In this document: in pieces, positions 1 to 64,000 of the stretch
Numbering within the stretch: position 1 is the first letter of the stretch
How the letters are laid out: each line of letters begins with the position of its first letter
From: an uncultured Methylomirabilota bacterium
GTDB taxonomy: Bacteria > Methylomirabilota > Methylomirabilia > Methylomirabilales > 2-02-FULL-66-22
Direction: 5' to 3'
DNA length: 64,000 nucleotides
Assembly (NCBI GenBank): GCA_963705305.1
Contig: OY970067.1
Span: 2,016,001-2,080,000, forward strand
Program-made: the position numbers and the translations under genes
Notes under the pieces: model-generated
What the model saw: only the letters and a program-made list of their open reading frames with translations
The model's database searches: none
What the model was told of the DNA's origin: nothing

Positions 1-109
1 TTGCGATACACACGCGAGTGTCCGCCGCGTGGCAACGACGAGGGAATCCTGCCGTGGACCTGTCGCTGCCCCGGCCGTTACGTCCCTACCGTAGAAAACG
101 GGAAGACGC

Positions 110-2848
110 ATGAACGAGCAATCGCGGGAACCCGGCGAGCGCGGGCAGGCGGCCTCGGCCATACGCCTGAGCCGCCGGAACTACCGGGAGCTGGCGGAAT
201 CTTTGCCGCACGTGGTGTTCGAGGTCGACGACGAGGGTCGTCTGCTCTTCACCAACCGGCACGCCTTCGAGGTCTTCGGATACTCGCAGGAGGATTACGA
301 GCGGGGGCTGAACGTCCTGGAGATCATCGCCCCCGAGGACCGGGCGCGGGCGCTGGAGAACATGCGGCGGGTGCTCGCGGGCGAGGATCCCGGCGGAGTG
401 GAGTACACCGTCCTGCGAAAGGACGGGAGCGCCTTCCCCGCCCTGATCCATGCCTCGCCCATCCTCTACGAGGGGCGCGCGGTGGGGCTGCGAGGGATCC
501 TGCAGGACATCACCGACCGCAAGCGGTTCGAGGCGGCCCTGCGCGAGAGCGAGGAGAGGTACCGGCAGCTCTTCGAGATGGAGTCGGACGCCATCTTCCT
601 GATCGACAACGCAACCGGCCGGATCCTGGAGGTCAACGCGGCGGCGGCGGCGCTCTACGGATACGAGCGGGGCGAGCTGCTGCGCATGCACCATACCGAT
701 CTGTCGGCAGACCCGGGGGCGACCCGGCGGGCAACCCTGGAGCATCAGTCGCGGGTTCCCCTCCGCTACGGCCGCAAGCGGGACGGCACTGTGTTTTGTG
801 TCGAGATCGCGGCCCGCCATTTCGTCTGGCAGGGGCGGAACGTGCACGTGGCGGCCATCCGCGACATCTCGGAAAGGCTGGGGGCCCAGGAGGAGCTCGA
901 GCGGCAGCGCTCGCTGCTGCAACGGGTCCTGGATAATTCCCCCAGCGCCATCTACGTGAAGGATCGCGAGGGGCGCATCCTCCTGGCCAACCGGATGTTG
1001 TCGGAGCGCTTCGGACAGCCTCCGCAGGGGCTGGTGGGGAAGAACAGCTTCGACCTGGTGCCGGACGCCAAAACGGCCCGCGCCATCCATGACGAGAACC
1101 TGGCCATCCTGCGCGGCGAGCTGGAGCGGGTCGAGCGCGAGGAGCAATCCACGGACGCCTCCGGGCAGCAGCGCTGGTCCTATACCGTCAAGGTCCCCGT
1201 CCGGGACGAGGCGGGCCGCATCGAGTTCCTGATGGCACTCATCACGGACATCACGACCCTCAAACAGGCCGAGCAGGAGGCGCGGAGATCGCAGGAGCTG
1301 CTGCAGAAGACCTTCGCCAGCCTCCGGGAGGCGGTCTTCATCATCGACGCCCAGACGATGCGCATCCTCGACTGCAATCCTGCCGCCACGACCATCTTCG
1401 GCTACTCGCGGGAAGAGCTCGTGGGGCAGGTCGTGGATGTCCTGCACGTGGACCGCGAGGCGCGGGAGGAATTTCGCCTCCATCTGTACCGGGCGGTGGA
1501 GGAACGCGGCTTCCTCGGCTTGTTGGAATTCCGGATGAAGCGGAAGGACGGGACCGTGTTCCCCAGCGAACACAGCGTGGTGCCCCTGATGCACGAGTCC
1601 GGGAAGCGAATCGGCTGGGTGAGCGTCGTCCGGGACATCGGCGAGCGCAAGCATGCGGAGGAGGAGCGGCGCCGCTCGGAGGCGAGACTCCAGGAAGCGC
1701 AGCGGCTGGAGAGCCTGGGGGTCCTGGCGGGGGGGATCGCTCACGACTTCAACAATCTGCTTACGGGAATCCTGGGTCACGCGGACATGGCGCGCCTGAG
1801 GCTGCTGCCCGGTTCACCGGCACGGGAGAGCCTGGAGCAGGTGGTGCTGGCGGCTCGACGGGCGGCAGGGCTGACCCAGCAACTCCTGGCGTACGCGGGT
1901 CGCGGGCGCGTGGTCTTCCGACCGCTTCACCTGGAGGACCTGATCGCGGAGACGATGGAGCTGCTGGCGGCCTCCATTCCCCAGAGCTGCACACTCCAGT
2001 TTCAGCCCGGCGAGGAGGTTCCCCCCATCGAGGGGGACGAGACGCAGCTGCGCCAGGTCGTGATGAACTTGATCCTCAATGCGGCCGAGGCCATCGGGAA
2101 TCGGGCCGGGGCGATCAGCATTCGCACCAGCGTCCGAGAGTGCACCGCCGCCGATCTGGCAGACGGCCAGACCGGGGAGAGCCTTCCGTCCGGGCGCTAC
2201 GTCATGCTGGAGATGGCGGATACGGGATGCGGGATGACGGAAGAGGTCAAGTCTCGCATCTTCGAGCCGTTCTTCACGACCAAGGTCACCGGGCGCGGCC
2301 TTGGCCTAGCGGCGGTTCTCGGAATCGCGCGGCGCCACAGCGGGACCATCAGGGTGGCCAGCCTGCCGGGACGCGGCACGACGATGACCGTGCTCTTTCC
2401 GGTCTCCGGCCGTCCGGTCGAGCCGGAGAGCGCGCCGCGCACGGCGGAGCCGACCTGGCAGGGGCGGGGGACGATCCTGGTCGTGGATGACGAGGTCACC
2501 CTCGTCGCCGTGGCCGAAGCCATGCTGCAGGAGATGGGCTTCGGTGCGCTCTCCGCGTCGGATGGCCGGGAGGCCATCGAGCTGTTCCGCGAACACGCCC
2601 AGGACATCAGTGCGGTCCTGCTGGACCTGGCTATGCCCAGGATCGACGGCGCAGAGGTGTGCCGCGAGCTCCGCCGCATCCGGCCCCAAGTCCCCGTTAT
2701 CCTCTGCAGCGGAATCGGCGCGGACGAGGCGGCCGTTCGCATCCAGGAGACCGGGCTGGACGGGTTCCTCCAGAAGCCGTTCACGCTCGAGGAGCTGGCG
2801 GCCGTCATCCGAGGGGCGCTGGAAAAGGCAAGACCGGATCGGGCCTGA
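110..2848 (+). CDS. Multi-PAS hybrid sensor histidine kinase/response regulator
   Basis: Four PAS/PAC-like repeats, H-box LAGGIAHDFNNLL, FEPFFTTK and GRGLGL ATP lid, C-terminal receiver (ILVVDDE, LLDLAMP, KPF). Confidence 0.95.
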   Translation: MNEQSREPGERGQAASAIRLSRRNYRELAESLPHVVFEVDDEGRLLFTNRHAFEVFGYSQEDYERGLNVLEIIAPEDRARALENMRRVLAGEDPGGVEYTVLRKDGSAFPALIHASPILYEGRAVGLRGILQDITDRKRFEAALRESEERYRQLFEMESDAIFLIDNATGRILEVNAAAAALYGYERGELLRMHHTDLSADPGATRRATLEHQSRVPLRYGRKRDGTVFCVEIAARHFVWQGRNVHVAAIRDISERLGAQEELERQRSLLQRVLDNSPSAIYVKDREGRILLANRMLSERFGQPPQGLVGKNSFDLVPDAKTARAIHDENLAILRGELERVEREEQSTDASGQQRWSYTVKVPVRDEAGRIEFLMALITDITTLKQAEQEARRSQELLQKTFASLREAVFIIDAQTMRILDCNPAATTIFGYSREELVGQVVDVLHVDREAREEFRLHLYRAVEERGFLGLLEFRMKRKDGTVFPSEHSVVPLMHESGKRIGWVSVVRDIGERKHAEEERRRSEARLQEAQRLESLGVLAGGIAHDFNNLLTGILGHADMARLRLLPGSPARESLEQVVLAARRAAGLTQQLLAYAGRGRVVFRPLHLEDLIAETMELLAASIPQSCTLQFQPGEEVPPIEGDETQLRQVVMNLILNAAEAIGNRAGAISIRTSVRECTAADLADGQTGESLPSGRYVMLEMADTGCGMTEEVKSRIFEPFFTTKVTGRGLGLAAVLGIARRHSGTIRVASLPGRGTTMTVLFPVSGRPVEPESAPRTAEPTWQGRGTILVVDDEVTLVAVAEAMLQEMGFGALSASDGREAIELFREHAQDISAVLLDLAMPRIDGAEVCRELRRIRPQVPVILCSGIGADEAAVRIQETGLDGFLQKPFTLEELAAVIRGALEKARPDRA

Positions 2849-2974
2849 CGGGCCGGTTCCGGCCCCTGGGGGCGTCACGACGACCGGCGCAATCGAGCAG
2901 CATGGCAGCGTCCCCGAGCGTCCGCCGTGAAAAGTCTCCCACCCAAAGAGATCAGGGAGGAAAGGAGCCGGACA

Positions 2975-3871
2975 GTGCGGGCGAGCGTTGCCACATTGAT
3001 TGTTCTCGTTCCACTGCTCTGTCCTGCCACGGCGCTCGCCCAAACGCCCACGCCGTCCCGCAGCCCTGTCGCCGAAGAGCCCCAGATCGCCCGAACGGAG
3101 ACCGCCTTGCAGGCCGACCTGGTCGGCGAGGCGAACCCCGAAGGCGTCATGCTCGTCGTCGGCGGGTTCCGCCGATGGATCCAGGAGTTCGACAGGACCT
3201 ACGGGATCCCCGCCTCCTACCTCCAGGCCGGCGGCATGCTGGGGGTGAATCCGGCCTATGCGCAGGCGTCCGTCTACGGCGAGTGGATGCCGGCCCTCTT
3301 CGCCCAGCTCCGGCTCCAATACGATCTCTACACGTACTTCGGCGCGAACGGCGGGCTGCTGTCGTTCCCCTCCGCGGATGCGCGATTCGGCGACAAGGAG
3401 GTCGATGCGCGGAAGGACCAGGAGGAGTCCGGGGCGGGGCATCGGATTCTTTTTCAACCCACCCTTCGGGCCAAAGTGGGTCCCTTCATCCTGCGGAACC
3501 AGACCGATGCCGCCTACTATCTCTTTCCCGGCAGCGGGCCGTACTTCCACGAGCTGGAGTATGACACGCTGCTCAAGAACGGGGATTTCCTGGTGGCCAA
3601 CAGGACCCAGGCGCTGTTCGAGGCCTGGAAGGGGAAGCAGGACGAGGTCCTGCTGGCGGGACCCTACTACGAGGTGACGCACGCCGGGGACGCGGACCTG
3701 ACCCGGCAGCGGGCCGGGGGCGTCTTGTACTGGGTCCCCAAAGAGAATGTCTGGCTGCTGGACCGGCCGCGAATCTACGCGCAGTTCGGCGTGAATCTCC
3801 AGGACCGGAATAGAGACCACGAGCTGTTTGCCGTCTTCGGCGTCGGATTCGACTACGACCTCCTGAAGTAG
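2975..3871 (+). CDS. Exported protein, possibly outer-membrane beta-barrel
   Basis: GTG after AGGAG; signal peptide ending ALA-Q; alternating aromatic strands, C-terminal FGVGFDYDL. Confidence 0.7.
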   Translation: MRASVATLIVLVPLLCPATALAQTPTPSRSPVAEEPQIARTETALQADLVGEANPEGVMLVVGGFRRWIQEFDRTYGIPASYLQAGGMLGVNPAYAQASVYGEWMPALFAQLRLQYDLYTYFGANGGLLSFPSADARFGDKEVDARKDQEESGAGHRILFQPTLRAKVGPFILRNQTDAAYYLFPGSGPYFHELEYDTLLKNGDFLVANRTQALFEAWKGKQDEVLLAGPYYEVTHAGDADLTRQRAGGVLYWVPKENVWLLDRPRIYAQFGVNLQDRNRDHELFAVFGVGFDYDLLK

Positions 3872-3949
3872 GCCTCCTCCCCCTCGGTCTTTTTCGCCCC
3901 CGCACCCCTGCGCCCGAGCGCAGCGATGCACCCCTGCGGTTCCTGCGGG

Positions 3950-4654
3950 TCAGATCTGCGAGTAGGCCGTCGGCTTCAGAAGCGTGATGCCGGCATTGGC
4001 GACGATCTCGGGGTCGGTGAATCCGGGCGTGGACCACAGCTGCTTCCATTCCGGGTCCTCCCGGAACCCCCCCCAGGCCCACTCGCGGGCCGTCAGGTCG
4101 TCGAAGACGAGCATGTAGGCGAGACTCGGCATCCGCGATCCCACCAGGGTCTCCCCGAAGAAGACCGGGCGCAGACCCGTCCGCCGAAAGATGGCGATCT
4201 CGCCCGAGTTGAACATCTGGATCTTCTTGCGCAGGGCCGCCTCGCTGTGGCTCTCGTACACGCGGAGCTCGAAGATCCGGGATTGCTGGGTGGCCGCTCC
4301 GACGGGCACCTCCAGCTCCAGCATGCCGTCGAACGCCACCAGCAGGGAGCTATCGATGCGGGTGAAGGACGGATCGGTGGCGGGGACGCCGTGGAAGAAG
4401 GCCGCAGCCCGCTGAAACTCCAGGTCCGCGGCCAGCCAGGCCCGCACGGCCGCCACCCCCTCCAGCGAGGTGTGGCGCAGCAGCACGTAGACGGCGGGAT
4501 TCCGATCTCCCAGATAACCCGTGAACGCCCCGACAGGATGGACCCCGTAGAGATTCAGCGCGGGGATGAATAGATCCCGCAGGAAATCGTCCAGGCGCTT
4601 GCCCTGGGGGCCGTTGCGCAGCTGGTAGCGCCTGAGCTCATAGTAGTCGGGCAT
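3950..4654 (-). CDS. NIPSNAP family protein (tandem domains)
   Basis: YYELRRY and IFELRVYESHS...KIQMFN.GEI repeats; GGAGGA RBS. Confidence 0.9.
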   Translation of the reverse strand: MPDYYELRRYQLRNGPQGKRLDDFLRDLFIPALNLYGVHPVGAFTGYLGDRNPAVYVLLRHTSLEGVAAVRAWLAADLEFQRAAAFFHGVPATDPSFTRIDSSLLVAFDGMLELEVPVGAATQQSRIFELRVYESHSEAALRKKIQMFNSGEIAIFRRTGLRPVFFGETLVGSRMPSLAYMLVFDDLTAREWAWGGFREDPEWKQLWSTPGFTDPEIVANAGITLLKPTAYSQI

Positions 4655-4720
4655 GGGTCCATCCTCCGGTCGGCGGGGTGTCCGGGAAGGAGATGCCGGC
4701 GGCGTGGGCAATGCCGGCGC

Positions 4721-6196
4721 TCACCGGTGCGCCTGCCTGCTGCGGATGGCCTTGACCGTCTCGGCCTCGGGGCGGGCCCTGTAGAAGGGGTCGAGCGGGT
4801 AGCAGCCGGAGACCATCCGGTTGCGCGGCCCGGTGGTGCAGTCGCTGAAGGTGCGGCACAGACGCTTCCGGTCCAAGGGCTGCCCTGTCAGCACCCGGTG
4901 CGGGAACTCCGGATAGGCCAGGAGCATCCGGCCCACGCCGACGAAGTCCACGCGGCCGAGGCGGACCTGGGCCTGGGCGACGTAGGGCAGAAACTCCTGG
5001 AGGTAGGTGTAGCCGGTCCCCACCAGCGTCAGCTCCGGGACGGCGCGCTTGCAGCGGCCGGTCGCCTCCAGGAGCCGGGCGCATCCCACCAGCGGGTCTT
5101 CGGGAGGCGGGTAGCCGTCCGAGGCAGGGAAGGCCGCGGGCCGCATGAGGTGGGGATTGTAGTAGGGGCTGGCGCATGTAGTGTTGACGAGACGGATCCC
5201 CAGCTCCCGGCAGAGGTGCAGGAAGGCCAGAGGCTCGGTCAGGTCCATCTCGAGCGGGTTTTCCGGATTCACGCCGAATCCGTAGCGCCAGGGAAGGAAT
5301 GGACGGAAATCGACGGGCACACCCCGCCCTCCCCCCTCCGGCCCCGGGTGCCGAAACGGAACAAGGTCGAAGATGGAGATCCGGACGCCCAGATGCAGTC
5401 CCGGAACCTCCTGCCGGATGGCCCGGACGATCTCCCGGAACAGCCTCGTGCGGTTCTCGAAGGGCCCCCCATAGGCTCCGGGACGTGTGTGGGCGGCCAG
5501 CAGCTCGTGCAGGAGATACCCGTGGCAGCACTTGACGTCCACGAAGTCGTAGCCGCATGTTGCGGCGAAGCGAGTGGCGGCGACGTAGTCCTGGACTAGG
5601 TCCGACAGCTCCATGTCGCTGAAGATCGGTCCGTCGTCCGTGATCCCGAGCCGCGCGTCCAGGACCGGGTGGCGGAAGGCGATGCGCGGTCGGGGCCGGT
5701 GATCCGGCTCGGGGCGCGAGAATCGCCCCGAGTGGGTCAGCTGAAGGCCGGCGAAAAGATCGTCGGTGGTCCCGTACCGCTCGCGATGCGCGTTCTTGAG
5801 CGTGGTGAGCAGGGCTGCCAGCGCGGCTTCGTTGGCCCGGCTGTAGGTAAGCTGGTTCGGGTTGGCGCGGCCGTCGCGGCGGACGGCAACCGCCTCGCCA
5901 CCCCAGATCAGCTTGGCCCCGGACAGACCGAAATGCGTCCACCGTCGCAGGACGAGGTCGGTGGGCGTCCCGTCCAACCCGCCGTCCCATCCCTCCATGG
6001 GGTGGGTGGCGAAACGGTTCCCCACCGTCCGGCCATAGACGCTGATCGGCTGGTCCAGCGGGCTCTGCTCGGGGGGCAGCAACTCGTCATCGCAGGCCAT
6101 GTGGATGGGCAGCGCGGCCAGGTGGGCCTTGAACTCCGCGACGGTCTTGATCCCCGCAACCCGCGGGATCCGGAGAGATTTGCGCTCGTCAATCAT
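4721..6196 (-). CDS. NADH:flavin oxidoreductase (old yellow enzyme family)
   Basis: NRFATHPMEGWD, QLTHSGR, DVKCCHGYLLHELL, YGGPFENRTR, GVGR motifs. Confidence 0.92.
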   Translation of the reverse strand: MIDERKSLRIPRVAGIKTVAEFKAHLAALPIHMACDDELLPPEQSPLDQPISVYGRTVGNRFATHPMEGWDGGLDGTPTDLVLRRWTHFGLSGAKLIWGGEAVAVRRDGRANPNQLTYSRANEAALAALLTTLKNAHRERYGTTDDLFAGLQLTHSGRFSRPEPDHRPRPRIAFRHPVLDARLGITDDGPIFSDMELSDLVQDYVAATRFAATCGYDFVDVKCCHGYLLHELLAAHTRPGAYGGPFENRTRLFREIVRAIRQEVPGLHLGVRISIFDLVPFRHPGPEGGGRGVPVDFRPFLPWRYGFGVNPENPLEMDLTEPLAFLHLCRELGIRLVNTTCASPYYNPHLMRPAAFPASDGYPPPEDPLVGCARLLEATGRCKRAVPELTLVGTGYTYLQEFLPYVAQAQVRLGRVDFVGVGRMLLAYPEFPHRVLTGQPLDRKRLCRTFSDCTTGPRNRMVSGCYPLDPFYRARPEAETVKAIRSRQAHR

Positions 6197-6338
6197 CCCT
6201 TCCCTCGCGATCCGGCAGCCCGAACACGTCACCTCGACTGTTTCCCGGGCGTATTCCTACAGCCTTTATGACTCCGGAGGCAAGTGTTTTTCCGGGCGGG
6301 TCGCCGGTGGCGAGCCTGGCGAGACAATGAATCTCGAA

Positions 6339-7418
6339 TCAGGGCTGGCCCATCCACAGGTCGTCGAGCGGCAGGCTCAGCTCCTGGCTCATCTTCCGCA
6401 GATCATCCACAACATGCTGGCGCAGGGGGATGCCTGTCGCGCACCGTTCCAGATAGGTGAGATTGGCGCGCTCGCCAGGATACCGGACGCGAGGCGCACC
6501 CGCTGCGGTCGGGGCGGCGTGGAGTTTTTCCACCAATTCATCCATGAGGTTCTTGAACTCGCGGGCGGTCGGAAAGGCGTCGATGCGCAACGCGCAGAAG
6601 GCATGGCTGTGCTCGCCTTTTCGGCGGAACATGCTCCCGCCATCACCGGACAGCAGCCCGGTGAGAATATCTGACAGGAGCAAGAGTCCGAATCCCTTGT
6701 GCACGCCGTTCGCGGCAGTGCTTCCCAGGGGAAGAATGGCCCCCTCCTCGGCGAAGTACACATTGGGATCCGTGATCGGGCGTCCGTGCCCATCGACGGC
6801 CCAGCCTTCCGGCATGGGCTTTCCCTCCCACTGGAGCATGTGCAGCTTGTTTGCGATGGCCATGGTCGGCGCCATGTCCAGAACGAAGGGGCCGTGCGTC
6901 CTCCCCGGGGCGGCAAAGGCGATCACATTGTTGCCGAGGAGCCGTCCCCTCCCCCCGGGAGGCGCCACCGTCGAGCCGCCCGTGGAGGCGTGGATGCCGA
7001 TCATGTCCCGTTCCGCCGCCATGCGCACGTAGTATGCCCCCGCCCCGGAATGGGTGCTGTTGTACGCGGTGGCCCATCCGGTGCCGTATTCCCGCGCCAT
7101 CCGGATGCATTCCTCCATGGCTCTGTGGCTGACCACGAATCCCAGGCCACGATCGCCATCAACCGCGACGGTGGTGGGGCTGCCCGACGTGATGCGTATT
7201 TCCGGAGCACGGTTGATGGCCCCGCCCTGAATGCCCTTGATATAGTAGCCGTAGAGGTTGATGACCCCGTGTGAATCGATTCCCCGCAGGTCGGCATCCA
7301 CGAGGATCCTGGCCGTCAAGTCGGCATCGTCGAGGGGGACTCCGACTCGCTGAAAGGCCAGCGAGGCGAGTCGTTCCAGCGCCTGAGGATTCGCCTTTTG
7401 CGGTGCGTGATTCTTCAT
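6339..7418 (-). CDS. Ldh_2 family oxidoreductase (malate/L-lactate/ureidoglycolate/sulfolactate dehydrogenase-like)
   Basis: ADLRGIDSHG, DGDRGLG, NSTHSG, HKGFGL, RYPGE motifs. Confidence 0.92.
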   Translation of the reverse strand: MKNHAPQKANPQALERLASLAFQRVGVPLDDADLTARILVDADLRGIDSHGVINLYGYYIKGIQGGAINRAPEIRITSGSPTTVAVDGDRGLGFVVSHRAMEECIRMAREYGTGWATAYNSTHSGAGAYYVRMAAERDMIGIHASTGGSTVAPPGGRGRLLGNNVIAFAAPGRTHGPFVLDMAPTMAIANKLHMLQWEGKPMPEGWAVDGHGRPITDPNVYFAEEGAILPLGSTAANGVHKGFGLLLLSDILTGLLSGDGGSMFRRKGEHSHAFCALRIDAFPTAREFKNLMDELVEKLHAAPTAAGAPRVRYPGERANLTYLERCATGIPLRQHVVDDLRKMSQELSLPLDDLWMGQP

Positions 7419-7576
7419 CGCTTTCCTCCGTTGCCGAGCGGAGCCGAAGGGGGGATCGCCGTGGGATAATTCACCGGTCCTCGTGGAGGCGGGCCTGCCG
7501 GCCCACGGGACAGAAACCGTCCCCGTGGGTGCCGGCTACCCGGATGGCTGGCCGCTGGCCGGCAGCCGCAGCCGGC

Positions 7577-8398
7577 TCAGCGCTTGGGCTGATCCAGACG
7601 GAAGACCATCTGCGTGGGACGCACGAAGCGCAGGGCGATGATCAGGAGGATCAGCACCATGGTCATATACATGAGGGCCATGGCGTCCACGGAGTAAACG
7701 GGGCGGACACCGCCGGCGAAGATGTTGTAGAACAGGGCCACGACCAGCGTCTGGGAGCCGGCCCCCGACACCAGGAAGGTCAATTCGAAGTTCGACACCG
7801 TATTCACGAGAATGAGGATCCCGGCGGTGAGGAGGCCGGGCAAGGCGAGCGGCAGGAGGATTCGGCGGAAGGTCTGTAGGCGATTGGCACCCATCATAGC
7901 CGCGCCCCACTCCAAGTTCAGGCTGATCTGCTCGAAGAAGGGCATGAGGATGAAGATGGCCAGGGGGACCATGGGGACCATCACCGCGAGAATAACGCCG
8001 GTCACGGTGCCCCCGATCCCTTGCCGAAACATGGTGGTCGCGAGCGGGATGCCATAGGTCATCTGGGGGATCAACAGGGGGAGGAAGTAGAGCAGCATCA
8101 GGACGGGCTTGGCCCGGAAGTTCCGCCGAGCCAATATGTAGGCGGCGGGGAAGCCCAGGAGCAGGGAGAGGAATACCACGACCAGGGCAATGTAGATGGT
8201 GATGGCGAGGACGTGGGCGAGGCCGAACTCCTTCCAGGCGTAGGTGAACCACTGGGTGGTGAAGCCGCGGGGGAGGGGCGTGCCGAACCAGCGGTAGGCG
8301 AACGCGCTCACCGTGACATGGCTGACGATCCCCAGCAGGTTGAGGATGAACACCAGGACGAACATGTACAGCGCCAATCCCCACAGTCGCCCGCGCAT
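7577..8398 (-). CDS. ABC transporter permease (PotC-like)
   Basis: Six hydrophobic segments, EAA-like loop LEWGAAMMGANRLQTFRRILLPL. Confidence 0.92.
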   Translation of the reverse strand: MRGRLWGLALYMFVLVFILNLLGIVSHVTVSAFAYRWFGTPLPRGFTTQWFTYAWKEFGLAHVLAITIYIALVVVFLSLLLGFPAAYILARRNFRAKPVLMLLYFLPLLIPQMTYGIPLATTMFRQGIGGTVTGVILAVMVPMVPLAIFILMPFFEQISLNLEWGAAMMGANRLQTFRRILLPLALPGLLTAGILILVNTVSNFELTFLVSGAGSQTLVVALFYNIFAGGVRPVYSVDAMALMYMTMVLILLIIALRFVRPTQMVFRLDQPKR

Positions 8399-8447
8399 AG
8401 GTCCTTCCTCAGAGATGAAAAATTCCGAAATCCATGAAGCCAATGTC

Positions 8448-8535
8448 AGACTGACAACCGACAACGGACAACCGGACAATGTTTGGCGGGATCGCGCTTG
8501 GCCGGTGGTCAGTTGTCGGTTTTACATTTTCAATT
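8448..8535. repeat. Two facing arrays of degenerate 7-bp repeats (AACCGAC-like) in the intergenic spacer
   Basis: + strand GACTGAC AACCGAC AACGGAC AACCGGAC; - strand AATTGAA AATGTAA AACCGAC AACTGAC. Confidence 0.55.
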
Positions 8536-8547
8536 GCCCCCACCGGA

Positions 8548-9432
8548 TCAGCGCTTCCCAACCCCCATGGTCGCCGCCATGACCATGCGCTTGCGCAGGA
8601 GGAGGATGAGGAGCAGGCCGGCCAGCTGGAACAGCCCCATGATGACGGCGATGGCCGAGGCGTAGGACATGTCGAACTGCTCGAAGGCCTGCGAGTAGGC
8701 GGCGATGGCGATGGTCCGGGTGGCGCCCTGCGGCTGCCCGAGCAGGATGGCCGAGGGGAAGGTTGCGAAGCTCATGACGAAGACCAGGGCAAAGGCGATG
8801 GCCAGCCCGGGGGCGATGAGGGGCAGCATGACGCGCCGGAACACCGTCCATGGGTTCGCGCCCAGCGTCCGGGCCGAGTTCTCGATGCTGGGGTCGATCC
8901 CCGAGATGTAGCCCAACAACATGAGGAAGCAGAAGGGGAACTGCTGCATGAACAGCGACAGCATGACGCCGATATAGTTGTGCGTGAGGACCAACGGGTC
9001 GTGAAGGATCCCGGTGTCGAGCAGGAACTGGTTGAACCACCCGTTCCCGCCGTAGAAGCCCAGGATTCCCTGGCTGAGCAGGATGACGCCCAGCGAGATG
9101 GGGAGGACCAGGATCGTGGTGACCGTCCGCTCCAGCCAGATCCCCCGGCGCATGTTGTAGGCGAAGAGCAGGCTCGCCGCCACGACCACGATGGTGTTCG
9201 GGACGGCGATCCGGAAGGTGATGCCTACGGTCTTGTACTCGTACTGGTCGGTGAAGAAGGCAATGTAGTTGGCCAGGCTGAAGCCTGTCAACTTCATCGG
9301 GCGGACGCTCAGGTAGATCCCGTAGAGGAACGGGTACACGAACAGGACCAGGACGTAGAGCAGCGACGGGGCCAAACAGGCTATCGCCAGCAGATCCAGC
9401 TCGCTGGGCTCGCCGGTCCGCAGGCGCCTCAT
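8548..9432 (-). CDS. ABC transporter permease (PotB-like)
   Basis: IDPSIENSARTLGANPWTVFRRVMLPL EAA loop; ATGA overlap with ATPase stop. Confidence 0.92.
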   Translation of the reverse strand: MRRLRTGEPSELDLLAIACLAPSLLYVLVLFVYPFLYGIYLSVRPMKLTGFSLANYIAFFTDQYEYKTVGITFRIAVPNTIVVVAASLLFAYNMRRGIWLERTVTTILVLPISLGVILLSQGILGFYGGNGWFNQFLLDTGILHDPLVLTHNYIGVMLSLFMQQFPFCFLMLLGYISGIDPSIENSARTLGANPWTVFRRVMLPLIAPGLAIAFALVFVMSFATFPSAILLGQPQGATRTIAIAAYSQAFEQFDMSYASAIAVIMGLFQLAGLLLILLLRKRMVMAATMGVGKR

Positions 9433-10517
9433 GCCGTCCCTCCGGACTCTTCCGCCGGCAGGAAGATGACCTTGTCCGGCGGCAGGACCACGGTCACGCG
9501 CTCGCCCGGGACGACCACGCGTGCCCCGGTCCGGACCCACAGGCGCCCGCCGGCCTCCAGCCGCACGATCGCCTCGTCCTCGCGGCCCAGATACTCCACG
9601 ATTTCCACGCTGCCGTGGAAGGTATTCGGGCCCGCGGCGTCGCCACCCAGCACCACGTCGTCCGGCCGGATGGCGGCCACTGCCGGGGCGCCGGGGGCGA
9701 AGGTGTGGCGGGTCTTCCCCCGAATCTTCATGCCGTTGCCAGCGGCCTCCACCTCCCGGTCCGATCCGAGGGCCGCGACCCGAACCTGGAAGAAGTTCCG
9801 GAACCCCATGAAATCCGCCACGAACACGTTCGCGGGCTGATCGTGGATCTCCTGCGGCGTCCCCGCCTGGATCAGCAGGCCGTCCCGCATCACCACCACC
9901 CAGTCGGAGAGGGAGAGGGCCTCCACCTGATCGTGGGTGACGTAGATGGAAGTGAGGCCCAGGCTGGTGTGGAGCCGCTTGATCTCGGCCCGCATCTCGA
10001 TCCGCAGCTTGGCGTCCAGGTTGGATAGCGGCTCGTCCAGCAGCATGAGGCGCGGCTGCAGGACCAGCGCGCGCGCGATGGCGATCCGCTGCTGCTGGCC
10101 GCCGGAGAGCTGGCCGGGATAGCGGTCCTCGAAGCCGGGCAGCTGGATCAGCTCCAGCATCTCCTGCACGCGGCGGCGGATCTCCTCCGCCGGCCGGCGC
10201 TGGAGCTGGAGCCCGAAGGCGATGTTGCCGAAGACGGTCATGTGGGGGAAGAGGGCGTAGTTCTGAAAGACCATGCCGAAGCCGCGCTTCTCGGGCGGCA
10301 GGTGATCGATGCGCTTCTCGTCGATCCAGACTTCGCCGTCAGTGGCAGGGATCAGCCCCGCGATGATGTTCAGCGCCGTGGACTTCCCGCACCCGCTGGG
10401 CCCCAGGAAGGTGACGAACTGCTTGCCGCGGATCTCGAGTGCGACATCCCGCAGCACGGTCTTCGTTCCGAATCGCTTGGTGATCCGGAATCGCAAGGAA
10501 TCAATCGTCTCTTTCAT
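9429..10517 (-). CDS. ABC transporter ATP-binding protein (PotA/MalK-like)
   Basis: [32 protein letters not shown]-terminal TOBE-like region. Confidence 0.95.
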
Positions 10518-10600
10518 GGTTCCCCGCCAGTCGACGCGGAAGGGGGAGGGCCTTCGATCAAAGTCCTCCCCCCTCCGCAAGCCTCCGCGATGGCTGTTAG

Positions 10601-11776
10601 CTACTTCTTGATCTGCTGGGCGCCGATCTCCCGGTCCCAGCGGTCCATGGCGTAGGTCAGCTCCTTGAAGTCGAGCTGCGGCGCCATCTTATACGTCTTG
10701 CCGGGACCGATCTCGTTGTACTGCGGTCGCCAGAACTCCTTCACGTAGTCGCGGATGTCGGCGGGTGCCTTGTCCAGCGTGGCCGCCTTGATGGTCGGGC
10801 CGATGAAGGCCTTCCAGGTCAGCTCTTGCTGGTCGACCTGCCGCATGAACTTCATCAGGTCCAGCAGGACGTCCACCTCGTTCTGCGGAACGCCCTTGGG
10901 GATGCCCCAGTAGTGGCCGTCGACGACGAAGGTGGTGTTGTCCAAGATGGTGATCTTGGCCTCCGGCGGGACCACGCCCTCGGCGCGGGGCTTCATGTCC
11001 CACTCCATGATGCCGGGCATCATCCAGCGCTGATCCTGCGCGAACTCACGCAGGGTGAAGAGCGTGCCGGTCGGGTAGTACTCGACGTACTTTCCCAGCT
11101 CCTTCATGTAGGCCCAGGCCTTGTCCCAACCCTTCTCCGGGTCCATGGGGGCCTTGTCGCCCAGGATGTACGGCAGGCCGCACATGATCGACCGGCCGGG
11201 GCCGCTGTTCGCCGGCCTGGCGTAGATGAACTTGCCAGGGTTGGCCTTGGCCCAGGCCAGCAGCTCGGCAGCGGTCTTGGGTGGATTCTTCACCTTGGCG
11301 GGATTGTAGATGAACACCGGACCGCCGGGGCTCACCACGGTGGGCATGAGGACCCCGCCGCCCGCATCCTGCAGGATCTTTGCCGCGTCGTTCAGCTCGC
11401 TCTCGGGGAACATCTTGTTGTACTTGGGGAACAGTTCAATGAGCTGCTTGTTGGCGGCGAGGACGGAGCCGGCATCCTGCCCGGTCAGCACCAGGTTGAT
11501 ATCGGCCCGGCCGGCGTCCTGCTGGGCCTTGATCTTGGCTGGCGTCTCGGGAGCCGGCCCGCGCTCGAGCTTGATCTCTTTTACCTTGTCTGGGTGGGCT
11601 TTCTTGTAGTTCTCGATGATCACCCCGGTGGAAGCGTAGTCGCCCCCGTTGTCCAGGATCGAGATGGTGATGGGCTGCCCGGCGAGGGCGGGTGGGGCCC
11701 CCCCGACCAGGGCCAGGGCGAGCCCAACGAAGAGGATCACTGGCGCGATGCGACATCTGGACCAGAGCTGCTGCAT
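10601..11776 (-). CDS. ABC transporter extracellular solute-binding protein (PotD/SBP_bac_8-like)
   Basis: Signal peptide, YARPANSGPGR motif, AGGAGGA RBS, first gene of the ABC operon. Confidence 0.9.
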   Translation of the reverse strand: MQQLWSRCRIAPVILFVGLALALVGGAPPALAGQPITISILDNGGDYASTGVIIENYKKAHPDKVKEIKLERGPAPETPAKIKAQQDAGRADINLVLTGQDAGSVLAANKQLIELFPKYNKMFPESELNDAAKILQDAGGGVLMPTVVSPGGPVFIYNPAKVKNPPKTAAELLAWAKANPGKFIYARPANSGPGRSIMCGLPYILGDKAPMDPEKGWDKAWAYMKELGKYVEYYPTGTLFTLREFAQDQRWMMPGIMEWDMKPRAEGVVPPEAKITILDNTTFVVDGHYWGIPKGVPQNEVDVLLDLMKFMRQVDQQELTWKAFIGPTIKAATLDKAPADIRDYVKEFWRPQYNEIGPGKTYKMAPQLDFKELTYAMDRWDREIGAQQIKK

Positions 11777-11986
11777 GGCTCTCCTCCTGCGGCTTGACTC
11801 GTTCAATGCCGCGATACAGGAAACGGACGCACTGCAACCCTCATCTGCCCGAATGATTTAGCGGATCTTAAAAACTATCGAAATCAAAAGTCAAGCGAAT
11901 CCGTGAATCAGTCTATCGGACATACCTGGAAGGATCCATGACCGGCGGCTTGACTTTTATCCTGGGCTTGACATATTTCTTACTTC

Positions 11987-12156
11987 ACGCAGGACATGAG
12001 CCCAATGAACTATAGTGTCGGGGAGTTAGGGGGCCGAGGGCCGTGGGCTTCCGCCTCCGAGTCGATGGGGTGGTAGGGTCCGGCTCCCCGTGCGGTGCTT
12101 CCGTTCGAGCCGAGGTCGGCGGGCTCGATGTCGGGGGAAGTGGAGTGCATCCTGTC
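11987..12156 (+). ncRNA. Candidate rod-shaped structured RNA, 6S-like
   Basis: Nested pairings GACATGAGCCC/GGGCTCGATGTC, CGGGAGT/GCTTCCG and GGGGGCCG/CGGCTCCC around an A-rich bubble; TTGACT -35 box at 11950. Confidence 0.35.
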
Positions 12157-12198
12157 GACAAGAGCGCTGGGGGGGAGGGGGCAAAGGAGGATGCCGTG

Positions 12199-12960
12199 GT
12201 GAATGTGCAGGAGCTGTTCGATCTCTCAGGCAGGGTGGCTATTGTGACGGGAGGATCCAGGGGAATCGGATTGGCCATCGCCGAGGGATTGGCGGCGGCA
12301 GGGGCGGAAACGGTGATTGCCTCGCGCAACGCGGGGCAGGCCGCGCATGCGCTCAGCGCCAAGGGACTGCGAGTCACCTCGCATGCCCTGGACGTGACCA
12401 GCCGGCTCTCGGCGCAGGAACTGCTCGCCGACGTGCTGCGAGACCACGGCCGGGTCGACATCCTCGTGAATTCAGCCGGCGTCATTCAGCGGAAGCCGAT
12501 CGAGGACACGACGGATGCCGAGTGGGATGCGATGATGGACACGAACCTCCGCGGCATCTTTCTCTGCTCGCAAGTGATCGGGCGCGAGATGATCGCGCGG
12601 CGCCAGGGGAAGATCATCAACATCTCCTCCAATATCGTCCAGGTCCTCCAGCCGCTGCGGGGGGCCTACGCCGTGACCAAGGCCGCGGTCTCCCACCTCA
12701 CGCGCGTCATGGCCCTGGAATGGGCGCCGTACCACGTCAACGTCAACGCGATTGCCCCTTCTCCCACGATCACCGACATCAACCGGAAGTATTTCGAGGA
12801 GCATCCGGACGATCTGAAACTGCGCATGCAGTCCATCCCCATGGGGCGCCTCGGCGATCCGCAGGATTACGTGGGAATGGCCATCTGCCTCGCTTCCAGG
12901 GCCTCGGACTTCGTCACCGGCCAGACCGTCTTCGTGGATGGGGGATCGGTCCTGATCTGA
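12199..12960 (+). CDS. SDR oxidoreductase (gluconate 5-dehydrogenase/KduD-like)
   Basis: [41 protein letters not shown]. Confidence 0.93.
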
Positions 12961-13177
12961 GGGGCGCCCGGCCTTCCTCCATCACCCGGAGGCCCCGGAC
13001 GCGCTGGACCGGACGACGGGGATCGTGGACTATGCGGGTGCCGCGATCCCCGTCGAGCGCCCCGGTCACGCGATACACCTGGCTTGCGGCGAGCACCGGC
13101 GCTGCCTTTCGGTGGCGCGCCGGCCCGTGGGCCAACTCTTCGGCCGGCCCAATACCGCATCAAGCTTTGCTTGCCTG

Positions 13178-13300
13178 TTTCAGCTATCACCGGAGGAGGT
13201 TGCGCGTTTGAGGTTCCAATCTGGAACCTCAAAGCCCGGCCGCGGGGGACGGCGTTATGCCCCCTACGCCTTCACCGAACAAGGCGTCGCCATGCTCTCG
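13178..13300 (+). pseudogene. Fragment of an ORF6N-domain DNA-binding protein
   Basis: [41 protein letters not shown] matches the ORF6N core; flanks unrelated. Confidence 0.75.
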
Positions 13301-13639
13301 ACGACCCTCCTTCTGGGCCGGGCGGCAGGCGGCCCGGCCGACTTCCTTCAGATGCATCTCCAGATGGCGCTTGGCGATGTCGGCGTTCCGGGCGTCCACC
13401 CACTTGACCTGGCCCCACCGCGCCAGGGCGCTGCATAGATGGGGGATGTCCAAGTCTCCGCGGGCATCGTGGTGCGGCAGGTGGCGGACGATCGTCCCAT
13501 CGGCCGTTGTCTCGACGACCGCGAACGCCGAATCCGGCAGCAGCCGGATGATGCGGCCGCTCCACTGGGCCGCCTCGGTCAGGGGTCCGCTCGCCAGCAC
13601 AAGCGTCAGGCCTCCCAGAACGAGCCAGATCGCCTTCAT
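13229..13639 (-). CDS. Exported hypothetical protein with LPDSAFA...HL..ALAR motif (DUF6582-like)
   Basis: GGAGGA RBS, signal peptide, [10 protein letters not shown]...RHLPHHD...[13 protein letters not shown]. Confidence 0.7.
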
Positions 13640-13705
13640 GGCATTCCTCCCTTTGCTCTCACCGGTCTGTCCCCCCTTCTTTGCGGAGAGCGGGCTGCGG
13701 CGGAA

Positions 13706-13734
13706 TTGACGCCATGTTCCAGCTTTGATAGGGT
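13706..13734 (+). promoter_or_regulatory. Sigma70-like promoter
   Basis: TTGACG-N17-TAGGGT just upstream of ATG 13739. Confidence 0.5.
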
Positions 13735-13738
13735 GGGC

Positions 13739-14473
13739 ATGCTGCGAAATCGCCTGATCCCGGAGCCAGGAATGGCAGACCACGGCCCGATGCACTTCGT
13801 GCTCTACGGCGACTGCATTCTTCGAATTCCCCAGGAAGGCCTGATTCCAAAATTCGGCAGCTTTCTCCTGCTCCGCCACCTTCCGTTGCAGGGAGAGGAC
13901 AGGGTCCTAGACCTCGGCTGCGGGGCGGGCCTCATCGGGATCGTCGCGGCCCGGATGGGGCACCGGGTGGTGGCGACCGACATTCGCCCGGCCTGTACCG
14001 CCTGCGCCAGCGCCAACGGCCTGCTCAACGGGATCGGGAATCGCCTGGATGTGCGGACGGGGGATCTTTTCGCACCGCTGGCGGAGGAGGCGTTCGATCT
14101 GATCGCCGCCAATCCACCCCAGATGCCGACTCCGGTTGATCGGGACTGGGGCGACGAACAGGCGCTCGCCGACAACGGCGGTCCGGACGGCTGGGCGATC
14201 CTGGAACGGATCATCCTGGAGGCTCCAGGATACCTCAAGCCCCGAGGGCGTCTGGTATTCACGCTGCTCGCATTCCTGGGGGTGGGGCGGGCACTGGGCA
14301 TGCTGCGGACCGCCGGCCTGGAGGGCCGCGTCCTGGCGAGGGAAGATCAGCCGTTTCCCCGCCTCGCCCGGGAGCGATTGGACCACATTCGGGGGTTCGA
14401 TGTCGAGGGGAATCTCCCGGCGGGGCGCCCAGAAACATGCGGCCGGCTTGTGCTCTGCGGGGAGAAGGAGTAA
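13739..14473 (+). CDS. Class I SAM methyltransferase (HemK/PrmC-related)
   Basis: VLDLGCGAG, GDLF, ANPPQ, GGPDG motifs. Confidence 0.88.
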   Translation: MLRNRLIPEPGMADHGPMHFVLYGDCILRIPQEGLIPKFGSFLLLRHLPLQGEDRVLDLGCGAGLIGIVAARMGHRVVATDIRPACTACASANGLLNGIGNRLDVRTGDLFAPLAEEAFDLIAANPPQMPTPVDRDWGDEQALADNGGPDGWAILERIILEAPGYLKPRGRLVFTLLAFLGVGRALGMLRTAGLEGRVLAREDQPFPRLARERLDHIRGFDVEGNLPAGRPETCGRLVLCGEKE

Positions 14474-14476
14474 CCC

Positions 14477-15256
14477 GTGCCATCGTTTCTCATCGTCAAC
14501 GCTGACGATTTTAACCTGACGCCGGGGGTGACGCAGGGCATCCTGGAGGCCCATCGCAACGGCATTGTCACCAGTACCACGGTGATGGTGAATCTCTCCC
14601 ATCTGGAGGAAAGCTGCGAGCTGGCTCGGGACCACGCCGGGCTGGGTGTGGGCCTCCATCTCAATCTGACCTTTGGTCCGCCGGTGCTGCCGCCGGCCAA
14701 GGTCCCTTCGCTGGTTGATGAGCGGGGACGGCTCCTCCGGGAGCCAGACCGGCTGGACAAGGCCGGGAGGCTGGTGGAAATCCGAGGAGAGCTGGCGGCG
14801 CAGGCCGATCGGTTTGCTGCCGCCTACGGCCGGCTGCCCAGCCACCTGGACACGCATCATCACATCCACCGGCATCCTCGGATTTTCGAGGTGGTCCTGG
14901 AGCTGGCCGAGCGGTTGGGGGTTCCCATCCGATCCCTTTCGGCGCACATGACCGACCGGATCAGGCGGCGGCGCCTCCCGGCCGTGGATCGTCTGGTGGG
15001 CGACGTGGGCGTCGAGCCCTACTGGACCCCGCAGCGGCTGCGGGGTCTGCTGGAAAACCTCCCTCCGGGGGTGACGGAGGTCATGTGCCACCCCGGCCAT
15101 CCCGACGAGCCGCTGCGCGCCAGCAGCTACCGGCTGCAGCGCGAGGTGGAGCTGTTGGCGTTGTGCGATGGCCAGGTGAAGGCAACGCTGGCGGCGGCCG
15201 GCATCCGAACGATCACCTACGCGGACCTGCCCGCTATCGCCACGGGCCGGCCATGA
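14477..15256 (+). CDS. ChbG/YdjC/HpnK family deacetylase
   Basis: LIVNADDF, GLHLNLT, HLDTHHHIH, EVMCHPG. Confidence 0.93.
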   Translation: MPSFLIVNADDFNLTPGVTQGILEAHRNGIVTSTTVMVNLSHLEESCELARDHAGLGVGLHLNLTFGPPVLPPAKVPSLVDERGRLLREPDRLDKAGRLVEIRGELAAQADRFAAAYGRLPSHLDTHHHIHRHPRIFEVVLELAERLGVPIRSLSAHMTDRIRRRRLPAVDRLVGDVGVEPYWTPQRLRGLLENLPPGVTEVMCHPGHPDEPLRASSYRLQREVELLALCDGQVKATLAAAGIRTITYADLPAIATGRP

Positions 15257-15343
15257 AGGCGGCGGCCCTGTTCCTCTACCAGCAGGCACAGGGGAGGAGT
15301 GGGTGATGCGCCGGATCCCCCGGGGCAGGGGCGGCGGCCCGTC

Positions 15344-15372
15344 TTGACACCCGGGGAAAACCACGGCATTCT
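15344..15372 (+). promoter_or_regulatory. Sigma70-like promoter of the AOR operon
   Basis: TTGACA-N17-CATTCT followed by a ~150-nt hairpin-rich leader. Confidence 0.5.
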
Positions 15373-15525
15373 CATACGCGCATGAGGCCGGCCTCCTGGT
15401 GGAGGCGGGCATTCGCCGGGGAAGGGGGTTCACTCGACGTGGGGTGGAGGTTCCCGGCGCGAGGCGTATGCCCAGCTCTCGCCGTCCTGCGAGAGCGTTG
15501 AATCGTGCAGAAGGAGAGAGACATC

Positions 15526-17241
15526 ATGCAGGTGTGGCGCGTGAATCTGAGTGAGAAGAGTCTGAAGCGAGATGCGGTGCCGGAATCCTGGAGCCGTCTG
15601 GGAGGTCGCGGCCTATCGGCGAAGATTCTCGTCGAGGAGGTCCCGCCCACCTGCGAGCCGCTGGGCCCCTTGAACAGGCTGGTCTTCGCCCCGGGCCTGC
15701 TGGTCGGGCACATCCTGACCAGTTGCGACCGGGTGTCCGTGGGCGGGAAGAGTCCGATGACCGGAGGGATCAAAGAGGCCAACGCGGGCGGCTCCACCGG
15801 ATTGCACATGACGAATATGGGGATAAAGGCCCTGATCCTCGAAGGGCAGTGCCGCGGCGGCGACAAGTGCGCGTCGGGCTGGTGGGTGCTTCACCTCAGC
15901 CTTCAGGGGGCCCGGTTCGACCCGGCGGACGACGTGGCGGGCCTCGGGGTGCACGCCGCCGCCGACCGGCTCCTCCAACGGTACGGAAAGAAAGTGGCCA
16001 TGTCCCTCATTGGCCCTGGCGGCGAGCAGCGCCTCTTCGCGGCCGGCATCCAGAACCTGGACAAGGACAACGTGCCCTCGCGGATCGCCGCCCGGGGCGG
16101 CCTGGGGGCGGTCATGGGGTCGAAGCGGCTCAAGGCCATCGTCTTCGACGACTCGGGCGGAACACGACCGCCCATCGCGGATCGGGAGGCCTTCAAGGCA
16201 GCCCAGAAGAAGTTCACCCAGAACACTCTGAACCACCCGCAGACCAAGGCCTACCAGGAGTACGGCACGCCCGCCATGGTCATGATGTGTAACGCCTTCG
16301 GCGGGCTGCCGACGCGCAATTTCAGCAGCGGCCAGTTCGAGGGGGCCGAGACCATCAGCGGCGAGTATATGCGCGAGGCGCTGCTCGCGCGGGGCGGGGA
16401 GAGCGAGCCCACCCACGCCTGCATGATCGGCTGCGTCATCCAGTGCTCGAACACCTACGCGGACGAGCAGGGCAAAGCGATCGTCTCGCCGCTGGAGTAC
16501 GAGACCATCGGCCTCATGGGGTCGAACCTGGGCATCAAGGACCTCGACGCCGTGGCGCGGCTGAACTGGGAGGCCAGCGACCTGGGTCTGGACACCATCG
16601 ATATGGGGGCCGCGCTGGGCGTGGCAGCCGAGGCGGGCTTGATGCAGTTCGGAGACGGCGCCCGGGCGCTGGAGTTGATGCAGGAGATCCGGAAGGGCAC
16701 GCCGCTCGGCCGGATCCTCGGCCACGGGGCCGCGATGGCGGGGAAGGTCCTGGGTGTCCTTCGGGTTCCCGTGGTGAAGGGCCAGGCCATGTCCGCCTAC
16801 GAGCCGCGCGCCATCAAGGGGACGGGCATCACCTACGTCACGTCGCCCCAGGGGGCGGACCATACGGCAGGAAACACGGTCCGCGCCAAGGTCGACCACC
16901 TCGACCCCAAGGCGAACATCGCGACCTCGCGCGGGGCCCAGATCAACATGGCCGGCTTCGACACGCTGGGCGCCTGCATTTTCTCCGGGTTCGGCTTCAT
17001 GGTGGCGCCGGAAGTCATCCCGGACCTCTTGAACGCCCGCTACGGCTGGCAGGTGGGCCCCGACATCCTGCAGGTGCTGGGACGGGAGACGCTGGCATTG
17101 GAGCGCGAGTTCAACAAGCGGGCCGGTTTCACGGCGGCGGACGATCGCATCCCGGAGTGGATGACCACCGAGAAGCTGCCGCCCCACAACTCGCGATTCG
17201 ATGTCTCGGAAGACGATCTGGACGGCATATTCAATTGGTGA
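15526..17241 (+). CDS. aor: Aldehyde:ferredoxin oxidoreductase family (tungstopterin)
   Basis: GGRGL, KSPMTGGIKEANAGG, RGGLGAVMGSKRLKAI, CxxCxxxC, EYET, GLDTI, GADH. Confidence 0.93.
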   Translation: MQVWRVNLSEKSLKRDAVPESWSRLGGRGLSAKILVEEVPPTCEPLGPLNRLVFAPGLLVGHILTSCDRVSVGGKSPMTGGIKEANAGGSTGLHMTNMGIKALILEGQCRGGDKCASGWWVLHLSLQGARFDPADDVAGLGVHAAADRLLQRYGKKVAMSLIGPGGEQRLFAAGIQNLDKDNVPSRIAARGGLGAVMGSKRLKAIVFDDSGGTRPPIADREAFKAAQKKFTQNTLNHPQTKAYQEYGTPAMVMMCNAFGGLPTRNFSSGQFEGAETISGEYMREALLARGGESEPTHACMIGCVIQCSNTYADEQGKAIVSPLEYETIGLMGSNLGIKDLDAVARLNWEASDLGLDTIDMGAALGVAAEAGLMQFGDGARALELMQEIRKGTPLGRILGHGAAMAGKVLGVLRVPVVKGQAMSAYEPRAIKGTGITYVTSPQGADHTAGNTVRAKVDHLDPKANIATSRGAQINMAGFDTLGACIFSGFGFMVAPEVIPDLLNARYGWQVGPDILQVLGRETLALEREFNKRAGFTAADDRIPEWMTTEKLPPHNSRFDVSEDDLDGIFNW

Positions 17242-17519
17242 TCACGGCGCACCTGCACGCCACCTTGCAGCGCCAGACCCCCTCGGGGCCGCTCCGACGC
17301 CTGGACGTGACGTTGCCTCCGCAGAGTGCCCTGAAAGACCTGCTGGAGGCCCTGGCCGTCCGGGTGGAGAGTGATGCCATCCTGCTTGTCGTCAATGGGC
17401 GCCTGGTCTCGCCGGACCACGTCCTGGGCGAGGGGGATGAGGTGCATCTGTTTCCGGCCCTTTCGGGAGGCGCCGGGATGACCGGAAGCCGGGAGGTAAC
17501 CACCGGCCCCGGACCATGA
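17238..17519 (+). CDS. MoaD/ThiS family sulfur carrier with C-terminal extension
   Basis: GTGA overlap with AOR stop; VVNGR...LGEGDEVHLFPALSGG followed by 15 extra residues. Confidence 0.85.
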   Translation: MITAHLHATLQRQTPSGPLRRLDVTLPPQSALKDLLEALAVRVESDAILLVVNGRLVSPDHVLGEGDEVHLFPALSGGAGMTGSREVTTGPGP

Positions 17520-17665
17520 TCGATCGGGAAATCGCTTTCCGCCTCCTTCCCATTCTTCTCGCGTCAATTTCCGCCGGTTTTCGCTGAAGCCCTCACAGGA
17601 CCCCGCCCAATTCGAGCCGCCACCGGCTCGAATGTCGCACCGTATTTCATCGATTTTCCTCTCAT

Positions 17666-17700
17666 GGATGCTTGACATCCAAACGGATGTATGGTATAAA
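17666..17700 (+). promoter_or_regulatory. Consensus promoter overlapped by inverted repeats (operator)
   Basis: TTGACA-N17-TATAAA; ACATCC-N4-GGATGT (17675-17690) and GGATG-N5-CATCC. Confidence 0.65.
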
Positions 17701-17771
17701 GAATAGCAACAGGATGGCCGATGAAGACATTGAAAGCCAGAGCGAGGCATCCTTGAAGAAGGGAGGGACCT

Positions 17772-18062
17772 ATGCTGGCCATACAGGAGAGAGAGGACAC
17801 CCGAGAGGAGCTCGATCAGGTCGCCGGTCTGAGCGACAAAGACTTGGAGAACCTGGTTGCGGCTATGGGGAAGCGACTCCAGGGGGAATACATTGCCGGC
17901 GCGATCCCGTATCTGCGGGAACACCAGCCTGATCTCTGGGCCGAGCTGGAGCGGCTGGATCAAGAGAACTCTCTCTCGTCCCTCTTGGATTACGAGCGGC
18001 TTTTCTTCGAAGGGCTGCGACGATACGTGTCGCATCTCGCGGGCGAGCGTCAGGCTGCCTGA
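17772..18062 (+). CDS. Hypothetical helical protein
   Basis: GGGAGG RBS, own promoter, protein-like composition. Confidence 0.75.
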   Translation: MLAIQEREDTREELDQVAGLSDKDLENLVAAMGKRLQGEYIAGAIPYLREHQPDLWAELERLDQENSLSSLLDYERLFFEGLRRYVSHLAGERQAA

Positions 18063-18501
18063 GCGGACAAGGGCTCGGACAGGGGCCTCAACGCCTGTGC
18101 ACGCCCACCGCGTCTCCTCCTTTGTGGTACCGTGTGTTCGCCCGCGCGATCAAGCCTCTCCTTCTCGCCACAATGTCCCCGAGCATGGTGTGAACGAGCT
18201 AACAGATCAGCCATGCCTCTGCTGTGAATTCCCGAAGGCGAAGCAACCGGGGATGAAAACTCCTCGACAGGGCGGGCCCTGGAAGTGTAAATTGCGTTTC
18301 AACGTCGGCGCAGGGATCCGGTCCGCAGCTGTCCCCGGTCTGGTTGGGACGTCTTCTCCGGTGCCTGGGGAACCGATCTCAGCCTGCCGGAGCGATCCTG
18401 CAGCGGTCTCCCGCTCCGGAAGAGTCTTTCCCTCCGGATCTGGCAGCTCCCCTGCAAAGCCCGGCCGTCAGATAAAGAAAGCGTGAGGCCATCTCCCACC
18501 C

Positions 18502-19866
18502 ATGAGCGTAGAGTTTTCCGCCTTTGATCTCGCCGAGCCCGTCGTGCGCGGCATTCAGGCCGCGGGGTTCAGCACCTGCACGCCTATCCAGGAAGAGGCG
18601 CTCCCCATTACGCTCCGCGGCCGAGATGTGGCGGGCCAGGCGCAAACCGGAACGGGAAAGACGGCGGCTTTCCTCATCGCCATTTACAACCGCCTTCTGC
18701 GAGAGCCGGACCGGCGGACTCCTGGCGTCTCCGCGCCGCGCGCCCTGGTGGTCGCCCCCACGCGGGAGCTGGCGGTCCAGATTCACAGCGACGCCCACCT
18801 GCTGGGTCAGTTCACCGGCCTGGATATCCAGGTGGTCTACGGGGGGGTGGACTACATCAAGCAGAGGCAGACCCTCCACGCGGGAGTGGATCTGCTCATT
18901 GGGACTCCCGGGCGCCTCATCGATTATTTCAAGCAGGGGGTGTATGAGCTGAACGCGGTGGAGGTCCTGGTCATTGACGAGGCCGACCGGATGTTCGATA
19001 TGGGGTTCATCAAGGACATCCACTATCTTGTCCGCCACCTCCCCTCTCCCCAGGACCGGCAGTCCTGCCTCTTTTCCGCCACCCTGAGCACCCAGGTGCT
19101 GGAGCTTGCCTACGAGTGCATGAACAACCCGACCATGGTGGCCATCGCGCCGGAGCAGGTGACCGCGGAAGGAGTGGAGGAGGTCCTGTACCATGTGGCG
19201 AAGGACGAAAAGTTCTCACTCCTGCTCGGCCTGCTGGCGCGCGAGAAGGGGAAGCGCATCCTGTTCTTTACCAACATGAAGCACGAGGCCGAGCGTCTGG
19301 CCACACGGCTGGTTCAGCAGGGCTATCACGCGCAGGCCATCACGGGCAACGTGGACCAGCGGAAACGGCTGAAGATCATGCAGGCCTTCAAGGAGGGGGG
19401 CCTCCATATCTTGGTGGCGACCGACGTGGCCTCGCGAGGACTGCACATCGAAGGGGTCACCCACGTCATCAACTACGACCTGCCGCAGGATGCGGAGGAT
19501 TACGTCCACCGCATCGGCCGGACCGCGCGGGCCGGGGCCTCGGGGAAGGCGATCAGCCTGGCGGACGAAGCCCACGTCCTGTCACTGGAGGCCATCGAGG
19601 AGTTCATCGGTCACAAGATTCCCGTCGAATGGCCGGAAGACGATCTGTTCCTCCACGAGGGGCCCGCCCGAGCCCACGGCGCCCCCCGCACCGAGGCGGC
19701 AGGCCGGCCGTCGCGCCGCCGCACCCCCATGCGAGGCGCCCCCCCGCGCCCGGCGCCGGCGACCCCCCCGGGGGGGGAGGCGGCTGCGCCGGCCAAGAAA
19801 CGCCGCCGCCGCCACCGAAAGTCCGCGGCCAGCGCCCCCGCGCCTGGCGGCGGGGAACCGTCGTGA
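18502..19866 (+). CDS. rhlB: DEAD-box RNA helicase, RhlB-like
   Basis: DVAGQAQTGTGKT, PTRELA, DEAD, SAT, RGLHI, HRIGRTAR, basic tail. Confidence 0.88.
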   Translation: MSVEFSAFDLAEPVVRGIQAAGFSTCTPIQEEALPITLRGRDVAGQAQTGTGKTAAFLIAIYNRLLREPDRRTPGVSAPRALVVAPTRELAVQIHSDAHLLGQFTGLDIQVVYGGVDYIKQRQTLHAGVDLLIGTPGRLIDYFKQGVYELNAVEVLVIDEADRMFDMGFIKDIHYLVRHLPSPQDRQSCLFSATLSTQVLELAYECMNNPTMVAIAPEQVTAEGVEEVLYHVAKDEKFSLLLGLLAREKGKRILFFTNMKHEAERLATRLVQQGYHAQAITGNVDQRKRLKIMQAFKEGGLHILVATDVASRGLHIEGVTHVINYDLPQDAEDYVHRIGRTARAGASGKAISLADEAHVLSLEAIEEFIGHKIPVEWPEDDLFLHEGPARAHGAPRTEAAGRPSRRRTPMRGAPPRPAPATPPGGEAAAPAKKRRRRHRKSAASAPAPGGGEPS

Positions 19867-19903
19867 CCAAAAGAGACGAGGCAGCCCTTCGGAGGAGAGC
19901 TCC

Positions 19904-20221
19904 ATGACGACCAAAGAGGAACACTTCGGGAATGGCCTGGGCCTGTACGGCCAGAACAAATACACGGAGGCCATTGCCGAGTTGCAGAAGGCGGTCGAGA
20001 TCGATCCCGGTTATGCCGACGCCCATCTGGCCATCGGCCACGCGCTGCACCGGCTCAAGCGACTGCCCGAGGCGGCCGAGGCCATCAAGAAAGCGATCGC
20101 CGCCAACGATCGGGAGCCGCTGTACCACACCAGCCTGTCCACGGTGTACCGGGACATGGGTATGATCCCCGAGGCCGAAGAGGAGATGGCCACCTCCTTC
20201 CAGCTCCAGCGCGGGTTCTAG
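19904..20221 (+). CDS. TPR protein
   Basis: GGAGGAG RBS; EAIAELQKAVEIDP TPR repeats. Confidence 0.88.
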   Translation: MTTKEEHFGNGLGLYGQNKYTEAIAELQKAVEIDPGYADAHLAIGHALHRLKRLPEAAEAIKKAIAANDREPLYHTSLSTVYRDMGMIPEAEEEMATSFQLQRGF

Positions 20222-20294
20222 CCTCGTGTGTCTCAAAGGTCTTGACGTGTCATCACCCCCGGCCGCGGATTTCACCGCCTTGACAGAGGTACGA

Positions 20295-20343
20295 CTGGAT
20301 TCCAGCTGGAGTTTACCCCGGCGAAAGCCGGGGCCGGAATGAC
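20295..20343 (-). repeat. REP-like palindrome (GTCATTCC...GGAATCCAG type) with an internal hairpin
   Basis: Reverse complement GTCATTCCGG-CCCCGGCTTTCGCCGGGG-TAAACTCCAGCTGGAATCCAG; further flanked by CCCCGGCCG/CGGCCGGGG. Confidence 0.6.
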
Positions 20344-20451
20344 GGCCGGGGTCCAGACGGCGTGTTGTGATCCCGGCTCCGCCCGGCTTGTTCCCTGCGG
20401 ATTAACACGGTACCATTCGAGCCGCCGTCGTAGAACGGGCATTGAGGAATC

Positions 20452-20832
20452 ATGCAATCGACTGCCTCCACCGATCCGGCCGAAGTGACGGTCCGCCGTG
20501 ACCAGCGGGAAGTGAGCATCCGCTGGCAGGACGATCATGAGAGCGCGTATCCGTTCGACTACCTCCGCCAGGTCTGTCCGTGCGCCCCCTGTGTCGAGCG
20601 TCGGCAGGCTGAATCGGCCAAGGTGGGCCTCAGCCTCACGGTCCTGAGCGGCCCGGTGGTGCGGCCCGGCGAAGTGCAGGTCGTCGCCGTGAAACCCGTC
20701 GGGCGGTACGCCATCAACTTCGCGTGGAGCGACGGACACGACACGGGGATTTACGCCTATGCCTACCTGCGGGATATCTGCCCCTGTTCGATCTGTCGCG
20801 GCGAACGCCAGTCACCCGGACCGGATCGATGA
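20452..20832 (+). CDS. DUF971 / GBBH-like N-terminal domain protein
   Basis: W.D.HES.Y...LRQVCPCAPC, VGRYAINFAWSDGHDTGIY. Confidence 0.92.
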   Translation: MQSTASTDPAEVTVRRDQREVSIRWQDDHESAYPFDYLRQVCPCAPCVERRQAESAKVGLSLTVLSGPVVRPGEVQVVAVKPVGRYAINFAWSDGHDTGIYAYAYLRDICPCSICRGERQSPGPDR

Positions 20833-20960
20833 GGCTTCCCATCACCACCGAAGTTTCATCCTGGTGGGAGAAGATCGGGGAAGTCCTTCAGGGTCGATAG
20901 GGCCGGTGGAGGACCGTTGGCGGGGGTTGCACAGGGGGATAGACCGAGTCGGGAGGAGGC

Positions 20961-21407
20961 ATGGACCAGGCGGGAGGGGGAAAGGGTCCGGGGGAGCGGG
21001 CAAGGGCCCCCGGGGAGAGGACGGGTCGGCGCCGCCGGGGGCGGCGCGGTCCGAAGCCGCAGCCGCGGCCAGAACCGACCAGTCCGCGCTGGAGCCGGGA
21101 CGTCGTGCCCAAGTACTGCAAGAAGTGCGGAGGCCGGATGTACCCGGCGGACTGGATCTGGCAGAAGTACGGGCTCTGCCTGGGCTGGCGCTGCAGCAAA
21201 TGCAAGGAGAAGGTGCTGGCGCGCTCCCTTCCATTCAAGGGACTCCGCAAGCGAGCGATGGATCCGGACGAGGCGCGGACCGTCCGGGGGGATGCGGCCG
21301 GCGCCGATCGTCCGGATGAGGATCGCCGCCGGCATCGCGTTCCTCCGGTGCCGGGGCGAAGCGACCGCGTGCCTCCGGCGGAGGAGCCGGAGTCCGAGGG
21401 ATCATGA
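20961..21407 (+). CDS. Hypothetical zinc-ribbon protein with disordered termini
   Basis: GGAGGAGG RBS; CKKCGGRMY...WRCSKC; ATGA overlap with next gene. Confidence 0.65.
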   Translation: MDQAGGGKGPGERARAPGERTGRRRRGRRGPKPQPRPEPTSPRWSRDVVPKYCKKCGGRMYPADWIWQKYGLCLGWRCSKCKEKVLARSLPFKGLRKRAMDPDEARTVRGDAAGADRPDEDRRRHRVPPVPGRSDRVPPAEEPESEGS

Positions 21408-22422
21408 AAGCGATCCTGGCCCAACCGTCCGGGGGATTCGCCCTGTGCGAGGCGCCGCAGCCGGCCCTCACGGGGGGGAGATCCTCCTGGAGATGCGAGC
21501 GTGCGGTCTGTGCGGGACCGATCTGGCCAAGCTCGCCCAGCCCCACCCGTCTCCCGGCGTCGGTCTGGGGCATGAAGTGGCCGGAATCGTGCGCGCGATC
21601 GGCTCCGACGTGACCCGGTTCCGGGTGGGCGATCGGGTGACCGCCGCTCATCACGTTCCTTGCGATGCCTGCTGGGCCTGCCGGCACGGGAACGAGTCCA
21701 TGTGCCGGCAGTTCAAAACGACCAACATCGATCCCTGCGGCTTTGCCGAGTACATCCGCGTTCCCCGGCTGCACGTGGACCGGGTGACCTTTGCCCTGCC
21801 GGAGGAGATGTCCTTCGAGACGGCGTCCTTCACAGAGCCCCTGGGGTGCGCCGTGCGCGCCATCGAGCGGTCCCAGGTCCTGGCGGGAGACCGAATCGGC
21901 GTGATCGGCGCCGGGAGCATGGGCCTGTTGGTCGCCCAGGCGCTGGCGGCGCGGGGGGTGGAGCCCTTCGTCGTGGACATCTCCGAGTCGCGCCTGGCGC
22001 TGGCCCGGGCCCTTCGGGTGAAGGCCACCATCAACCCGGCCCGGGAGGAGCTTTGCGATGCGGTGGCGGACCTGACGGGCGGGGTCGGGCTGGACGGGGC
22101 CATTTTGACCGTGGTCAACGGCCCGCTCTTGGCCCAGATCCAGCAGGCCCTGCGCCCGGGCGGCCGCCTCAACGTCTTTGCCGGCCCTTCGGACGGTCCG
22201 CGCCTCCCCGTGGACGTGGCCGATCTTTTTTACCGGGAGCTGGCGATCTTCTCGACCTACTCTTCCACGCCCGCCGCGCTGGCCGAGGCCTTTGATCTCC
22301 TCAAGAACAACCGGGTCTGGGCCGCGCCGCTGATCAGCCATCGCCTGCCCCTGGCCGCGTTTCGCGAGGGGGTCGAGATGCAGCGGGACGGCCGGGCCAC
22401 CAAGGTGATCTTCCACCCATGA
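21404..22422 (+). pseudogene. Zn-dependent alcohol/polyol dehydrogenase, frameshifted in a G7 tract (21472-21478)
   Basis: MKAILAQ N-terminus is out of frame with EILLEMRACGLCGTD/GHE/CxxCxxC; adding one G restores a 339-aa ORF. Confidence 0.8.
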
Positions 22423-23525
22423 GAGCCCCGACGGACTGTCCGGTTCCGCTTGCCCCGCCGGCACATCGCCGGATGCGCGCCGCCGTCCTCTACGGTCCCG
22501 AGGACATCCGCATGGAGGAGGTGCCCATCCCCGTCCCCGGTGCGGGCGAGGTGCTGGCCCGGGTGGATGTCGCCTCAGTGGATTTCACCGATCGGAAAGT
22601 CTACCTCCGCGGCCATCATCCCATGATCCGCATCCCCGGGCTCTTCGGCCACGAGTGGGCCGGCACGCTGGTCGAGGTGGGACCCGGCGCGGAAGGGCGC
22701 TGGCGGCCGGGACAGCGCGTCGCGGCGGCAAACTCGGTCCCCTGCCTGCCCGAGGACGGACCGGTCTGCCGGCAGTGCGGGCGCGGGCGGCCCAGCATGT
22801 GCGAGCGGATCCTCTACGTGAATGGCGCCTTCGCCCCCTACATCCTGGTCCCGTCGCGCCTGGCGCGGGCGAACCTCCACGCGGTGCCGGCCGGCGTGCC
22901 ACTGGACCGCGTGGTGTTCACCGAGCCGTACGCCTGCGTCCTCCATGCCGCGCGCCGGATCCCGGTGGCGCCGGGAGACGTTGTGGTGGTGCTGGGGGCC
23001 GGCCCCATGGGCCTCTTCATGCTGAATGCCCTGCGGCGACGCCACGGTCCCGATCTGCTCCTCGTGGCGCTGGATCGGCTGGATCAGCGGCTCCGTGTGG
23101 CGGAGGTCGTGGGGGCGACGCACGCCTTGAACACGGCCGCCACGTCCTCCCGGGACGCCTTGCAGGCGGCCATCGGCCGCCCGGACGCGGATGTGGTCAT
23201 CGAGGTGATCGGGGCCCTGGAGACCCACCGGGAGGCGCTGAGCCTGGTGGGGCGGGGCGGAACCCTGGTGTCCTTCGGCGGGGTGGCTCCCGGCCAGACC
23301 CTGCCCATGGACATCGGGCACCTCCACTACAACGAGATCGCCATCCTGCCCATCTACCACCACACCCCACCCGACGTGGCCGAGGCCGTCCGGCAGCTCA
23401 CGGCGGGCGAGGTGCCCGTGGAGCGCCTGATCACCGCGCGCCTGCCGCTGTCGGCGCTTCGCCAGGCGCTGACCCTGGTGGCGGAACGCTCCCAGCTTCG
23501 CAGCATCCTCATCCCCGACCGCTGA
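22419..23525 (+). CDS. Zn-binding dehydrogenase (L-iditol/threonine dehydrogenase-like)
   Basis: MRAAVLYGP, FGHEWAG, structural Cys cluster, GAGPMG. Confidence 0.9.
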   Translation: MRAPTDCPVPLAPPAHRRMRAAVLYGPEDIRMEEVPIPVPGAGEVLARVDVASVDFTDRKVYLRGHHPMIRIPGLFGHEWAGTLVEVGPGAEGRWRPGQRVAAANSVPCLPEDGPVCRQCGRGRPSMCERILYVNGAFAPYILVPSRLARANLHAVPAGVPLDRVVFTEPYACVLHAARRIPVAPGDVVVVLGAGPMGLFMLNALRRRHGPDLLLVALDRLDQRLRVAEVVGATHALNTAATSSRDALQAAIGRPDADVVIEVIGALETHREALSLVGRGGTLVSFGGVAPGQTLPMDIGHLHYNEIAILPIYHHTPPDVAEAVRQLTAGEVPVERLITARLPLSALRQALTLVAERSQLRSILIPDR

Positions 23526-23596
23526 CCGTCGCTCAGGTCGAATCTTTACCCTGCCCGCCGGGCCGGCTCTGGCGCCCGCCTCCGCCGGATTTTCCC

Positions 23597-23654
23597 TTGA
23601 CAGCCGCCGGGCCTCTCGGATAGGGTGGGCGCCGTCTTGAAACCGGTTTCAAGA
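23597..23654 (+). promoter_or_regulatory. Promoter plus LacI-type operator
   Basis: TTGACA-N18-TAGGGT; perfect 20-bp palindrome TCTTGAAACCGGTTTCAAGA at 23635-23654. Confidence 0.85.
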
Positions 23655-23677
23655 ATGCCACCCCATGGGGGCGCCTG

Positions 23678-24745
23678 GTGGCCGGACGCCGCACCGACAA
23701 GAGACACACCCCCACCATCGGCGACGTGGCCCGTCGGGCCCGTGTCTCGCGCGCGACCGTCTCGCGCGTCCTCAATGACTACCCCCATGTCAGGCCGCGC
23801 GTCCGGGCGGCGGTCCTGCGGGCGGTGGGGGCGCTGGCGTACCGCCCGGATCAGGTGGCCCGCAGTCTGGCCCGGCGGGAAACCCGGACCCTGGGGCTGG
23901 TGGTGGCGGACATCGCCAACCCGTTCTATGGGGAGACCGCCCGGGCGATCGTGGAGGCGGCGCGCGAGCAGGCGTACAACGTGATCCTGTGCATCACCGA
24001 GAACCGGCCCGCCCTCCAGTCGGCGTACGTGGAGGTCCTGCGGCAGCGGCGTGTGGACGGGATCATCTTCGGGTCGGTCTTCCTGAATGACCCGGTCGTG
24101 GACGGGCTCATCGACACGGGATTCCCCTGCATCATGTACAACCGGCGGCTCCGGTCCGGACGCGGCAACTACATCGTCCTCGATAACGTGCGGGCCAGCT
24201 ACGACCTGACCAGGCATATCCTGGGGCTGGGCCACCGGCGGATCGGGTATATGCGGGGGCTGTCCCAGGTGTCCACCACGCTGGAGCGGCTCCGGGGGTA
24301 CCGGAGGGCCTTGCGGGATGCGGGGATCTCCGCGGAGGCGAGCCTGATCCGCCCGGGGGCCTTCCAGATGGAGGCGACGGCGAGGGCGGCGCTAGATCTC
24401 CTGAAAGATCCCGCGCGTCCGACCGCGATCCTCGCGGCCAACGACGTCATGGCCCTCGGGGTGATTCACGCGGCCCGGGAGCTGGGGCTGCGGGTTCCGG
24501 AAGATCTGGCGGTGGCGGGGATCGACGACATCGAGATGGCGGGCCACCATGCCGTCCAGCTGACCACGGTGGCCCAGCAGAAGACGGAGATGGGGCGGCG
24601 GGCGGCTGAGGGCGTCCTGGCAATCATCCGGGACCCGCAGCGGTTCATCCGCGAGCCCATCCAGCAGGTCCTGCGTCCCGCCCTGGTGATCCGCCGCACC
24701 TGCGGAGCGCTGATGGCCCGGGAGGCCGCGGCGGGGATCGGCTGA
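23678..24745 (+). CDS. LacI family transcriptional regulator
   Basis: TIGDVARRARVSRATVSRVLN HTH, LGHRRI, VPEDLAVAGIDD. Confidence 0.95.
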   Translation: MAGRRTDKRHTPTIGDVARRARVSRATVSRVLNDYPHVRPRVRAAVLRAVGALAYRPDQVARSLARRETRTLGLVVADIANPFYGETARAIVEAAREQAYNVILCITENRPALQSAYVEVLRQRRVDGIIFGSVFLNDPVVDGLIDTGFPCIMYNRRLRSGRGNYIVLDNVRASYDLTRHILGLGHRRIGYMRGLSQVSTTLERLRGYRRALRDAGISAEASLIRPGAFQMEATARAALDLLKDPARPTAILAANDVMALGVIHAARELGLRVPEDLAVAGIDDIEMAGHHAVQLTTVAQQKTEMGRRAAEGVLAIIRDPQRFIREPIQQVLRPALVIRRTCGALMAREAAAGIG

Positions 24746-24775
24746 TCCCGATCGGCGGGCCCAGAGAGGGCGACC

Positions 24776-26512
24776 ATGCGACGGATACAGACTGAGGTGC
24801 TGGTGATCGGCGGCGGGGGAATGGCCGGCCGGGCCGCCATCGAGGCCGGCCGGCAGGGGGCCCGCGTGACCCTGGTGATGAAGGGCGAGTTCGGCAGGAG
24901 CGGCACCAGCGCCGCCAAAGTCGCCGAGGCGGCCGGATACAACGTCGCCGACGGCGTGGTGGATCCCGCCGACAGTCCGGCGGAGCACCTCCGGGACATC
25001 CTGGCCGCCGCCGCCGGCACGTGCGACGAGCGGTTGGCCCGCATCGTGGCCGAGGAGGCGCCCGCCAGCCTGCGCGAGCTGGAGCGGCTGGGCATCCCCT
25101 TCCATATGGACGGGGACCGCTATCTGGAGGTGGTGGGGTGCTTCGCCAGCCGGCCCCGCATGCACATCATCCCGGGCCATGCCGAGCCCATCGTGGCGGC
25201 CCAGAAGCGGGAGCTCCAAGACGGGGGGGTTCCCATCAACGAGCAGATCATGATCACGTCCCTCGTGGTGGAGGGGGGATCCTGCGTCGGGGCCGTGGGG
25301 CTGGACGCGCAGGGTGCGTTGATCGTCTTCGAGGCGGCGGCGACGATCCTGGGCACGGGGGGCGCCGGCAAGCTCTTCCTCCACAACCTCAATCCGGCGG
25401 ACATCACGGGGGACGGCTACGCGCTGGGCTACCGCGCCGGGGCCGAGCTGGTCAACATGGAGTTCATGCAAGCGGGACCCGGGATCGTCCACCCGGTCCA
25501 CAACACGTTGAACGCCTGGCTGCTGGCTCTGTATCCCCGCCTGACCAATGCGCGCGGCGAGGAGTACCTGGAGCGCTACCTCCCGCCCGACTGGTCGGCC
25601 CGGCAATGCCTGGACGCCCGCAGCCGCCACTATCCCTTCAGCGTCTACGACGGATCGCACTACTTCGATATCGCCATCCAGAAAGAGCTGGCGGCGGGTC
25701 GCGGGACGGCCCGGCACGGCGTGCATCTGGATTTGAGCCGGACGCGGCCGGAGGACATCCCGGATACGCCCCGCGGCCGGGAGGCCCGGCGCCTCTACTG
25801 CATCACCCGGGAGTGGATCCAGAAGAACCACGGATTGGACATCGCGGAGCAGCCCATCGAGATTGCCTGCTTCGGGCATGCCGTCAACGGCGGCCTGCGC
25901 ATCGAGCCCACCGCCGAGACCACGCTGCCCGGCCTGTTCGCCGGCGGTGAGACGGCCGGCGGCCCGCACGGGGCGGACCGGCTGGGCGGAAACATGAATC
26001 TCACCTGTCAGGTGTTCGGGAAGCGGGCCGGCCGCGCCGCAGCGCAGCGGGCGCGGGATCGGGCCGTCCCTTCGGTGTCCCGGGGATCGGTGGAGACCGA
26101 GGAGGCCCGCCTGGCAGGCGTGAAGGCCCGCCACGGCAGCCTGGGGCCGGGCCAGGTGAAACGCCGGATCCAGGAGTGCATGTCCAGGCACCTCCTGGTG
26201 GTCCGGAGCGACGCCAGCCTGCGCGCCTGTCTCGGCGAGATCGAGCGGCTGCGGGGCGAGGCGCAGGACATCAACGTGGACGGCCCGGGAACGCTGGCCG
26301 GCACCCTGGAGGTGGAGAGCCTCCTCACGGTGGCCGAGATCATGGCCCGCAGCGCCTTGTGGCGCACCGAGTCGCGGGGCAGCCACTACCGGGAGGACTA
26401 CCCGCAGCGGGACGATGCCCGCTGGGAGCAGAGCATCGTCACCCGGCTGGTCGGCGGGCGCATGGAGCAAACCGCCGTTCGCCTCCCCCGGCTGGGGGAA
26501 CACCCGCACTGA
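24776..26512 (+). CDS. SdhA/FrdA/NadB-family flavoprotein
   Basis: VIGGGGMAG, TGDG, GLFAGGE, HGADRLGGN, ESRGSHYREDYP. Confidence 0.9.
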   Translation: MRRIQTEVLVIGGGGMAGRAAIEAGRQGARVTLVMKGEFGRSGTSAAKVAEAAGYNVADGVVDPADSPAEHLRDILAAAAGTCDERLARIVAEEAPASLRELERLGIPFHMDGDRYLEVVGCFASRPRMHIIPGHAEPIVAAQKRELQDGGVPINEQIMITSLVVEGGSCVGAVGLDAQGALIVFEAAATILGTGGAGKLFLHNLNPADITGDGYALGYRAGAELVNMEFMQAGPGIVHPVHNTLNAWLLALYPRLTNARGEEYLERYLPPDWSARQCLDARSRHYPFSVYDGSHYFDIAIQKELAAGRGTARHGVHLDLSRTRPEDIPDTPRGREARRLYCITREWIQKNHGLDIAEQPIEIACFGHAVNGGLRIEPTAETTLPGLFAGGETAGGPHGADRLGGNMNLTCQVFGKRAGRAAAQRARDRAVPSVSRGSVETEEARLAGVKARHGSLGPGQVKRRIQECMSRHLLVVRSDASLRACLGEIERLRGEAQDINVDGPGTLAGTLEVESLLTVAEIMARSALWRTESRGSHYREDYPQRDDARWEQSIVTRLVGGRMEQTAVRLPRLGEHPH

Positions 26513-26564
26513 GCCGACACGGTACGACGCGCGAGGCAATGTCCGTCAGGCGACGGAGATAGCC

Positions 26565-28160
26565 ATGGCAGCCAAGGACAAGCCAATCCTGACCGCCGAG
26601 GAGGCGGCCCGCCTGATCCCCGACGGGGCGACGGTCACTATCAGCAGCTCGGCGGCGCAGCTGGTCCCGGACGCGGTGCTGGCGGGCATCGAGGCCCGGT
26701 TCCTGGCGGCGGGCGAGCCGAAGCAGCTCACCGTGGTGTTCCCGCTGGCCGTGGGGGACTCCTTCGGCACGGTCGGGCTCGACCACCTGGCCCACCCGGG
26801 GCTGATCAAGCGGCTGGTCGGCGGCTCTTACGTGAACGGTCCGGCCGCCGCGCCTTCCCCGAAGATCACCGCCATGATCCACGCCGACCAGGTGGAGGCC
26901 TACAACTTCCCCCTGGGGCCCCTCCTGCACCTGCACCGCGATATCGCCGCGGGGAAGCCCGGCGTGATCACCAGAATCGGGTTGGGCACGTTCGTGGACC
27001 CGCGCGACCAGGGGGGCCGGATGAACCGGGTGACGCCGCCCGGCCTGGTGGAGGTGGTGCAGCTGCTGGACGAGGAGTGGCTGCTCTACCGGGCCTTTCC
27101 GATCCAGGCGGCCATCATCCGGGGGACCACGGCGGATGCCCACGGCAATCTCACGCTGGAGCACGAGGGGACCTTCATGGGGGTCCTGCCGCAGGCCATG
27201 GCTGCCCATAACTCCGGCGGAAGGGTGATCGCTCAGGTCAAGCGGGTGGTGGCGGCAGGCACCCTGCAGCCGCAGATGGTGAAGGTCCCCGGCATTTTGG
27301 TGGACGCCATCGTGGTGGACCCGGAGCAGCGCCAGAACACCGGCATCGCCTACGACCCGGCCATCAGCGGCGAGATCCGGACAGCCCGGCTCCCCATCCA
27401 GCCGGCGCCGTTCGGCCCCGAGAAGATGATCGCCCGCCGCGCCCTGTGCGGCCTCCGCCCAGGCGACATCGTGAATCTGGGATTCGGCATCTCCTCCCTG
27501 GTGCCCATCATCGCCTTCGAGGAGGGGGTGTACGAGCAGCTGAGCTTCACGGTCGAGCAGGGCTCGATCGGGGGGCTGCCTCTGACCGGTTTTGCCTTCG
27601 GGGCCTCCCACAATCCCGAGGCGATCATCGACCCGGCCGCGCAGTTCGACCTGATCGACGGCGGCGGGATCGACGTGGGCTGCCTGGCCTTTGCCGAGGT
27701 GGACGGATCCGGCAACGCCAACGTGAGCCGCCTGGCGGCCCAGCCGCACGTCCTGGCCGGGGCGGGGGGATTCATCGACCTTTCCCAGGGATTGCGGAGG
27801 CTGATCTACTGCGGCACGCTCACGGCGGGGGGGCTGGAGGTCCGGGCGGAGCACGGCGAGCTGCGGATCGTGAAGGACGGGCGCTTCCAGAAATTCGTGG
27901 CCCGGACCCAGCATGTGACGTTCAACGGGCGACGGGCCGTCGCGCAGGGACAGGAGGTCTGGTACCTCACCGAGCGGTGCGCCTTTCGGCTGGCCCCGGA
28001 GGGGCCTGTGCTGGTCGAGGTGGCGCCCGGCGTAGACCTGGATCGGGAGATCCGGGCCCGGATCGGCTTCCCGCTGCGGGTGGCCCCGGATGTCCGTTCG
28101 ATGGATTCCCGCATCTTCCGCGAAGAGCCGATGGGTCTGGCAGAGGAGTGGAGCCGGTAG
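26565..28160 (+). CDS. Family I CoA transferase (YdiF/propionate CoA-transferase-like)
   Basis: GLGTFVDPR, RGTTAD..GN, NLGFGI, catalytic EQG, GAGGFIDLSQ, TERCAF. Confidence 0.92.
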   Translation: MAAKDKPILTAEEAARLIPDGATVTISSSAAQLVPDAVLAGIEARFLAAGEPKQLTVVFPLAVGDSFGTVGLDHLAHPGLIKRLVGGSYVNGPAAAPSPKITAMIHADQVEAYNFPLGPLLHLHRDIAAGKPGVITRIGLGTFVDPRDQGGRMNRVTPPGLVEVVQLLDEEWLLYRAFPIQAAIIRGTTADAHGNLTLEHEGTFMGVLPQAMAAHNSGGRVIAQVKRVVAAGTLQPQMVKVPGILVDAIVVDPEQRQNTGIAYDPAISGEIRTARLPIQPAPFGPEKMIARRALCGLRPGDIVNLGFGISSLVPIIAFEEGVYEQLSFTVEQGSIGGLPLTGFAFGASHNPEAIIDPAAQFDLIDGGGIDVGCLAFAEVDGSGNANVSRLAAQPHVLAGAGGFIDLSQGLRRLIYCGTLTAGGLEVRAEHGELRIVKDGRFQKFVARTQHVTFNGRRAVAQGQEVWYLTERCAFRLAPEGPVLVEVAPGVDLDREIRARIGFPLRVAPDVRSMDSRIFREEPMGLAEEWSR

Positions 28161-28210
28161 CCACGGCAGGCTCGGACCGCGCCGACCTGTTCGCGCCGGA
28201 AGGAGGTTCG

Positions 28211-28669
28211 ATGGAGCGCTACTACGAGGACATGCAAGTGGGGGAGGAGTACCAGTCGCCCGCCCGCACCATCACGGAGGCGGACATCGTGAGCTTTGCG
28301 GCGCTCTCGGGCGATTGGAACGCGGTGCACTGCGACGAGGAGTACTGCAAGACCACCCCCTACAAAACCCGCATCGCCCACGGGCTCCTCGGCCTGGCCA
28401 TCGCCGAGGGACTGAAGTTCCGCCTGCCGGAGTTCGCCACCGCCCGCTACGTGGCGTCCTTGTACTGGAACTACAAATTCACCGGCCCGATCCTGATCGG
28501 AGACACCATCCGGGTGCGGGTCCGGGTCCAGAGCAAGCGGGAGACGAAGAGGCCGGATCGCGGCATCGTGGTGGAGTACGTCTCCATGCTCAACCAGCGG
28601 AACGAGGTGGTCCAGGAGGGAGAGCACGGGCTGATGGTGTGGCGGCGGGCGGCAGAAAATGCAAAATGA
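28211..28669 (+). CDS. MaoC-like (R)-enoyl-CoA hydratase/dehydratase
   Basis: RTITEADIVSFAALSGDWNAVH...RIAHG; AGGAGG RBS. Confidence 0.92.
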   Translation: MERYYEDMQVGEEYQSPARTITEADIVSFAALSGDWNAVHCDEEYCKTTPYKTRIAHGLLGLAIAEGLKFRLPEFATARYVASLYWNYKFTGPILIGDTIRVRVRVQSKRETKRPDRGIVVEYVSMLNQRNEVVQEGEHGLMVWRRAAENAK

Positions 28670-28736
28670 AGAACCGGCAATGCCGCACCGACAGCGCAAG
28701 ACCGGTTGATGGTTCGCCGAGATTGGGGAGGCGCAG

Positions 28737-29879
28737 ATGAATTTCAACCTGACGGATGAGCAGCGGATGCTGCGAGACACGGTGCGGGAGTTTGCGGAAA
28801 GAGAGATCAAGCCGCGGGCGGCGGAGATCGACCGCACCGACGAGTTTCCCCGGGACCTCTGGCGCCGCCTGGCCGAGCTGGGCATCCTGGGAATGACCCT
28901 GCCGCCCGAGTACGGCGGGGCCGGCATGGACACGGTCTGCTGGGCCGTCGCCCAGGAGGAGATGGCCCGGGCCTCGGTGGCGGTGGCCGACATTCAATTG
29001 CTGGCCAAGCTGATGCAGGACGTGATCCTGAAGAACGGCACGGATGCGCAGAAGCAAAAGTACCTGCCCGCCATGGCGCGGGGAGAGAAGATCTGCGTCA
29101 TCGCCCAGACGGAGCCCGGCGCGGGCTCGGACGTGGCGGCCGTCCAGACGACGGCCCGGCCGGACGGGGACGGATACGTCCTGAACGGCACCAAACGGTT
29201 CATCACCTGCGCCATGCTGGCCGACCTGGCCGTGGTCGTGGCCACGGTGGACAAGAGCAAGGGGCGGCAGGGGATCACGCTCTTTCTGGTGGAGAAGGGG
29301 ACGCCGGGGTTCGCGCCGGGCTCCAAGGAGCACCTCATGGGAGTCCGGGGCATGGCCACCGGAGAGGTGGTGCTCGATAACTGCCGGGTGAGCCGGGAAT
29401 GCCTGCTGGGAGGCGAGGGCGAAGGGTTCAAGCGCGCCATGATGTCTCTGGACACCGGCCGGATCGGGATCGGTTGCCAGGCGCTGGGGCTGGCGCAGGC
29501 CGCCATGGAGGAGGCCGTGCGCTACGCCAAGCAGCGCACGGCGTTCGGCGGTCCCATCGCCAACCTCCAAGGGATCCAATTCAAGCTGGCGGACATGTCG
29601 GCCGGCATCGAGGCCGCCCGCCTGCGCCTGCGGCACACGGCCTGGCTGAAGGATCAGGGGCGGACCATCATCCGGGAGGCGGCGGAGGCCAAGCTCCTGG
29701 CATCCGACCTGGCGGTCAAGGTGACCGGCGAGGCTCTCCAGATCCACGGGGCGTACGGCTACAGCACGGACTTCCCCGTCGAGCGCATGTACCGCGAGGC
29801 CAAGGTCTACCAGATCTGGGAGGGGACCAGCGAGATCCAGCGTGTGGTCATTGCGCGGCAGCTCCTGAAGGAATACTAG
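28737..29879 (+). CDS. Acyl-CoA dehydrogenase
   Basis: TEPGAGSD, LNGTKRFIT, GRIGI, R.AFG, QIHGAYGY, IWEGTSEIQR. Confidence 0.95.
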   Translation: MNFNLTDEQRMLRDTVREFAEREIKPRAAEIDRTDEFPRDLWRRLAELGILGMTLPPEYGGAGMDTVCWAVAQEEMARASVAVADIQLLAKLMQDVILKNGTDAQKQKYLPAMARGEKICVIAQTEPGAGSDVAAVQTTARPDGDGYVLNGTKRFITCAMLADLAVVVATVDKSKGRQGITLFLVEKGTPGFAPGSKEHLMGVRGMATGEVVLDNCRVSRECLLGGEGEGFKRAMMSLDTGRIGIGCQALGLAQAAMEEAVRYAKQRTAFGGPIANLQGIQFKLADMSAGIEAARLRLRHTAWLKDQGRTIIREAAEAKLLASDLAVKVTGEALQIHGAYGYSTDFPVERMYREAKVYQIWEGTSEIQRVVIARQLLKEY

Positions 29880-30125
29880 CCCTGAACCGACAGAGCCATT
29901 TAACCGCCCTGACGCCAAGGCTCTCCAGGTTATGGATCCCGGCGGCTTTTATTCAAGGTACTGGAGCGCACGAGGGGACGTAAGGCGCTTCCCGTCCTTT
30001 GGCATTTTGCCCTTTCCAGCCAATGTATTCCGGCTACCCAACGCGTGCGTTGGGTGTCCTTGGCGGTGAGGTGTTTTCGGAAGGAGTTGGGAGGGCCGCC
30101 GGAGCCGATGACAGCGGGTTTTCGC

Positions 30126-30180
30126 TTGACACGGCCGGGGGGCTGCTGATAGGGGTGAAAGCCGTTGAAAGCGTTTCCAA
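30126..30180 (+). promoter_or_regulatory. Promoter plus LacI-type operator
   Basis: TTGACA at 30126; TTGAAAGCGTTTCCAA at 30165-30180. Confidence 0.75.
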
Positions 30181-30204
30181 GTTCTTTCAACCCGAGGAGC
30201 GGCC

Positions 30205-31362
30205 GTGGCCGACCGGACCGCTGAAAACCGCCCGCCTACCATCGGCAACGTCGCTCGCAGGGCCGGGGTCTCTCCCGCCACCGTCTCCCGCGTGATCAAC
30301 GATCGCCCCAATGTCCGGCCCGCGGTGCGGGCCAAGGTTCAGCAGACCATGCGCCGCCTCGGCTACCGTCCGGATCAGGTGGCCCGGGGGCTGGTTCGCC
30401 GGGAGACCAGGACGCTCGGATTGATGACGCCCGATCTGCCCAACCCGTTCGGCGCGGAGACCGCCACGGCCATCCTGGAGACGGCGCGCGGTCACGGCTA
30501 CAGCGTCGTCCTCTGCAACATCGACAACCTGCCCCGCCTGCAGGAGGAATCGGTGGAGGTCCTGCTGCGACGCCGGGTGGACGGGATCCTGATCGGCAGC
30601 GCGTTCCTGGATGACCCGGTTGTGGAGAAGCTGCTAGACACCCGCGTCCCGTGCATGATGTACAGCCGGCGCCTGCGCTCCGGGCGCGGGAACTACGTCG
30701 TGCTGGACAACGTCAAGGCGGGGTACGACCTCACCCGGCACCTCCTCACCCTCGGCCACCGGCGGATCGGGTTCGTGGGGAGCCGCCCCGAGCTCTCCAC
30801 CGCCAGCGAGCGCCTCCAGGGGTACCGGCAGGCGCTGGCCGAGGCGGGGCTGCCGGCGGATCCGGAGCTGGTCCGGCCCTCGGCGACCAAGTCCGAGATC
30901 GCCTACCAGATGGCCGTGGACCTTCTCAAAGCGCCAGACCGGCCGACGGCCATTGTGGCGCGGACCGACCTGATCGCCCTGAGCGTCATGGAGGCGGCGG
31001 CGGATCTCGGGATGCGGGTCCCCGGCGATCTGGCCGTGGTGGGCGTGGACGATATCCGGATCGCGGCACACCGGCGCATCCAGCTCACCACGGTCTCGCA
31101 GCAGCGGGCCGAGATGGGCCAACTGGCGGTGAGCTGGCTGCTGGAGATCATCCGCGATCCGGATCGATTTGCGCGGACGCCCTTCCAGCATGTCCTGGCC
31201 CCGACCCTGATCGTTCGGGGGAGCTGCGGGGCGCTGCCCGGTTCTGTGTTGAACGCCGTCCCGAGCGGAGAGAAGCGGGAGCTCCTGTCCGCCCCGAACC
31301 TGATTGCTATGGCGGATGCCACGGGGGCAGGGGTTCCGGCGGGTCGTCACCCCCGGTCATAA
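30205..31362 (+). CDS. LacI family transcriptional regulator (paralog of 23678-24745)
   Basis: TIGNVARRAGVSPATVSRVIN; shares RRLRSGRGNY.VLDNV and YDLTRH blocks with the first LacI. Confidence 0.95.
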   Translation: MADRTAENRPPTIGNVARRAGVSPATVSRVINDRPNVRPAVRAKVQQTMRRLGYRPDQVARGLVRRETRTLGLMTPDLPNPFGAETATAILETARGHGYSVVLCNIDNLPRLQEESVEVLLRRRVDGILIGSAFLDDPVVEKLLDTRVPCMMYSRRLRSGRGNYVVLDNVKAGYDLTRHLLTLGHRRIGFVGSRPELSTASERLQGYRQALAEAGLPADPELVRPSATKSEIAYQMAVDLLKAPDRPTAIVARTDLIALSVMEAAADLGMRVPGDLAVVGVDDIRIAAHRRIQLTTVSQQRAEMGQLAVSWLLEIIRDPDRFARTPFQHVLAPTLIVRGSCGALPGSVLNAVPSGEKRELLSAPNLIAMADATGAGVPAGRHPRS

Positions 31363-31380
31363 CGAATGCAGGAGGAAGGT

Positions 31381-31923
31381 ATGGCGGGAGAAATGGAATC
31401 CGCAGTGACGGCCGCGAACCGCCTGGAGCGGCGATCGGCTCTCCGGATCGCTTTTGGTCTCTTCGACGGGCTCTGCGATGCCACATCCATCCTGATCCTC
31501 TGGGGGACCGTCGTGGTGGTCTTCCTCCAGATCATGGCGCGGTATGTCTTCAAGGTGCCGCTGGTGTGGACGGAGGAGGTGGCACGCTTTGCCTTCATAT
31601 GGCTGGCGTTCGTGGGCGTCGCCGTCACGGAGCGCCAGAACGCACACTTTCGGGTCACCTTCTTGGTGGAGAAGGCCCCGCCTCGGCTGCGCTTCGCCAT
31701 CTGGATTCTCGTCGAGCTGTGCATTCTGGTCACCCTGGTCCTCTTCTTCTTTGAAGCCATCAAGTACACGAAGCTGGGGGCGCAGAACGTCTCGGCCGTC
31801 ATGCAGCTGCACCTGAGCTACATCTATGCGTCCCTGCCGGTCTTCGTGGTGCTCGCCCTCATCAACCGGCTGCGAATGGATATCAAAAAGCTGCGGAGCG
31901 GAACCGACAATCCGTTTGCGTAA
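31381..31923 (+). CDS. dctQ: TRAP transporter small permease
   Basis: QIMARYVF..PLVWTEEVARFAFIW; four TM segments. Confidence 0.92.
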   Translation: MAGEMESAVTAANRLERRSALRIAFGLFDGLCDATSILILWGTVVVVFLQIMARYVFKVPLVWTEEVARFAFIWLAFVGVAVTERQNAHFRVTFLVEKAPPRLRFAIWILVELCILVTLVLFFFEAIKYTKLGAQNVSAVMQLHLSYIYASLPVFVVLALINRLRMDIKKLRSGTDNPFA

Positions 31924-31941
31924 GGCTCAGGAGGGGCCGAC

Positions 31942-33234
31942 GTGGAGACCGCCACTGTCGTTTTGGTCCTGTTCTTCGGCACGATGCTGATGGGCATGCC
32001 GCTCGCCTATTCGATGCTGTTTACCGGCTTCGTGTCGCTCCATTTCCTGCACCCGGAAGTTCCCATCAACATCGTTCCCCAGCGGGTGTTCGGGGGGGTG
32101 GATAATTTCATTCTGCTGTGCATCCCGTTCTTCATCCTGGCGGGCGATCTGATGTCCCTGACCGCCTTGTTCGACCAGCTCATCGACGTGGCCAACGCCA
32201 TCATTGGCCGGGTGAAGGGGGCCCTCTCGCACATCGTGATCGTGGTCGCCATGTTCTTCGCGGGGATCACGGGGGCGGCGGTCGCCGACACCTCGGCGGT
32301 GGGGAGCCTGTTAATTCCAGCCATGGTGAAGCAGGGCTACCGCAAGCAGTACGCCACGGCGGTCGTGGTGGTGGCGTCCACCATCGGGGTGATCATTCCG
32401 CCCAGCAACCTGATGATCGTGGCGGCGCTGGCCACCACGACCTCGGTGGCGGCCCTGCTCCTGGGCGGGATCATTCCGGGGGTCCTGGCGGCGATGGCCA
32501 TGCTGGTCTGGAGCATCTACTACGGGATCACCCGCGGCTTCCCCGCCTCGCCCCCGATGACCTGGATGGATCGCGTCCGGGTCTTTGCGCGCAGCTTCCC
32601 GGCCCTGGGGATCCCGGTGATCCTGATGGGCGGCATCCTGGCCGGGATCGTCACGCCGACGGAGGCCGCCGACGTGTCGATCTTCTATGCCCTGATCGTA
32701 GGGCCAATCCTTCTCCGCCGCTTTCCCACCATGAAGCAATTCTATGAGAGCTCACTCACCGTGGTCAGCCGCGTCTCCGCCGTGATGGCCTGCGTGGGCG
32801 CCTCCCTGGTCCTGGGATGGATCTTCGCCATCTCCGAGGTGCCGGATGCGGTGGGGCATTTTATCACCTCCATCACCACGAATTCCGTTCTGATCACTGC
32901 CGGCATGCTGGTGACCTACCTGATCGTCGGCTGCTTCATGGATCCTATCCCGGCCATCCTGATCTTCTCGCCCATCTTTCAACCGCTGGCGGAATCCATC
33001 GGCATCTCCCCGGTGCACTTCGCCGTGGTCATGGTGTTCGGGCTGACGATCGGACTGGCCACGCCCCCAGTCGGATCGTGCCTGTATGTCGGTGCGGCCA
33101 TCTCGGGCCTGCGGATCGATGAGTTCACCATGGATATGATCCCGTACATCCTGGCGATGACCGTGATCCTCTTTGTCATCGCGTATGCGCCGGGCTTCGT
33201 GATGTGGATTCCCAATCTGGCGTTGGGGAAGTGA
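31942..33234 (+). CDS. dctM: TRAP transporter large permease
   Basis: IPFFILAG, IIPPS, TPTEA, TPPVG motifs. Confidence 0.95.
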   Translation: METATVVLVLFFGTMLMGMPLAYSMLFTGFVSLHFLHPEVPINIVPQRVFGGVDNFILLCIPFFILAGDLMSLTALFDQLIDVANAIIGRVKGALSHIVIVVAMFFAGITGAAVADTSAVGSLLIPAMVKQGYRKQYATAVVVVASTIGVIIPPSNLMIVAALATTTSVAALLLGGIIPGVLAAMAMLVWSIYYGITRGFPASPPMTWMDRVRVFARSFPALGIPVILMGGILAGIVTPTEAADVSIFYALIVGPILLRRFPTMKQFYESSLTVVSRVSAVMACVGASLVLGWIFAISEVPDAVGHFITSITTNSVLITAGMLVTYLIVGCFMDPIPAILIFSPIFQPLAESIGISPVHFAVVMVFGLTIGLATPPVGSCLYVGAAISGLRIDEFTMDMIPYILAMTVILFVIAYAPGFVMWIPNLALGK

Positions 33235-33332
33235 GCGGGGGCCTCGCCCGGATGGAAGGCGGGGAACCGATGGGTGGCTGAGCAGGCCTGGACGGCTGCT
33301 CGTGGGCAACTGAACACTGGAAGGAGGAGGCG

Positions 33333-34331
33333 ATGGGTGCGAAGCGTGGAGCCTGGTGGGCGCTGGTGATCGCCATTGTCATGTCGTTCGTGCTGGCAGG
33401 GATTGCCCAGGCTGGCGAGGTGGTCCTGAAACTCGGGACCAGCCAGCCCCCTAAGGGCGGATACCTCGGCGACACTCCGAAAGTCTTCGCCGACGCCATC
33501 GAGCAGGCGACCAAGGGGGCAGTGAAGGTCAAAGTATTCTATTCCGGGTCGCTGAGCGCCAACGAGCGGGAGCTCTTGGAGATGGCCCAAAGCGGGGCCA
33601 CCGATTTCGGGATCGGGGCCACGACCTACGTGCTGGGCTGGGCGCCCGCCTTCAAGGTCTTCGACCTCCCGTACCTTTTCCAGGGGGTCGAGCACTTCAA
33701 GAGGGTCGTGCAGGGGCCGGTGGGCGAGACGCTGGCCAAGCAGGAGGAGGTGCACGGGGTGGTGCAGCTTGCCTACATCCTGCCGGGAGTCCGGAGCATC
33801 TTCAACAATGTCCGGCCCATCAACAAGCTGGAGGACGCCAAGGGCCTGAAGATCCGGAGCATGCAGAGCCCCGTGTACCTTGACATGTTCAAGGCCATGG
33901 GAATGCTGCCGACGGCGATGCCGGCCTCGGAGCTGTACACCTCCCTCCAGACGGGTGTGGTGGACGCCGGCGAGAACGACCCGGCCAGCGTGGTCAGCTG
34001 GGGGTGGATTGACGTGATCAAGTACTATTCTCTCGACGAGCACTCCATCTCGTGCAACGTGCTGATCATGAATAAGAAGCGGTTCGACAGCTTCTCGCCG
34101 GAGATTCAGAAGGCCATCCTCCAGGCGGGGAAGACAGCCGAAAACTATCAGTTGGACTACATCCAAAAAGCGACCGCGGAAAGCCTGGAGAAGATCAGGG
34201 CCAAGGGAGTCAAGGTCAACACCATCCCCGACAAGAAGCCCTTCCAGGATGCCGTCAAGCACATCATCGCCCAGTACGAGCCGGAGATCGGCCACAACCT
34301 GGTCCAGATGGTGCGGGACGCCGCGAAGTAG
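33333..34331 (+). CDS. dctP: TRAP substrate-binding protein
   Basis: Signal peptide, DLPYLF, KGLKIR, ELYTSLQTGVVDAGEN. Confidence 0.95.
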   Translation: MGAKRGAWWALVIAIVMSFVLAGIAQAGEVVLKLGTSQPPKGGYLGDTPKVFADAIEQATKGAVKVKVFYSGSLSANERELLEMAQSGATDFGIGATTYVLGWAPAFKVFDLPYLFQGVEHFKRVVQGPVGETLAKQEEVHGVVQLAYILPGVRSIFNNVRPINKLEDAKGLKIRSMQSPVYLDMFKAMGMLPTAMPASELYTSLQTGVVDAGENDPASVVSWGWIDVIKYYSLDEHSISCNVLIMNKKRFDSFSPEIQKAILQAGKTAENYQLDYIQKATAESLEKIRAKGVKVNTIPDKKPFQDAVKHIIAQYEPEIGHNLVQMVRDAAK

Positions 34332-34430
34332 CGGCCGAGTGTCTTGGCGCCCGGGGGTGGGCCGGCCGCGCCGGCCCCACCCCCGGGCGCTCTGCGGAGG
34401 GGCGCCTGCGGCCCCTGGTGTTGCATCGCC

Positions 34431-36809
34431 ATGATCACATCAGCGGTTGCGCTCGACCGGACGACCCGCCTGCGGGGCCGGCTCTTGTCGCACGAGCCGT
34501 CGATCTGCCACGAGCGGGTGGCCATCGTCACCCAGTGCTACGACGAGCTGGGACAGTCCCTCCCGCCCGTCCGCCTGCGGGCCAGGGCCCTGGCCGCCGC
34601 CCTGGATGGGATGACCATCTTCATCGGGCCCGATGAGCTGATCGTCGGGAACCAGGCCTCCCGGCCGCGCGCGGCCCCGGTCTTCCCCGAATACTCCTGG
34701 GAATGGATCCTGGACGAGCTGGGCACCCTCCCCCGGCGGACAGCCGACCGGTTTGCCGTTTCCCCCGAGACGGCCGAGGCCTTGCGATCCCTGCTTCCGC
34801 GTTGGCGGGGCCGGGCCCTTCGCGATCGGGCGGCGGCGGCCATGCCGGAGGAGGTCCTGCGGGCGCAGGAGGGCCTGGTCTTTCTTCTGACCAGCATGGG
34901 CTGCGGCGTGGGGCACCTGGCCCCCGACTACTCCCGCGTGCTTGCCCGCGGACTGGCGGGACTGGCGGACGCGGCCCAATCCATGCTGAACACCCTGGAC
35001 CTTACCGAGCCGGCCTCCCTGAGGCGGCGGGATTTTTGCCTGGCCGCGGTGGAGGTCTGCCAGGCGGCGATCCGCTTTGCCCACCGCTACGCAGAGCTGG
35101 CCCTTCGCCTGGCGGGAAGCGAGGCGAATGCGGCCAGGCGGGCGGAGCTCCAGGAGATCGCGCGCGTCTGCCGGAAGGTGCCGGCCCAGCCGGCCGCGAC
35201 GTTTCACGAGGCCCTCCAATCCTTCTGGTTCGTCCACCTCATCATCCAGATCGAGGCCAACGGCCACTCCATCTCGCCGGGCCGGTTCGATCAGTACATG
35301 GCCCCCTCCTATGCGGCCGACCTCCAGACGGGGCGGCTGGACCGTGAACGGGCTCTGGAGCTGCTGGACTGCCTCTGGATCAAGTTCAACGAGATCATGA
35401 AGCTGCGGGACCGGACCGCCTCCATCGGGTTCGGGGGATACCCCCTGTTTCAGAACCTCATCGTCGGGGGCCAGACGGCGGACGGGCGGGACGCCACCAA
35501 CGACCTGTCCTTCCTTTGCCTGGAGGCCACCCGCCGGACCCGCCTGCCCCAGCCCTCGCTCTCGGTGCGGGTGCACGCCGGAAGCCCCCCGCCCTTCCTG
35601 AAGGCGGCCGCCGCGCTGGCCCGCGAGGGGCTGGGCATGCCCGCCTTCTTCAACGACGAGATCATCGTCCCGCTGCTCCAGCGGATGGGCGCCGGGTTGG
35701 AGGAGGCCCGCGGGTACGCCGAGGTGGGCTGCGTCGAGCCCCAGGTGCCCGGCCGCACGAACGGGTACTATCCGGCCGGCTTCCTCAATCTGGGGAAGGT
35801 GGTGAGCCTGGCCCTGCACAACGGCACCGATCCGGTCAGCGGCCGGCAGCTTGGCCCGCGCGACGCCGCGTTCGGGGGGTTTGCCCGCTACGAGGACGTG
35901 CGCGCGGCCCTGGACCGGCAGCTGGAGCATTTCATCCGGCTGCTGGTGGCCGCGGATAACGTCTTGGACGCCGCCCACGGGGCCCTGGCGCCCAATCCCT
36001 TCGTCTCGCTTGTGGTGGACGACTGCCTGACGCGCGGCCTGTGCTACGAAGAGGGCGGGGCCGTCCACAACTACACGGCGCCCAACAGCGTCGGTCTGGC
36101 CAACGCCGCCGACGCCCTGATGGCGGTCAAGCGGCTAGTATTCCAGGAGCGAAAAGTGGGGATGCCGGAGCTGCTGCAGGCACTGGCGGAGGATTTCGCC
36201 GGTCGGGAGGCCCTGCGCCAGATGCTGCTCCACAAGGCCCCCAAGTACGGCAACGACGAGGACGAAGTGGACGCCATCGCCCGGGAACTGGCCAGCCAGA
36301 TCCTTCGAGGATTCAAGCGATTCCGCAACGTCCGCGGGGGTCGGTTCGAGCCGGGCCTGCAGAGCATCTCGGCGCATGCCCTGTTCCGGGACGCCGTGGG
36401 CGCCACGCCGGACGGGCGCACGGCGCGGATGCTCTTGGCCGACGGGGGCATCTCCCCGGCGCAGGGGCGGGATCGCCGCGGCCCGACCGCCGTGGTCAAG
36501 TCCGCCGCCAAGCTGGACCATCTGGAGTCCTCCAACGGGACGCTGCTCAATATCAAATTGAGCCCGCAGTCGGTCGCCGGGGAGACCGGGCTGGAAAACC
36601 TGGCGGCCCTCATCCGGACCTACTTCCAGCTGGGGGGGCAACACGTCCAGTTCAACATCGTCAGCTCCGACGTCTTGCGCGAGGCGCAGGCGCATCCCGA
36701 AGAGCATCGGGATCTGGTCGTCCGGGTGGCCGGCTTCAGCGTGCTGTTCACCACCATCGACCGGGTGCTCCAAGAGGACATCATCGAGCGGACCGAGCAT
36801 GTTCTCTGA
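34431..36809 (+). CDS. Glycyl radical enzyme, diol/glycerol-dehydratase-like, substrate unknown
   Basis: ELIVGNQ, GVGH, NGHSIS.GRFDQY, FGGYPLFQNLIVGGQ, Cys loop GCVEP, Gly loop HVQFN...RVAGFS. Confidence 0.93.
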   Translation: MITSAVALDRTTRLRGRLLSHEPSICHERVAIVTQCYDELGQSLPPVRLRARALAAALDGMTIFIGPDELIVGNQASRPRAAPVFPEYSWEWILDELGTLPRRTADRFAVSPETAEALRSLLPRWRGRALRDRAAAAMPEEVLRAQEGLVFLLTSMGCGVGHLAPDYSRVLARGLAGLADAAQSMLNTLDLTEPASLRRRDFCLAAVEVCQAAIRFAHRYAELALRLAGSEANAARRAELQEIARVCRKVPAQPAATFHEALQSFWFVHLIIQIEANGHSISPGRFDQYMAPSYAADLQTGRLDRERALELLDCLWIKFNEIMKLRDRTASIGFGGYPLFQNLIVGGQTADGRDATNDLSFLCLEATRRTRLPQPSLSVRVHAGSPPPFLKAAAALAREGLGMPAFFNDEIIVPLLQRMGAGLEEARGYAEVGCVEPQVPGRTNGYYPAGFLNLGKVVSLALHNGTDPVSGRQLGPRDAAFGGFARYEDVRAALDRQLEHFIRLLVAADNVLDAAHGALAPNPFVSLVVDDCLTRGLCYEEGGAVHNYTAPNSVGLANAADALMAVKRLVFQERKVGMPELLQALAEDFAGREALRQMLLHKAPKYGNDEDEVDAIARELASQILRGFKRFRNVRGGRFEPGLQSISAHALFRDAVGATPDGRTARMLLADGGISPAQGRDRRGPTAVVKSAAKLDHLESSNGTLLNIKLSPQSVAGETGLENLAALIRTYFQLGGQHVQFNIVSSDVLREAQAHPEEHRDLVVRVAGFSVLFTTIDRVLQEDIIERTEHVL

Positions 36810-37749
36810 AGCCCGGCAATCCGATCCCGCACCCGCCCAGACGCCCGACGCCGGCATCGTCTTCGACATCCAGCGCTTCTCCGTCCACGACGGCCCGGGC
36901 ATCCGCACGCTCGTCTTCCTCAAGGGATGCCCCCTGTCGTGCGAGTGGTGTGCCAATCCGGAGGGCCGACAGCCCGGACCGGAGATCCTCTTCGATCCCG
37001 CCAGGTGCGTGGGCTGCCGGGTCTGCGAGGGGGTCTGCACCAACGGCGCGGCCCTGGTGGCGGAGGGGGGGACGCCAGTGTTCGAGCGGGGACGCTGCCT
37101 GGCCTGCGGCGCCTGCGTGGAGGTCTGTCCCTCGGGGGCCCGCGCCCTGGCGGGCCGGTCCATGTCCGTCCAGACCGTGCTGGCGGAGGTGCTGAAGGAC
37201 GAGCCCTTCTACCGAAACTCCGGCGGCGGCCTCACGTTGGGGGGCGGCGAGCCGCTGGCGCAGCCCGATTTCGCGGCGGGGATCCTCCGGGCGTCCCGCG
37301 ATCGCGCGATCCACACGGCCGTGGAGACCTCTGGGCATGTTCCCTGGCCCCGCCTCCGGCAGGCGCTCCCCTGGACGGACCTGTTCCTCTATGATCTCAA
37401 GCATCCGGATCCGGATGCGCATCGGGCGCACACCGGCGGCGATGTCGGCCTCGTGATGGGAAACCTGGATCGCCTGCTCGAGGCCGGGGCCCGGGTCTGG
37501 CCGCGGGTGGCCGTGATTCCGGGGTTCAACGACGATCCGGCGGTCTTCGGCGAACTGGTCCGGCAGGTCGCCGGGTTGGGACTGGGCGAGATCCACCTGC
37601 TGCCGTACCATCGGCTGGGACAGGCCAAGTACCGGCTCCTGGGCCGGGAGGAAGTGTTCCGCGGGCGGGAGGCGATCCGCGAGGGGCGGCTGGAGGAGCT
37701 GGCCGCGCTGGCTCGTGCGGCGGGACTGGCTGTGACGGTGGGGGGATAG
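36799..37749 (+). CDS. Glycyl-radical activating enzyme (radical SAM with ferredoxin insert)
   Basis: IQRFSVHDGPGIRTLVFLKGCPLSCEWCANPE, two CxxCxxCxxxC, GGEP. Confidence 0.95.
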   Translation: MFSEARQSDPAPAQTPDAGIVFDIQRFSVHDGPGIRTLVFLKGCPLSCEWCANPEGRQPGPEILFDPARCVGCRVCEGVCTNGAALVAEGGTPVFERGRCLACGACVEVCPSGARALAGRSMSVQTVLAEVLKDEPFYRNSGGGLTLGGGEPLAQPDFAAGILRASRDRAIHTAVETSGHVPWPRLRQALPWTDLFLYDLKHPDPDAHRAHTGGDVGLVMGNLDRLLEAGARVWPRVAVIPGFNDDPAVFGELVRQVAGLGLGEIHLLPYHRLGQAKYRLLGREEVFRGREAIREGRLEELAALARAAGLAVTVGG

Positions 37750-37870
37750 CGCCGCCCCTGCGGTCGCGGCGCCGGGACGGATCGTCGAGATCGTTGCCTT
37801 CGAACGCGAGGAAGCGTAGCCTAGCATCATCGCCCGCGCTAGCCGCGGGGGACGGAACTGCGGAGGGAGC

Positions 37871-38629
37871 ATGGGCTGGACAGGCAAGGTGGCACTGGTC
37901 ACGGGTGGGGGCTCCGGGATCGGACGCTCCACGTGCGAGCTGTTCGCGGCCGGCGGCGGGACCGTGGTGGCGGCGGATCTGAACGAGCGGGCGGCCGCCG
38001 CGATAGTCGAATCGATCCGGCAGCGGGGCGGCCGCGCCGAGGCCGTGGGGACCGATGTGACCCGCTGGGAGGACGTGCAGACGGTCGTGGAGAGGGCGCG
38101 GAGGATCTCGGGCCGGCTGGACGTCGTCATCAACTGTGCCGGGATCCTGCGGATTCACACGATCGAGGAGACCTCCGAAGCGGAATGGCAGCAGGTGCTC
38201 GAGATCAACCTCACCGGCGCGTTTCTGGTCACCAAGGCCGCGATGCGGGTGATGCGAGAGCAGGGGGGCGGCTCCATCGTCCACATCGCCTCGCGCATGG
38301 CCCTGCGGGTGAAAGAGGGCCATGCGGCGTATGCCGCTGCCAAGGCCGGCGTGATGCAGCTCACGGAGATGGCCGCCCTGGAGGGGGCCCGTGACGGCAT
38401 CCGGGTCAACTGCGTCTGCCCCGGGTTCGTGGACACTCCCATGGTGCGGAACTCCGGCCCCGCCGACGACGTGGAGGCCCAGTTCGCCGCCTGGGCCAAG
38501 ATCTGCCCGTTGGGCCGCGCCGCGGTGCCCGGGGACATCGCCCGGGCCATGCTGTTCCTGGCCTCGGACGATGCCGCGTTCATTACCGGCGTGGCCCTGC
38601 CCGTGGACGGTGGGCGGACGATTCTCTGA
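37871..38629 (+). CDS. SDR oxidoreductase
   Basis: TGGGSGIG, NCAG, YAAAK, VDGG. Confidence 0.93.
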   Translation: MGWTGKVALVTGGGSGIGRSTCELFAAGGGTVVAADLNERAAAAIVESIRQRGGRAEAVGTDVTRWEDVQTVVERARRISGRLDVVINCAGILRIHTIEETSEAEWQQVLEINLTGAFLVTKAAMRVMREQGGGSIVHIASRMALRVKEGHAAYAAAKAGVMQLTEMAALEGARDGIRVNCVCPGFVDTPMVRNSGPADDVEAQFAAWAKICPLGRAAVPGDIARAMLFLASDDAAFITGVALPVDGGRTIL

Positions 38630-38680
38630 CCGACAGGTGCCGTACCAGGCGTTCTGCGCTTCCGCAAGGAGGGACCTTAC

Positions 38681-39583
38681 ATGCCGAACACACCGCTGGG
38701 CTTCCTCGGATTGGGCGTCATGGGCGGGCCCATGGCCCGGAATCTCCTCAAGGCCGGCTATCCGGTGACCGGCTATGATCCCGACGCCAACCGGATGCAG
38801 CTTTTCACGCGGGCGGGCGGGAAGGCCGTGGCCTCCGTCGAGGCGGTCGGGCGGGCAGGAGACGTCGTGTTCCTCTCCCTCCCCACCGGCGACGTGGTGC
38901 GGCGGACAGTCACCGGCGAGGGGGGGCTGCTCTCGGCCATGCCGTCGGGCGCGCTCATCGCGGACCTCAGCACCACGGAGCCGAAGGTGGCCCAGGACTG
39001 CGCAACAGCCTGCGCGGATCGCGGCATCACGTTCCTGGACGCGCCGGTCAGCGGCGGGGAACAGGGAGCCATCGACGCCAGCCTGTCCATCATGGTGGGC
39101 GGCGAGGCGGCGGGGTTTGCCCGCTGCCAGCCCCTGCTCGCCTGCGTGGGCAAGTCAGTCGTCCACATGGGGGGCAGCGGACTGGGCCAGGCGACCAAGC
39201 TCCTCAACAACATGATCGTGGCGGCCGGATTTGCCGCGGTCTGCGAGGCGTGGGGGTTGGCGGCCAAGGTTGGCCTGGACCCGGCCACGCTGCATCAGGC
39301 CATCAAGGGCGGCTGGGCCGGCTCGCGTGTCATGGAGGAGACGGTCCCCCGTCTCCTGGCCCGGAATTTCGTCCCCGGCGGGACCGTGGACATCATGACC
39401 AAGGACGTGGGATATGCCCTGAACATGGCGCGGTCCCTGGATGTGCCCGTGCCGGTAACGGCCCTGGCCCACGAGCTTTTCCGCATGGTGAAGGCGCAGG
39501 GGCAGGGACCCAAGGCCCAGCCCATCCTAATCAGCCTGTGGGAGCAGTGGACGGGGGTGCAGGTCGGAGGTCACCAGCCCTGA
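38681..39583 (+). CDS. Beta-hydroxyacid dehydrogenase (tartronate-semialdehyde reductase/3-hydroxyisobutyrate DH family)
   Basis: GFLGLGVMG.PMA.NL, LDAPVSGG, G.ATKLLNN, KDV. Confidence 0.93.
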   Translation: MPNTPLGFLGLGVMGGPMARNLLKAGYPVTGYDPDANRMQLFTRAGGKAVASVEAVGRAGDVVFLSLPTGDVVRRTVTGEGGLLSAMPSGALIADLSTTEPKVAQDCATACADRGITFLDAPVSGGEQGAIDASLSIMVGGEAAGFARCQPLLACVGKSVVHMGGSGLGQATKLLNNMIVAAGFAAVCEAWGLAAKVGLDPATLHQAIKGGWAGSRVMEETVPRLLARNFVPGGTVDIMTKDVGYALNMARSLDVPVPVTALAHELFRMVKAQGQGPKAQPILISLWEQWTGVQVGGHQP

Positions 39584-39611
39584 TCTCGGCTTTCGACCCG
39601 AAGGTGAGAGC

Positions 39612-39893
39612 ATGGAGCAGACGCGACGTCAAGAGATCAGAAGCCTGTTATGCCAGCGCCTCTGGACCCTGGACGAGCTGGCGGCGCGGTACGTCGTGGC
39701 CAAGCGGATCATCATAAACGATCTGGAGCATATCGCCCGCTCCGTGGCGCCGCGCCAGAGACTCGAGATCCTGCCGCCGGTGTGCCGCCAGTGCGGTTTC
39801 CGGTTCAAGGATCGGTCGCGCTTTTCGGATCCATCCCGCTGTCCGCAGTGCAAGAACGAACACCTCGGCTCGCAACAGTTCCGCATCGTGTGA
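39612..39893 (+). CDS. HTH plus Zn-ribbon transcription regulator (COG3357-like)
   Basis: TRRQEI...DLEHIARS...PPVCRQCGFRF...PSRCPQCK. Confidence 0.85.
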   Translation: MEQTRRQEIRSLLCQRLWTLDELAARYVVAKRIIINDLEHIARSVAPRQRLEILPPVCRQCGFRFKDRSRFSDPSRCPQCKNEHLGSQQFRIV

Positions 39894-39948
39894 GTTCGGG
39901 GAGCCGGGGGAGCGGGGTTACTCGATTGCCACCTGCTGGAGGAGCGTC

Positions 39949-40140
39949 ATGCGGATCTGGGTCAGCCTGGCCTATCTGAGCCTGGGCACGTCGCTGGTCA
40001 GTCTGGGGATCGCCAATGCGTCCTGGCTGCTGGGGGCTCCGGCGGCAGGCCTGAGCCCCCGGGCGTATGCCGGCGGAGCCGCCATCGCGCTTCTGTACGC
40101 CATCACGTTCCTGCTGTTCGATCTGGCCCAACACCGCTAA
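39949..40140 (+). CDS. Small membrane protein
   Basis: GGAGGAG RBS, two hydrophobic helices. Confidence 0.6.
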   Translation: MRIWVSLAYLSLGTSLVSLGIANASWLLGAPAAGLSPRAYAGGAAIALLYAITFLLFDLAQHR

Positions 40141-40142
40141 CG

Positions 40143-40276
40143 GGCTGCTGAAAAAGTCCCATCTGCGGCATCTTGCCGTTCGACAGGCCCTTCGACGAGC
40201 TCAGGGCGGTGAGGACAGTCGAACCGCTCACGGTCCCGAGCGACGTCGAGGGACATCTGGGCCTTTTTGAGCAGCC
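40143..40276. mobile_element. 134-bp MITE-like element with internal REP-like sequences
   Basis: Terminal IRs GGCTGCTGAAAAAGTCCCATCTG / GGCTGCTCAAAAAGGCCCAGATG; internal CCCTTCGACGAGCTCAGGG and GTCGAA/GTCGAGGG counterparts. Confidence 0.7.
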
Positions 40277-40476
40277 GGGCCGAGGATGAGCTGTTCCGCG
40301 TCCCGCTTAGCCCTTCGATTCATAGATTCGGCAACGAGTTTATACGCAAAGGGTTTAGCGTTCCGTCCCTAGAGATTGTGAAGGAAATTCACCGCCCCCG
40401 GGGGCGGCCCGAAGCCAACACTCAGAGCCTCCGAACCCCGTTGGCTGTTGCACCTTGGCGTCATGGCGGTTCAAGA

Positions 40477-40665
40477 TTAGTTTCGCATGGCCAAAACTTG
40501 CATCTCGAATTTGGGATCGTGCTCAACCCGAAAGTCCTCGCCGCACTTGCTGCACTTGCCGGCCCAGGACTCATCCTCCTGGCGGGTGAGGATGACGACC
40601 CCGCAGACATGCTTTCTGGGGATGCGGTGGAGGGTAATGGCAACCAGCTGACTTTCCGTGGGCAT
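40477..40665 (-). CDS. Small Zn-finger-like protein
   Basis: GAAAGGG RBS; HVC...CSKCG, 62 aa. Confidence 0.65.
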   Translation of the reverse strand: MPTESQLVAITLHRIPRKHVCGVVILTRQEDESWAGKCSKCGEDFRVEHDPKFEMQVLAMRN

Positions 40666-40913
40666 ACCGGGTCCCTTTCTGCACTTCTCCCGCAAGAAGA
40701 GACCAGACCAGGATGCCACCGAGTGGGCGGGAAGGTCAAGGGAAAGCCGCCTGACATCGGCCGGTTCCTTCAAAGGGGCGAAGAACCGGACCAAAAAAAC
40801 CAGCCCCGCCGGGTGGCAGGGCCGGATCGGCTCGCGGGAAAACCTCCCCCCCTTCTCCCGTCCACCGGCCGGGGGATACCGGGAGGGCCGTCGCAACGAA
40901 AGAAGAGACCGGA

Positions 40914-41072
40914 CTAGGATTTGGCCAGCCGGTACTTCTTGACGTACGCCCAGATCTTTTTCGTCATCTCGCTCGGGCTGATCGGCTTGTCGCCGAAGAC
41001 GGCCTCCACCGTGTCGGTGCGCCCCTTGAAGTTGATGGTGTAGCCGCCGAACGCCGCCTTCTTCGTGGCCAT
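40914..41072 (-). CDS. Small basic protein with half SWIB-like motif
   Basis: GAAGGGG RBS; VFGDKPISPSEMTKKIWAYVKKYRL. Confidence 0.75.
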   Translation of the reverse strand: MATKKAAFGGYTINFKGRTDTVEAVFGDKPISPSEMTKKIWAYVKKYRLAKS

Positions 41073-41444
41073 TCCCCTTCTCCTCTGCGGGCATGCAGCC
41101 TTCGGCAGCCCGCCTGATCGCCTGCCCCCTATCGGGCGACGTTGGAGTAAAAATACCAATACTATATGGGATGTCAACTATTATTTGTCATCGGACCACA
41201 AGATATTGGGTCTGGAATCATTCGCTACGCCAGATTCTGGGTCCCCGCGTCTGTTGGAGTTGACGATCCTTGTGTTCGTATACGGGCGCTCGAGGGTGGA
41301 GATGCGATCGGAGATTGTCAAGCCGACTTGACGATATTTTCTCCTCAACGTATCCTCCTTCTTCCTGGATGAAGGGCACAGCGGCGCCACCGCAGGCGGG
41401 AGTGGAGAGGGAGCGGCCGCGGAAAAGTCCGGCAGAGGGATCCT

Positions 41445-42188
41445 ATGCGCACCTACACCACCGTGATCGTTGACATGTTTGATACGCTGGTCAATTTTGA
41501 GAATCGCCACCTGCCGCAAATCCAAATCGACGGCTCCGAGATTCGGTCCACCAGCCGGTACGTGTACGAGGTGTTGAGACCGCTGTGCGGCCATGTGGAG
41601 TTCCCCGAGTTCGCCCGGGCCTTCGTGGGGAGCTATCAGGATGCGGAGGCGATCCGCTGCCGCGAGCAGCGGGAGGTCACGGCAGTGGAACGGTTCCGCA
41701 TCCTCCTGACGCGTCTCCACATTCCGTGGCGGGATTGCGACGCGCCGCTGATCCGGGCCGGGATCGAAGAGCACATCCGCCTGGTCGGCCGGGCGATCGA
41801 GTTCCCCGAGTCTCACCGCACGACCCTGGAGGCCCTCCATGTCCGATACCGCCTGGGCCTCCTCTCCAACTGCGATCACACCCCCCTCGTGGAGACGGCG
41901 CTGGCCGCTCACGGCATCCGCGGCCGTTTCGACGCCGTGGTGGTCTCCGCGGACGTGGGGTGGGTGAAGCCGCGGCCGGAGATCTTCGCGGAGATCTTTC
42001 GCCGGATGGACATCGGGCCGGCTGAGGCGATCTTCATCGGGGACACGCCGGAGCTGGACATCCTGGGGGCGCACCGGGCCGGGATGGATGTCATCTGGAT
42101 CGATCACGGGACGAAGCCGCTGCCACCGGATGTGCCACCACCGACGCACCGGGTATCCAGCTTTCCGGAAATAGCCCGCCTGCTGTAA
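41445..42188 (+). CDS. HAD family hydrolase
   Basis: DMFDTL, LSN, KPRPEIF, IGDTPELDILGA. Confidence 0.92.
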   Translation: MRTYTTVIVDMFDTLVNFENRHLPQIQIDGSEIRSTSRYVYEVLRPLCGHVEFPEFARAFVGSYQDAEAIRCREQREVTAVERFRILLTRLHIPWRDCDAPLIRAGIEEHIRLVGRAIEFPESHRTTLEALHVRYRLGLLSNCDHTPLVETALAAHGIRGRFDAVVVSADVGWVKPRPEIFAEIFRRMDIGPAEAIFIGDTPELDILGAHRAGMDVIWIDHGTKPLPPDVPPPTHRVSSFPEIARLL

Positions 42189-42272
42189 GAAGGCTATGCG
42201 TAGATGGTCTGCCCACGGGCGGCAGGCCCTCATCCATGACCAGGCTCGGCGTCAATCGAAAGGTATAGCAGC

Positions 42273-42902
42273 GTGAGTCATCGCAGCGGCTCTGACATTC
42301 GTCTGATCATCTGTGACTTCGGGGGGGTTATTTGCAGCTTCGATTACGACCTCTTCTGTGCGCGAATGGCGCAGCGGACTGGGCGGACGCTGCCCGAGAT
42401 CCGCGATGCGGCTTTCGCCGTCGGCTTGCAGCGGGAATTCGAATCCGGCATGCTTTCCGGGCGCGAGTACCATCGCGCGGTGATGGCCGGTCTGGGCCAG
42501 GATATTCCGTACGAAGAGTTCTGCCGGATGTACGGCGACATCTTCACTCCGATCCCTGGGACCGGCGAGTTGCTTCGGAGGCTTCGCGAACGCTACACGC
42601 TGTACCTTCTCTCGGACACGAACGAAATCCACTTCGACTACGTCTGGAAAACCCAGCCGGCTCTCCAGCTCTTTGCAGAGTTCATCCTCTCGTATCGGAT
42701 AGGAGCGATGAAGCCAGATCCGGCCATCTATCGCGAGGCGCTGCGGCGCTCCGGCTTACCCGCCGAGGCCTGCGTGTTCGTGGATGACCGTCCGGCCAAT
42801 GTGGAAGGGGCGGAACGGGCCGGGATCCGCGCTGTGGTGTTCGAGTCGGCCCAGCAGATGGCGAGGAAGCTGTGCCGCGCGGGAGTGGAGCTTCCCGCAT
42901 GA
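42273..42902 (+). CDS. HAD family phosphatase (YihX-like)
   Basis: DFGGVI, LSDTN..H, KPDPAIY, FVDDRPANV. Confidence 0.92.
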   Translation: MSHRSGSDIRLIICDFGGVICSFDYDLFCARMAQRTGRTLPEIRDAAFAVGLQREFESGMLSGREYHRAVMAGLGQDIPYEEFCRMYGDIFTPIPGTGELLRRLRERYTLYLLSDTNEIHFDYVWKTQPALQLFAEFILSYRIGAMKPDPAIYREALRRSGLPAEACVFVDDRPANVEGAERAGIRAVVFESAQQMARKLCRAGVELPA

Positions 42903-43093
42903 CACAGATTGCGCCGGCGAATACGGCCTGCGCATGAAGCCCCCGAAAGACAAGGCGGCTCGCACCAAAACTCACAAGAGCAGGGGCGCCACCGGGCGCG
43001 CCCGCGGGCAGTCGCATCGGGGGCAAACAAAGGGCACGGCCCGCATCCGGTGATGCGGGCCGTGCGGTGATGGGTCTTGCGAGCCCGGGACGG

Positions 43094-43300
43094 CTATGGC
43101 CGGTAGTAAGAGCCCAGGCACAGGGCCACGAATCCAACGAGCCCCACGCACACCTTGCCGAAGTAGAGTGAGGTTCCCGGCTCGACCTTGATCATCCACG
43201 GAATGAGGATCATGGCCGCGCCCAGCACCATTACCACAATGGACTGCATGCGGGTGAGGTGCTTCTTCGGACCAACCCGATTAGTCATCTGCTCAGCCAT
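43094..43300 (-). CDS. Small two-TM membrane protein
   Basis: GGAG RBS, two hydrophobic helices. Confidence 0.65.
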   Translation of the reverse strand: MAEQMTNRVGPKKHLTRMQSIVVMVLGAAMILIPWMIKVEPGTSLYFGKVCVGLVGFVALCLGSYYRP

Positions 43301-44087
43301 TGCGTTTCTCCCGCGGGAGGGCGTCCGCACCCACGCAGACGCCGCCACGCAGCTAAACGTTTCCTGCGGATCGGTTCTGGTGATCAGGAAATCAACAGCG
43401 GACTGGGCTCGTCAGAGGATCGCGAGGTGGTCTGGCGAAGTGAGAGCAGTCGGCGCGGCAGGTTGCGGGAGAGCTGCCGCGCGAGCGGCCGGGATTGGGA
43501 AGTTCTGGCCGGCCGGAGCTGGACCAACCGAGTGATCCGATCGCGCTTTTGCAGAGCGAGGCGGCTCGAAGGCGGCCGCTTCTCGGTGCGGACAGTTGGC
43601 GTGATGGCGAGAACAGCCAGAGGGGCATCCGGGGCTCGCAAGATCACGGACGCACTTGCCTCGTCTGACCAGTCGGGAGAGGTGGCGAGCAAGGGGGCGA
43701 CCAGCGCCAGGCAGAGCACCAGCGTGAGACTGAGATGCAGCGAAAAGGCCTTGCGAAACGTCTGGCACACCACAGCGGTCTTCCTACCAAAGATGGAATC
43801 CCTTATACGCCCCCATCGAGTGGAAGTCAACAGTATCGTCTGATGAACCCAAAGGTTTCGCGAATGGGAGGAAGCTGCCTATGGCGCCAACCAGAAGCCA
43901 ATTGTGGACGAGAAGAATCTTGCTGAGGCACTGGCAGCGGATTGTTCGATACTGTACAAGCACAGTCCGAGATGTCCGATCTCTGCCATTTACGACATCA
44001 CCGCGGACGCCTTGGCAAATCACGTTCCCGCCGCCTAGCACGCCTTGCACCCCTCCGGCTGTTAGCGCCCGGCGCGGGCGGGACCTC

Positions 44088-44116
44088 TTGACAGGTGGGG
44101 GAGTCGGGCATAGCTT
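44088..44116 (+). promoter_or_regulatory. Sigma70-like promoter
   Basis: TTGACA-N17-TAGCTT upstream of the usp gene. Confidence 0.55.
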
Positions 44117-44215
44117 TCCGGGTGAACCCTCCAGTAACATCCGATGCGATGCCATCCGACACGATGAGGGTGTCGAGAGAGCGAGACACAACGGGGGCGA
44201 TAGGAGGGATGGGCC

Positions 44216-44734
44216 ATGCACGCTGCAGCAGAAGCGACCGGAAGCCGGATGTGCTGCCGACGGATTCTCTGGCCGACGGACTTTTCCGAATGCGCCGAAA
44301 AGGCCCTCCCGCATGCCCTCGGGCTGGCGGAGCGCTCTGGTGCGGAACTGCTGATTCTGCACGTCCTGACCCCGGAAGAGTCGGACGTGCATCATGGCAT
44401 CACCGGACGAATCTGGGACCGCCTCGAGCAAGAGAGCCGCGTGCGGGTCGGGGCCGAGCTTAACCGGCTGGCGGAAACAGTGCGGGGCCGCGGGCTGCGA
44501 ATCCGGGAGGTGCTGGCCCAGGGCACCGCCTATCGGGAAATCCTGCGCGCCGCCGGAGACCTGGAATGTGACCTGATTGTCATCGCCACGCACGGTCGTG
44601 CGGGCTTGGCCCGTACGTTCATGGGCAGCGTGACGGAAAAGGTTCTGCGCCTGGCCCCCTGCCCCGTCTTCGTCGTGCGCCCGGAAGGCATGGCGCAAGC
44701 CGCCGAGAACGAGCCGGTGGTGACGACGGGATAA
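44216..44734 (+). CDS. Universal stress protein
   Basis: RILWPTDFS, DLIVIATHGRAGL...GSVTEKVLRLAPCPVFVV. Confidence 0.93.
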   Translation: MHAAAEATGSRMCCRRILWPTDFSECAEKALPHALGLAERSGAELLILHVLTPEESDVHHGITGRIWDRLEQESRVRVGAELNRLAETVRGRGLRIREVLAQGTAYREILRAAGDLECDLIVIATHGRAGLARTFMGSVTEKVLRLAPCPVFVVRPEGMAQAAENEPVVTTG

Positions 44735-44936
44735 GCGGGCCTCCTGCTCTCTTGCCGCGGACCGGAGGGCAGGCCCGCCCTGCCGTCCGGGAACGTCTCC
44801 CGCTTCCTCCTTGACATCCGCCCTGCCGGAGCTTAGCGTTTCTTTCCGGCACATCCAATCACGTTTTTCTGCTTGGGATGGTGCGTCTACCCGGCGCCCG
44901 TCTTGGGGTGGCCGGTCAAAAAAGGAGAGCGCGCAG

Positions 44937-45449
44937 ATGACCGCAGAGGCACCGGACATTCAGGCGATGGCGCAGCGGCTGACTCGCGTGGAGCGGCAGA
45001 ATCGCCGCCTGAAGCGGGCGGGGGCGGTGGTCCTGGCAGGCATTGCCGCCGTGGTGTTGATGGGGCAGGGCAAGGTTGTCAAGATGCCCCAGTGGGTGGA
45101 GGGAGAGCGGTTCGTTCTTCGAGACAGCAATGGGGTCGCTCGGGCCGTCCTCGGATTCGATATCGCCGACACGGTGGCATTGGCGCTTTTGGACAAGAAG
45201 GCGGTGGCCCGAGCGGAGCTGATGGTCCGCGGGGACGGCACCCCGGCGCTTCATCTGCGGGACGAGGAAGGCAAGATCGTGGTTGACGTCAGTGTGGCGG
45301 CTGACGGCGCCCCCCATCTCGCGATGTACGGACCCCGGACCGGGATCGCCGTTCCCGCCGGCCGTGCCGAGCTGGTCATCGAAAAGGACCAGCCGCCGGC
45401 CATCAAGTTCATCAACAAAGACGAGAAGGTCGTCTGGAAGGCGCCGTAG
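44937..45449 (+). CDS. Membrane-anchored hypothetical protein with beta-strand repeats
   Basis: AAGGAG RBS; TTGACA-N17-TAGCGT at 44811; RLTRVERQNRRLK + TM + repeated L.D..G..RA. Confidence 0.8.
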   Translation: MTAEAPDIQAMAQRLTRVERQNRRLKRAGAVVLAGIAAVVLMGQGKVVKMPQWVEGERFVLRDSNGVARAVLGFDIADTVALALLDKKAVARAELMVRGDGTPALHLRDEEGKIVVDVSVAADGAPHLAMYGPRTGIAVPAGRAELVIEKDQPPAIKFINKDEKVVWKAP

Positions 45450-45576
45450 GAGGCACGTGCCGCTGACTCTCGGGCCGCCCAAGGCGCCCTCGACGATCGC
45501 CTGGGGATAGCAGACCTCCAGCCGGTCCGGCGCCACCCGCCTGACGACACCCTGTGCGCCATGCAGAAGAGTTCGC

Positions 45577-45819
45577 TCACCCGGCGATCAGCAGGGCAAG
45601 AAAGGGAACAAGGTTGAAGATCAGGATGGCCAGCTTGAACAATCCCATGCCCGAGTAGTGGACCACAGTGAACGCCTCCCTGGGCATGGGGAACCACCGG
45701 CCGTGAAGCCGATAGATCCAGTCGCCGGCCTGCACGAACATCGCGAACCAGAGCAACAGGACACCGAAGTTGATGATCGTGCACCACATCAGGACGTCAC
45801 GCACTTCCCGCACGCTCAT
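45577..45819 (-). CDS. Small membrane protein (DUF6868-like)
   Basis: WCTIINFGVLLLWF...LHGRWF...HY.GM..FK...FNLVP. Confidence 0.8.
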   Translation of the reverse strand: MSVREVRDVLMWCTIINFGVLLLWFAMFVQAGDWIYRLHGRWFPMPREAFTVVHYSGMGLFKLAILIFNLVPFLALLIAG

Positions 45820-46030
45820 GACGGGCCTCCCGGCTGGCCGTGCCGTCTGGGACCGGGTGGATCCGACCGCAGCGCCACGCCACGCCGGTCATTCTATGCG
45901 GTCCCGGTTCGCGGGGGAAGGGCTTTATGGCAGGGCGGGGGAATGCCCTGGCTGGAATGGGCAAGATGTCAAAGGATCGGAACCGCGTCAGGCCCCTTGG
46001 GGGGTCCAGTGCCTTGAAGCACAGAAGACA

Positions 46031-47090
46031 GGACGTTGCATCCTGTGACTCCTTGTGATACGCTCCCCATACCATGCCCCGCCAAGCGCGCCTCGACGCC
46101 CCCGGGACCCTCCACCACGTAATGGTGCGGGGGATCGAGCGAACGACCCTCTTCCGCGACGACCGGGACCGCGCGGACTTCGTGGGCCGCCTCGCCGCGC
46201 TCGTGGGGGCGACGGGGCTCGCCGTCTACGCCTGGGCGCTCCTCCCCAATCACGCCCACCTGCTTGTCCGGACGGGGGGTCGGCCGCTCCCCCGGGTCAT
46301 GCGCGCGCTCCTCACGGGCTACGCAGGGGCGTTTAACCGCCGCCACCACCGGGTGGGCCACCTGTTCCAGAACCGGTACAAGTCGATTGTGGTGGAAGCG
46401 GAGCCCTACCTGCTGGAGCTCGTCCGCTACCTCCACCTCAACCCCCTCCGGGCGACCGGGGTGCAGACCCTCGCCGCGCTGGATCGCTACCCCTGGACCG
46501 GGCACAGCGCCCTCCTCGGGACCGTGCCGCGCTCCTGGCAGGACACGCGGACGATCCTGGCTCAGTTCGGCCCCACCCCACTCCGCGCGCGCCGGGCCTA
46601 TCGGGCCTTCGTGGCGGCCGGCATCCCCCAGGGGCGGCGGCCCGAGTTCCAGGGGGGCGGCCTCGTGCGCAGCCTGGGGGGCTGGGAGGCGGTCCAGGCA
46701 CTCCGACGGGGCCGCGAGGCCTACGCGGCCGATGAGCGCGTGTTGGGATCGAGCACCTTCGTCGAGACCCTCCGGTGCCAGGCGGCGGCCCCCGCGGGGC
46801 CGGCCTCGCGGGGGCCGATCCTCGGGGCCCTGCTCGCGCACGTTTGTGCGGTGCTCGAGCTCACCCCGGTCCAGCTCGCCGGTGGAGGGCGCGGCCCCAC
46901 CGCCGTCGCGGCGCGGGCAGGCGTCGCCTACCTCTGGGTGGAGGTCCTCGGCCGGCCGGGCCGCCCGCTGGCGCCCTATCTTGGCGTGCAGCCGGCGGCG
47001 ATCCCGAAAGCGGCCCGGCGCGGCGCAGCCACGGCGGGCCGGTGGCGCCGGCTCCTTGATGAGATCCAGGAGTCATAGGATGCAACGTCC
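46031..47090 (+). mobile_element. Y1 (HUH) transposase element bounded by 23-bp terminal inverted repeats
   Basis: GGACGTTGCATCCTGTGACTCCT (46031-46053) vs reverse complement of 47068-47090, 1 mismatch; no target duplication seen. Confidence 0.8.
46074..47078 (+). CDS. RAYT/IS200-like Y1 transposase with C-terminal HTH extension
   Basis: MPRQAR...HHVMVRGI, PNHAHLL (HUH), GHLFQNRYKS, RYLHLNP, YPWTGH. Confidence 0.92.
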   Translation: MPRQARLDAPGTLHHVMVRGIERTTLFRDDRDRADFVGRLAALVGATGLAVYAWALLPNHAHLLVRTGGRPLPRVMRALLTGYAGAFNRRHHRVGHLFQNRYKSIVVEAEPYLLELVRYLHLNPLRATGVQTLAALDRYPWTGHSALLGTVPRSWQDTRTILAQFGPTPLRARRAYRAFVAAGIPQGRRPEFQGGGLVRSLGGWEAVQALRRGREAYAADERVLGSSTFVETLRCQAAAPAGPASRGPILGALLAHVCAVLELTPVQLAGGGRGPTAVAARAGVAYLWVEVLGRPGRPLAPYLGVQPAAIPKAARRGAATAGRWRRLLDEIQES

Positions 47091-47137
47091 CCAATCGCGA
47101 ATCCATCCAATTACCCTTGCGAATTACAGTGCCTCGC

Positions 47138-48460
47138 TCATCCGCGGCCTGTATGGGAAAAGCGGGCGCGGCTCCGCGCCCACTCCAGGTCCGGCAGCCA
47201 GCCAGCCAAGAGCCCGATCGCAGGGAGAAACGCGCAGACGTGATACACGAACCTGATGCTCGTCGCGTCGGCCAGGTTGCCCAGGACGGCGGCAGCGAGG
47301 CCGCCGACGCCGAAAGCGAACCCAAAGAAGAGGCCGGCCATAAGGCCCACTTTGCTCGGGATCAGTTCCTGTGCATACACCAGAATCGCCGGGAAGGCGG
47401 ACGCCAAGATGAGGCCAATCAGGACCGTGAGCGGCCCCGTCCAAACCAGCGAGGCGTGGGGCAAGAGGAGCGTGAAGGGGAGCACGCCCAGGATCGAACC
47501 CCAGATCACATATTTGCGCCCGATGCGGTCCCCGAGCGGACCGCCGATGAGCGTGCCGACCGCCACGGCGCTCAGGAAGACGAATAAATGCAGTTGCGCG
47601 TTGCGCACCGACACGTGGAACGTGCTGATCAGGTAAAAGATGTAATAACTGGTCAAGCTGGCCAGATAGACGTATTTCGAGAAGATGAGCGCCAGCAACA
47701 CCGCGATGGTGCGGGCGACTCTCGGGGGCGAGATCATCGGGTGTTCCGGATCCTGGGGCAAGCGCCTAGAGGCCGGCCGAGCGGCATTCCGTTTGGACCA
47801 CGCCCCGATTTTCGCCAGCACAAGTATTGCGAGGAGGGCAGCCAGAGAAAACCAGGCCAGGCTGGCCTGCCCTCGTGGGAGGACGATGAAAGCAGCCAGT
47901 ACCGGCCCCAGGGCCTGCCCCACGTTCCCGCCGACCTGAAACAACGATTGCGCGAGGCCGAGCTGGCCCCCCGAAGCCTGCCGCGCCACCCGCGACGATT
48001 CCGGATGGAACACGGAGGAACCCATGCCGACCAAGGCGACAGCCAGGAGCAGCGCCCCATACGTGGGGGCCCGGGCAAGCAGGAGAAGGCCCGCCAGCGT
48101 ACACCCCATGCCGCAGGTCAGTGAAAACGGCATGGGCCGGCGGTCGGCCGCAAGCCCGACCAGGGGCTGCAGCAGGGAGGCGGTCAATTGCACCGTGAGC
48201 GTGATCAAGCCCACCTGCCCAAAGGTGAGGTGAAACGTACCCTTCAGGATCGGGTAGATGGCCGGGATCAGAGACTGGACAAGATCGTTCAGAAAATGGC
48301 ACACGCTGACGGCTGCCAGCACCGGAAGCACGGGAGCACGTAGAGCGATGGCCTTCGCGAACAGGGGGGGGCTTGCGGTAGCGCTTGGCGGCGGGGCGCC
48401 CTTTCGTCGGCTGCTGCCCGTGCCGGCATCGAATCCAAGCTCCAGATCGTCTCCGCTCAT
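47138..48460 (-). CDS. fsr: MFS transporter, Fsr (fosmidomycin resistance) family
   Basis: HFLND, ASLLQP, SVFHPESSR, AQSLFQVGGN, GDRIGRK, YAQEL.P, GLFFG. Confidence 0.9.
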   Translation of the reverse strand: MSGDDLELGFDAGTGSSRRKGAPPPSATASPPLFAKAIALRAPVLPVLAAVSVCHFLNDLVQSLIPAIYPILKGTFHLTFGQVGLITLTVQLTASLLQPLVGLAADRRPMPFSLTCGMGCTLAGLLLLARAPTYGALLLAVALVGMGSSVFHPESSRVARQASGGQLGLAQSLFQVGGNVGQALGPVLAAFIVLPRGQASLAWFSLAALLAILVLAKIGAWSKRNAARPASRRLPQDPEHPMISPPRVARTIAVLLALIFSKYVYLASLTSYYIFYLISTFHVSVRNAQLHLFVFLSAVAVGTLIGGPLGDRIGRKYVIWGSILGVLPFTLLLPHASLVWTGPLTVLIGLILASAFPAILVYAQELIPSKVGLMAGLFFGFAFGVGGLAAAVLGNLADATSIRFVYHVCAFLPAIGLLAGWLPDLEWARSRARFSHTGRG

Positions 48461-48692
48461 CGGACCTTCCTTTAACGGAAGCCCTCACTGTCCCCTGCAG
48501 GGAACCTGTCAAAAATCCGGGGGTGGGTGCCGGTGAGGGGAACTCGTCATAAATTGGAGGGGGGTGTATGGGCTATCACTTCTAACCCAGCTCGATTGCG
48601 AAGGGGGAAAGAGAGAATGGAAAAACACGCACCCCATGAAGAATGACAGGTTGGGATTTTCTAGGGGCATGGCGAGGCATCGGCCGGGCTTC

Positions 48693-49217
48693 CTATTGCA
48701 TGGGATTCTGTTCGAGGTAGGCGTTGATGAACTCGTCCACGTAGGTGTCCACCTGCCCTTGCAGGATGCCCAATCTGTCGCTAGCAGCCACCGCGATGCT
48801 GTGCATTCTCCATGTGGTTGCAGCAGGATGAACAATCTTGGGGTCGCGAAAGAGAGTAACGGGCTGGTTGAATTCAACGGTGATAGCAGCAACGTAAAAG
48901 CCCGCGTCGGTCTTGAGAGCGTGCACATTGACGTACAGGAACGAGGAAGGAGGAACAAGAGGAACGACCGTGATCCCCGCCTGTCGGAGGCGCGATTCTA
49001 CATCTTTCTGGAGTTGGTCTGTCGTGAGTCCATCCTTTTCGGCGTCTGGGTCCATGCGCTCGACCACCACAGTCACAGCCTTGAGTCCCTTGAGGCTGGC
49101 GCGGCTTATGGGGCTATCATCTGCTGCCAACGCCGGGATACTGAGGAGCAGAAGGGCCGTTCCGAGGACAACAGAGCCGCGCAGGACGAAGGCAGTTCTC
49201 CGCATGGCACCTTTCAT
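48693..49217 (-). CDS. Exported hypothetical protein
   Basis: Signal peptide, SLKGLKAVTVVVE...VDEFINAYLEQNP; start may be 49205. Confidence 0.75.
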   Translation of the reverse strand: MKGAMRRTAFVLRGSVVLGTALLLLSIPALAADDSPISRASLKGLKAVTVVVERMDPDAEKDGLTTDQLQKDVESRLRQAGITVVPLVPPSSFLYVNVHALKTDAGFYVAAITVEFNQPVTLFRDPKIVHPAATTWRMHSIAVAASDRLGILQGQVDTYVDEFINAYLEQNPMQ

Positions 49218-49314
49218 TGGGAGAGCGGGGTTTGCGCAGGGAACCTATCACCCTCTCTTGAGCGCGTCAACAGAAGCGGCCTCGTTGTGGCCTCGTTGGC
49301 CTGAAGCTCTTGGC

Positions 49315-49396
49315 GGGAATCCCGGCGACGGCGTAAGTGCCGAAGAACACATGGTGACCCGGCCGGGAGTCGAACCCGGAACACCCGGCTTAAAAG
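49315..49396. repeat. att repeat (distal copy with the 3' 45 nt of tRNA-Lys)
   Basis: Identical to 63299-63380 except one base. Confidence 0.95.
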
Positions 49397-49527
49397 TGCC
49401 ATCCGGGGGAGAATCGCCAGAGAGTGACCGCGCGTGATAATGTGCGATGGAGCAGGCAATGTCAAGAGGTTAGAGCGGGAGTGCAGGCGGATTGAGTTTG
49501 ACTGACAACGCTGGAGTCTGACGGAAA

Positions 49528-49562
49528 ACCGGCACTGGAACCGGCACCCAGACCGGCACCAG
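49528..49562. repeat. Putative integrase arm-type sites (ACCGGCAC x3, 12-bp period)
   Basis: CGGCACCCAGACCGGCACCAG recurs at 63268-63288 inside the other end. Confidence 0.7.
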
Positions 49563-49678
49563 ATTTTCGGGTGAGAGAGGGACACAAGACCCTCTCGGGA
49601 ATGAGCAGAGAGATTCATTGCGTGTGGCTGGTGATTACAGTTGACCAATCGAGAATGAACGGGTAGCATTAGTTTCTA

Positions 49679-50020
49679 ATGGTTACGGACGATAGCAAGC
49701 GAGCATTCACGGCTCACGTCGGGCGGTGGCGGAATCGGGAGAAGCGCCCCGAGGACGTGCAGATTTTCTGGACTAAGACGGCCTTGGAACATCCAGACCT
49801 TTTCGGCCCGACCATGTTTGTCTGGGAAGGACCGGCGGCGGAGCGTGCGAAGCTCCATGACCTGCCCCACGCGATGCAGCAACGTGCGCAGGAGATCCTG
49901 GCTCGGGCAACCCGCAAGCTGTTCGCCTGGTTCAAGAGTCGAGAGGAGAAGTCCGAAGAGTCTTGCGCACAAACCCAGGAGCGGCCGGAAGACTCGATCG
50001 TTGAGTTGACAATCGAATAA
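49679..50020 (+). CDS. Hypothetical protein
   Basis: 113-aa ORF in the regulator position upstream of xis; no motif recognised. Confidence 0.45.
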   Translation: MVTDDSKRAFTAHVGRWRNREKRPEDVQIFWTKTALEHPDLFGPTMFVWEGPAAERAKLHDLPHAMQQRAQEILARATRKLFAWFKSREEKSEESCAQTQERPEDSIVELTIE

Positions 50021-50083
50021 CCCGAAAAGCACGCAAGCCTGAGCCTGCGTGAGGCCGTCACCCGGACGGCGGGTAGCAGTCGG

Positions 50084-50127
50084 GAGGCTACCGCGACCCT
50101 TACAGGTTGCGGTAGCCTCTTTTGTTT
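50084..50127 (+). terminator. Intrinsic terminator/attenuator upstream of the xis-primase operon
   Basis: 15-bp stem GAGGCTACCGCGACC/GGTTGCGGTAGCCTC followed by TTTTGTTT. Confidence 0.75.
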
Positions 50128-50151
50128 GGCGCCCGCACCGGGAGGCAGCCA

Positions 50152-50364
50152 ATGTCTGAACCACTTCTCACTCCACTTGAAGCTGCTCAATTCCTCGGGC
50201 TGAAAGTCAGCACGATCAGAAAGTGGACGTTTGAGCGCAAGCTACCCTATATCAAGCTTGGCGCGCGCGCCGTGCGCTTCCGCAGGTGTGACCTCGAAAA
50301 GCTGGTCCGCCGAGGCGAACGCCCGGCCCTCCGGCCCGTCAGTGAGAGCGGGGCTGAGCGATGA
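50152..50364 (+). CDS. Excisionase-like HTH_17 DNA-binding protein
   Basis: LLTPLEAAQFLGLKVSTIRKW...LPYIKLGARAVRF; GGGAGG RBS. Confidence 0.9.
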   Translation: MSEPLLTPLEAAQFLGLKVSTIRKWTFERKLPYIKLGARAVRFRRCDLEKLVRRGERPALRPVSESGAER

Positions 50365-52484
50365 GCGCCACGGACACGGCGACCGCGAGCACGCGGGACG
50401 CCGCAATTGAACAAGTCCGGCGAGCCCGGTTCGTGGTACCAGTCCCCCGCGGTCGCAAGGGCCCCGTCATTGACGGGTGGCAGCATCTTCGGCTCGCCGA
50501 GGCCGATCTGTCTGGGTACTTCGGAAACGGGGAGAACATCGGCATCATCTTGGGCGAGGCCTCCAAGATGGTGGACGTGGACCTTGACTCTCCCGAGGCC
50601 CTCGCCGTAGCAGACTGTTTCCTGCCGAAGACCGGCATGATCCACGGCCGGGCATCCAAGCCGCGGTCACACAGATGGTATGTACCCACCCCCATTCCAG
50701 CGACCAGGCAGTATAGGGACGTGGACAACGCCATGCTAGTGGAGCTGCGGTCCACTGGAGGGCAGACACTCATTCCCCCCAGCGTCAACCCGTCGGGCGA
50801 GGCGGTCACTTGGGACGCCGACGGCGACCCGGAGACGGTGGACGCCGCCCCCCTGCAATCGTCAGTCGCCCGCGTCGCGGCCGTGGCGATCTTGGCGCGA
50901 CACTGGCCGGCACGCGGGAGCAGGCACGACGCCTACAACGCGCTGGCTGGCTTCCTGCTCCGAGCGGGATGGACTGCCGACCAGACCATGCTGGTGATTG
51001 AGGCCCTCACCGTCGCCACCCACGATGACGAGGGCCGAGACCGGCTGGCGTCTGTACGGTCCACGATGAAGACGCTGGAGGCGGATCGGAAGGCCACGGG
51101 TGGGCCGACGCTGGCCGACCTGCTCACCGACGGGCAGCGGGTGCTGGAGCGGGTGTCGGAGTGGCTGGGCATCCCCCGGAGTGCCCAGGATGCCCCGGGC
51201 CGAGGCTCCCCTATACCTACTTGGCCCACCCTGCCGGTCGAGGCCCTCTACGGCCTGGCCGGCGAGATCGTGACGGCAGTTAACCCATACACGGAGGCTG
51301 ATCCGGTCGGGGTGCTGGTCAACATCCTGGTGGCGTTCGGCAACATCGCCGGCCGGGGCCCGGGCTTCCTGGTGGAATCGACGCGACACCATCTGAATCT
51401 CTTCGCCGTCCTGGTCGGGCCGACGGCGCAAGGGCGGAAGGGGCAGAGCTGGTCCACCCCTCGGAGGCTGTGTCGCCTGGTGGATGAGGAGTGGGAGCGG
51501 TCAAGAGTGGTGGAGGGGCTGAGCACGGGCGAGGGGCTGATCCATGCCGTCCGGGATCCGGTCTATCGGACCGAGACCGATAAGAAGACGGGCACCACGC
51601 AGGACGTGCTGGTGGACGCGGGCGTGGAAGACAAGCGCCTACTGGCGATCGAAGGGGAATTCGCGCAAGTGCTAAAGGTCGGGACGCGGGAGGGTAACAT
51701 CCTGTCGCCGGTCTTGCGGCGGGCGTGGGACGGCGCCGATCCCCTCGCCCCCCTGACAAAGACCTCGCCGATCCGGGCGACGGGCGCCCATATCTCCATC
51801 GTCGGCCACATCACGCAGGAAGAGCTACTCCGCCACCTGACCGAGACCGAGGCGGCGAACGGCTGGTGCAACCGTTTCCTGTGGGTGCTGGTGCGCCGGT
51901 CGAAATTCCTGCCTGACGGCGAGCCGGTGCCCGCGTCCATCATCGACAGGCTGAGCAAGCGGCTGTCGGTCGCGGTGGACTACGCCCATATCATCAGCGA
52001 CCTCACCCGGGACACCGAGGCCACCGATCTGTGGCGGGCGATCTACCCGCGCCTATCGACCCCCAAGCCGGGGCTGGTCGGGGCGATCCTCGGTCGGGCC
52101 GAGGCCCAGGTTATGCGGCTGGCGTGCCTCTACGCGCTACTGGACGCATCGCCCACCGTGCGCGGCCCTCACCTACGGGCGGCACTGGCCTTGTGGGACT
52201 ACATGGACATGTCCGCAGTGTATATCTTCGGTGGAAAGCTCGGTGATTGGGTCGCTGACGAGGCCCTAGAGGCGATCCGGGCTGCGGGACAGGAGGGGCT
52301 GACCGAGACTGATCTACACCATGTCTTTGGGCGCCACCAGTCGAGCGGACGGCTAGGGGTAGCGCTGCAATCGCTGGCCGGTCTGGGGCTGATCGTGCCC
52401 AAGGTGGAGCAGACAGGCGGGCGACCCCGGACACGCTGGACAGTCCCGGGCTGCGAAAAAAGCGAAGTAAGCGCAGAAAGGTAG
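50361..52484 (+). CDS. Bifunctional primase-polymerase fused to DUF3987/YfjI-like helicase
   Basis: K.P..GW, NIGI, VDVDLD, IPPS..PSG; VGPTAQGRKG P-loop, STGEGL, NGWCNRFLW. Confidence 0.88.
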   Translation: MSATDTATASTRDAAIEQVRRARFVVPVPRGRKGPVIDGWQHLRLAEADLSGYFGNGENIGIILGEASKMVDVDLDSPEALAVADCFLPKTGMIHGRASKPRSHRWYVPTPIPATRQYRDVDNAMLVELRSTGGQTLIPPSVNPSGEAVTWDADGDPETVDAAPLQSSVARVAAVAILARHWPARGSRHDAYNALAGFLLRAGWTADQTMLVIEALTVATHDDEGRDRLASVRSTMKTLEADRKATGGPTLADLLTDGQRVLERVSEWLGIPRSAQDAPGRGSPIPTWPTLPVEALYGLAGEIVTAVNPYTEADPVGVLVNILVAFGNIAGRGPGFLVESTRHHLNLFAVLVGPTAQGRKGQSWSTPRRLCRLVDEEWERSRVVEGLSTGEGLIHAVRDPVYRTETDKKTGTTQDVLVDAGVEDKRLLAIEGEFAQVLKVGTREGNILSPVLRRAWDGADPLAPLTKTSPIRATGAHISIVGHITQEELLRHLTETEAANGWCNRFLWVLVRRSKFLPDGEPVPASIIDRLSKRLSVAVDYAHIISDLTRDTEATDLWRAIYPRLSTPKPGLVGAILGRAEAQVMRLACLYALLDASPTVRGPHLRAALALWDYMDMSAVYIFGGKLGDWVADEALEAIRAAGQEGLTETDLHHVFGRHQSSGRLGVALQSLAGLGLIVPKVEQTGGRPRTRWTVPGCEKSEVSAER

Positions 52485-52524
52485 GAGAAGCAGGGGCTTA
52501 TTTCGCTTTCTTCGCTTAATTCGC
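52453..52524. repeat. Inverted iteron-like arrays (9-bp period), candidate origin
   Basis: GCGAA/GCGAA/GCGCA at 52453/52462/52471 facing TTCGC at 52502/52511/52520. Confidence 0.6.
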
Positions 52525-52549
52525 GGGTGCGGTAACTCACGGGGGGAAT

Positions 52550-52837
52550 ATGGGCAGGCTGTGGGAGCTGGTGCAGGAGATCGAGCGGGAGAGGCGGGAG
52601 GCGCCGGCTGTCGCCGTGGACGGGCAGCTAGACCTCTTGGGTCGCCACCTGACCCCACGGGAGCGGCTGAGCCGCTACCTGGACACCTGGGCCACGATGG
52701 ATGAGACCACCTGGACGGAGGCAAACGTCAAGGCACTGTACGACGACATCATGGACATCTTCCGTGACCATCCCCGCGAGGCTGACACGTGGTTCCGGGC
52801 CTGGCGATTGGCCCACCCGGAGGCGCGGCTACGCTGA
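52550..52837 (+). CDS. Hypothetical protein
   Basis: GGGGGA RBS; co-oriented after the primase. Confidence 0.7.
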   Translation: MGRLWELVQEIERERREAPAVAVDGQLDLLGRHLTPRERLSRYLDTWATMDETTWTEANVKALYDDIMDIFRDHPREADTWFRAWRLAHPEARLR

Positions 52838-53101
52838 AGGCCGCGCGATTGCCCGTGCTTGTCCGGACGGTCCGACCGGTCCGACAGGTGTCGGACAGGA
52901 AAAAAGGGCCTGCCGGGCGCGGGTGGAGAGGTTCGTCCGAACGTTCGGACCGATCCGACCATAAAAAACAGGGGAAGCCCTTCCTGCAGCGGCAGCAATT
53001 CCATCGCAACGATTGCAACCAAAAAAAGCAGGAAGGGTGGGTGAGCCGGAACGATTGCGGAACAGGGAACGGCCGGAGGGCCCGGAGAGGGAGGAGCGAA
53101 A

Positions 53102-53578
53102 ATGCCCATGACTTGCAAGCCTTGCCGGCACCCCCGGCGGGCGGAGATTGACGCGGCGCTGGTACAGCGGGAAGAGCCGTTGCGGAACATCGCGGCACGT
53201 TTTGGAACATCGGCCGCGGCCCTTGTGCGGCACCGGGCGCATGTGAGCGAGGCCCTGACCGCAGCGCAGGACCGCCGGGAGGATGAGGAGGCGGACGGCT
53301 TGCTTGACCAAGTTCAATTCATCGCGACCGAGGCCCGGCGGCTGGCGAAGCTGGCCGAGCAGAAAGGCGACCTGCGGACGGCCCTGGTCGGCCTGCGGGA
53401 GTTGGCCCGGGCGGTGGAACTGCTCCACGGCCGGCGGCTGGCGCTGACCGGCAAGGACGGGGGGCCGATTCAAGCGGAGTCCACCACCGTCAAGTTTTAT
53501 CTGCCCGCGAACGGCCGGGACGACGCGACGGCGGCGACAGGGATTAACACATCAGGACCCTCCGGCAGGCGCGCCTGA
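53102..53578 (+). CDS. HTH protein, terminase-small-subunit-like
   Basis: CKPCRHP + HTH (LRNIAARFGTS), coiled helices, C-terminal LTGKDGGPIQ typical of TerS tails; GGAGGAG RBS. Confidence 0.65.
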   Translation: MPMTCKPCRHPRRAEIDAALVQREEPLRNIAARFGTSAAALVRHRAHVSEALTAAQDRREDEEADGLLDQVQFIATEARRLAKLAEQKGDLRTALVGLRELARAVELLHGRRLALTGKDGGPIQAESTTVKFYLPANGRDDATAATGINTSGPSGRRA

Positions 53579-53894
53579 CGCTTGGCCAGGGGCAAGCGCC
53601 CAGGGGCGGCACATGAGATACGCGGCCGGGCGGCCAGGCCGTCTGACGCTAGGGTCTGCCGACCCCGAAGCCCGGTCGCCCTCGCGTGAGCGGATGTGTC
53701 CACAGTCCCACCCGGACCCCTCGCCACGGCTGCCCGCGAAGACTGCCCCCCTGAGAGGAGAACCTGGCAACCTGGTAGTATCCTAGTTTGAATCTAACTA
53801 TCCCCTGTGGTAGGATTCGAATGAAGAAGCAAAGAAAATAGCTTGTCCCGGAACAGGAAGGCTCTCGCGCGTCGCAATGGCACGTAGGTGGGTG

Positions 53895-55118
53895 ATGGCC
53901 ACTCTCATTCCCGAGAATGTCGTTCGTCGTCTACTCGTAAGCAAGCACTTGTTGGAAAGCAATCACGGACAACTACGACCTGAGTCCGATGCAGTAGCTG
54001 TCGCGCAAATGATCCTTACTGCCCATGATGCCGTAGAACTCGCCGCTGCCACCATAGCGGAGCATCTTGGAGCTAGGGATATTACGGCCAAGGCCTACCT
54101 CATGGAGTATCCGGCCAAGATTCGAGATGTGTGTCCCGATGTCGATCCCTTTCCCGGCATCTCCTTCGTTCGCCAGTTGAATGACGCGAGGGTGTCCTTT
54201 AAACACTATGGCAATCTGCCTGATTCGCGTACATGGTATAGGGTAGTCGAGAATGCATGGGATTGGGTGAACGAATGGTGCCGAGTTTATCTCGGGTTGT
54301 GCCTTGAGGAAATTAACCTGGAGGGGCTGATTGAGGATGTGTCGGTTAGAGACCATTTCGTTAAGGCTAGGGAGAAGCGTGAGCGGGGGCACCATCGAGA
54401 GGCACTTGAAGAACTCGGCTGTGCCGTATACTTGGCCCTGGAGTGGTTTCCTGGCATCCGGTTCCCCGTCTTGGGTTCGACGAGCTCGGAGCATGCGCTT
54501 ATGCTAGCTCCCTATGGTGTTCGGCCAAGTGATTTCCTGAATCTTCAACAGTTTCTTCCCAGGGTATCAAAGGACTTGGGAACAGGAGAGCTGAGTCTGA
54601 AGTGGGACCTGCGCACGACAGGTCACAGGGCCAATTGGACCGATGGAAACGTTGATTTCTGCCTCGCCACCAGCCTTGATTTGATTTTGAAGACGCAACA
54701 CGCCCCGCGACCCCCACGTGCGGTAGAGTATTTCTGGATCTTCGATGATGTGGTTGAACCCAAACGTGAGTCAGTGGATATTTGGCAGTATGAGTACGAA
54801 GGAGAAGACCGCGATCCCTCTGGGCTTCTCTGGAAAAGACCATCAGGGAGAAGGGTAATCCGTACTCTGGCGCGTGGCGAGAAATTGCGATGCCGAGCAA
54901 CCCCGCACCGGCGCGAGGACGCAGACCCTACAGACGCATTCGCGCTATTCGCTGAGCCAACCCTCGAGAATGCGGAAGTGTTAATGCTGATGAGTGAGGA
55001 ACTTCCAAATCGAATGGGGTTCGTAGAGAGAGAGAAGATTATTCTGTCGTACCTTCCCAAGGAGAATGATTTCGTCCGCAAGTACTTCCCGCACTTGCTG
55101 GACACGCCTAGAGATTGA
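53895..55118 (+). CDS. Hypothetical protein with N-terminal HEPN-like domain
   Basis: HDAVEL helix and LNDARVSFKHYG (RxxxxH); lower GC cargo. Confidence 0.7.
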   Translation: MATLIPENVVRRLLVSKHLLESNHGQLRPESDAVAVAQMILTAHDAVELAAATIAEHLGARDITAKAYLMEYPAKIRDVCPDVDPFPGISFVRQLNDARVSFKHYGNLPDSRTWYRVVENAWDWVNEWCRVYLGLCLEEINLEGLIEDVSVRDHFVKAREKRERGHHREALEELGCAVYLALEWFPGIRFPVLGSTSSEHALMLAPYGVRPSDFLNLQQFLPRVSKDLGTGELSLKWDLRTTGHRANWTDGNVDFCLATSLDLILKTQHAPRPPRAVEYFWIFDDVVEPKRESVDIWQYEYEGEDRDPSGLLWKRPSGRRVIRTLARGEKLRCRATPHRREDADPTDAFALFAEPTLENAEVLMLMSEELPNRMGFVEREKIILSYLPKENDFVRKYFPHLLDTPRD

Positions 55119-55373
55119 CAGACTCCCGGACGGCGAAACGGCAAAGCTAAGGAACGCCGAGCCTGGAGGCTGAAATAACCTCGGTCAGCAACTCCTCCAA
55201 GCCCTACACCCGATTTTAATTTCTGCGCCTATCGGCAGGAATTGAAATGGGGACACTACTACGCCACCGGGAGGCTTGACAGCACCGTACCGACAGGCGT
55301 AGAAGGATTCCATTGGAAGCGCGGCGGGCAGAGAATTGAATAAGTTCCGGGGGGTCCGGCCTTCCGGTCTCCG

Positions 55374-55423
55374 AGGCCCTGGGTTCGGCTGCCCGCCGTG
55401 CGCCCAGGGCCTTCCTTTTTTCT
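55374..55423 (+). terminator. Terminator-like hairpin ending a short non-coding transcript
   Basis: AGGCCCTGGG/CCCAGGGCCT stem followed by TCCTTTTTTCT. Confidence 0.55.
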
Positions 55424-55786
55424 AGGGGTCCGTTCTTGGTGCGGATTGAGTGGGGGCATGGGGCGGAGGTGCGGCGCTCCCCTGGGCCGACACATGGCTA
55501 GGTGTACTGGGTGCAGCAAAAGTAGTGAGTGGAGATAGGGAGGTGAAAAGAGATGGAGATCCAAATTCAGTTTAAGCAAATCGCGGTAACCATGCAGGGG
55601 GGAAAGGTCCAACTGTACGGTCTGGCGGAGGGCGGGGCTTATGCGATAGATGGGGTCGTATACAAATACGATGAGCCGAACAGAAAGTGGCGTATGCTGT
55701 CAACTGAGGTCGCAGAACAAGAGTAGAGCCTCTTGACGGGAGAGGTGCCAGAACGAAGGACGGCAATCGAGTGAGGGGCATCTACA

Positions 55787-56437
55787 ATGGGCGCGTTGAA
55801 GGCCGGCATGACATACGACGAAGCGGCGGAGCATCTTCGCCAGGAAATAGTCGGCACGCTACGACACGAGACCGAGCCGCTCGTTCGCGAAGCGAAATTC
55901 TTCGGAGCGACGCGCGCGATCATGTGCGACATCGACTACGTTGCGGCCCTATTCGAAGGCTGGGACGGCAAAGACCCCCGGCGCATCGCCACGCCGGAGA
56001 AGTTCCGGACCTTTGTGGAGACGGTATTCACAACTGCGACCGGCAATCAATGTTACAAGGTGTTCGCTGGCCATCTGTACGCGATGTATCGCGTCGGCAC
56101 GGTTCACTTGCGCCACCCGAAGCAGCTTGAGAGCAAGACTGCATCAACCCCCGTGCTCTCATGGGGCATAATGGTTGAGCGTACCGAGGACTTTGACTAC
56201 CCAGTGGGCGGCAAGGCATTCACCGGGACTCACATGCAACTGGTGAAAGTGGACGCCGCTAAGACCATCCTTCCGGTGTCCCTCAACGGGTTGTTTGAGG
56301 ACTTCATCTTGGCGTGCGAGCATTTCGCCAAACTGCTTGAAGCAGAGAAGGCGGGCGGCTGCCATACGATGCTCGGCAAGTGGCGTAGTGTCGCAGACGC
56401 GTTAATCGCCCCGGACCGCACGAAGCTGCGATGGTAA
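55787..56437 (+). CDS. Hypothetical protein with HEPN-like motif
   Basis: IDYVAALFEG...FRTFVE...LYAMYRVGTVH (RxxxxH); GAGGGG RBS. Confidence 0.7.
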   Translation: MGALKAGMTYDEAAEHLRQEIVGTLRHETEPLVREAKFFGATRAIMCDIDYVAALFEGWDGKDPRRIATPEKFRTFVETVFTTATGNQCYKVFAGHLYAMYRVGTVHLRHPKQLESKTASTPVLSWGIMVERTEDFDYPVGGKAFTGTHMQLVKVDAAKTILPVSLNGLFEDFILACEHFAKLLEAEKAGGCHTMLGKWRSVADALIAPDRTKLRW

Positions 56438-57423
56438 CGCGATGCCCGACATGGCGACCCGGAGGTGCCGCCCCCCACGCGCGGGAAAAACGGGGCATCC
56501 CGAGCCGACACGGAGGCGACCGGGGGGCTTGACAGCACGGATTCGTGAATAATGCAGGTTAGGGATTAAGTGGGGGTATTAACCGAGTTAAGTCGAGAGA
56601 AAGGAAAGGCTCTCGGGCAAGTAAGGGGGGAATGTTCGCTAGCTGAGGGATGTCAAACGTTGCGGAAAACGCCGCGTCTATTGCTTGCCTCGTATGATCG
56701 TGTTCAATGTGCGGGAAGGGCCTCAGAGTCGTGTTGCTCAATTGATCGAAGAGACTGGTAAATACGTCCAGCTGCTCAGCGTGTAAGGTGCGCACATCCA
56801 AGACCGGCATGTTGGTAAGCACAGGTTTTTTGTATTGAACGAAAGCGCCTTCGGTCTCTTCTCGGTGACCGAATAGCATCAACAATCCAAGGGTCGAGTT
56901 CAGCCACAGTACGAGTGTCTTCTCGTATGCCTCGAGATTCGAGCCGGAGTAATCGAATAGGAAGGGCCACCAAACATCGCCAAGTGCTTTCTGTGAAACC
57001 CGGACTGCTGCCAAGCTCTTGGTATTGAGGCGAGGTCGCTGAGAAATCATCACGTGGGCCGCCTTGGGCCAGAGATCGGTGGTTCTTCTAAGTACGGTGC
57101 GGCCTCGACGCGGTGCCGTGAGAGGAACCAAGTATTGATTCGGGGGCTGGCTCATGGAGCGGATAGCCTGTGCATCGTGCCCCCATAGTGCGGGAAACGG
57201 TGTAGGGTCGCTGGATGGATAGAAACCGTCGTAGACGTTCTCGAGGGTCGGGGCCGAGAGTGCCGAGGTGACCTAGAGGGCAAAGGGGAAGCCTGGCCAC
57301 CACTCCGTGACCAGGTATGCGCACACTTCCGGCGAGAAGTTGGTAAAAAGTCTTAGTGAGCGGTGGCCCCAAAGAGCTGGACAGGAATCGGGGCGCGATA
57401 AGTGAAACTCTGCCGGGGTCACG

Positions 57424-58251
57424 TTACGCCGCCTCGAGCTGAGGCCGCGAGGCAAAGTAGACCATATCGGGGGTCTGGCCGTCCAGCGCTGTGTGAGGCC
57501 GGCCTTGGTTGTAAAAAGTAAAATAGGCGACCAGGTGCCGCTGGGCGTCAGGCACCGAGTCATAGGCATGCAGGTACACTTCCTCGTACTTGACGGTCTT
57601 CCAGAGGCGCTCAACGAAGCAGTTGTCGCGCCAGGCCCCCTTGCCGTCCATGCTGAGGGCGATGCCGTGCTGCTGGACCAGGGCGACGAAGGCCATGCTG
57701 GTGAACTGGCTCCCCTGGTCGGTGTTCAGGATCTCCGGGCAGCCGTGGGCCCGGATCGCGGCCTCCAGGGCCTCCAGGCAACCGTCCCCGGTCAGGGTGT
57801 TCGAGAGGCGCCAGGCCAGGACCCGGCGGGTCGCCCAGTCCAGCACGGCCACCAGGTAGAGGAAGCCCCGGCGCATGGGGAGGTACGTGATGTCCATGGC
57901 CCAGACCTGGTTCGGGGCCGTGATCGCCAGGGTGCGCAGCAAGTACGGGAACCCCCGGGGCCCCGGGTGCGGCTGGGTGGTGCGGGGGTGCCGGTACAGC
58001 GCTGCGATCCCCATCCGCCGCATCAACGTGGCCACGTGCTTCCGGCCGACGGCCATGCCCCGGAGGCGCAGCAGGTCCCGGAGCATCCGGCTCCCAGCGA
58101 AGGGATGCAGCAGGTGCAGCTCGTCGAGCTGCCGCATCAGGGCCAGGTCCCCTGCGCGGACGGGGCGCGGGGTGTAGTAGACCGAGGACCGAGTCACGGC
58201 CACCAGGCGGCACTGGTGCGTGACGGGCAGGGGGTGCTGGCGGTCGATCAT
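57424..58251 (-). CDS. IS3 transposase OrfB (DDE)
   Basis: PNQVWAMDITY, NTDQGSQF, DNCFVERLWKTVKYE. Confidence 0.95.
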   Translation of the reverse strand: MIDRQHPLPVTHQCRLVAVTRSSVYYTPRPVRAGDLALMRQLDELHLLHPFAGSRMLRDLLRLRGMAVGRKHVATLMRRMGIAALYRHPRTTQPHPGPRGFPYLLRTLAITAPNQVWAMDITYLPMRRGFLYLVAVLDWATRRVLAWRLSNTLTGDGCLEALEAAIRAHGCPEILNTDQGSQFTSMAFVALVQQHGIALSMDGKGAWRDNCFVERLWKTVKYEEVYLHAYDSVPDAQRHLVAYFTFYNQGRPHTALDGQTPDMVYFASRPQLEAA

Positions 58252-58550
58252 CGCTTCGCGCTCGCATCGGGGATGCGACCGAGCGCGCCGGCCAAAAAAT
58301 CGTTCTCCAGGACCAGCTGGCCGATCTTCGCGTGCAACGCCTTGACATCCGGCACGCTGGCCTGGCGCTCGGCGGACGTGGCGAAGAGCTCCAGCGCCCG
58401 CTCCAGGAGCTGGGCCTTCCACTGCGTGATCTGGTTGGGGTGGACGTCGAACTGCTGCGCGAGCTCGGCGAGGGTTCGATCGCCCTTCAGGGCAGCCAGG
58501 GCGACCTTGGCCTTGAAGGCGGGGGCGTGGTTCCGTCGGGACCGTTTCAT
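58248..58550 (-). CDS. IS3 transposase OrfA; -1 frameshift window U-UUU-UUG near 58293-58299
   Basis: FKAKVALAAL...ELAQQFDVHPNQITQWK; slippery site followed by TCGCATC/GATGCGA hairpin. Confidence 0.93.
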   Translation of the reverse strand: MKRSRRNHAPAFKAKVALAALKGDRTLAELAQQFDVHPNQITQWKAQLLERALELFATSAERQASVPDVKALHAKIGQLVLENDFLAGALGRIPDASAKR

Positions 58551-61066
58551 GGGCTGCTCTCCTTGTGGGACGGCGATGCGTCCCGTCCAGTAGAGCAGAG
58601 TTTTCACTTAAACGCCTGTCCTATTTTCCGGAACCGGCTCTGTGAGTTCCGTCTGAGCAAATGCGACGGGGAACAGCCACAAATTGGTGCTTAGAATTGA
58701 CCACGGTACAGACAACAATTCCCCGCATTTCGTACCCGAGGAGAATATCTCGGCTACCCCTGCGCCGCCGAATACGTCCGGGGCTTGTGCGTCTAGGATT
58801 GCCTGGCCGACGTGCAGGGCTTCAATGGCGTTATTGGGCTGCCGCCAAAGGTTGACCGCGAGCGTGCTCTCTGTTGGATCTGCGGCAGCGTTTCTTCGGC
58901 GTGCGAGAATGAGTGTTTCCCCTAGATTCGTGTTCTCGGAGAAGTTCCAGCGTTGCGGGTCATGGCTGACGATGATGTACTCGAGGTGGTATTCGTCGGC
59001 AAACAATTCTCTTGTCTTCTGCCAGGCGACACCGGAAAGGAGGGAGCGCGGGAGGACAAGGGCTAGTCTGCCATTGGGCTTCAGGTACTTATCGCCCAAC
59101 GCGACGAATACTGAGCCAAGGCCAGCGGTGATGCTAGCCTTGAGATGAGTTCGCCTTACGACGGCACCGAGTTTGGCCTGCATTCGAGCGCGTTCCGTGG
59201 TGGGCAGGGTGCCAAAAAGACGGTTGGGTTGTCTGCTGCTCGTAAACGGCGGATTCATTATGCATAGGTCTAGGTCCGGAAGTTGAATTGCATGCTGGTT
59301 GGTGGTGGCCGCCGGACTCGTGCCGGAAACCATTTGCCCTCGGGATAACAGGGAAGGGTCTAGAGTTCTGGACTCTAAGAACTCCAGGCTACCCATTTTG
59401 CCTTCCGGACCGCCAAAGGCAAGTTGGCTTAGGTTGGTGACGTTGATCGGGATGCTTGGGACTCGGAGGGTTAGGGTGGAGGCTGTAAGGTGAATGGCCG
59501 ATTGGAGAACGTCAAAACCGTAGAGCACATCGCTAACGATGGCTCGTTGCAATTCGTCAAAGTTGGGCCTAACCCTTTGGCGAACGCAGGCGTGAACGTA
59601 ATTGTCGGTGATTGAGTCCGCTGCTGCCATTAAGAGAGTACCGGTACCGCAGGCGAGATCAGCGACCCGCAGAGAGGCGATGCTTTGAGGGCTCGACCAG
59701 TCAGCGGGGTATACGGGGCCGCTGAGGGCAAGCTTGGCCAATAGAGTCGCAGAGGGGATTGAGGTGTAAAACGCGCCTAGGTACTTCGCTTCCTCGAGGA
59801 GCCTATGGTAGATCCGGCCAGCTAAATCATGGCGTAGTGGGGCACGCCAAGCGACAATCTGGAGGGCTGCGTCAATGAGTCTCGTGATAGCCTGGTGCAC
59901 GGGTTGGTCGGCGGAAAGAGAGGCAATTATTTTGCGTGCGATGGCAAAGATGGGGTAGTAGTTAACTTCCTCCAATATGAATCGCCAATGATCGGCGATC
60001 CCGTTTACGACTTCCTGGGGGCCGCGAAAGCGTTGGAGAGGGTGTACGTCTCGCCTACTTCGAGAGAGAACTTCCTGAAAAATCAGAGCGTTCAAGACCA
60101 CAAGTCCGGATATTCTGCAAACGGCAGTGTGTTGTCTTTGGCGTAGCCTTGTGCTTCTCGTCGGGGGGAGGGGCGGAAGGTCGAGGGCCGCTGCGAATCT
60201 TTCTACCGTAGCAGGTTGGCTGATAAGTGTGCCGACAAGCAGGTTGACGTTTTGTTCAACGATGTCAACAGCTCGTGCCAATACCTCATCCCGAACCAAT
60301 TGCTCGTAGCAACGACGCAGTGAGTCAGCGATATCGTCTATTGTTCCGCGTTGGAATGGGAGGGTGCGCCGGGGAGCGGGAAATAGCTCAAGCTGCTCGA
60401 GCGTAGCAAAGGACTCCGTTACAATGGCAAATCGTAGAGGGTTAGTTGGTATCGAATGCTGAGGGAAGTGATTCGAAGTCCAGCGTCCGAAAATCTACCG
60501 GATAAATGACCGCCATGCCGATGTGTGCGATTCCGTTTTCTACTCTCTCCTGGGCGGCATCGTAAGCCGCTCGCTCGGCATTGCGCGTGCTTGAGAACTC
60601 GGCTTCTATTGCAAGCCTGAGCCCGTTGAAATCCACAATCACATCGGGGAGCGCGGTTCTGCCGGTCAGCGGGGTGGGAAGAATCAGTTCAGGTGCGGCG
60701 ATTAGTCCACGCTGTTGTAGGACCTGGGCCAGGACTGTGTTAACGACTTCCTGACGTTTTGCGCGGACCATGCAGCGGGCCCTCTTTACATGCTGAAGCG
60801 TGCCGCAAGTGGGCAGAGAATGTGAGACCGCAATGTGCCCCGGATAATACTTGAGAGGCTGGGTGGCGACAAGCGGTTTTTGGAGGGCAACTCCGCCCCT
60901 GGAAGGCCCACTCGCCAAGGCCCCCAAGACGGAAGCAACGGGACAAATTGAGTTGCCCCGTTGACGGGCCTTTGCCCTCTCTTTTTGCAAGCAATCTCCG
61001 TCCGCGCCGTGAGCGAGGGAACCCTCGCTAACACCCGCCGGAAGAAAATGGACCTGTCATTACTAT

Positions 61067-61117
61067 TTGTATTGACATCCCTCCTGTCCTGCCCTATATT
61101 CTCGGTAGACAATACAA
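61067..61117 (+). promoter_or_regulatory. Consensus promoter bracketed by inverted repeats
   Basis: TTGACA-N17-TATATT (61072-61100); TTGTATTGAC and GACAATACAA on either side. Confidence 0.7.
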
Positions 61118-61129
61118 GCGGGGGGCATC

Positions 61130-61825
61130 ATGAAGGCCATCGGGTACATTCGGGTAAGCACGGAAGGGCAGGCGGACACCGGGGTGAGCCTGGAGGCGCA
61201 GCGGGAGCGCATCGAGGCGTGGGCGACGGCGAACGGAGCGGAGCTGCTGACTATCCACCAGGACGCGGGGCTTTCCGCGAAGCGGGCGGATAACCGGCCC
61301 GCGTTGCAGGCGGCCCTCGCGCAAGCCTGCCGGGAGCGGGCGGCCTTGGTGGTGTACTCCCTGTCCAGGCTGTCCCGGAGCATCAAGGATACCCTTCAGA
61401 TCGGGGAACGGCTGGCCAAGGCGGGCGCCGACCTGGTGAGCCTGTCGGAGCGGATTGACACCACGAACGCGGCGGGGCGGATGGTGTTCAACATGCTGGC
61501 CGTCCTGAGCCAATTCGAGCGGGAGCAGATCGGGGAGCGCACCCGGACGGCCATGTCCCACCTACGGACCCAGGGCCGGCGGATCTCCGGGGCGATCCCC
61601 TTCGGGTACGACTTGGCCCAGGACGGCGCTACCCTCACCGAGAACCCCGGGGAGCAGGCGAACGTCCGGCTGATTTGCGACCTCCGGGGCGAGGGATGGA
61701 GCCTCCGCGCCATTGCGGGCGAGCTGGGGCGGCGGGGCATCCCGACCAAGAGCGGACGGCCCTGGTCGGCCACGGTGATTCGAGGCATCATCGCGCGCGC
61801 CCGCCACCTGGAGCGGGCGGCGTAG
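61130..61825 (+). CDS. Serine recombinase (resolvase domain + recombinase DNA-binding domain)
   Basis: GYIRVSTEGQ, NRPAL, SLSRLSRS, FEREQIGERT, PFGY, IPTKSGRPW. Confidence 0.93.
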   Translation: MKAIGYIRVSTEGQADTGVSLEAQRERIEAWATANGAELLTIHQDAGLSAKRADNRPALQAALAQACRERAALVVYSLSRLSRSIKDTLQIGERLAKAGADLVSLSERIDTTNAAGRMVFNMLAVLSQFEREQIGERTRTAMSHLRTQGRRISGAIPFGYDLAQDGATLTENPGEQANVRLICDLRGEGWSLRAIAGELGRRGIPTKSGRPWSATVIRGIIARARHLERAA

Positions 61826-61838
61826 GGAGGCACACCCC

Positions 61839-62072
61839 ATGACCGCGAAGAAGCCCACACCCGAGCAGACGAGGAAGCTGGACAAGCTGGCGAAGGCCCT
61901 CAAGGACGTTCCCCCGGAGCGTCTGCGGACGATCCTGCGCAAGAATGCCGTCCTGCAAATTCGCCTGTCCGCAACGGAGAAGGCCAGTATCGAGCAGGCG
62001 GCGAAGCGGCGCGGCCTGAGCGTGACAAGCTACATTCTGCGATTGCATGAGCAGGCAGACCGCCTGCAGTAA
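61839..62072 (+). CDS. Ribbon-helix-helix protein (DUF1778/CopG-like)
   Basis: LQIRLSATEKASIEQAAKRRGLSVTSYIL; GGGAGG RBS. Confidence 0.8.
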   Translation: MTAKKPTPEQTRKLDKLAKALKDVPPERLRTILRKNAVLQIRLSATEKASIEQAAKRRGLSVTSYILRLHEQADRLQ

Positions 62073-62091
62073 AGACAGGAGGGGAGGTAGC

Positions 62092-63400
62092 ATGGGCGAG
62101 AAGCGCACCCAGGAAAGCGGAATAGCGGAAATGGTGAAGGGGAAGCGACCAGCCGCACCCAAGGTCAAAGGCGTGTTTGAGCGCGGCGGGGAGTGGTGGA
62201 TTCGCTGGCACTGTACCCTTGGCCACGAACACCGGGAGAAGGTCGGCCCCCGTGGGCTGGCGAAGGAACGGCACGGGGCCAGGCGGCGAGAGGTGCGAGA
62301 GGCCCGGCGGGATGGGCGGGAGTATTGTCCGAACCTTGACCCCCGACCGCATCCGATCATGTTCAAGGACCTCTGCCGAGAGTACAAGGCCTATGCCGAG
62401 GCGAACAAGCGCTCGCACCGGGACGACCGCCCGCGGCTGGCCAGGCTGCTGAAAGCCTTCCGCCGGAAGCTTGCTCGCGATATCACGCCCCAGGACGTAG
62501 AGGCCCTCAAGGTCTCGTTGGCCACTACGGCCCGCGGCGGCCGGCGGGGCGGCGATCCCGAGGAAAGGGGTAACCCCCTGAAGGTCGCGACCGTGAATCA
62601 CCACTTGAAGCTGCTCAAGGCGATCTTCAATCGCGGGATCAAGACAGGGAAGCTGACCTATAACCCCGTGCGAGCGGTCAAGCTGTTCAAGGAGAACAAT
62701 GCCCGGAATCGGTGCCTGAGTGCCGAGGAAGAGGCCCGGCTGTTCGCGCACCTTCCCGAGAGCATCAAGCCCCTGGTGACCGTGGCCCTTCACACGGGGA
62801 TGAGGCAGGGAGAGCTATTGGCCCTCCGGTGGGATGACGTGGATTTCTACACGGGGACGCTTAGGGTCCGCGAGGCTAAGTCGGGCGAGGGGCGATCCGT
62901 GGTGATGAACAGCGTTGTCCGGGCTGCGCTCCAAACCGTGCGGCGGGAGCAGATCCAGAAGGCCCGGGCGGAGGCGAAAGGCGGGCGGGAGATCCTGAGC
63001 CCCTACGTGTTCTGCTCAAACAAGGGCCGTTTCCTGCACAACCTCGCCAAGGCCTGGTATCCGGCCCTGGAGGCGGCAGGAATCGAAGATTTTCGTTTCC
63101 ATGACCTCCGGACACACCTTCGCATCTCGCCTTGCAATGGCGGGCGTGGACCTGTACACCGTGCAACGGGCCGGGGGGTGGAAAACGGCGGTCATGGTCC
63201 AGCGGTACGCGCACCTGTCGCCGGACCATGTACGCGCGGCGGTGGAGCGGCTGACTCAGCGTGGAAGCGGCACCCAGACCGGCACCAGGGCTTTTCGTGG
63301 GAATCCCGGCGACGGCGTAAGTGCTGAAGAACACATGGTGACCCGGCCGGGAGTCGAACCCGGAACACCCGGCTTAAAAGGCCGGTACTCTGCCAGTTGA
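62092..63400 (+). pseudogene. Tyrosine integrase with a +1 frameshift at 63110-63112 inside HDLRH
   Basis: HTGMRQGEL, AKSG, FRFHDLR then HTFASRL...GGWKT...QRYAH in the next frame; removing one base gives 435 aa; may be a read error. Confidence 0.88.
63299..63380. repeat. att repeat (tRNA-proximal copy)
   Basis: 82-bp match to 49315-49396. Confidence 0.95.
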
Positions 63401-63411
63401 GCTACCGGGTC
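63336..63411 (-). tRNA. tRNA-Lys (UUU)
   Basis: 76 nt: GACCCGG acceptor, TAGCTCAACTGGCAGAG D arm, CCGGC-CTTTTAA-GCCGG anticodon arm, GGTTCGACTCC, encoded CCA. Confidence 0.97.
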
Positions 63412-63503
63412 AGGCGGAACGATCGAAGACGGATCAAATTATAGCCCCGCGCGGCGGGACAGTCAAAAGAGACTGACCTCACCCGAGCCACGGCCCCTCG
63501 CGC

Positions 63504-64000
63504 TCAGGCCAGGCCCCAGCCTTTCCACAGGGTGCTGGGCCGGACGATGGTCTGGTCGCGGCGCGGGCCCGTGGAGATGAGGGTGAACGGCACGCCCACC
63601 AGCTCCTCCAGGTGCTTGACATATGATCGGCACGTGGCCGGCAGCGCGGTCTCGTCGAGGACGCCGACGGTGGTCTGTCGCCAGCCCGGCAGCGTTTCGT
63701 ACACCGGATGGCACTCGGCCAAGACATCCGGGTCGCTGGGGAATTCCTCGAGCAGCTCCCCCCCGTACCGGTAGCCGGTGCACACCAGGATCGGGTCCAG
63801 CTCGTCCAACACGTCCAGCTTGGTCAGGGCGATGGCATCCAGCCCGTTGACGCGGGCCGCATAGCGCACCCCCACGGCATCGAACCAGCCCGTCCGGCGA
63901 GGGCGGCCGGTGGTGGCGCCGAACTCCGCCCCGCGCTTGCGGATCAGCTCGCCCGTGGCGTCGGTCAGCTCCGTCGGGAACGGCCCCTCGCCCACGCGGG
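63504..64000 (-). CDS. purA: Adenylosuccinate synthetase, 3' part (5' end outside window)
   Basis: RVGEGPFPTE, EFGATTGRPRRTGWFD, TKLDVLD, ISTGP.R. Confidence 0.97.
   Translation of the reverse strand, partial: RVGEGPFPTELTDATGELIRKRGAEFGATTGRPRRTGWFDAVGVRYAARVNGLDAIALTKLDVLDELDPILVCTGYRYGGELLEEFPSDPDVLAECHPVYETLPGWRQTTVGVLDETALPATCRSYVKHLEELVGVPFTLISTGPRRDQTIVRPSTLWKGWGLA

Follow-up and report, generated by a model that had tools for sequence, protein, structure and literature searches.

A TRAP-linked glycyl radical enzyme from an uncharacterised clade of putative eliminases in a Methylomirabilota genome

The locus described here raises the question of which reaction is catalysed by a glycyl radical enzyme (GRE) that carries motifs of B12-independent glycerol and 1,2-propanediol dehydratases (GD and PD) but is encoded beside a TRAP transporter. 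It lies in a 64,000-nucleotide stretch of DNA from an uncultured Methylomirabilota bacterium, referred to as the window. With moderate confidence overall, we read it as encoding a variant from an uncharacterised clade of GRE eliminases, which would act on a TRAP-imported, carboxylate-bearing hydroxy acid and feed a downstream CoA-dependent route.

Gene organisation and shared operators

A preliminary description had outlined a co-oriented unit running from an operator through LacI, dctQMP, GRE, activase and SDR to a beta-hydroxyacid dehydrogenase (beta-HAD). This layout holds: the eight genes from LacI to beta-HAD are all intact on one strand (ORF list, Pfam, NCBIfam), and the operon around the oxygen-sensitive GRE is genuine. 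The module was nevertheless drawn too small. A PF0610-like gene adds one member at the 3' end, extending the unit from the promoter and operator to 30126-39893. Upstream, genes for a CoA-transferase, a MaoC hydratase and an acyl-CoA dehydrogenase (ACAD; 26415-29879 together) share the strand of the GRE unit and, with an EtfBA operon elsewhere in this genome, belong to the same module.

23597-23602, + strand: promoter-like TTGACA ahead of LacI-1, read directly
23637-23652, + strand: perfect 16-bp LacI-type palindrome TTGAAACCGGTTTCAA ahead of LacI-1, read directly and by pattern search
23678-24745, + strand: LacI-family regulator LacI-1, paralogue of LacI-2 (Pfam)
24776-26512, + strand: fumarate-reductase-type flavoprotein, TfrA-like (Pfam FAD_binding_2 and Succ_DH_flav_C; NCBIfam TfrA 325, below the cut-off of 718)
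26415-28160, + strand: family-I CoA-transferase, YdiF/Pct-like, start codon uncertain (Pfam; PDB 2ahu, YdiF, 394.5 bits)
28211-28663, + strand: MaoC-type (R)-specific enoyl-CoA hydratase/dehydratase, 150 aa (tblastn, 89% to the MaoC of relative locus L001, itself a Pfam MaoC_dehydratas match)
28737-29879, + strand: short-chain Bcd/AcrC-type acyl-CoA dehydrogenase/enoyl-CoA reductase, ACAD (best NCBIfam match AcrC, 471 versus 640; PDB 5ol2_C, 377 bits)
30126-30131, + strand: promoter-like TTGACA, the -35 hexamer ahead of LacI-2, where the preliminary description began the unit
30165-30180, + strand: imperfect LacI-type palindrome TTGAAAGCGTTTCCAA ahead of LacI-2
30205-31362, + strand: LacI-family regulator LacI-2 (Pfam LacI and Peripla_BP_3)
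31366-31923, + strand: DctQ, TRAP membrane subunit (Pfam)
31942-33234, + strand: DctM, TRAP membrane subunit (Pfam; TIGR00786, 346 versus 268)
33333-34331, + strand: DctP, TRAP solute-binding protein (Pfam; TIGR00787, 202 versus 175)
34431-36809, + strand: GRE, 792 aa from the probable ATG start at 34431 within the ORF 34344-36809 (Pfam, NCBIfam, HMMER alignment, tree)
36799-37749, + strand: GRE activase, radical SAM (TIGR02494, 329 versus 174)
37871-38629, + strand: SDR oxidoreductase (Pfam, NCBIfam)
38681-39583, + strand: beta-HAD of the tartronate-semialdehyde-reductase/3-hydroxyisobutyrate-DH family (Pfam, NCBIfam)
39612-39893, + strand: PF0610-like small protein, 93 aa (Pfam)

In relatives, the CoA-transferase, MaoC and ACAD genes stand directly upstream of the GRE unit in unchanged order. 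Locus L181 shows the one-strand arrangement LacI-CoAT-MaoC-ACAD-SDR-(Gfo/Idh/MocA)-DctQMP-GRE-AE-HAD-PF0610, which L001, L083 and L084 keep over the parts their contigs hold. Across these four loci the CoA-transferase is 77-83% identical, in the same order and strand; ACAD is about 86% identical in relatives. Of the close-clade loci, all five that extend 6.5 kb or more upstream contain ACAD, five of the six with at least 5 kb upstream contain the SDR, and nine of the twelve with at least 2.2 kb downstream contain beta-HAD. The PF0610-like protein, encoded by the last gene of the operon in relatives, is 73-82% identical in L001, L006, L083, L088, L095, L098, L148 and L181. The CoA branch is shown for the close clade only. 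The TfrA-like flavoprotein is not a conserved part, since tblastn over 160 loci found it only in this window.

The LacI operator is common to the CoA-transferase/MaoC/ACAD set, the GRE unit and the distant EtfBA operon of this genome. Pattern search returned the LacI-type palindrome twice in the window (0.02 expected). The perfect operator has only two distinct sites in the 5.6-Mb genome, 5' of LacI-1 and 5' of EtfB-EtfA-Fe-S/CCG-TRAP2, and a reversed control pattern gave 0 matches. LacI-1 and LacI-2 share 60% identity (205/341, BLASTP), and the LacI genes of L084 and L181 are preceded by the same operator.

A separate clade with an altered pocket

The radical machinery is intact. The GRE (Pfam PFL-like 711 bits, Gly_radical 116 bits) retains Gly768, the Cys434-Val-Glu436 loop and His162, and its neighbour is a three-cluster-type activase whose sequence has CPLSCEWC plus a pair of ferredoxin-like Cys motifs. 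The GD/PD-type blocks GVGH, NGHS, FGGYP.FQNLIVGGQ and GCVEPQ.PG were all found, as first described. Among solved structures, GD and PD match best (736, 731 and 721 bits), with 43-45% identity and TM 0.96 to 9rcp, 5i2g and 1r8w. Identity to the sulfonate-GRE structures 5ymr, 7kq3 and 6lon is 31-32%. The only NCBIfam subfamily model passed is TIGR01774 (788 versus 678), and the protein scores below every equivalog cut-off, including HpfG (580 versus 1000), HpsG (544 versus 1000) and HypD (635 versus 1100).

In a FastTree phylogeny of 177 GREs, the enzyme falls in its own 90-row clade (support 92; 99 with a 5-row sister). The GD/PD-type clade, recognised by GWHD (35-37 rows, support 97-99), lies apart, and PflD-type and HypD-type enzymes are far away. 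These results support a position outside every characterised GRE family tested, in keeping with the preliminary description. The clade is predicted to comprise uncharacterised CXE-type 1,2-eliminases, beside rather than inside the B12-independent GD/PD group.

Comparison with C. butyricum DhaB1 (1R8W/1R9D; 44% identity, TM 0.96) defines what was kept and what was changed. Equivalents of Cys433, Glu435, His164, Ser282, Phe333 and Gly763 are present, and in both systems a separate radical-SAM activase adjoins the GRE. In contrast, the enzyme carries W445Y, H446Y, D447P, A449G, Y339F, Y640Q, S642I and N645H, and it is partnered by a TRAP importer of the carboxylate type and by enzymes that depend on CoA. 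The partner of DhaB1 is 1,3-propanediol dehydrogenase. The PDs, represented by Roseburia inulinivorans (5I2A/5I2G) and a GRM3 enzyme (9RCO-9RCR), are similarly close at 43-45% identity. Unlike them, the GRE has lost the GWHD and LYP motifs, is linked to a TRAP importer and occurs in a genome without microcompartment genes; the shell family PF00936 is absent throughout the 98.9%-complete assembly, and the preliminary description had likewise noted no such genes.

The replacements D447->P and Y640->Q, as first described, are genuine because the HMMER alignment to 1r8w sets GYYP against GWHD and GLQSISAH against GLYPSSIN. Both GD residues, which we take to have active-site roles, are conserved in 35/35 GWHD rows. 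The claim of a re-tooled pocket stands in part: differences from GD/PD at residues conserved clade-wide are supported by the alignment, but Pro at the D447 position occurs in only 57/90 members and is not conserved. As the alignment reads, the shared trait there is the lack of a conserved Asp, combined with invariant Gln644, His649 and Tyr447. With Gly450 and Gln678 (each 90/90), these residues form the clade signature. Gln644 (90/90), His649 (90/90) and Tyr447 (89/90) face Tyr, Asn and His, respectively, in 35/35 GWHD rows. Altogether 20 positions are fixed differently between the two clades, among them those of H446, A449, Y640, S642 and N645. Within the clade, His162, Cys434, Phe334 and Gly768 are kept in 90/90 members and Glu436 in 89/90.

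Further changes may concern pocket size. The Tyr157-Tyr159 stretch of GD is shortened to Leu/Met-gap-Gly/Ser, and N160 is replaced by Cys/Ser. Together with the many replacements by smaller residues, this hints at a substrate above C3. Since D447 and Y640 are conserved in GD and PD alike, they may hold the reacting diol rather than a third carbon; without them, the leaving group or reaction type could be a different one. At the Y339 and S642 positions the clade remains hydrophobic (Phe340 90/90, Ile646 87/90), as do GWHD rows with Phe and Val. Presumably this disfavours a carboxylate at the site of the glycerol C3-OH, and thus glycerate in the GD orientation.

The pocket argument, built on sequence alignment and residue numbers from papers, extends to other eliminases. 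HypD (6VXC/6VXE) is a CXE eliminase that binds its carboxylate through uncharged polar ligands from strand beta-8 and from the segment following the Cys loop. The GRE signature falls in the same two segments, and HypD T645 and Y450 map beside positions 644 and 447. Differences are an overall identity of 35% and His279 and Phe334 where HypD has Asp278 and Ser334. By the numbering in a review, the sulfonate is bound by R672 in HpsG, R676 in IseG and R678 in IslA; this Arg lies at catalytic Cys +210, the spacing at which this GRE has Gln644.

The probable imported substrate and alternative reactions

The preliminary description had argued for an anionic substrate. This proposal is supported by sequence evidence, because DctP keeps an Arg/Arg/Asn triad and the same TRAP follows the GRE across phyla. 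Arg154, Arg175 and Asn215 are invariant (alignment A2) and correspond to the carboxylate triad of TRAP binding proteins (PMC11668362). DctP orthologues at GRE loci are 53-78% identical. An orthologous TRAP lies within 12 kb of the GRE in 17/25 clade loci from several phyla, counting loci whose flank reaches 3 kb or more on at least one side; two more of the 25 have a different TRAP. In L002, the GRE is 65% identical and is flanked by neither a TRAP nor an activase gene. Among solved binders, the closest have glucuronate, galacturonate, KDG, erythronate or pantoate as ligand, and DctP scores 158-175 bits against such sugar-acid and hydroxy-acid binders, compared with 107 bits for 8t9t, which binds isethionate, and 95 bits for 24gg/24gh. 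The substrate is most likely a small hydroxy or sugar acid. As the GRE travels with a sugar-acid-type importer across phyla, the operon probably opens an undescribed anaerobic breakdown route of a hydroxy acid.

In other phyla, the neighbours are enzyme types with hydroxy or sugar acids as substrates. They include LarA-like/nickel-pincer isomerases (6/25 loci), Gfo/Idh/MocA proteins (6/25), aldo-keto reductase, IolO-like epimerases and, directly upstream of the GRE in low-GC loci, PDH-like E1/E2. For LarA homologues, glycerate racemisation and 2,3-dihydroxybutyrate epimerisation are already published. Accessory enzymes vary from one subclade to another, so what follows the GRE reaction is not conserved.

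Such neighbours bear on the alternative that survives best, although we consider it improbable: a carboxylate-acting GRE that, rather than being a dehydratase, isomerises its substrate or eliminates a different leaving group. It might, for example, open a C-O ring or ether bond of an anhydro or glycosylated sugar acid, much as YbiW/PflD do with anhydro-sugar phosphates, or break the C-N bond of an amino-hydroxy acid. Sugar-type isomerases and oxidoreductases often adjoin the GRE, PDH-like E1/E2 would go well with a methyl ketone or 2-oxo acid as the product, and the CXE motif is common to eliminases and isomerases. By spacing, position 644, the N160 replacement and the D447 loss sit at the leaving-group site of IslA/HpsG. 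However, the His164 equivalent never varies in the clade, which is expected when a leaving OH is protonated; PflD-type and HypD-type enzymes are distant; and no ammonia- or glycoside-handling gene is conserved beside the GRE.

A sulfonate such as DHPS, an early suggestion, is an unlikely substrate. The corresponding reading, a dehydratase of DHPS or another C3-sulfonate or a C-S lyase, TRAP-fed as at HpfG/HpsG/IslA loci, is one that we find very hard to sustain. Known IslA/IseG and HpsG loci do couple a GRE with TRAP (literature), and the HpfG/HpsG/IslA-IseG systems likewise combine GRE, activase and TRAP in an operon that handles an anionic hydroxy compound of two or three carbons. Sulfolactaldehyde reductase belongs to the beta-HAD family (172 versus 348), and ACAD weakly matches 3-sulfinopropanoyl-CoA desulfinase (310 versus 600). 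Against this stand HpfG and HpsG scores of about half the cut-offs, Gln in place of the sulfonate-binding Arg, the sugar-acid character of DctP, and the finding of no sulfite-handling gene among annotated window genes (12-49 kb). We also know of no role for MaoC or a Bcd-type ACAD in sulfonate routes.

Least credible is an isofunctional glycerol/1,2-propanediol dehydratase with second-shell drift and TRAP and CoA genes as mere neighbours: the closest solved matches, the retained catalytic residues and the GWHD-like Phe340 and Ile646 fit it, but the separate clade with its differently fixed positions, the cross-phylum TRAP linkage, the BMC-free genome and an operon in which Pfam and NCBIfam revealed no 1,3-propanediol/propanol dehydrogenase or CoA-acylating aldehyde dehydrogenase oppose it.

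A proposed route from hydroxy acid to acyl-CoA

In the favoured reading, a hydroxy-acid eliminase, the dedicated DctPQM would import an acid of the 2-hydroxy, vicinal-diol or sugar type. Catalysis would begin with abstraction of H from the carbinol carbon by the thiyl radical; Glu436 would deprotonate the OH of that carbon, and the adjacent OH (or other leaving group) would be lost to give an oxo-acid, with His162 as the equivalent of the GD proton donor. Gln644, Tyr447 and His649, with the small residues replacing W445, D447, A449 and N160, may hold the anionic part of the substrate.

Action of the SDR and beta-HAD on the GRE product is plausible; in this lineage, either or both would reduce the oxo-acid to a 3-hydroxy acid. 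The YdiF-type transferase would then place it onto CoA, MaoC would dehydrate the 3-hydroxyacyl-CoA, and the resulting enoyl-CoA would be reduced (or, in reverse, formed) by the Bcd-type dehydrogenase, partnered by EtfBA and the Fe-S/CCG oxidoreductase, whose distant operon has the same operator.

Glycerate is the simplest substrate fit. Its full mapping, through malonate semialdehyde, 3-hydroxypropionate, 3-HP-CoA and acryloyl-CoA to propionyl-CoA, is held only tentatively and leaves the KduI/IolB-like, IolO-like and Gfo/Idh/MocA neighbours unexplained. Comparably tentative candidates are a C4 tetronate or 4-deoxy-tetronate, which would yield butyryl-CoA, and a C5-C6 sugar-acid derivative.

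The CoA branch resembles the acrylate pathway of Clostridium propionicum (propionate CoA-transferase, AcrABC) and Bcd-EtfAB in combining a CoA-transferase, a Bcd/AcrC-type dehydrogenase and EtfBA. Among NCBIfam models, AcrC, AcrA and AcrB rank first or nearly so, with all scores below the equivalog cut-offs. The acrylate pathway uses a 2-hydroxyacyl-CoA dehydratase, whereas a MaoC hydratase is found here and the ETF is coupled to an Fe-S/CCG protein. Through their TTGAAA-N4-TTTCAA-type operators, LacI-1 and LacI-2 would repress these units until the acid or its metabolite appears.

Gene organization around the glycyl radical enzyme

From 30126 to 39893, the window carries a single co-oriented string of genes (ORFs, Pfam, NCBIfam) that includes the glycyl radical enzyme (GRE). 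The preliminary description had proposed a TRAP-fed GRE module at 30126-39583. Its gene string is present and co-oriented, and the module stands as far as it was drawn; its extent does not, the operon and the regulon being larger.

Features of the GRE unit and of genes upstream of it (window coordinates; entries from LacI-2 onwards are co-oriented and were called with Pfam/NCBIfam, the last with Pfam)
23678-24745: regulator LacI-1, upstream of the GRE unit
24776-26512: fumarate-reductase-type flavoprotein (TfrA-like), upstream
28211-28663: MaoC hydratase, 150 aa, upstream
30126-30131: TTGACA hexamer, read by eye
30165-30180: imperfect palindrome TTGAAAGCGTTTCCAA, from a pattern search
30205-31362: regulator LacI-2
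31366-34331: TRAP subunits DctQ, DctM and DctP
34431-36809: GRE, 792 aa; ORF opens at 34344, start ATG 34431
36799-37749: GRE activase
37871-38629: SDR
38681-39583: beta-hydroxyacid dehydrogenase (beta-HAD)
39612-39893: PF0610-like protein, 93 aa

The probable GRE start is ATG 34431, where the alignment of homologues and solved structures begins. The GC content of the window is high (0.56-0.72), and genes in high-GC loci were called with a codon-position GC filter. Promoters were identified by eye; a consensus promoter/terminator scan returned none beyond chance (1 found versus 1.2 expected; 4 versus 5.6).

The activase adjoins the GRE in 27 of 34 clade loci. Its translation contains the CX3CX2C motif of a cognate radical-SAM activase, as CPLSCEWC, together with two ferredoxin-like cysteine motifs, and it scores 329 against a cut-off of 174 for TIGR02494. 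Among solved structures, the beta-HAD comes closest to 2-hydroxymethylglutarate dehydrogenase (210 bits) and tartronate semialdehyde reductase (208 bits). The reported absence of microcompartment genes extends to the whole genome of the window, where no BMC shell gene was found.

Clade membership and active-site signature

The GRE combines a PFL-like barrel with a C-terminal glycine-radical domain (PF02901, 711 bits; PF01228, 116 bits). Its RVAGFS motif contains the RVxG sequence of the GRE superfamily, with Gly768 in 90/90 clade members, and its Cys loop, GCVEPQ, contains Cys-X-Glu (Cys434, 90/90; Glu436, 89/90). A June 2026 review treats the CXE motif as a mark of GRE 1,2-eliminases and isomerases. 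The window GRE is of the CXE type and, judged by sequence, is a predicted 1,2-eliminase or isomerase.

HMMER alignment gave 736 bits to the C. butyricum glycerol dehydratase (GD; 1r8w), 731 to 9rco, a GRM3 propanediol dehydratase (PD; PMC12756279), and 721 to 5i2a from Roseburia. In this alignment, GWHD of GD (D447) pairs with GYYP and GLYPSSIN (Y640) with GLQSISAH, and the D447-to-Pro and Y640-to-Gln substitutions proposed from the sequence are both right. Equivalents of GD Cys433, Glu435, His164, His281-Ser282, Phe333 and Gly763 are retained. Further changes are W445Y, H446Y, A449G, Y339F, S642I and N645H, and the Tyr157-Tyr159 stretch ahead of GD His164 is shortened. The contacts of D447, Y640, Y339 and S642 in GD are assumed here as background. 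His162 and Glu436 take the places of GD His164 and Glu435, to which the June 2026 review assigns the roles of proton donor and base, and the GWHD and Tyr640 of GD/PD are replaced by GYYP and Gln644.

The only NCBIfam model passed is that of the broad subfamily TIGR01774 (788 versus 678). No NCBIfam equivalog cut-off is reached: scores are about half the cut-off for PflD-type (640/1109), HypD (635/1100), HpfG (580/1000), CutC (556/1050) and HpsG (544/1000) enzymes, followed by indoleacetate decarboxylase (412/1100), HPA decarboxylase (321/1150) and PFL (140/994). The AlphaFold model (pLDDT 90.6, pTM 0.92) aligns with PD/GD structures at TM 0.96 and 43-45% identity, all other solved GREs reaching at most 40%; the pocket was compared via the alignment.

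Phylogenetic placement drew on 120 database homologues and on the GREs of 80 genome and 80 metagenome loci, of which 128 locus GREs were full length and were reduced to 66 representatives below 75% identity. In a FastTree of 177 sequences, the window GRE falls in a clade of 90 (support 92; 99 when joined by a sister group of five). The GD/PD-type clade with the GWHD motif stands apart (35-37 sequences, support 97-99), and the window GRE lies outside it. FastTree support carries less weight than that of a careful search, and some of the long branches received flags; the split of the two large clades is independent of these branches. One HpfG-like sequence (939/1000) groups with the GWHD side. 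Among 55 representatives scanned outside the family, the HypD model and the PflD-type model are each passed by a single sequence, both distant, these two types being the only references labelled in the tree set.

Residues of the window GRE in its own clade and in the GD/PD-type clade (GD numbering of the C. butyricum enzyme in brackets)
His162: 90/90; GD/PD-type His, 35/35
Phe334: 90/90; GD/PD-type Phe, 35/35
Phe340: 90/90; GD/PD-type Phe, 35/35
Cys434: 90/90; GD/PD-type Cys, 35/35
Glu436: 89/90; GD/PD-type Glu, 35/35
Gly768: 90/90; GD/PD-type Gly, 35/35
Tyr447 (H446): 89/90; GD/PD-type His, 35/35
Gly450: 90/90; GD/PD-type Ala, 35/35
Gln644 (Y640): 90/90; GD/PD-type Tyr, 35/35
His649 (N645): 90/90; GD/PD-type Asn, 35/35
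Gln678: 90/90; GD/PD-type Ser, 33/35

Altogether, 20 positions are fixed differently between the two clades. At the D447 position, the 90 members carry Pro (57), Ser (13), Thr (11) or Asn (5), among others; Pro is thus present in the window GRE but fails as a family trait, and what lasts is the loss of the conserved Asp.

By the residue numbers of the June 2026 review, the sulfonate-binding Arg of HpsG, IseG and IslA lies at the catalytic Cys + 210. Gln644 is exactly 210 residues from the catalytic Cys, equal to that spacing, and would correspond to the second Arg of the Arg-Gln-Arg site of IslA/IseG/HpsG, the one residue of that site placed by the spacing. HypD holds the substrate carboxylate via uncharged Ser334, Thr645 and Tyr450, with Arg156 nearby (PMC7077986); in the alignment, these four residues map to window positions 334, 646/647, 451 and 158, beside signature residues. 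From this spacing and mapping, we infer that Gln644, Tyr447 and their neighbours may hold an anionic group.

Transporter linkage, regulon and relatives

DctP, DctQ and DctM were all found by Pfam/NCBIfam, together with the Arg/Arg/Asn triad of a carboxylate TRAP. Arg154, Arg175 and Asn215 of DctP are invariant in 9/9 aligned sequences and were equated, by a numbering offset of 2, with the carboxylate triad Arg152/Arg173/Asn213 of such binders (4P47 numbering; PMC11668362). The nearest solved relatives (30-34% identity) were crystallised with glucuronate, galacturonate, 2-keto-3-deoxygluconate, erythronate or pantoate according to PMC11668362, which gives the ligands of 4X8R, 4N8Y and 7BBR and describes the remaining nearest binders as 'pantoate or erythronate'. 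These relatives score 158-175 bits, compared with 107 for the isethionate binder and 95 for the DctP-family receptors 24gg/24gh.

Conservation of the gene neighbourhood, which the preliminary description had put forward as a check, is evident across phyla. After L163-L166 were dropped as repeats of L006, L001, L181 and L183, 34 distinct clade loci were counted. Of these, 25 have 3 kb or more of flank on one side, and in 17 of the 25 an orthologous TRAP lies within 12 kb of the GRE; at L148 and L018 the TRAP is a different one. None was seen at L006 or L081 (no upstream flank), at L090 or L093 (short flanks), at L008 or at L002; in the last, a LarA-like gene and a GntR regulator occur and neither TRAP nor activase adjoins the GRE. 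Identity to the window DctP is 70-78% in the close clade, 59-64% in low-GC loci and 53-59% in spirochaete loci.

The wider operon is seen most completely at L181, where a single operator and a single LacI precede a one-strand block: LacI, CoA-transferase, MaoC, acyl-CoA dehydrogenase (ACAD), SDR, Gfo/Idh/MocA, DctQM, two DctP, GRE, activase, beta-HAD and a PF0610-like gene. This order is kept at L001, L083 and L084 over the stretch covered by their contigs, and also at L183, but with two TGA stops in the GRE. Within the close clade, the ACAD occurs in 5/5 loci that have 6.5 kb or more upstream, the SDR in 5/6 that have 5 kb or more upstream, and the beta-HAD in 9/12 that have 2.2 kb or more downstream. 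Ahead of its GRE unit, the window also encodes a YdiF-like CoA-transferase (394 bits to 2ahu) and a Bcd/AcrC-type ACAD (best PDB match 5ol2_C, 377 bits). The ACAD and its electron-transferring flavoprotein (ETF) would work like Bcd/Acr-Etf systems, but they score below the AcrABC equivalog cut-offs (AcrC, the best NCBIfam match of the ACAD, 471/640; AcrA 197/600; AcrB 123/475).

LacI-1 and LacI-2 are 60% identical, and the regions ahead of them have TTGACA, a TAGGG(T/G) element and the operator in common; in the window's genome, duplication of the regulator and promoter has divided the block. Across the 5.6-Mb genome, the perfect operator TTGAAACCGGTTTCAA was found at two places only (0 with the reversed control pattern), ahead of LacI-1 and 1.85 Mb away. 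The distant site directly precedes EtfB, EtfA, a 671-aa Fe-S/CCG oxidoreductase (TfrB-like, 155/385) and a second TRAP. Because of this common operator before LacI-1 and EtfBA, the ACAD and its electron carrier appear to belong to the GRE regulon.

The distant operator, at position 9326 of L179 (G000:C1:3882000-3901000), is the third copy of the LacI operator. The TfrB-like protein of this locus and the TfrA-like flavoprotein of the window may be partners. The second transporter (DctPQM) is ruled out as an orthologue of the GRE-linked TRAPs, with 25-35% identity to any of them; its DctP scores 328 bits to 4nx1/4ovp, which we take to hold taluronate/mannuronate.

Beyond the close clade, the spirochaete locus L005 comprises activase, GRE, DctPQM, LacI, an aldo-keto reductase and a LarA-like gene, and L018 comprises LacI, GRE, activase, a TRAP and Gfo/Idh/MocA. 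Further genes appear at the low-GC loci L090-L093 and L112: a KduI/IolB-like cupin, an SDR, a nickel-pincer isomerase of group 22 (524 versus 400), two TIM-barrel epimerases, one of them IolO-like (270/300), and PDH-like E1alpha/E1beta/E2 genes directly ahead of the GRE. LarA-type or nickel-pincer isomerases are present in 6/25 loci, as is Gfo/Idh/MocA (6/25). LarA homologues are described as racemising or epimerising 2-hydroxy acids, including glycerate and 2,3-dihydroxybutyrates (PMC11770544). Gene content across phyla thus defines a conserved core of TRAP, GRE and activase, commonly accompanied by a LacI regulator; around this core, the accessory enzymes differ by lineage and belong to hydroxy-acid or sugar-acid chemistry.

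The GRE gene is rare within its phylum, with a match at E <= 1e-100 in 11 of 251 genomes, the window's own included. Four other genomes of the genus have a match at orthologue level (61-77% identity), one of these matches being broken. Among named relatives, MAGs labelled Candidatus Methylomirabilales/Methylomirabilia come first, followed by Deltaproteobacteria, Spirochaetota and Clostridia. Marispirochaeta aestuarii is a named and probably cultured carrier (GRE 52% identical), with a TRAP of the orthologous type beside its GRE.

Several loci show peculiarities of their own. The GRE of L183 (G016:C22, same genus; ~9688-11935, minus strand) aligns in two pieces with both TGA stops inside the match, its flanking operon genes look intact, and it may be a decaying gene or an assembly error. 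The two tandem DctP before the GRE at L083, L181 and L183 are 71-76% identical to the single DctP of the window. A Gfo/Idh/MocA oxidoreductase, absent from the window, is found at L181, L083, L148 and L183, with weaker matches at L085 and L087; kinship with apionate oxidoisomerase was dropped, that enzyme being KARI-like. On the metagenome contig L092, a KduI-DctP-DctM-nickel-pincer-isomerase block appears at 80-5483 and 15836-21239 with identical Pfam scores, which points to a repeat or to circular assembly of the contig. The window's genome (G000) holds six Lar_N (LarA-family) genes, none of them in the window. It also holds a second GRE paralogue (L180, G000:C1:2952000-2971000, 8402-13048), 44% identical and passing TIGR01774 only, with an activase and an Ldh_2-family dehydrogenase and adjoining a DDE transposase and a XhoI-type restriction-modification pair; it is a further orphan GRE and may have been acquired.

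Candidate chemistry and substrate

As an observation, the module of the preliminary description is confirmed, and its interpretation is supported in part only. The window GRE represents a distinct TRAP-linked family of predicted GRE eliminases, with an acid as putative substrate, inside a larger operon and regulon. It would work in the manner of GRE eliminases but by sequence belongs to none of the GD/PD, HpfG, HpsG/IslA, HypD, CutC and PflD/YbiW groups. In the June 2026 review, the substrates of GRE eliminases and isomerases are a neutral diol, amine, sulfonate, imino acid or sugar phosphate; its sections 5.6, 5.7 and 7 name no GRE acting on a hydroxy-carboxylate and note that whole GRE clades remain untested. 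Literature searches for a GRE with TRAP, sugar acid or hydroxy acid returned only sulfonate systems and unrelated genome papers, and subscription or recent reports are possible.

Found directly are an intact CXE-type GRE with its activase and a co-travelling carboxylate-type importer; in the close clade, the GRE is linked physically and by regulation to CoA-transferase, MaoC, Bcd-type dehydrogenase and ETF. An imported hydroxy acid would undergo radical 1,2-elimination to an oxo-acid. On the model of the GD radical steps in the June 2026 review, Cys434 would abstract H, Glu436 would serve as the deprotonating base and His162 would protonate the departing OH. In the window's lineage, the oxo-acid would be reduced by beta-HAD and/or SDR to a 3-hydroxy acid, which would then be activated, dehydrated and reduced as a CoA ester.

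With glycerate, the route would lead through malonate semialdehyde, 3-hydroxypropionate and acryloyl-CoA to propionyl-CoA and would employ every conserved enzyme; the AcrC, AcrA and AcrB models, best or near-best NCBIfam matches, are in line with this mapping. Against glycerate, the sub-pocket of Phe340 and Ile646 is hydrophobic, like that of GD/PD-type sequences (Phe and Val). We take PD to have Phe and Val at these two positions, which in GD presumably touch the glycerol C3-OH. The many replacements by smaller residues suggest a larger ligand, which also counts against glycerate, and the sugar-type neighbour genes are not accounted for by it. This makes C4 acids with butyryl-CoA as the end point, or a C5-C6 sugar-acid derivative, roughly equally likely. 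Both GD and PD conserve D447 and Y640, and the loss of these residues could reflect another leaving group or a reaction of the isomerase type. The ACAD/ETF step could belong to an enoyl-CoA electron sink or to beta-oxidation.

A sulfonate enzyme, whether dehydratase or C-S lyase, was rejected as unlikely on the HpfG (580/1000) and HpsG (544/1000) scores and on a DctP nearer to sugar-acid than to isethionate binders. A glycerol or propanediol dehydratase was likewise rejected, given the separate clade, the lost GWHD and Tyr640, and the TRAP linkage.

An acid substrate allows a joint reading that we offer tentatively, as possible but somewhat doubtful: the first GRE acting on a carboxylic polyol, in a kinase- and aldolase-free 'radical deoxygenation' of an imported sugar acid that feeds the CoA-transferase/MaoC/Bcd-ETF branch. 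Radical dehydration and reduction would remove hydroxyls from glycerate, a tetronate or a deoxy-aldonate. The CoA branch would end in propionate or butyrate, or act as an enoyl-CoA electron sink that the Fe-S/CCG oxidoreductase connects to the membrane. The family, with its own TRAP, extends across Methylomirabilota-like bacteria, Spirochaetes, Clostridia and Deltaproteobacteria of anoxic habitats. If true, anaerobes would use sugar acids by radical chemistry without kinase or aldolase, and in sediments, soils and guts a new route would turn acids of plant and microbial origin into short-chain fatty acids. With 90 sequences and an invariant Gln/His/Tyr signature, the family is well delimited and open to testing, and the operon brings its own binding protein, regulator and coupling dehydrogenase, usable for ligand screens.

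Two further gene groups lie upstream. An aldehyde product could be oxidised by a tungsten-type aldehyde:ferredoxin oxidoreductase (AFOR_N and AFOR_C; 15505-17241), which is encoded 6.4 kb upstream of LacI-1 and outside the operon. Immediately ahead of the first operator, 20452-23525 encodes a protein with a GBBH-like N-terminal domain followed by two zinc-type alcohol dehydrogenases.
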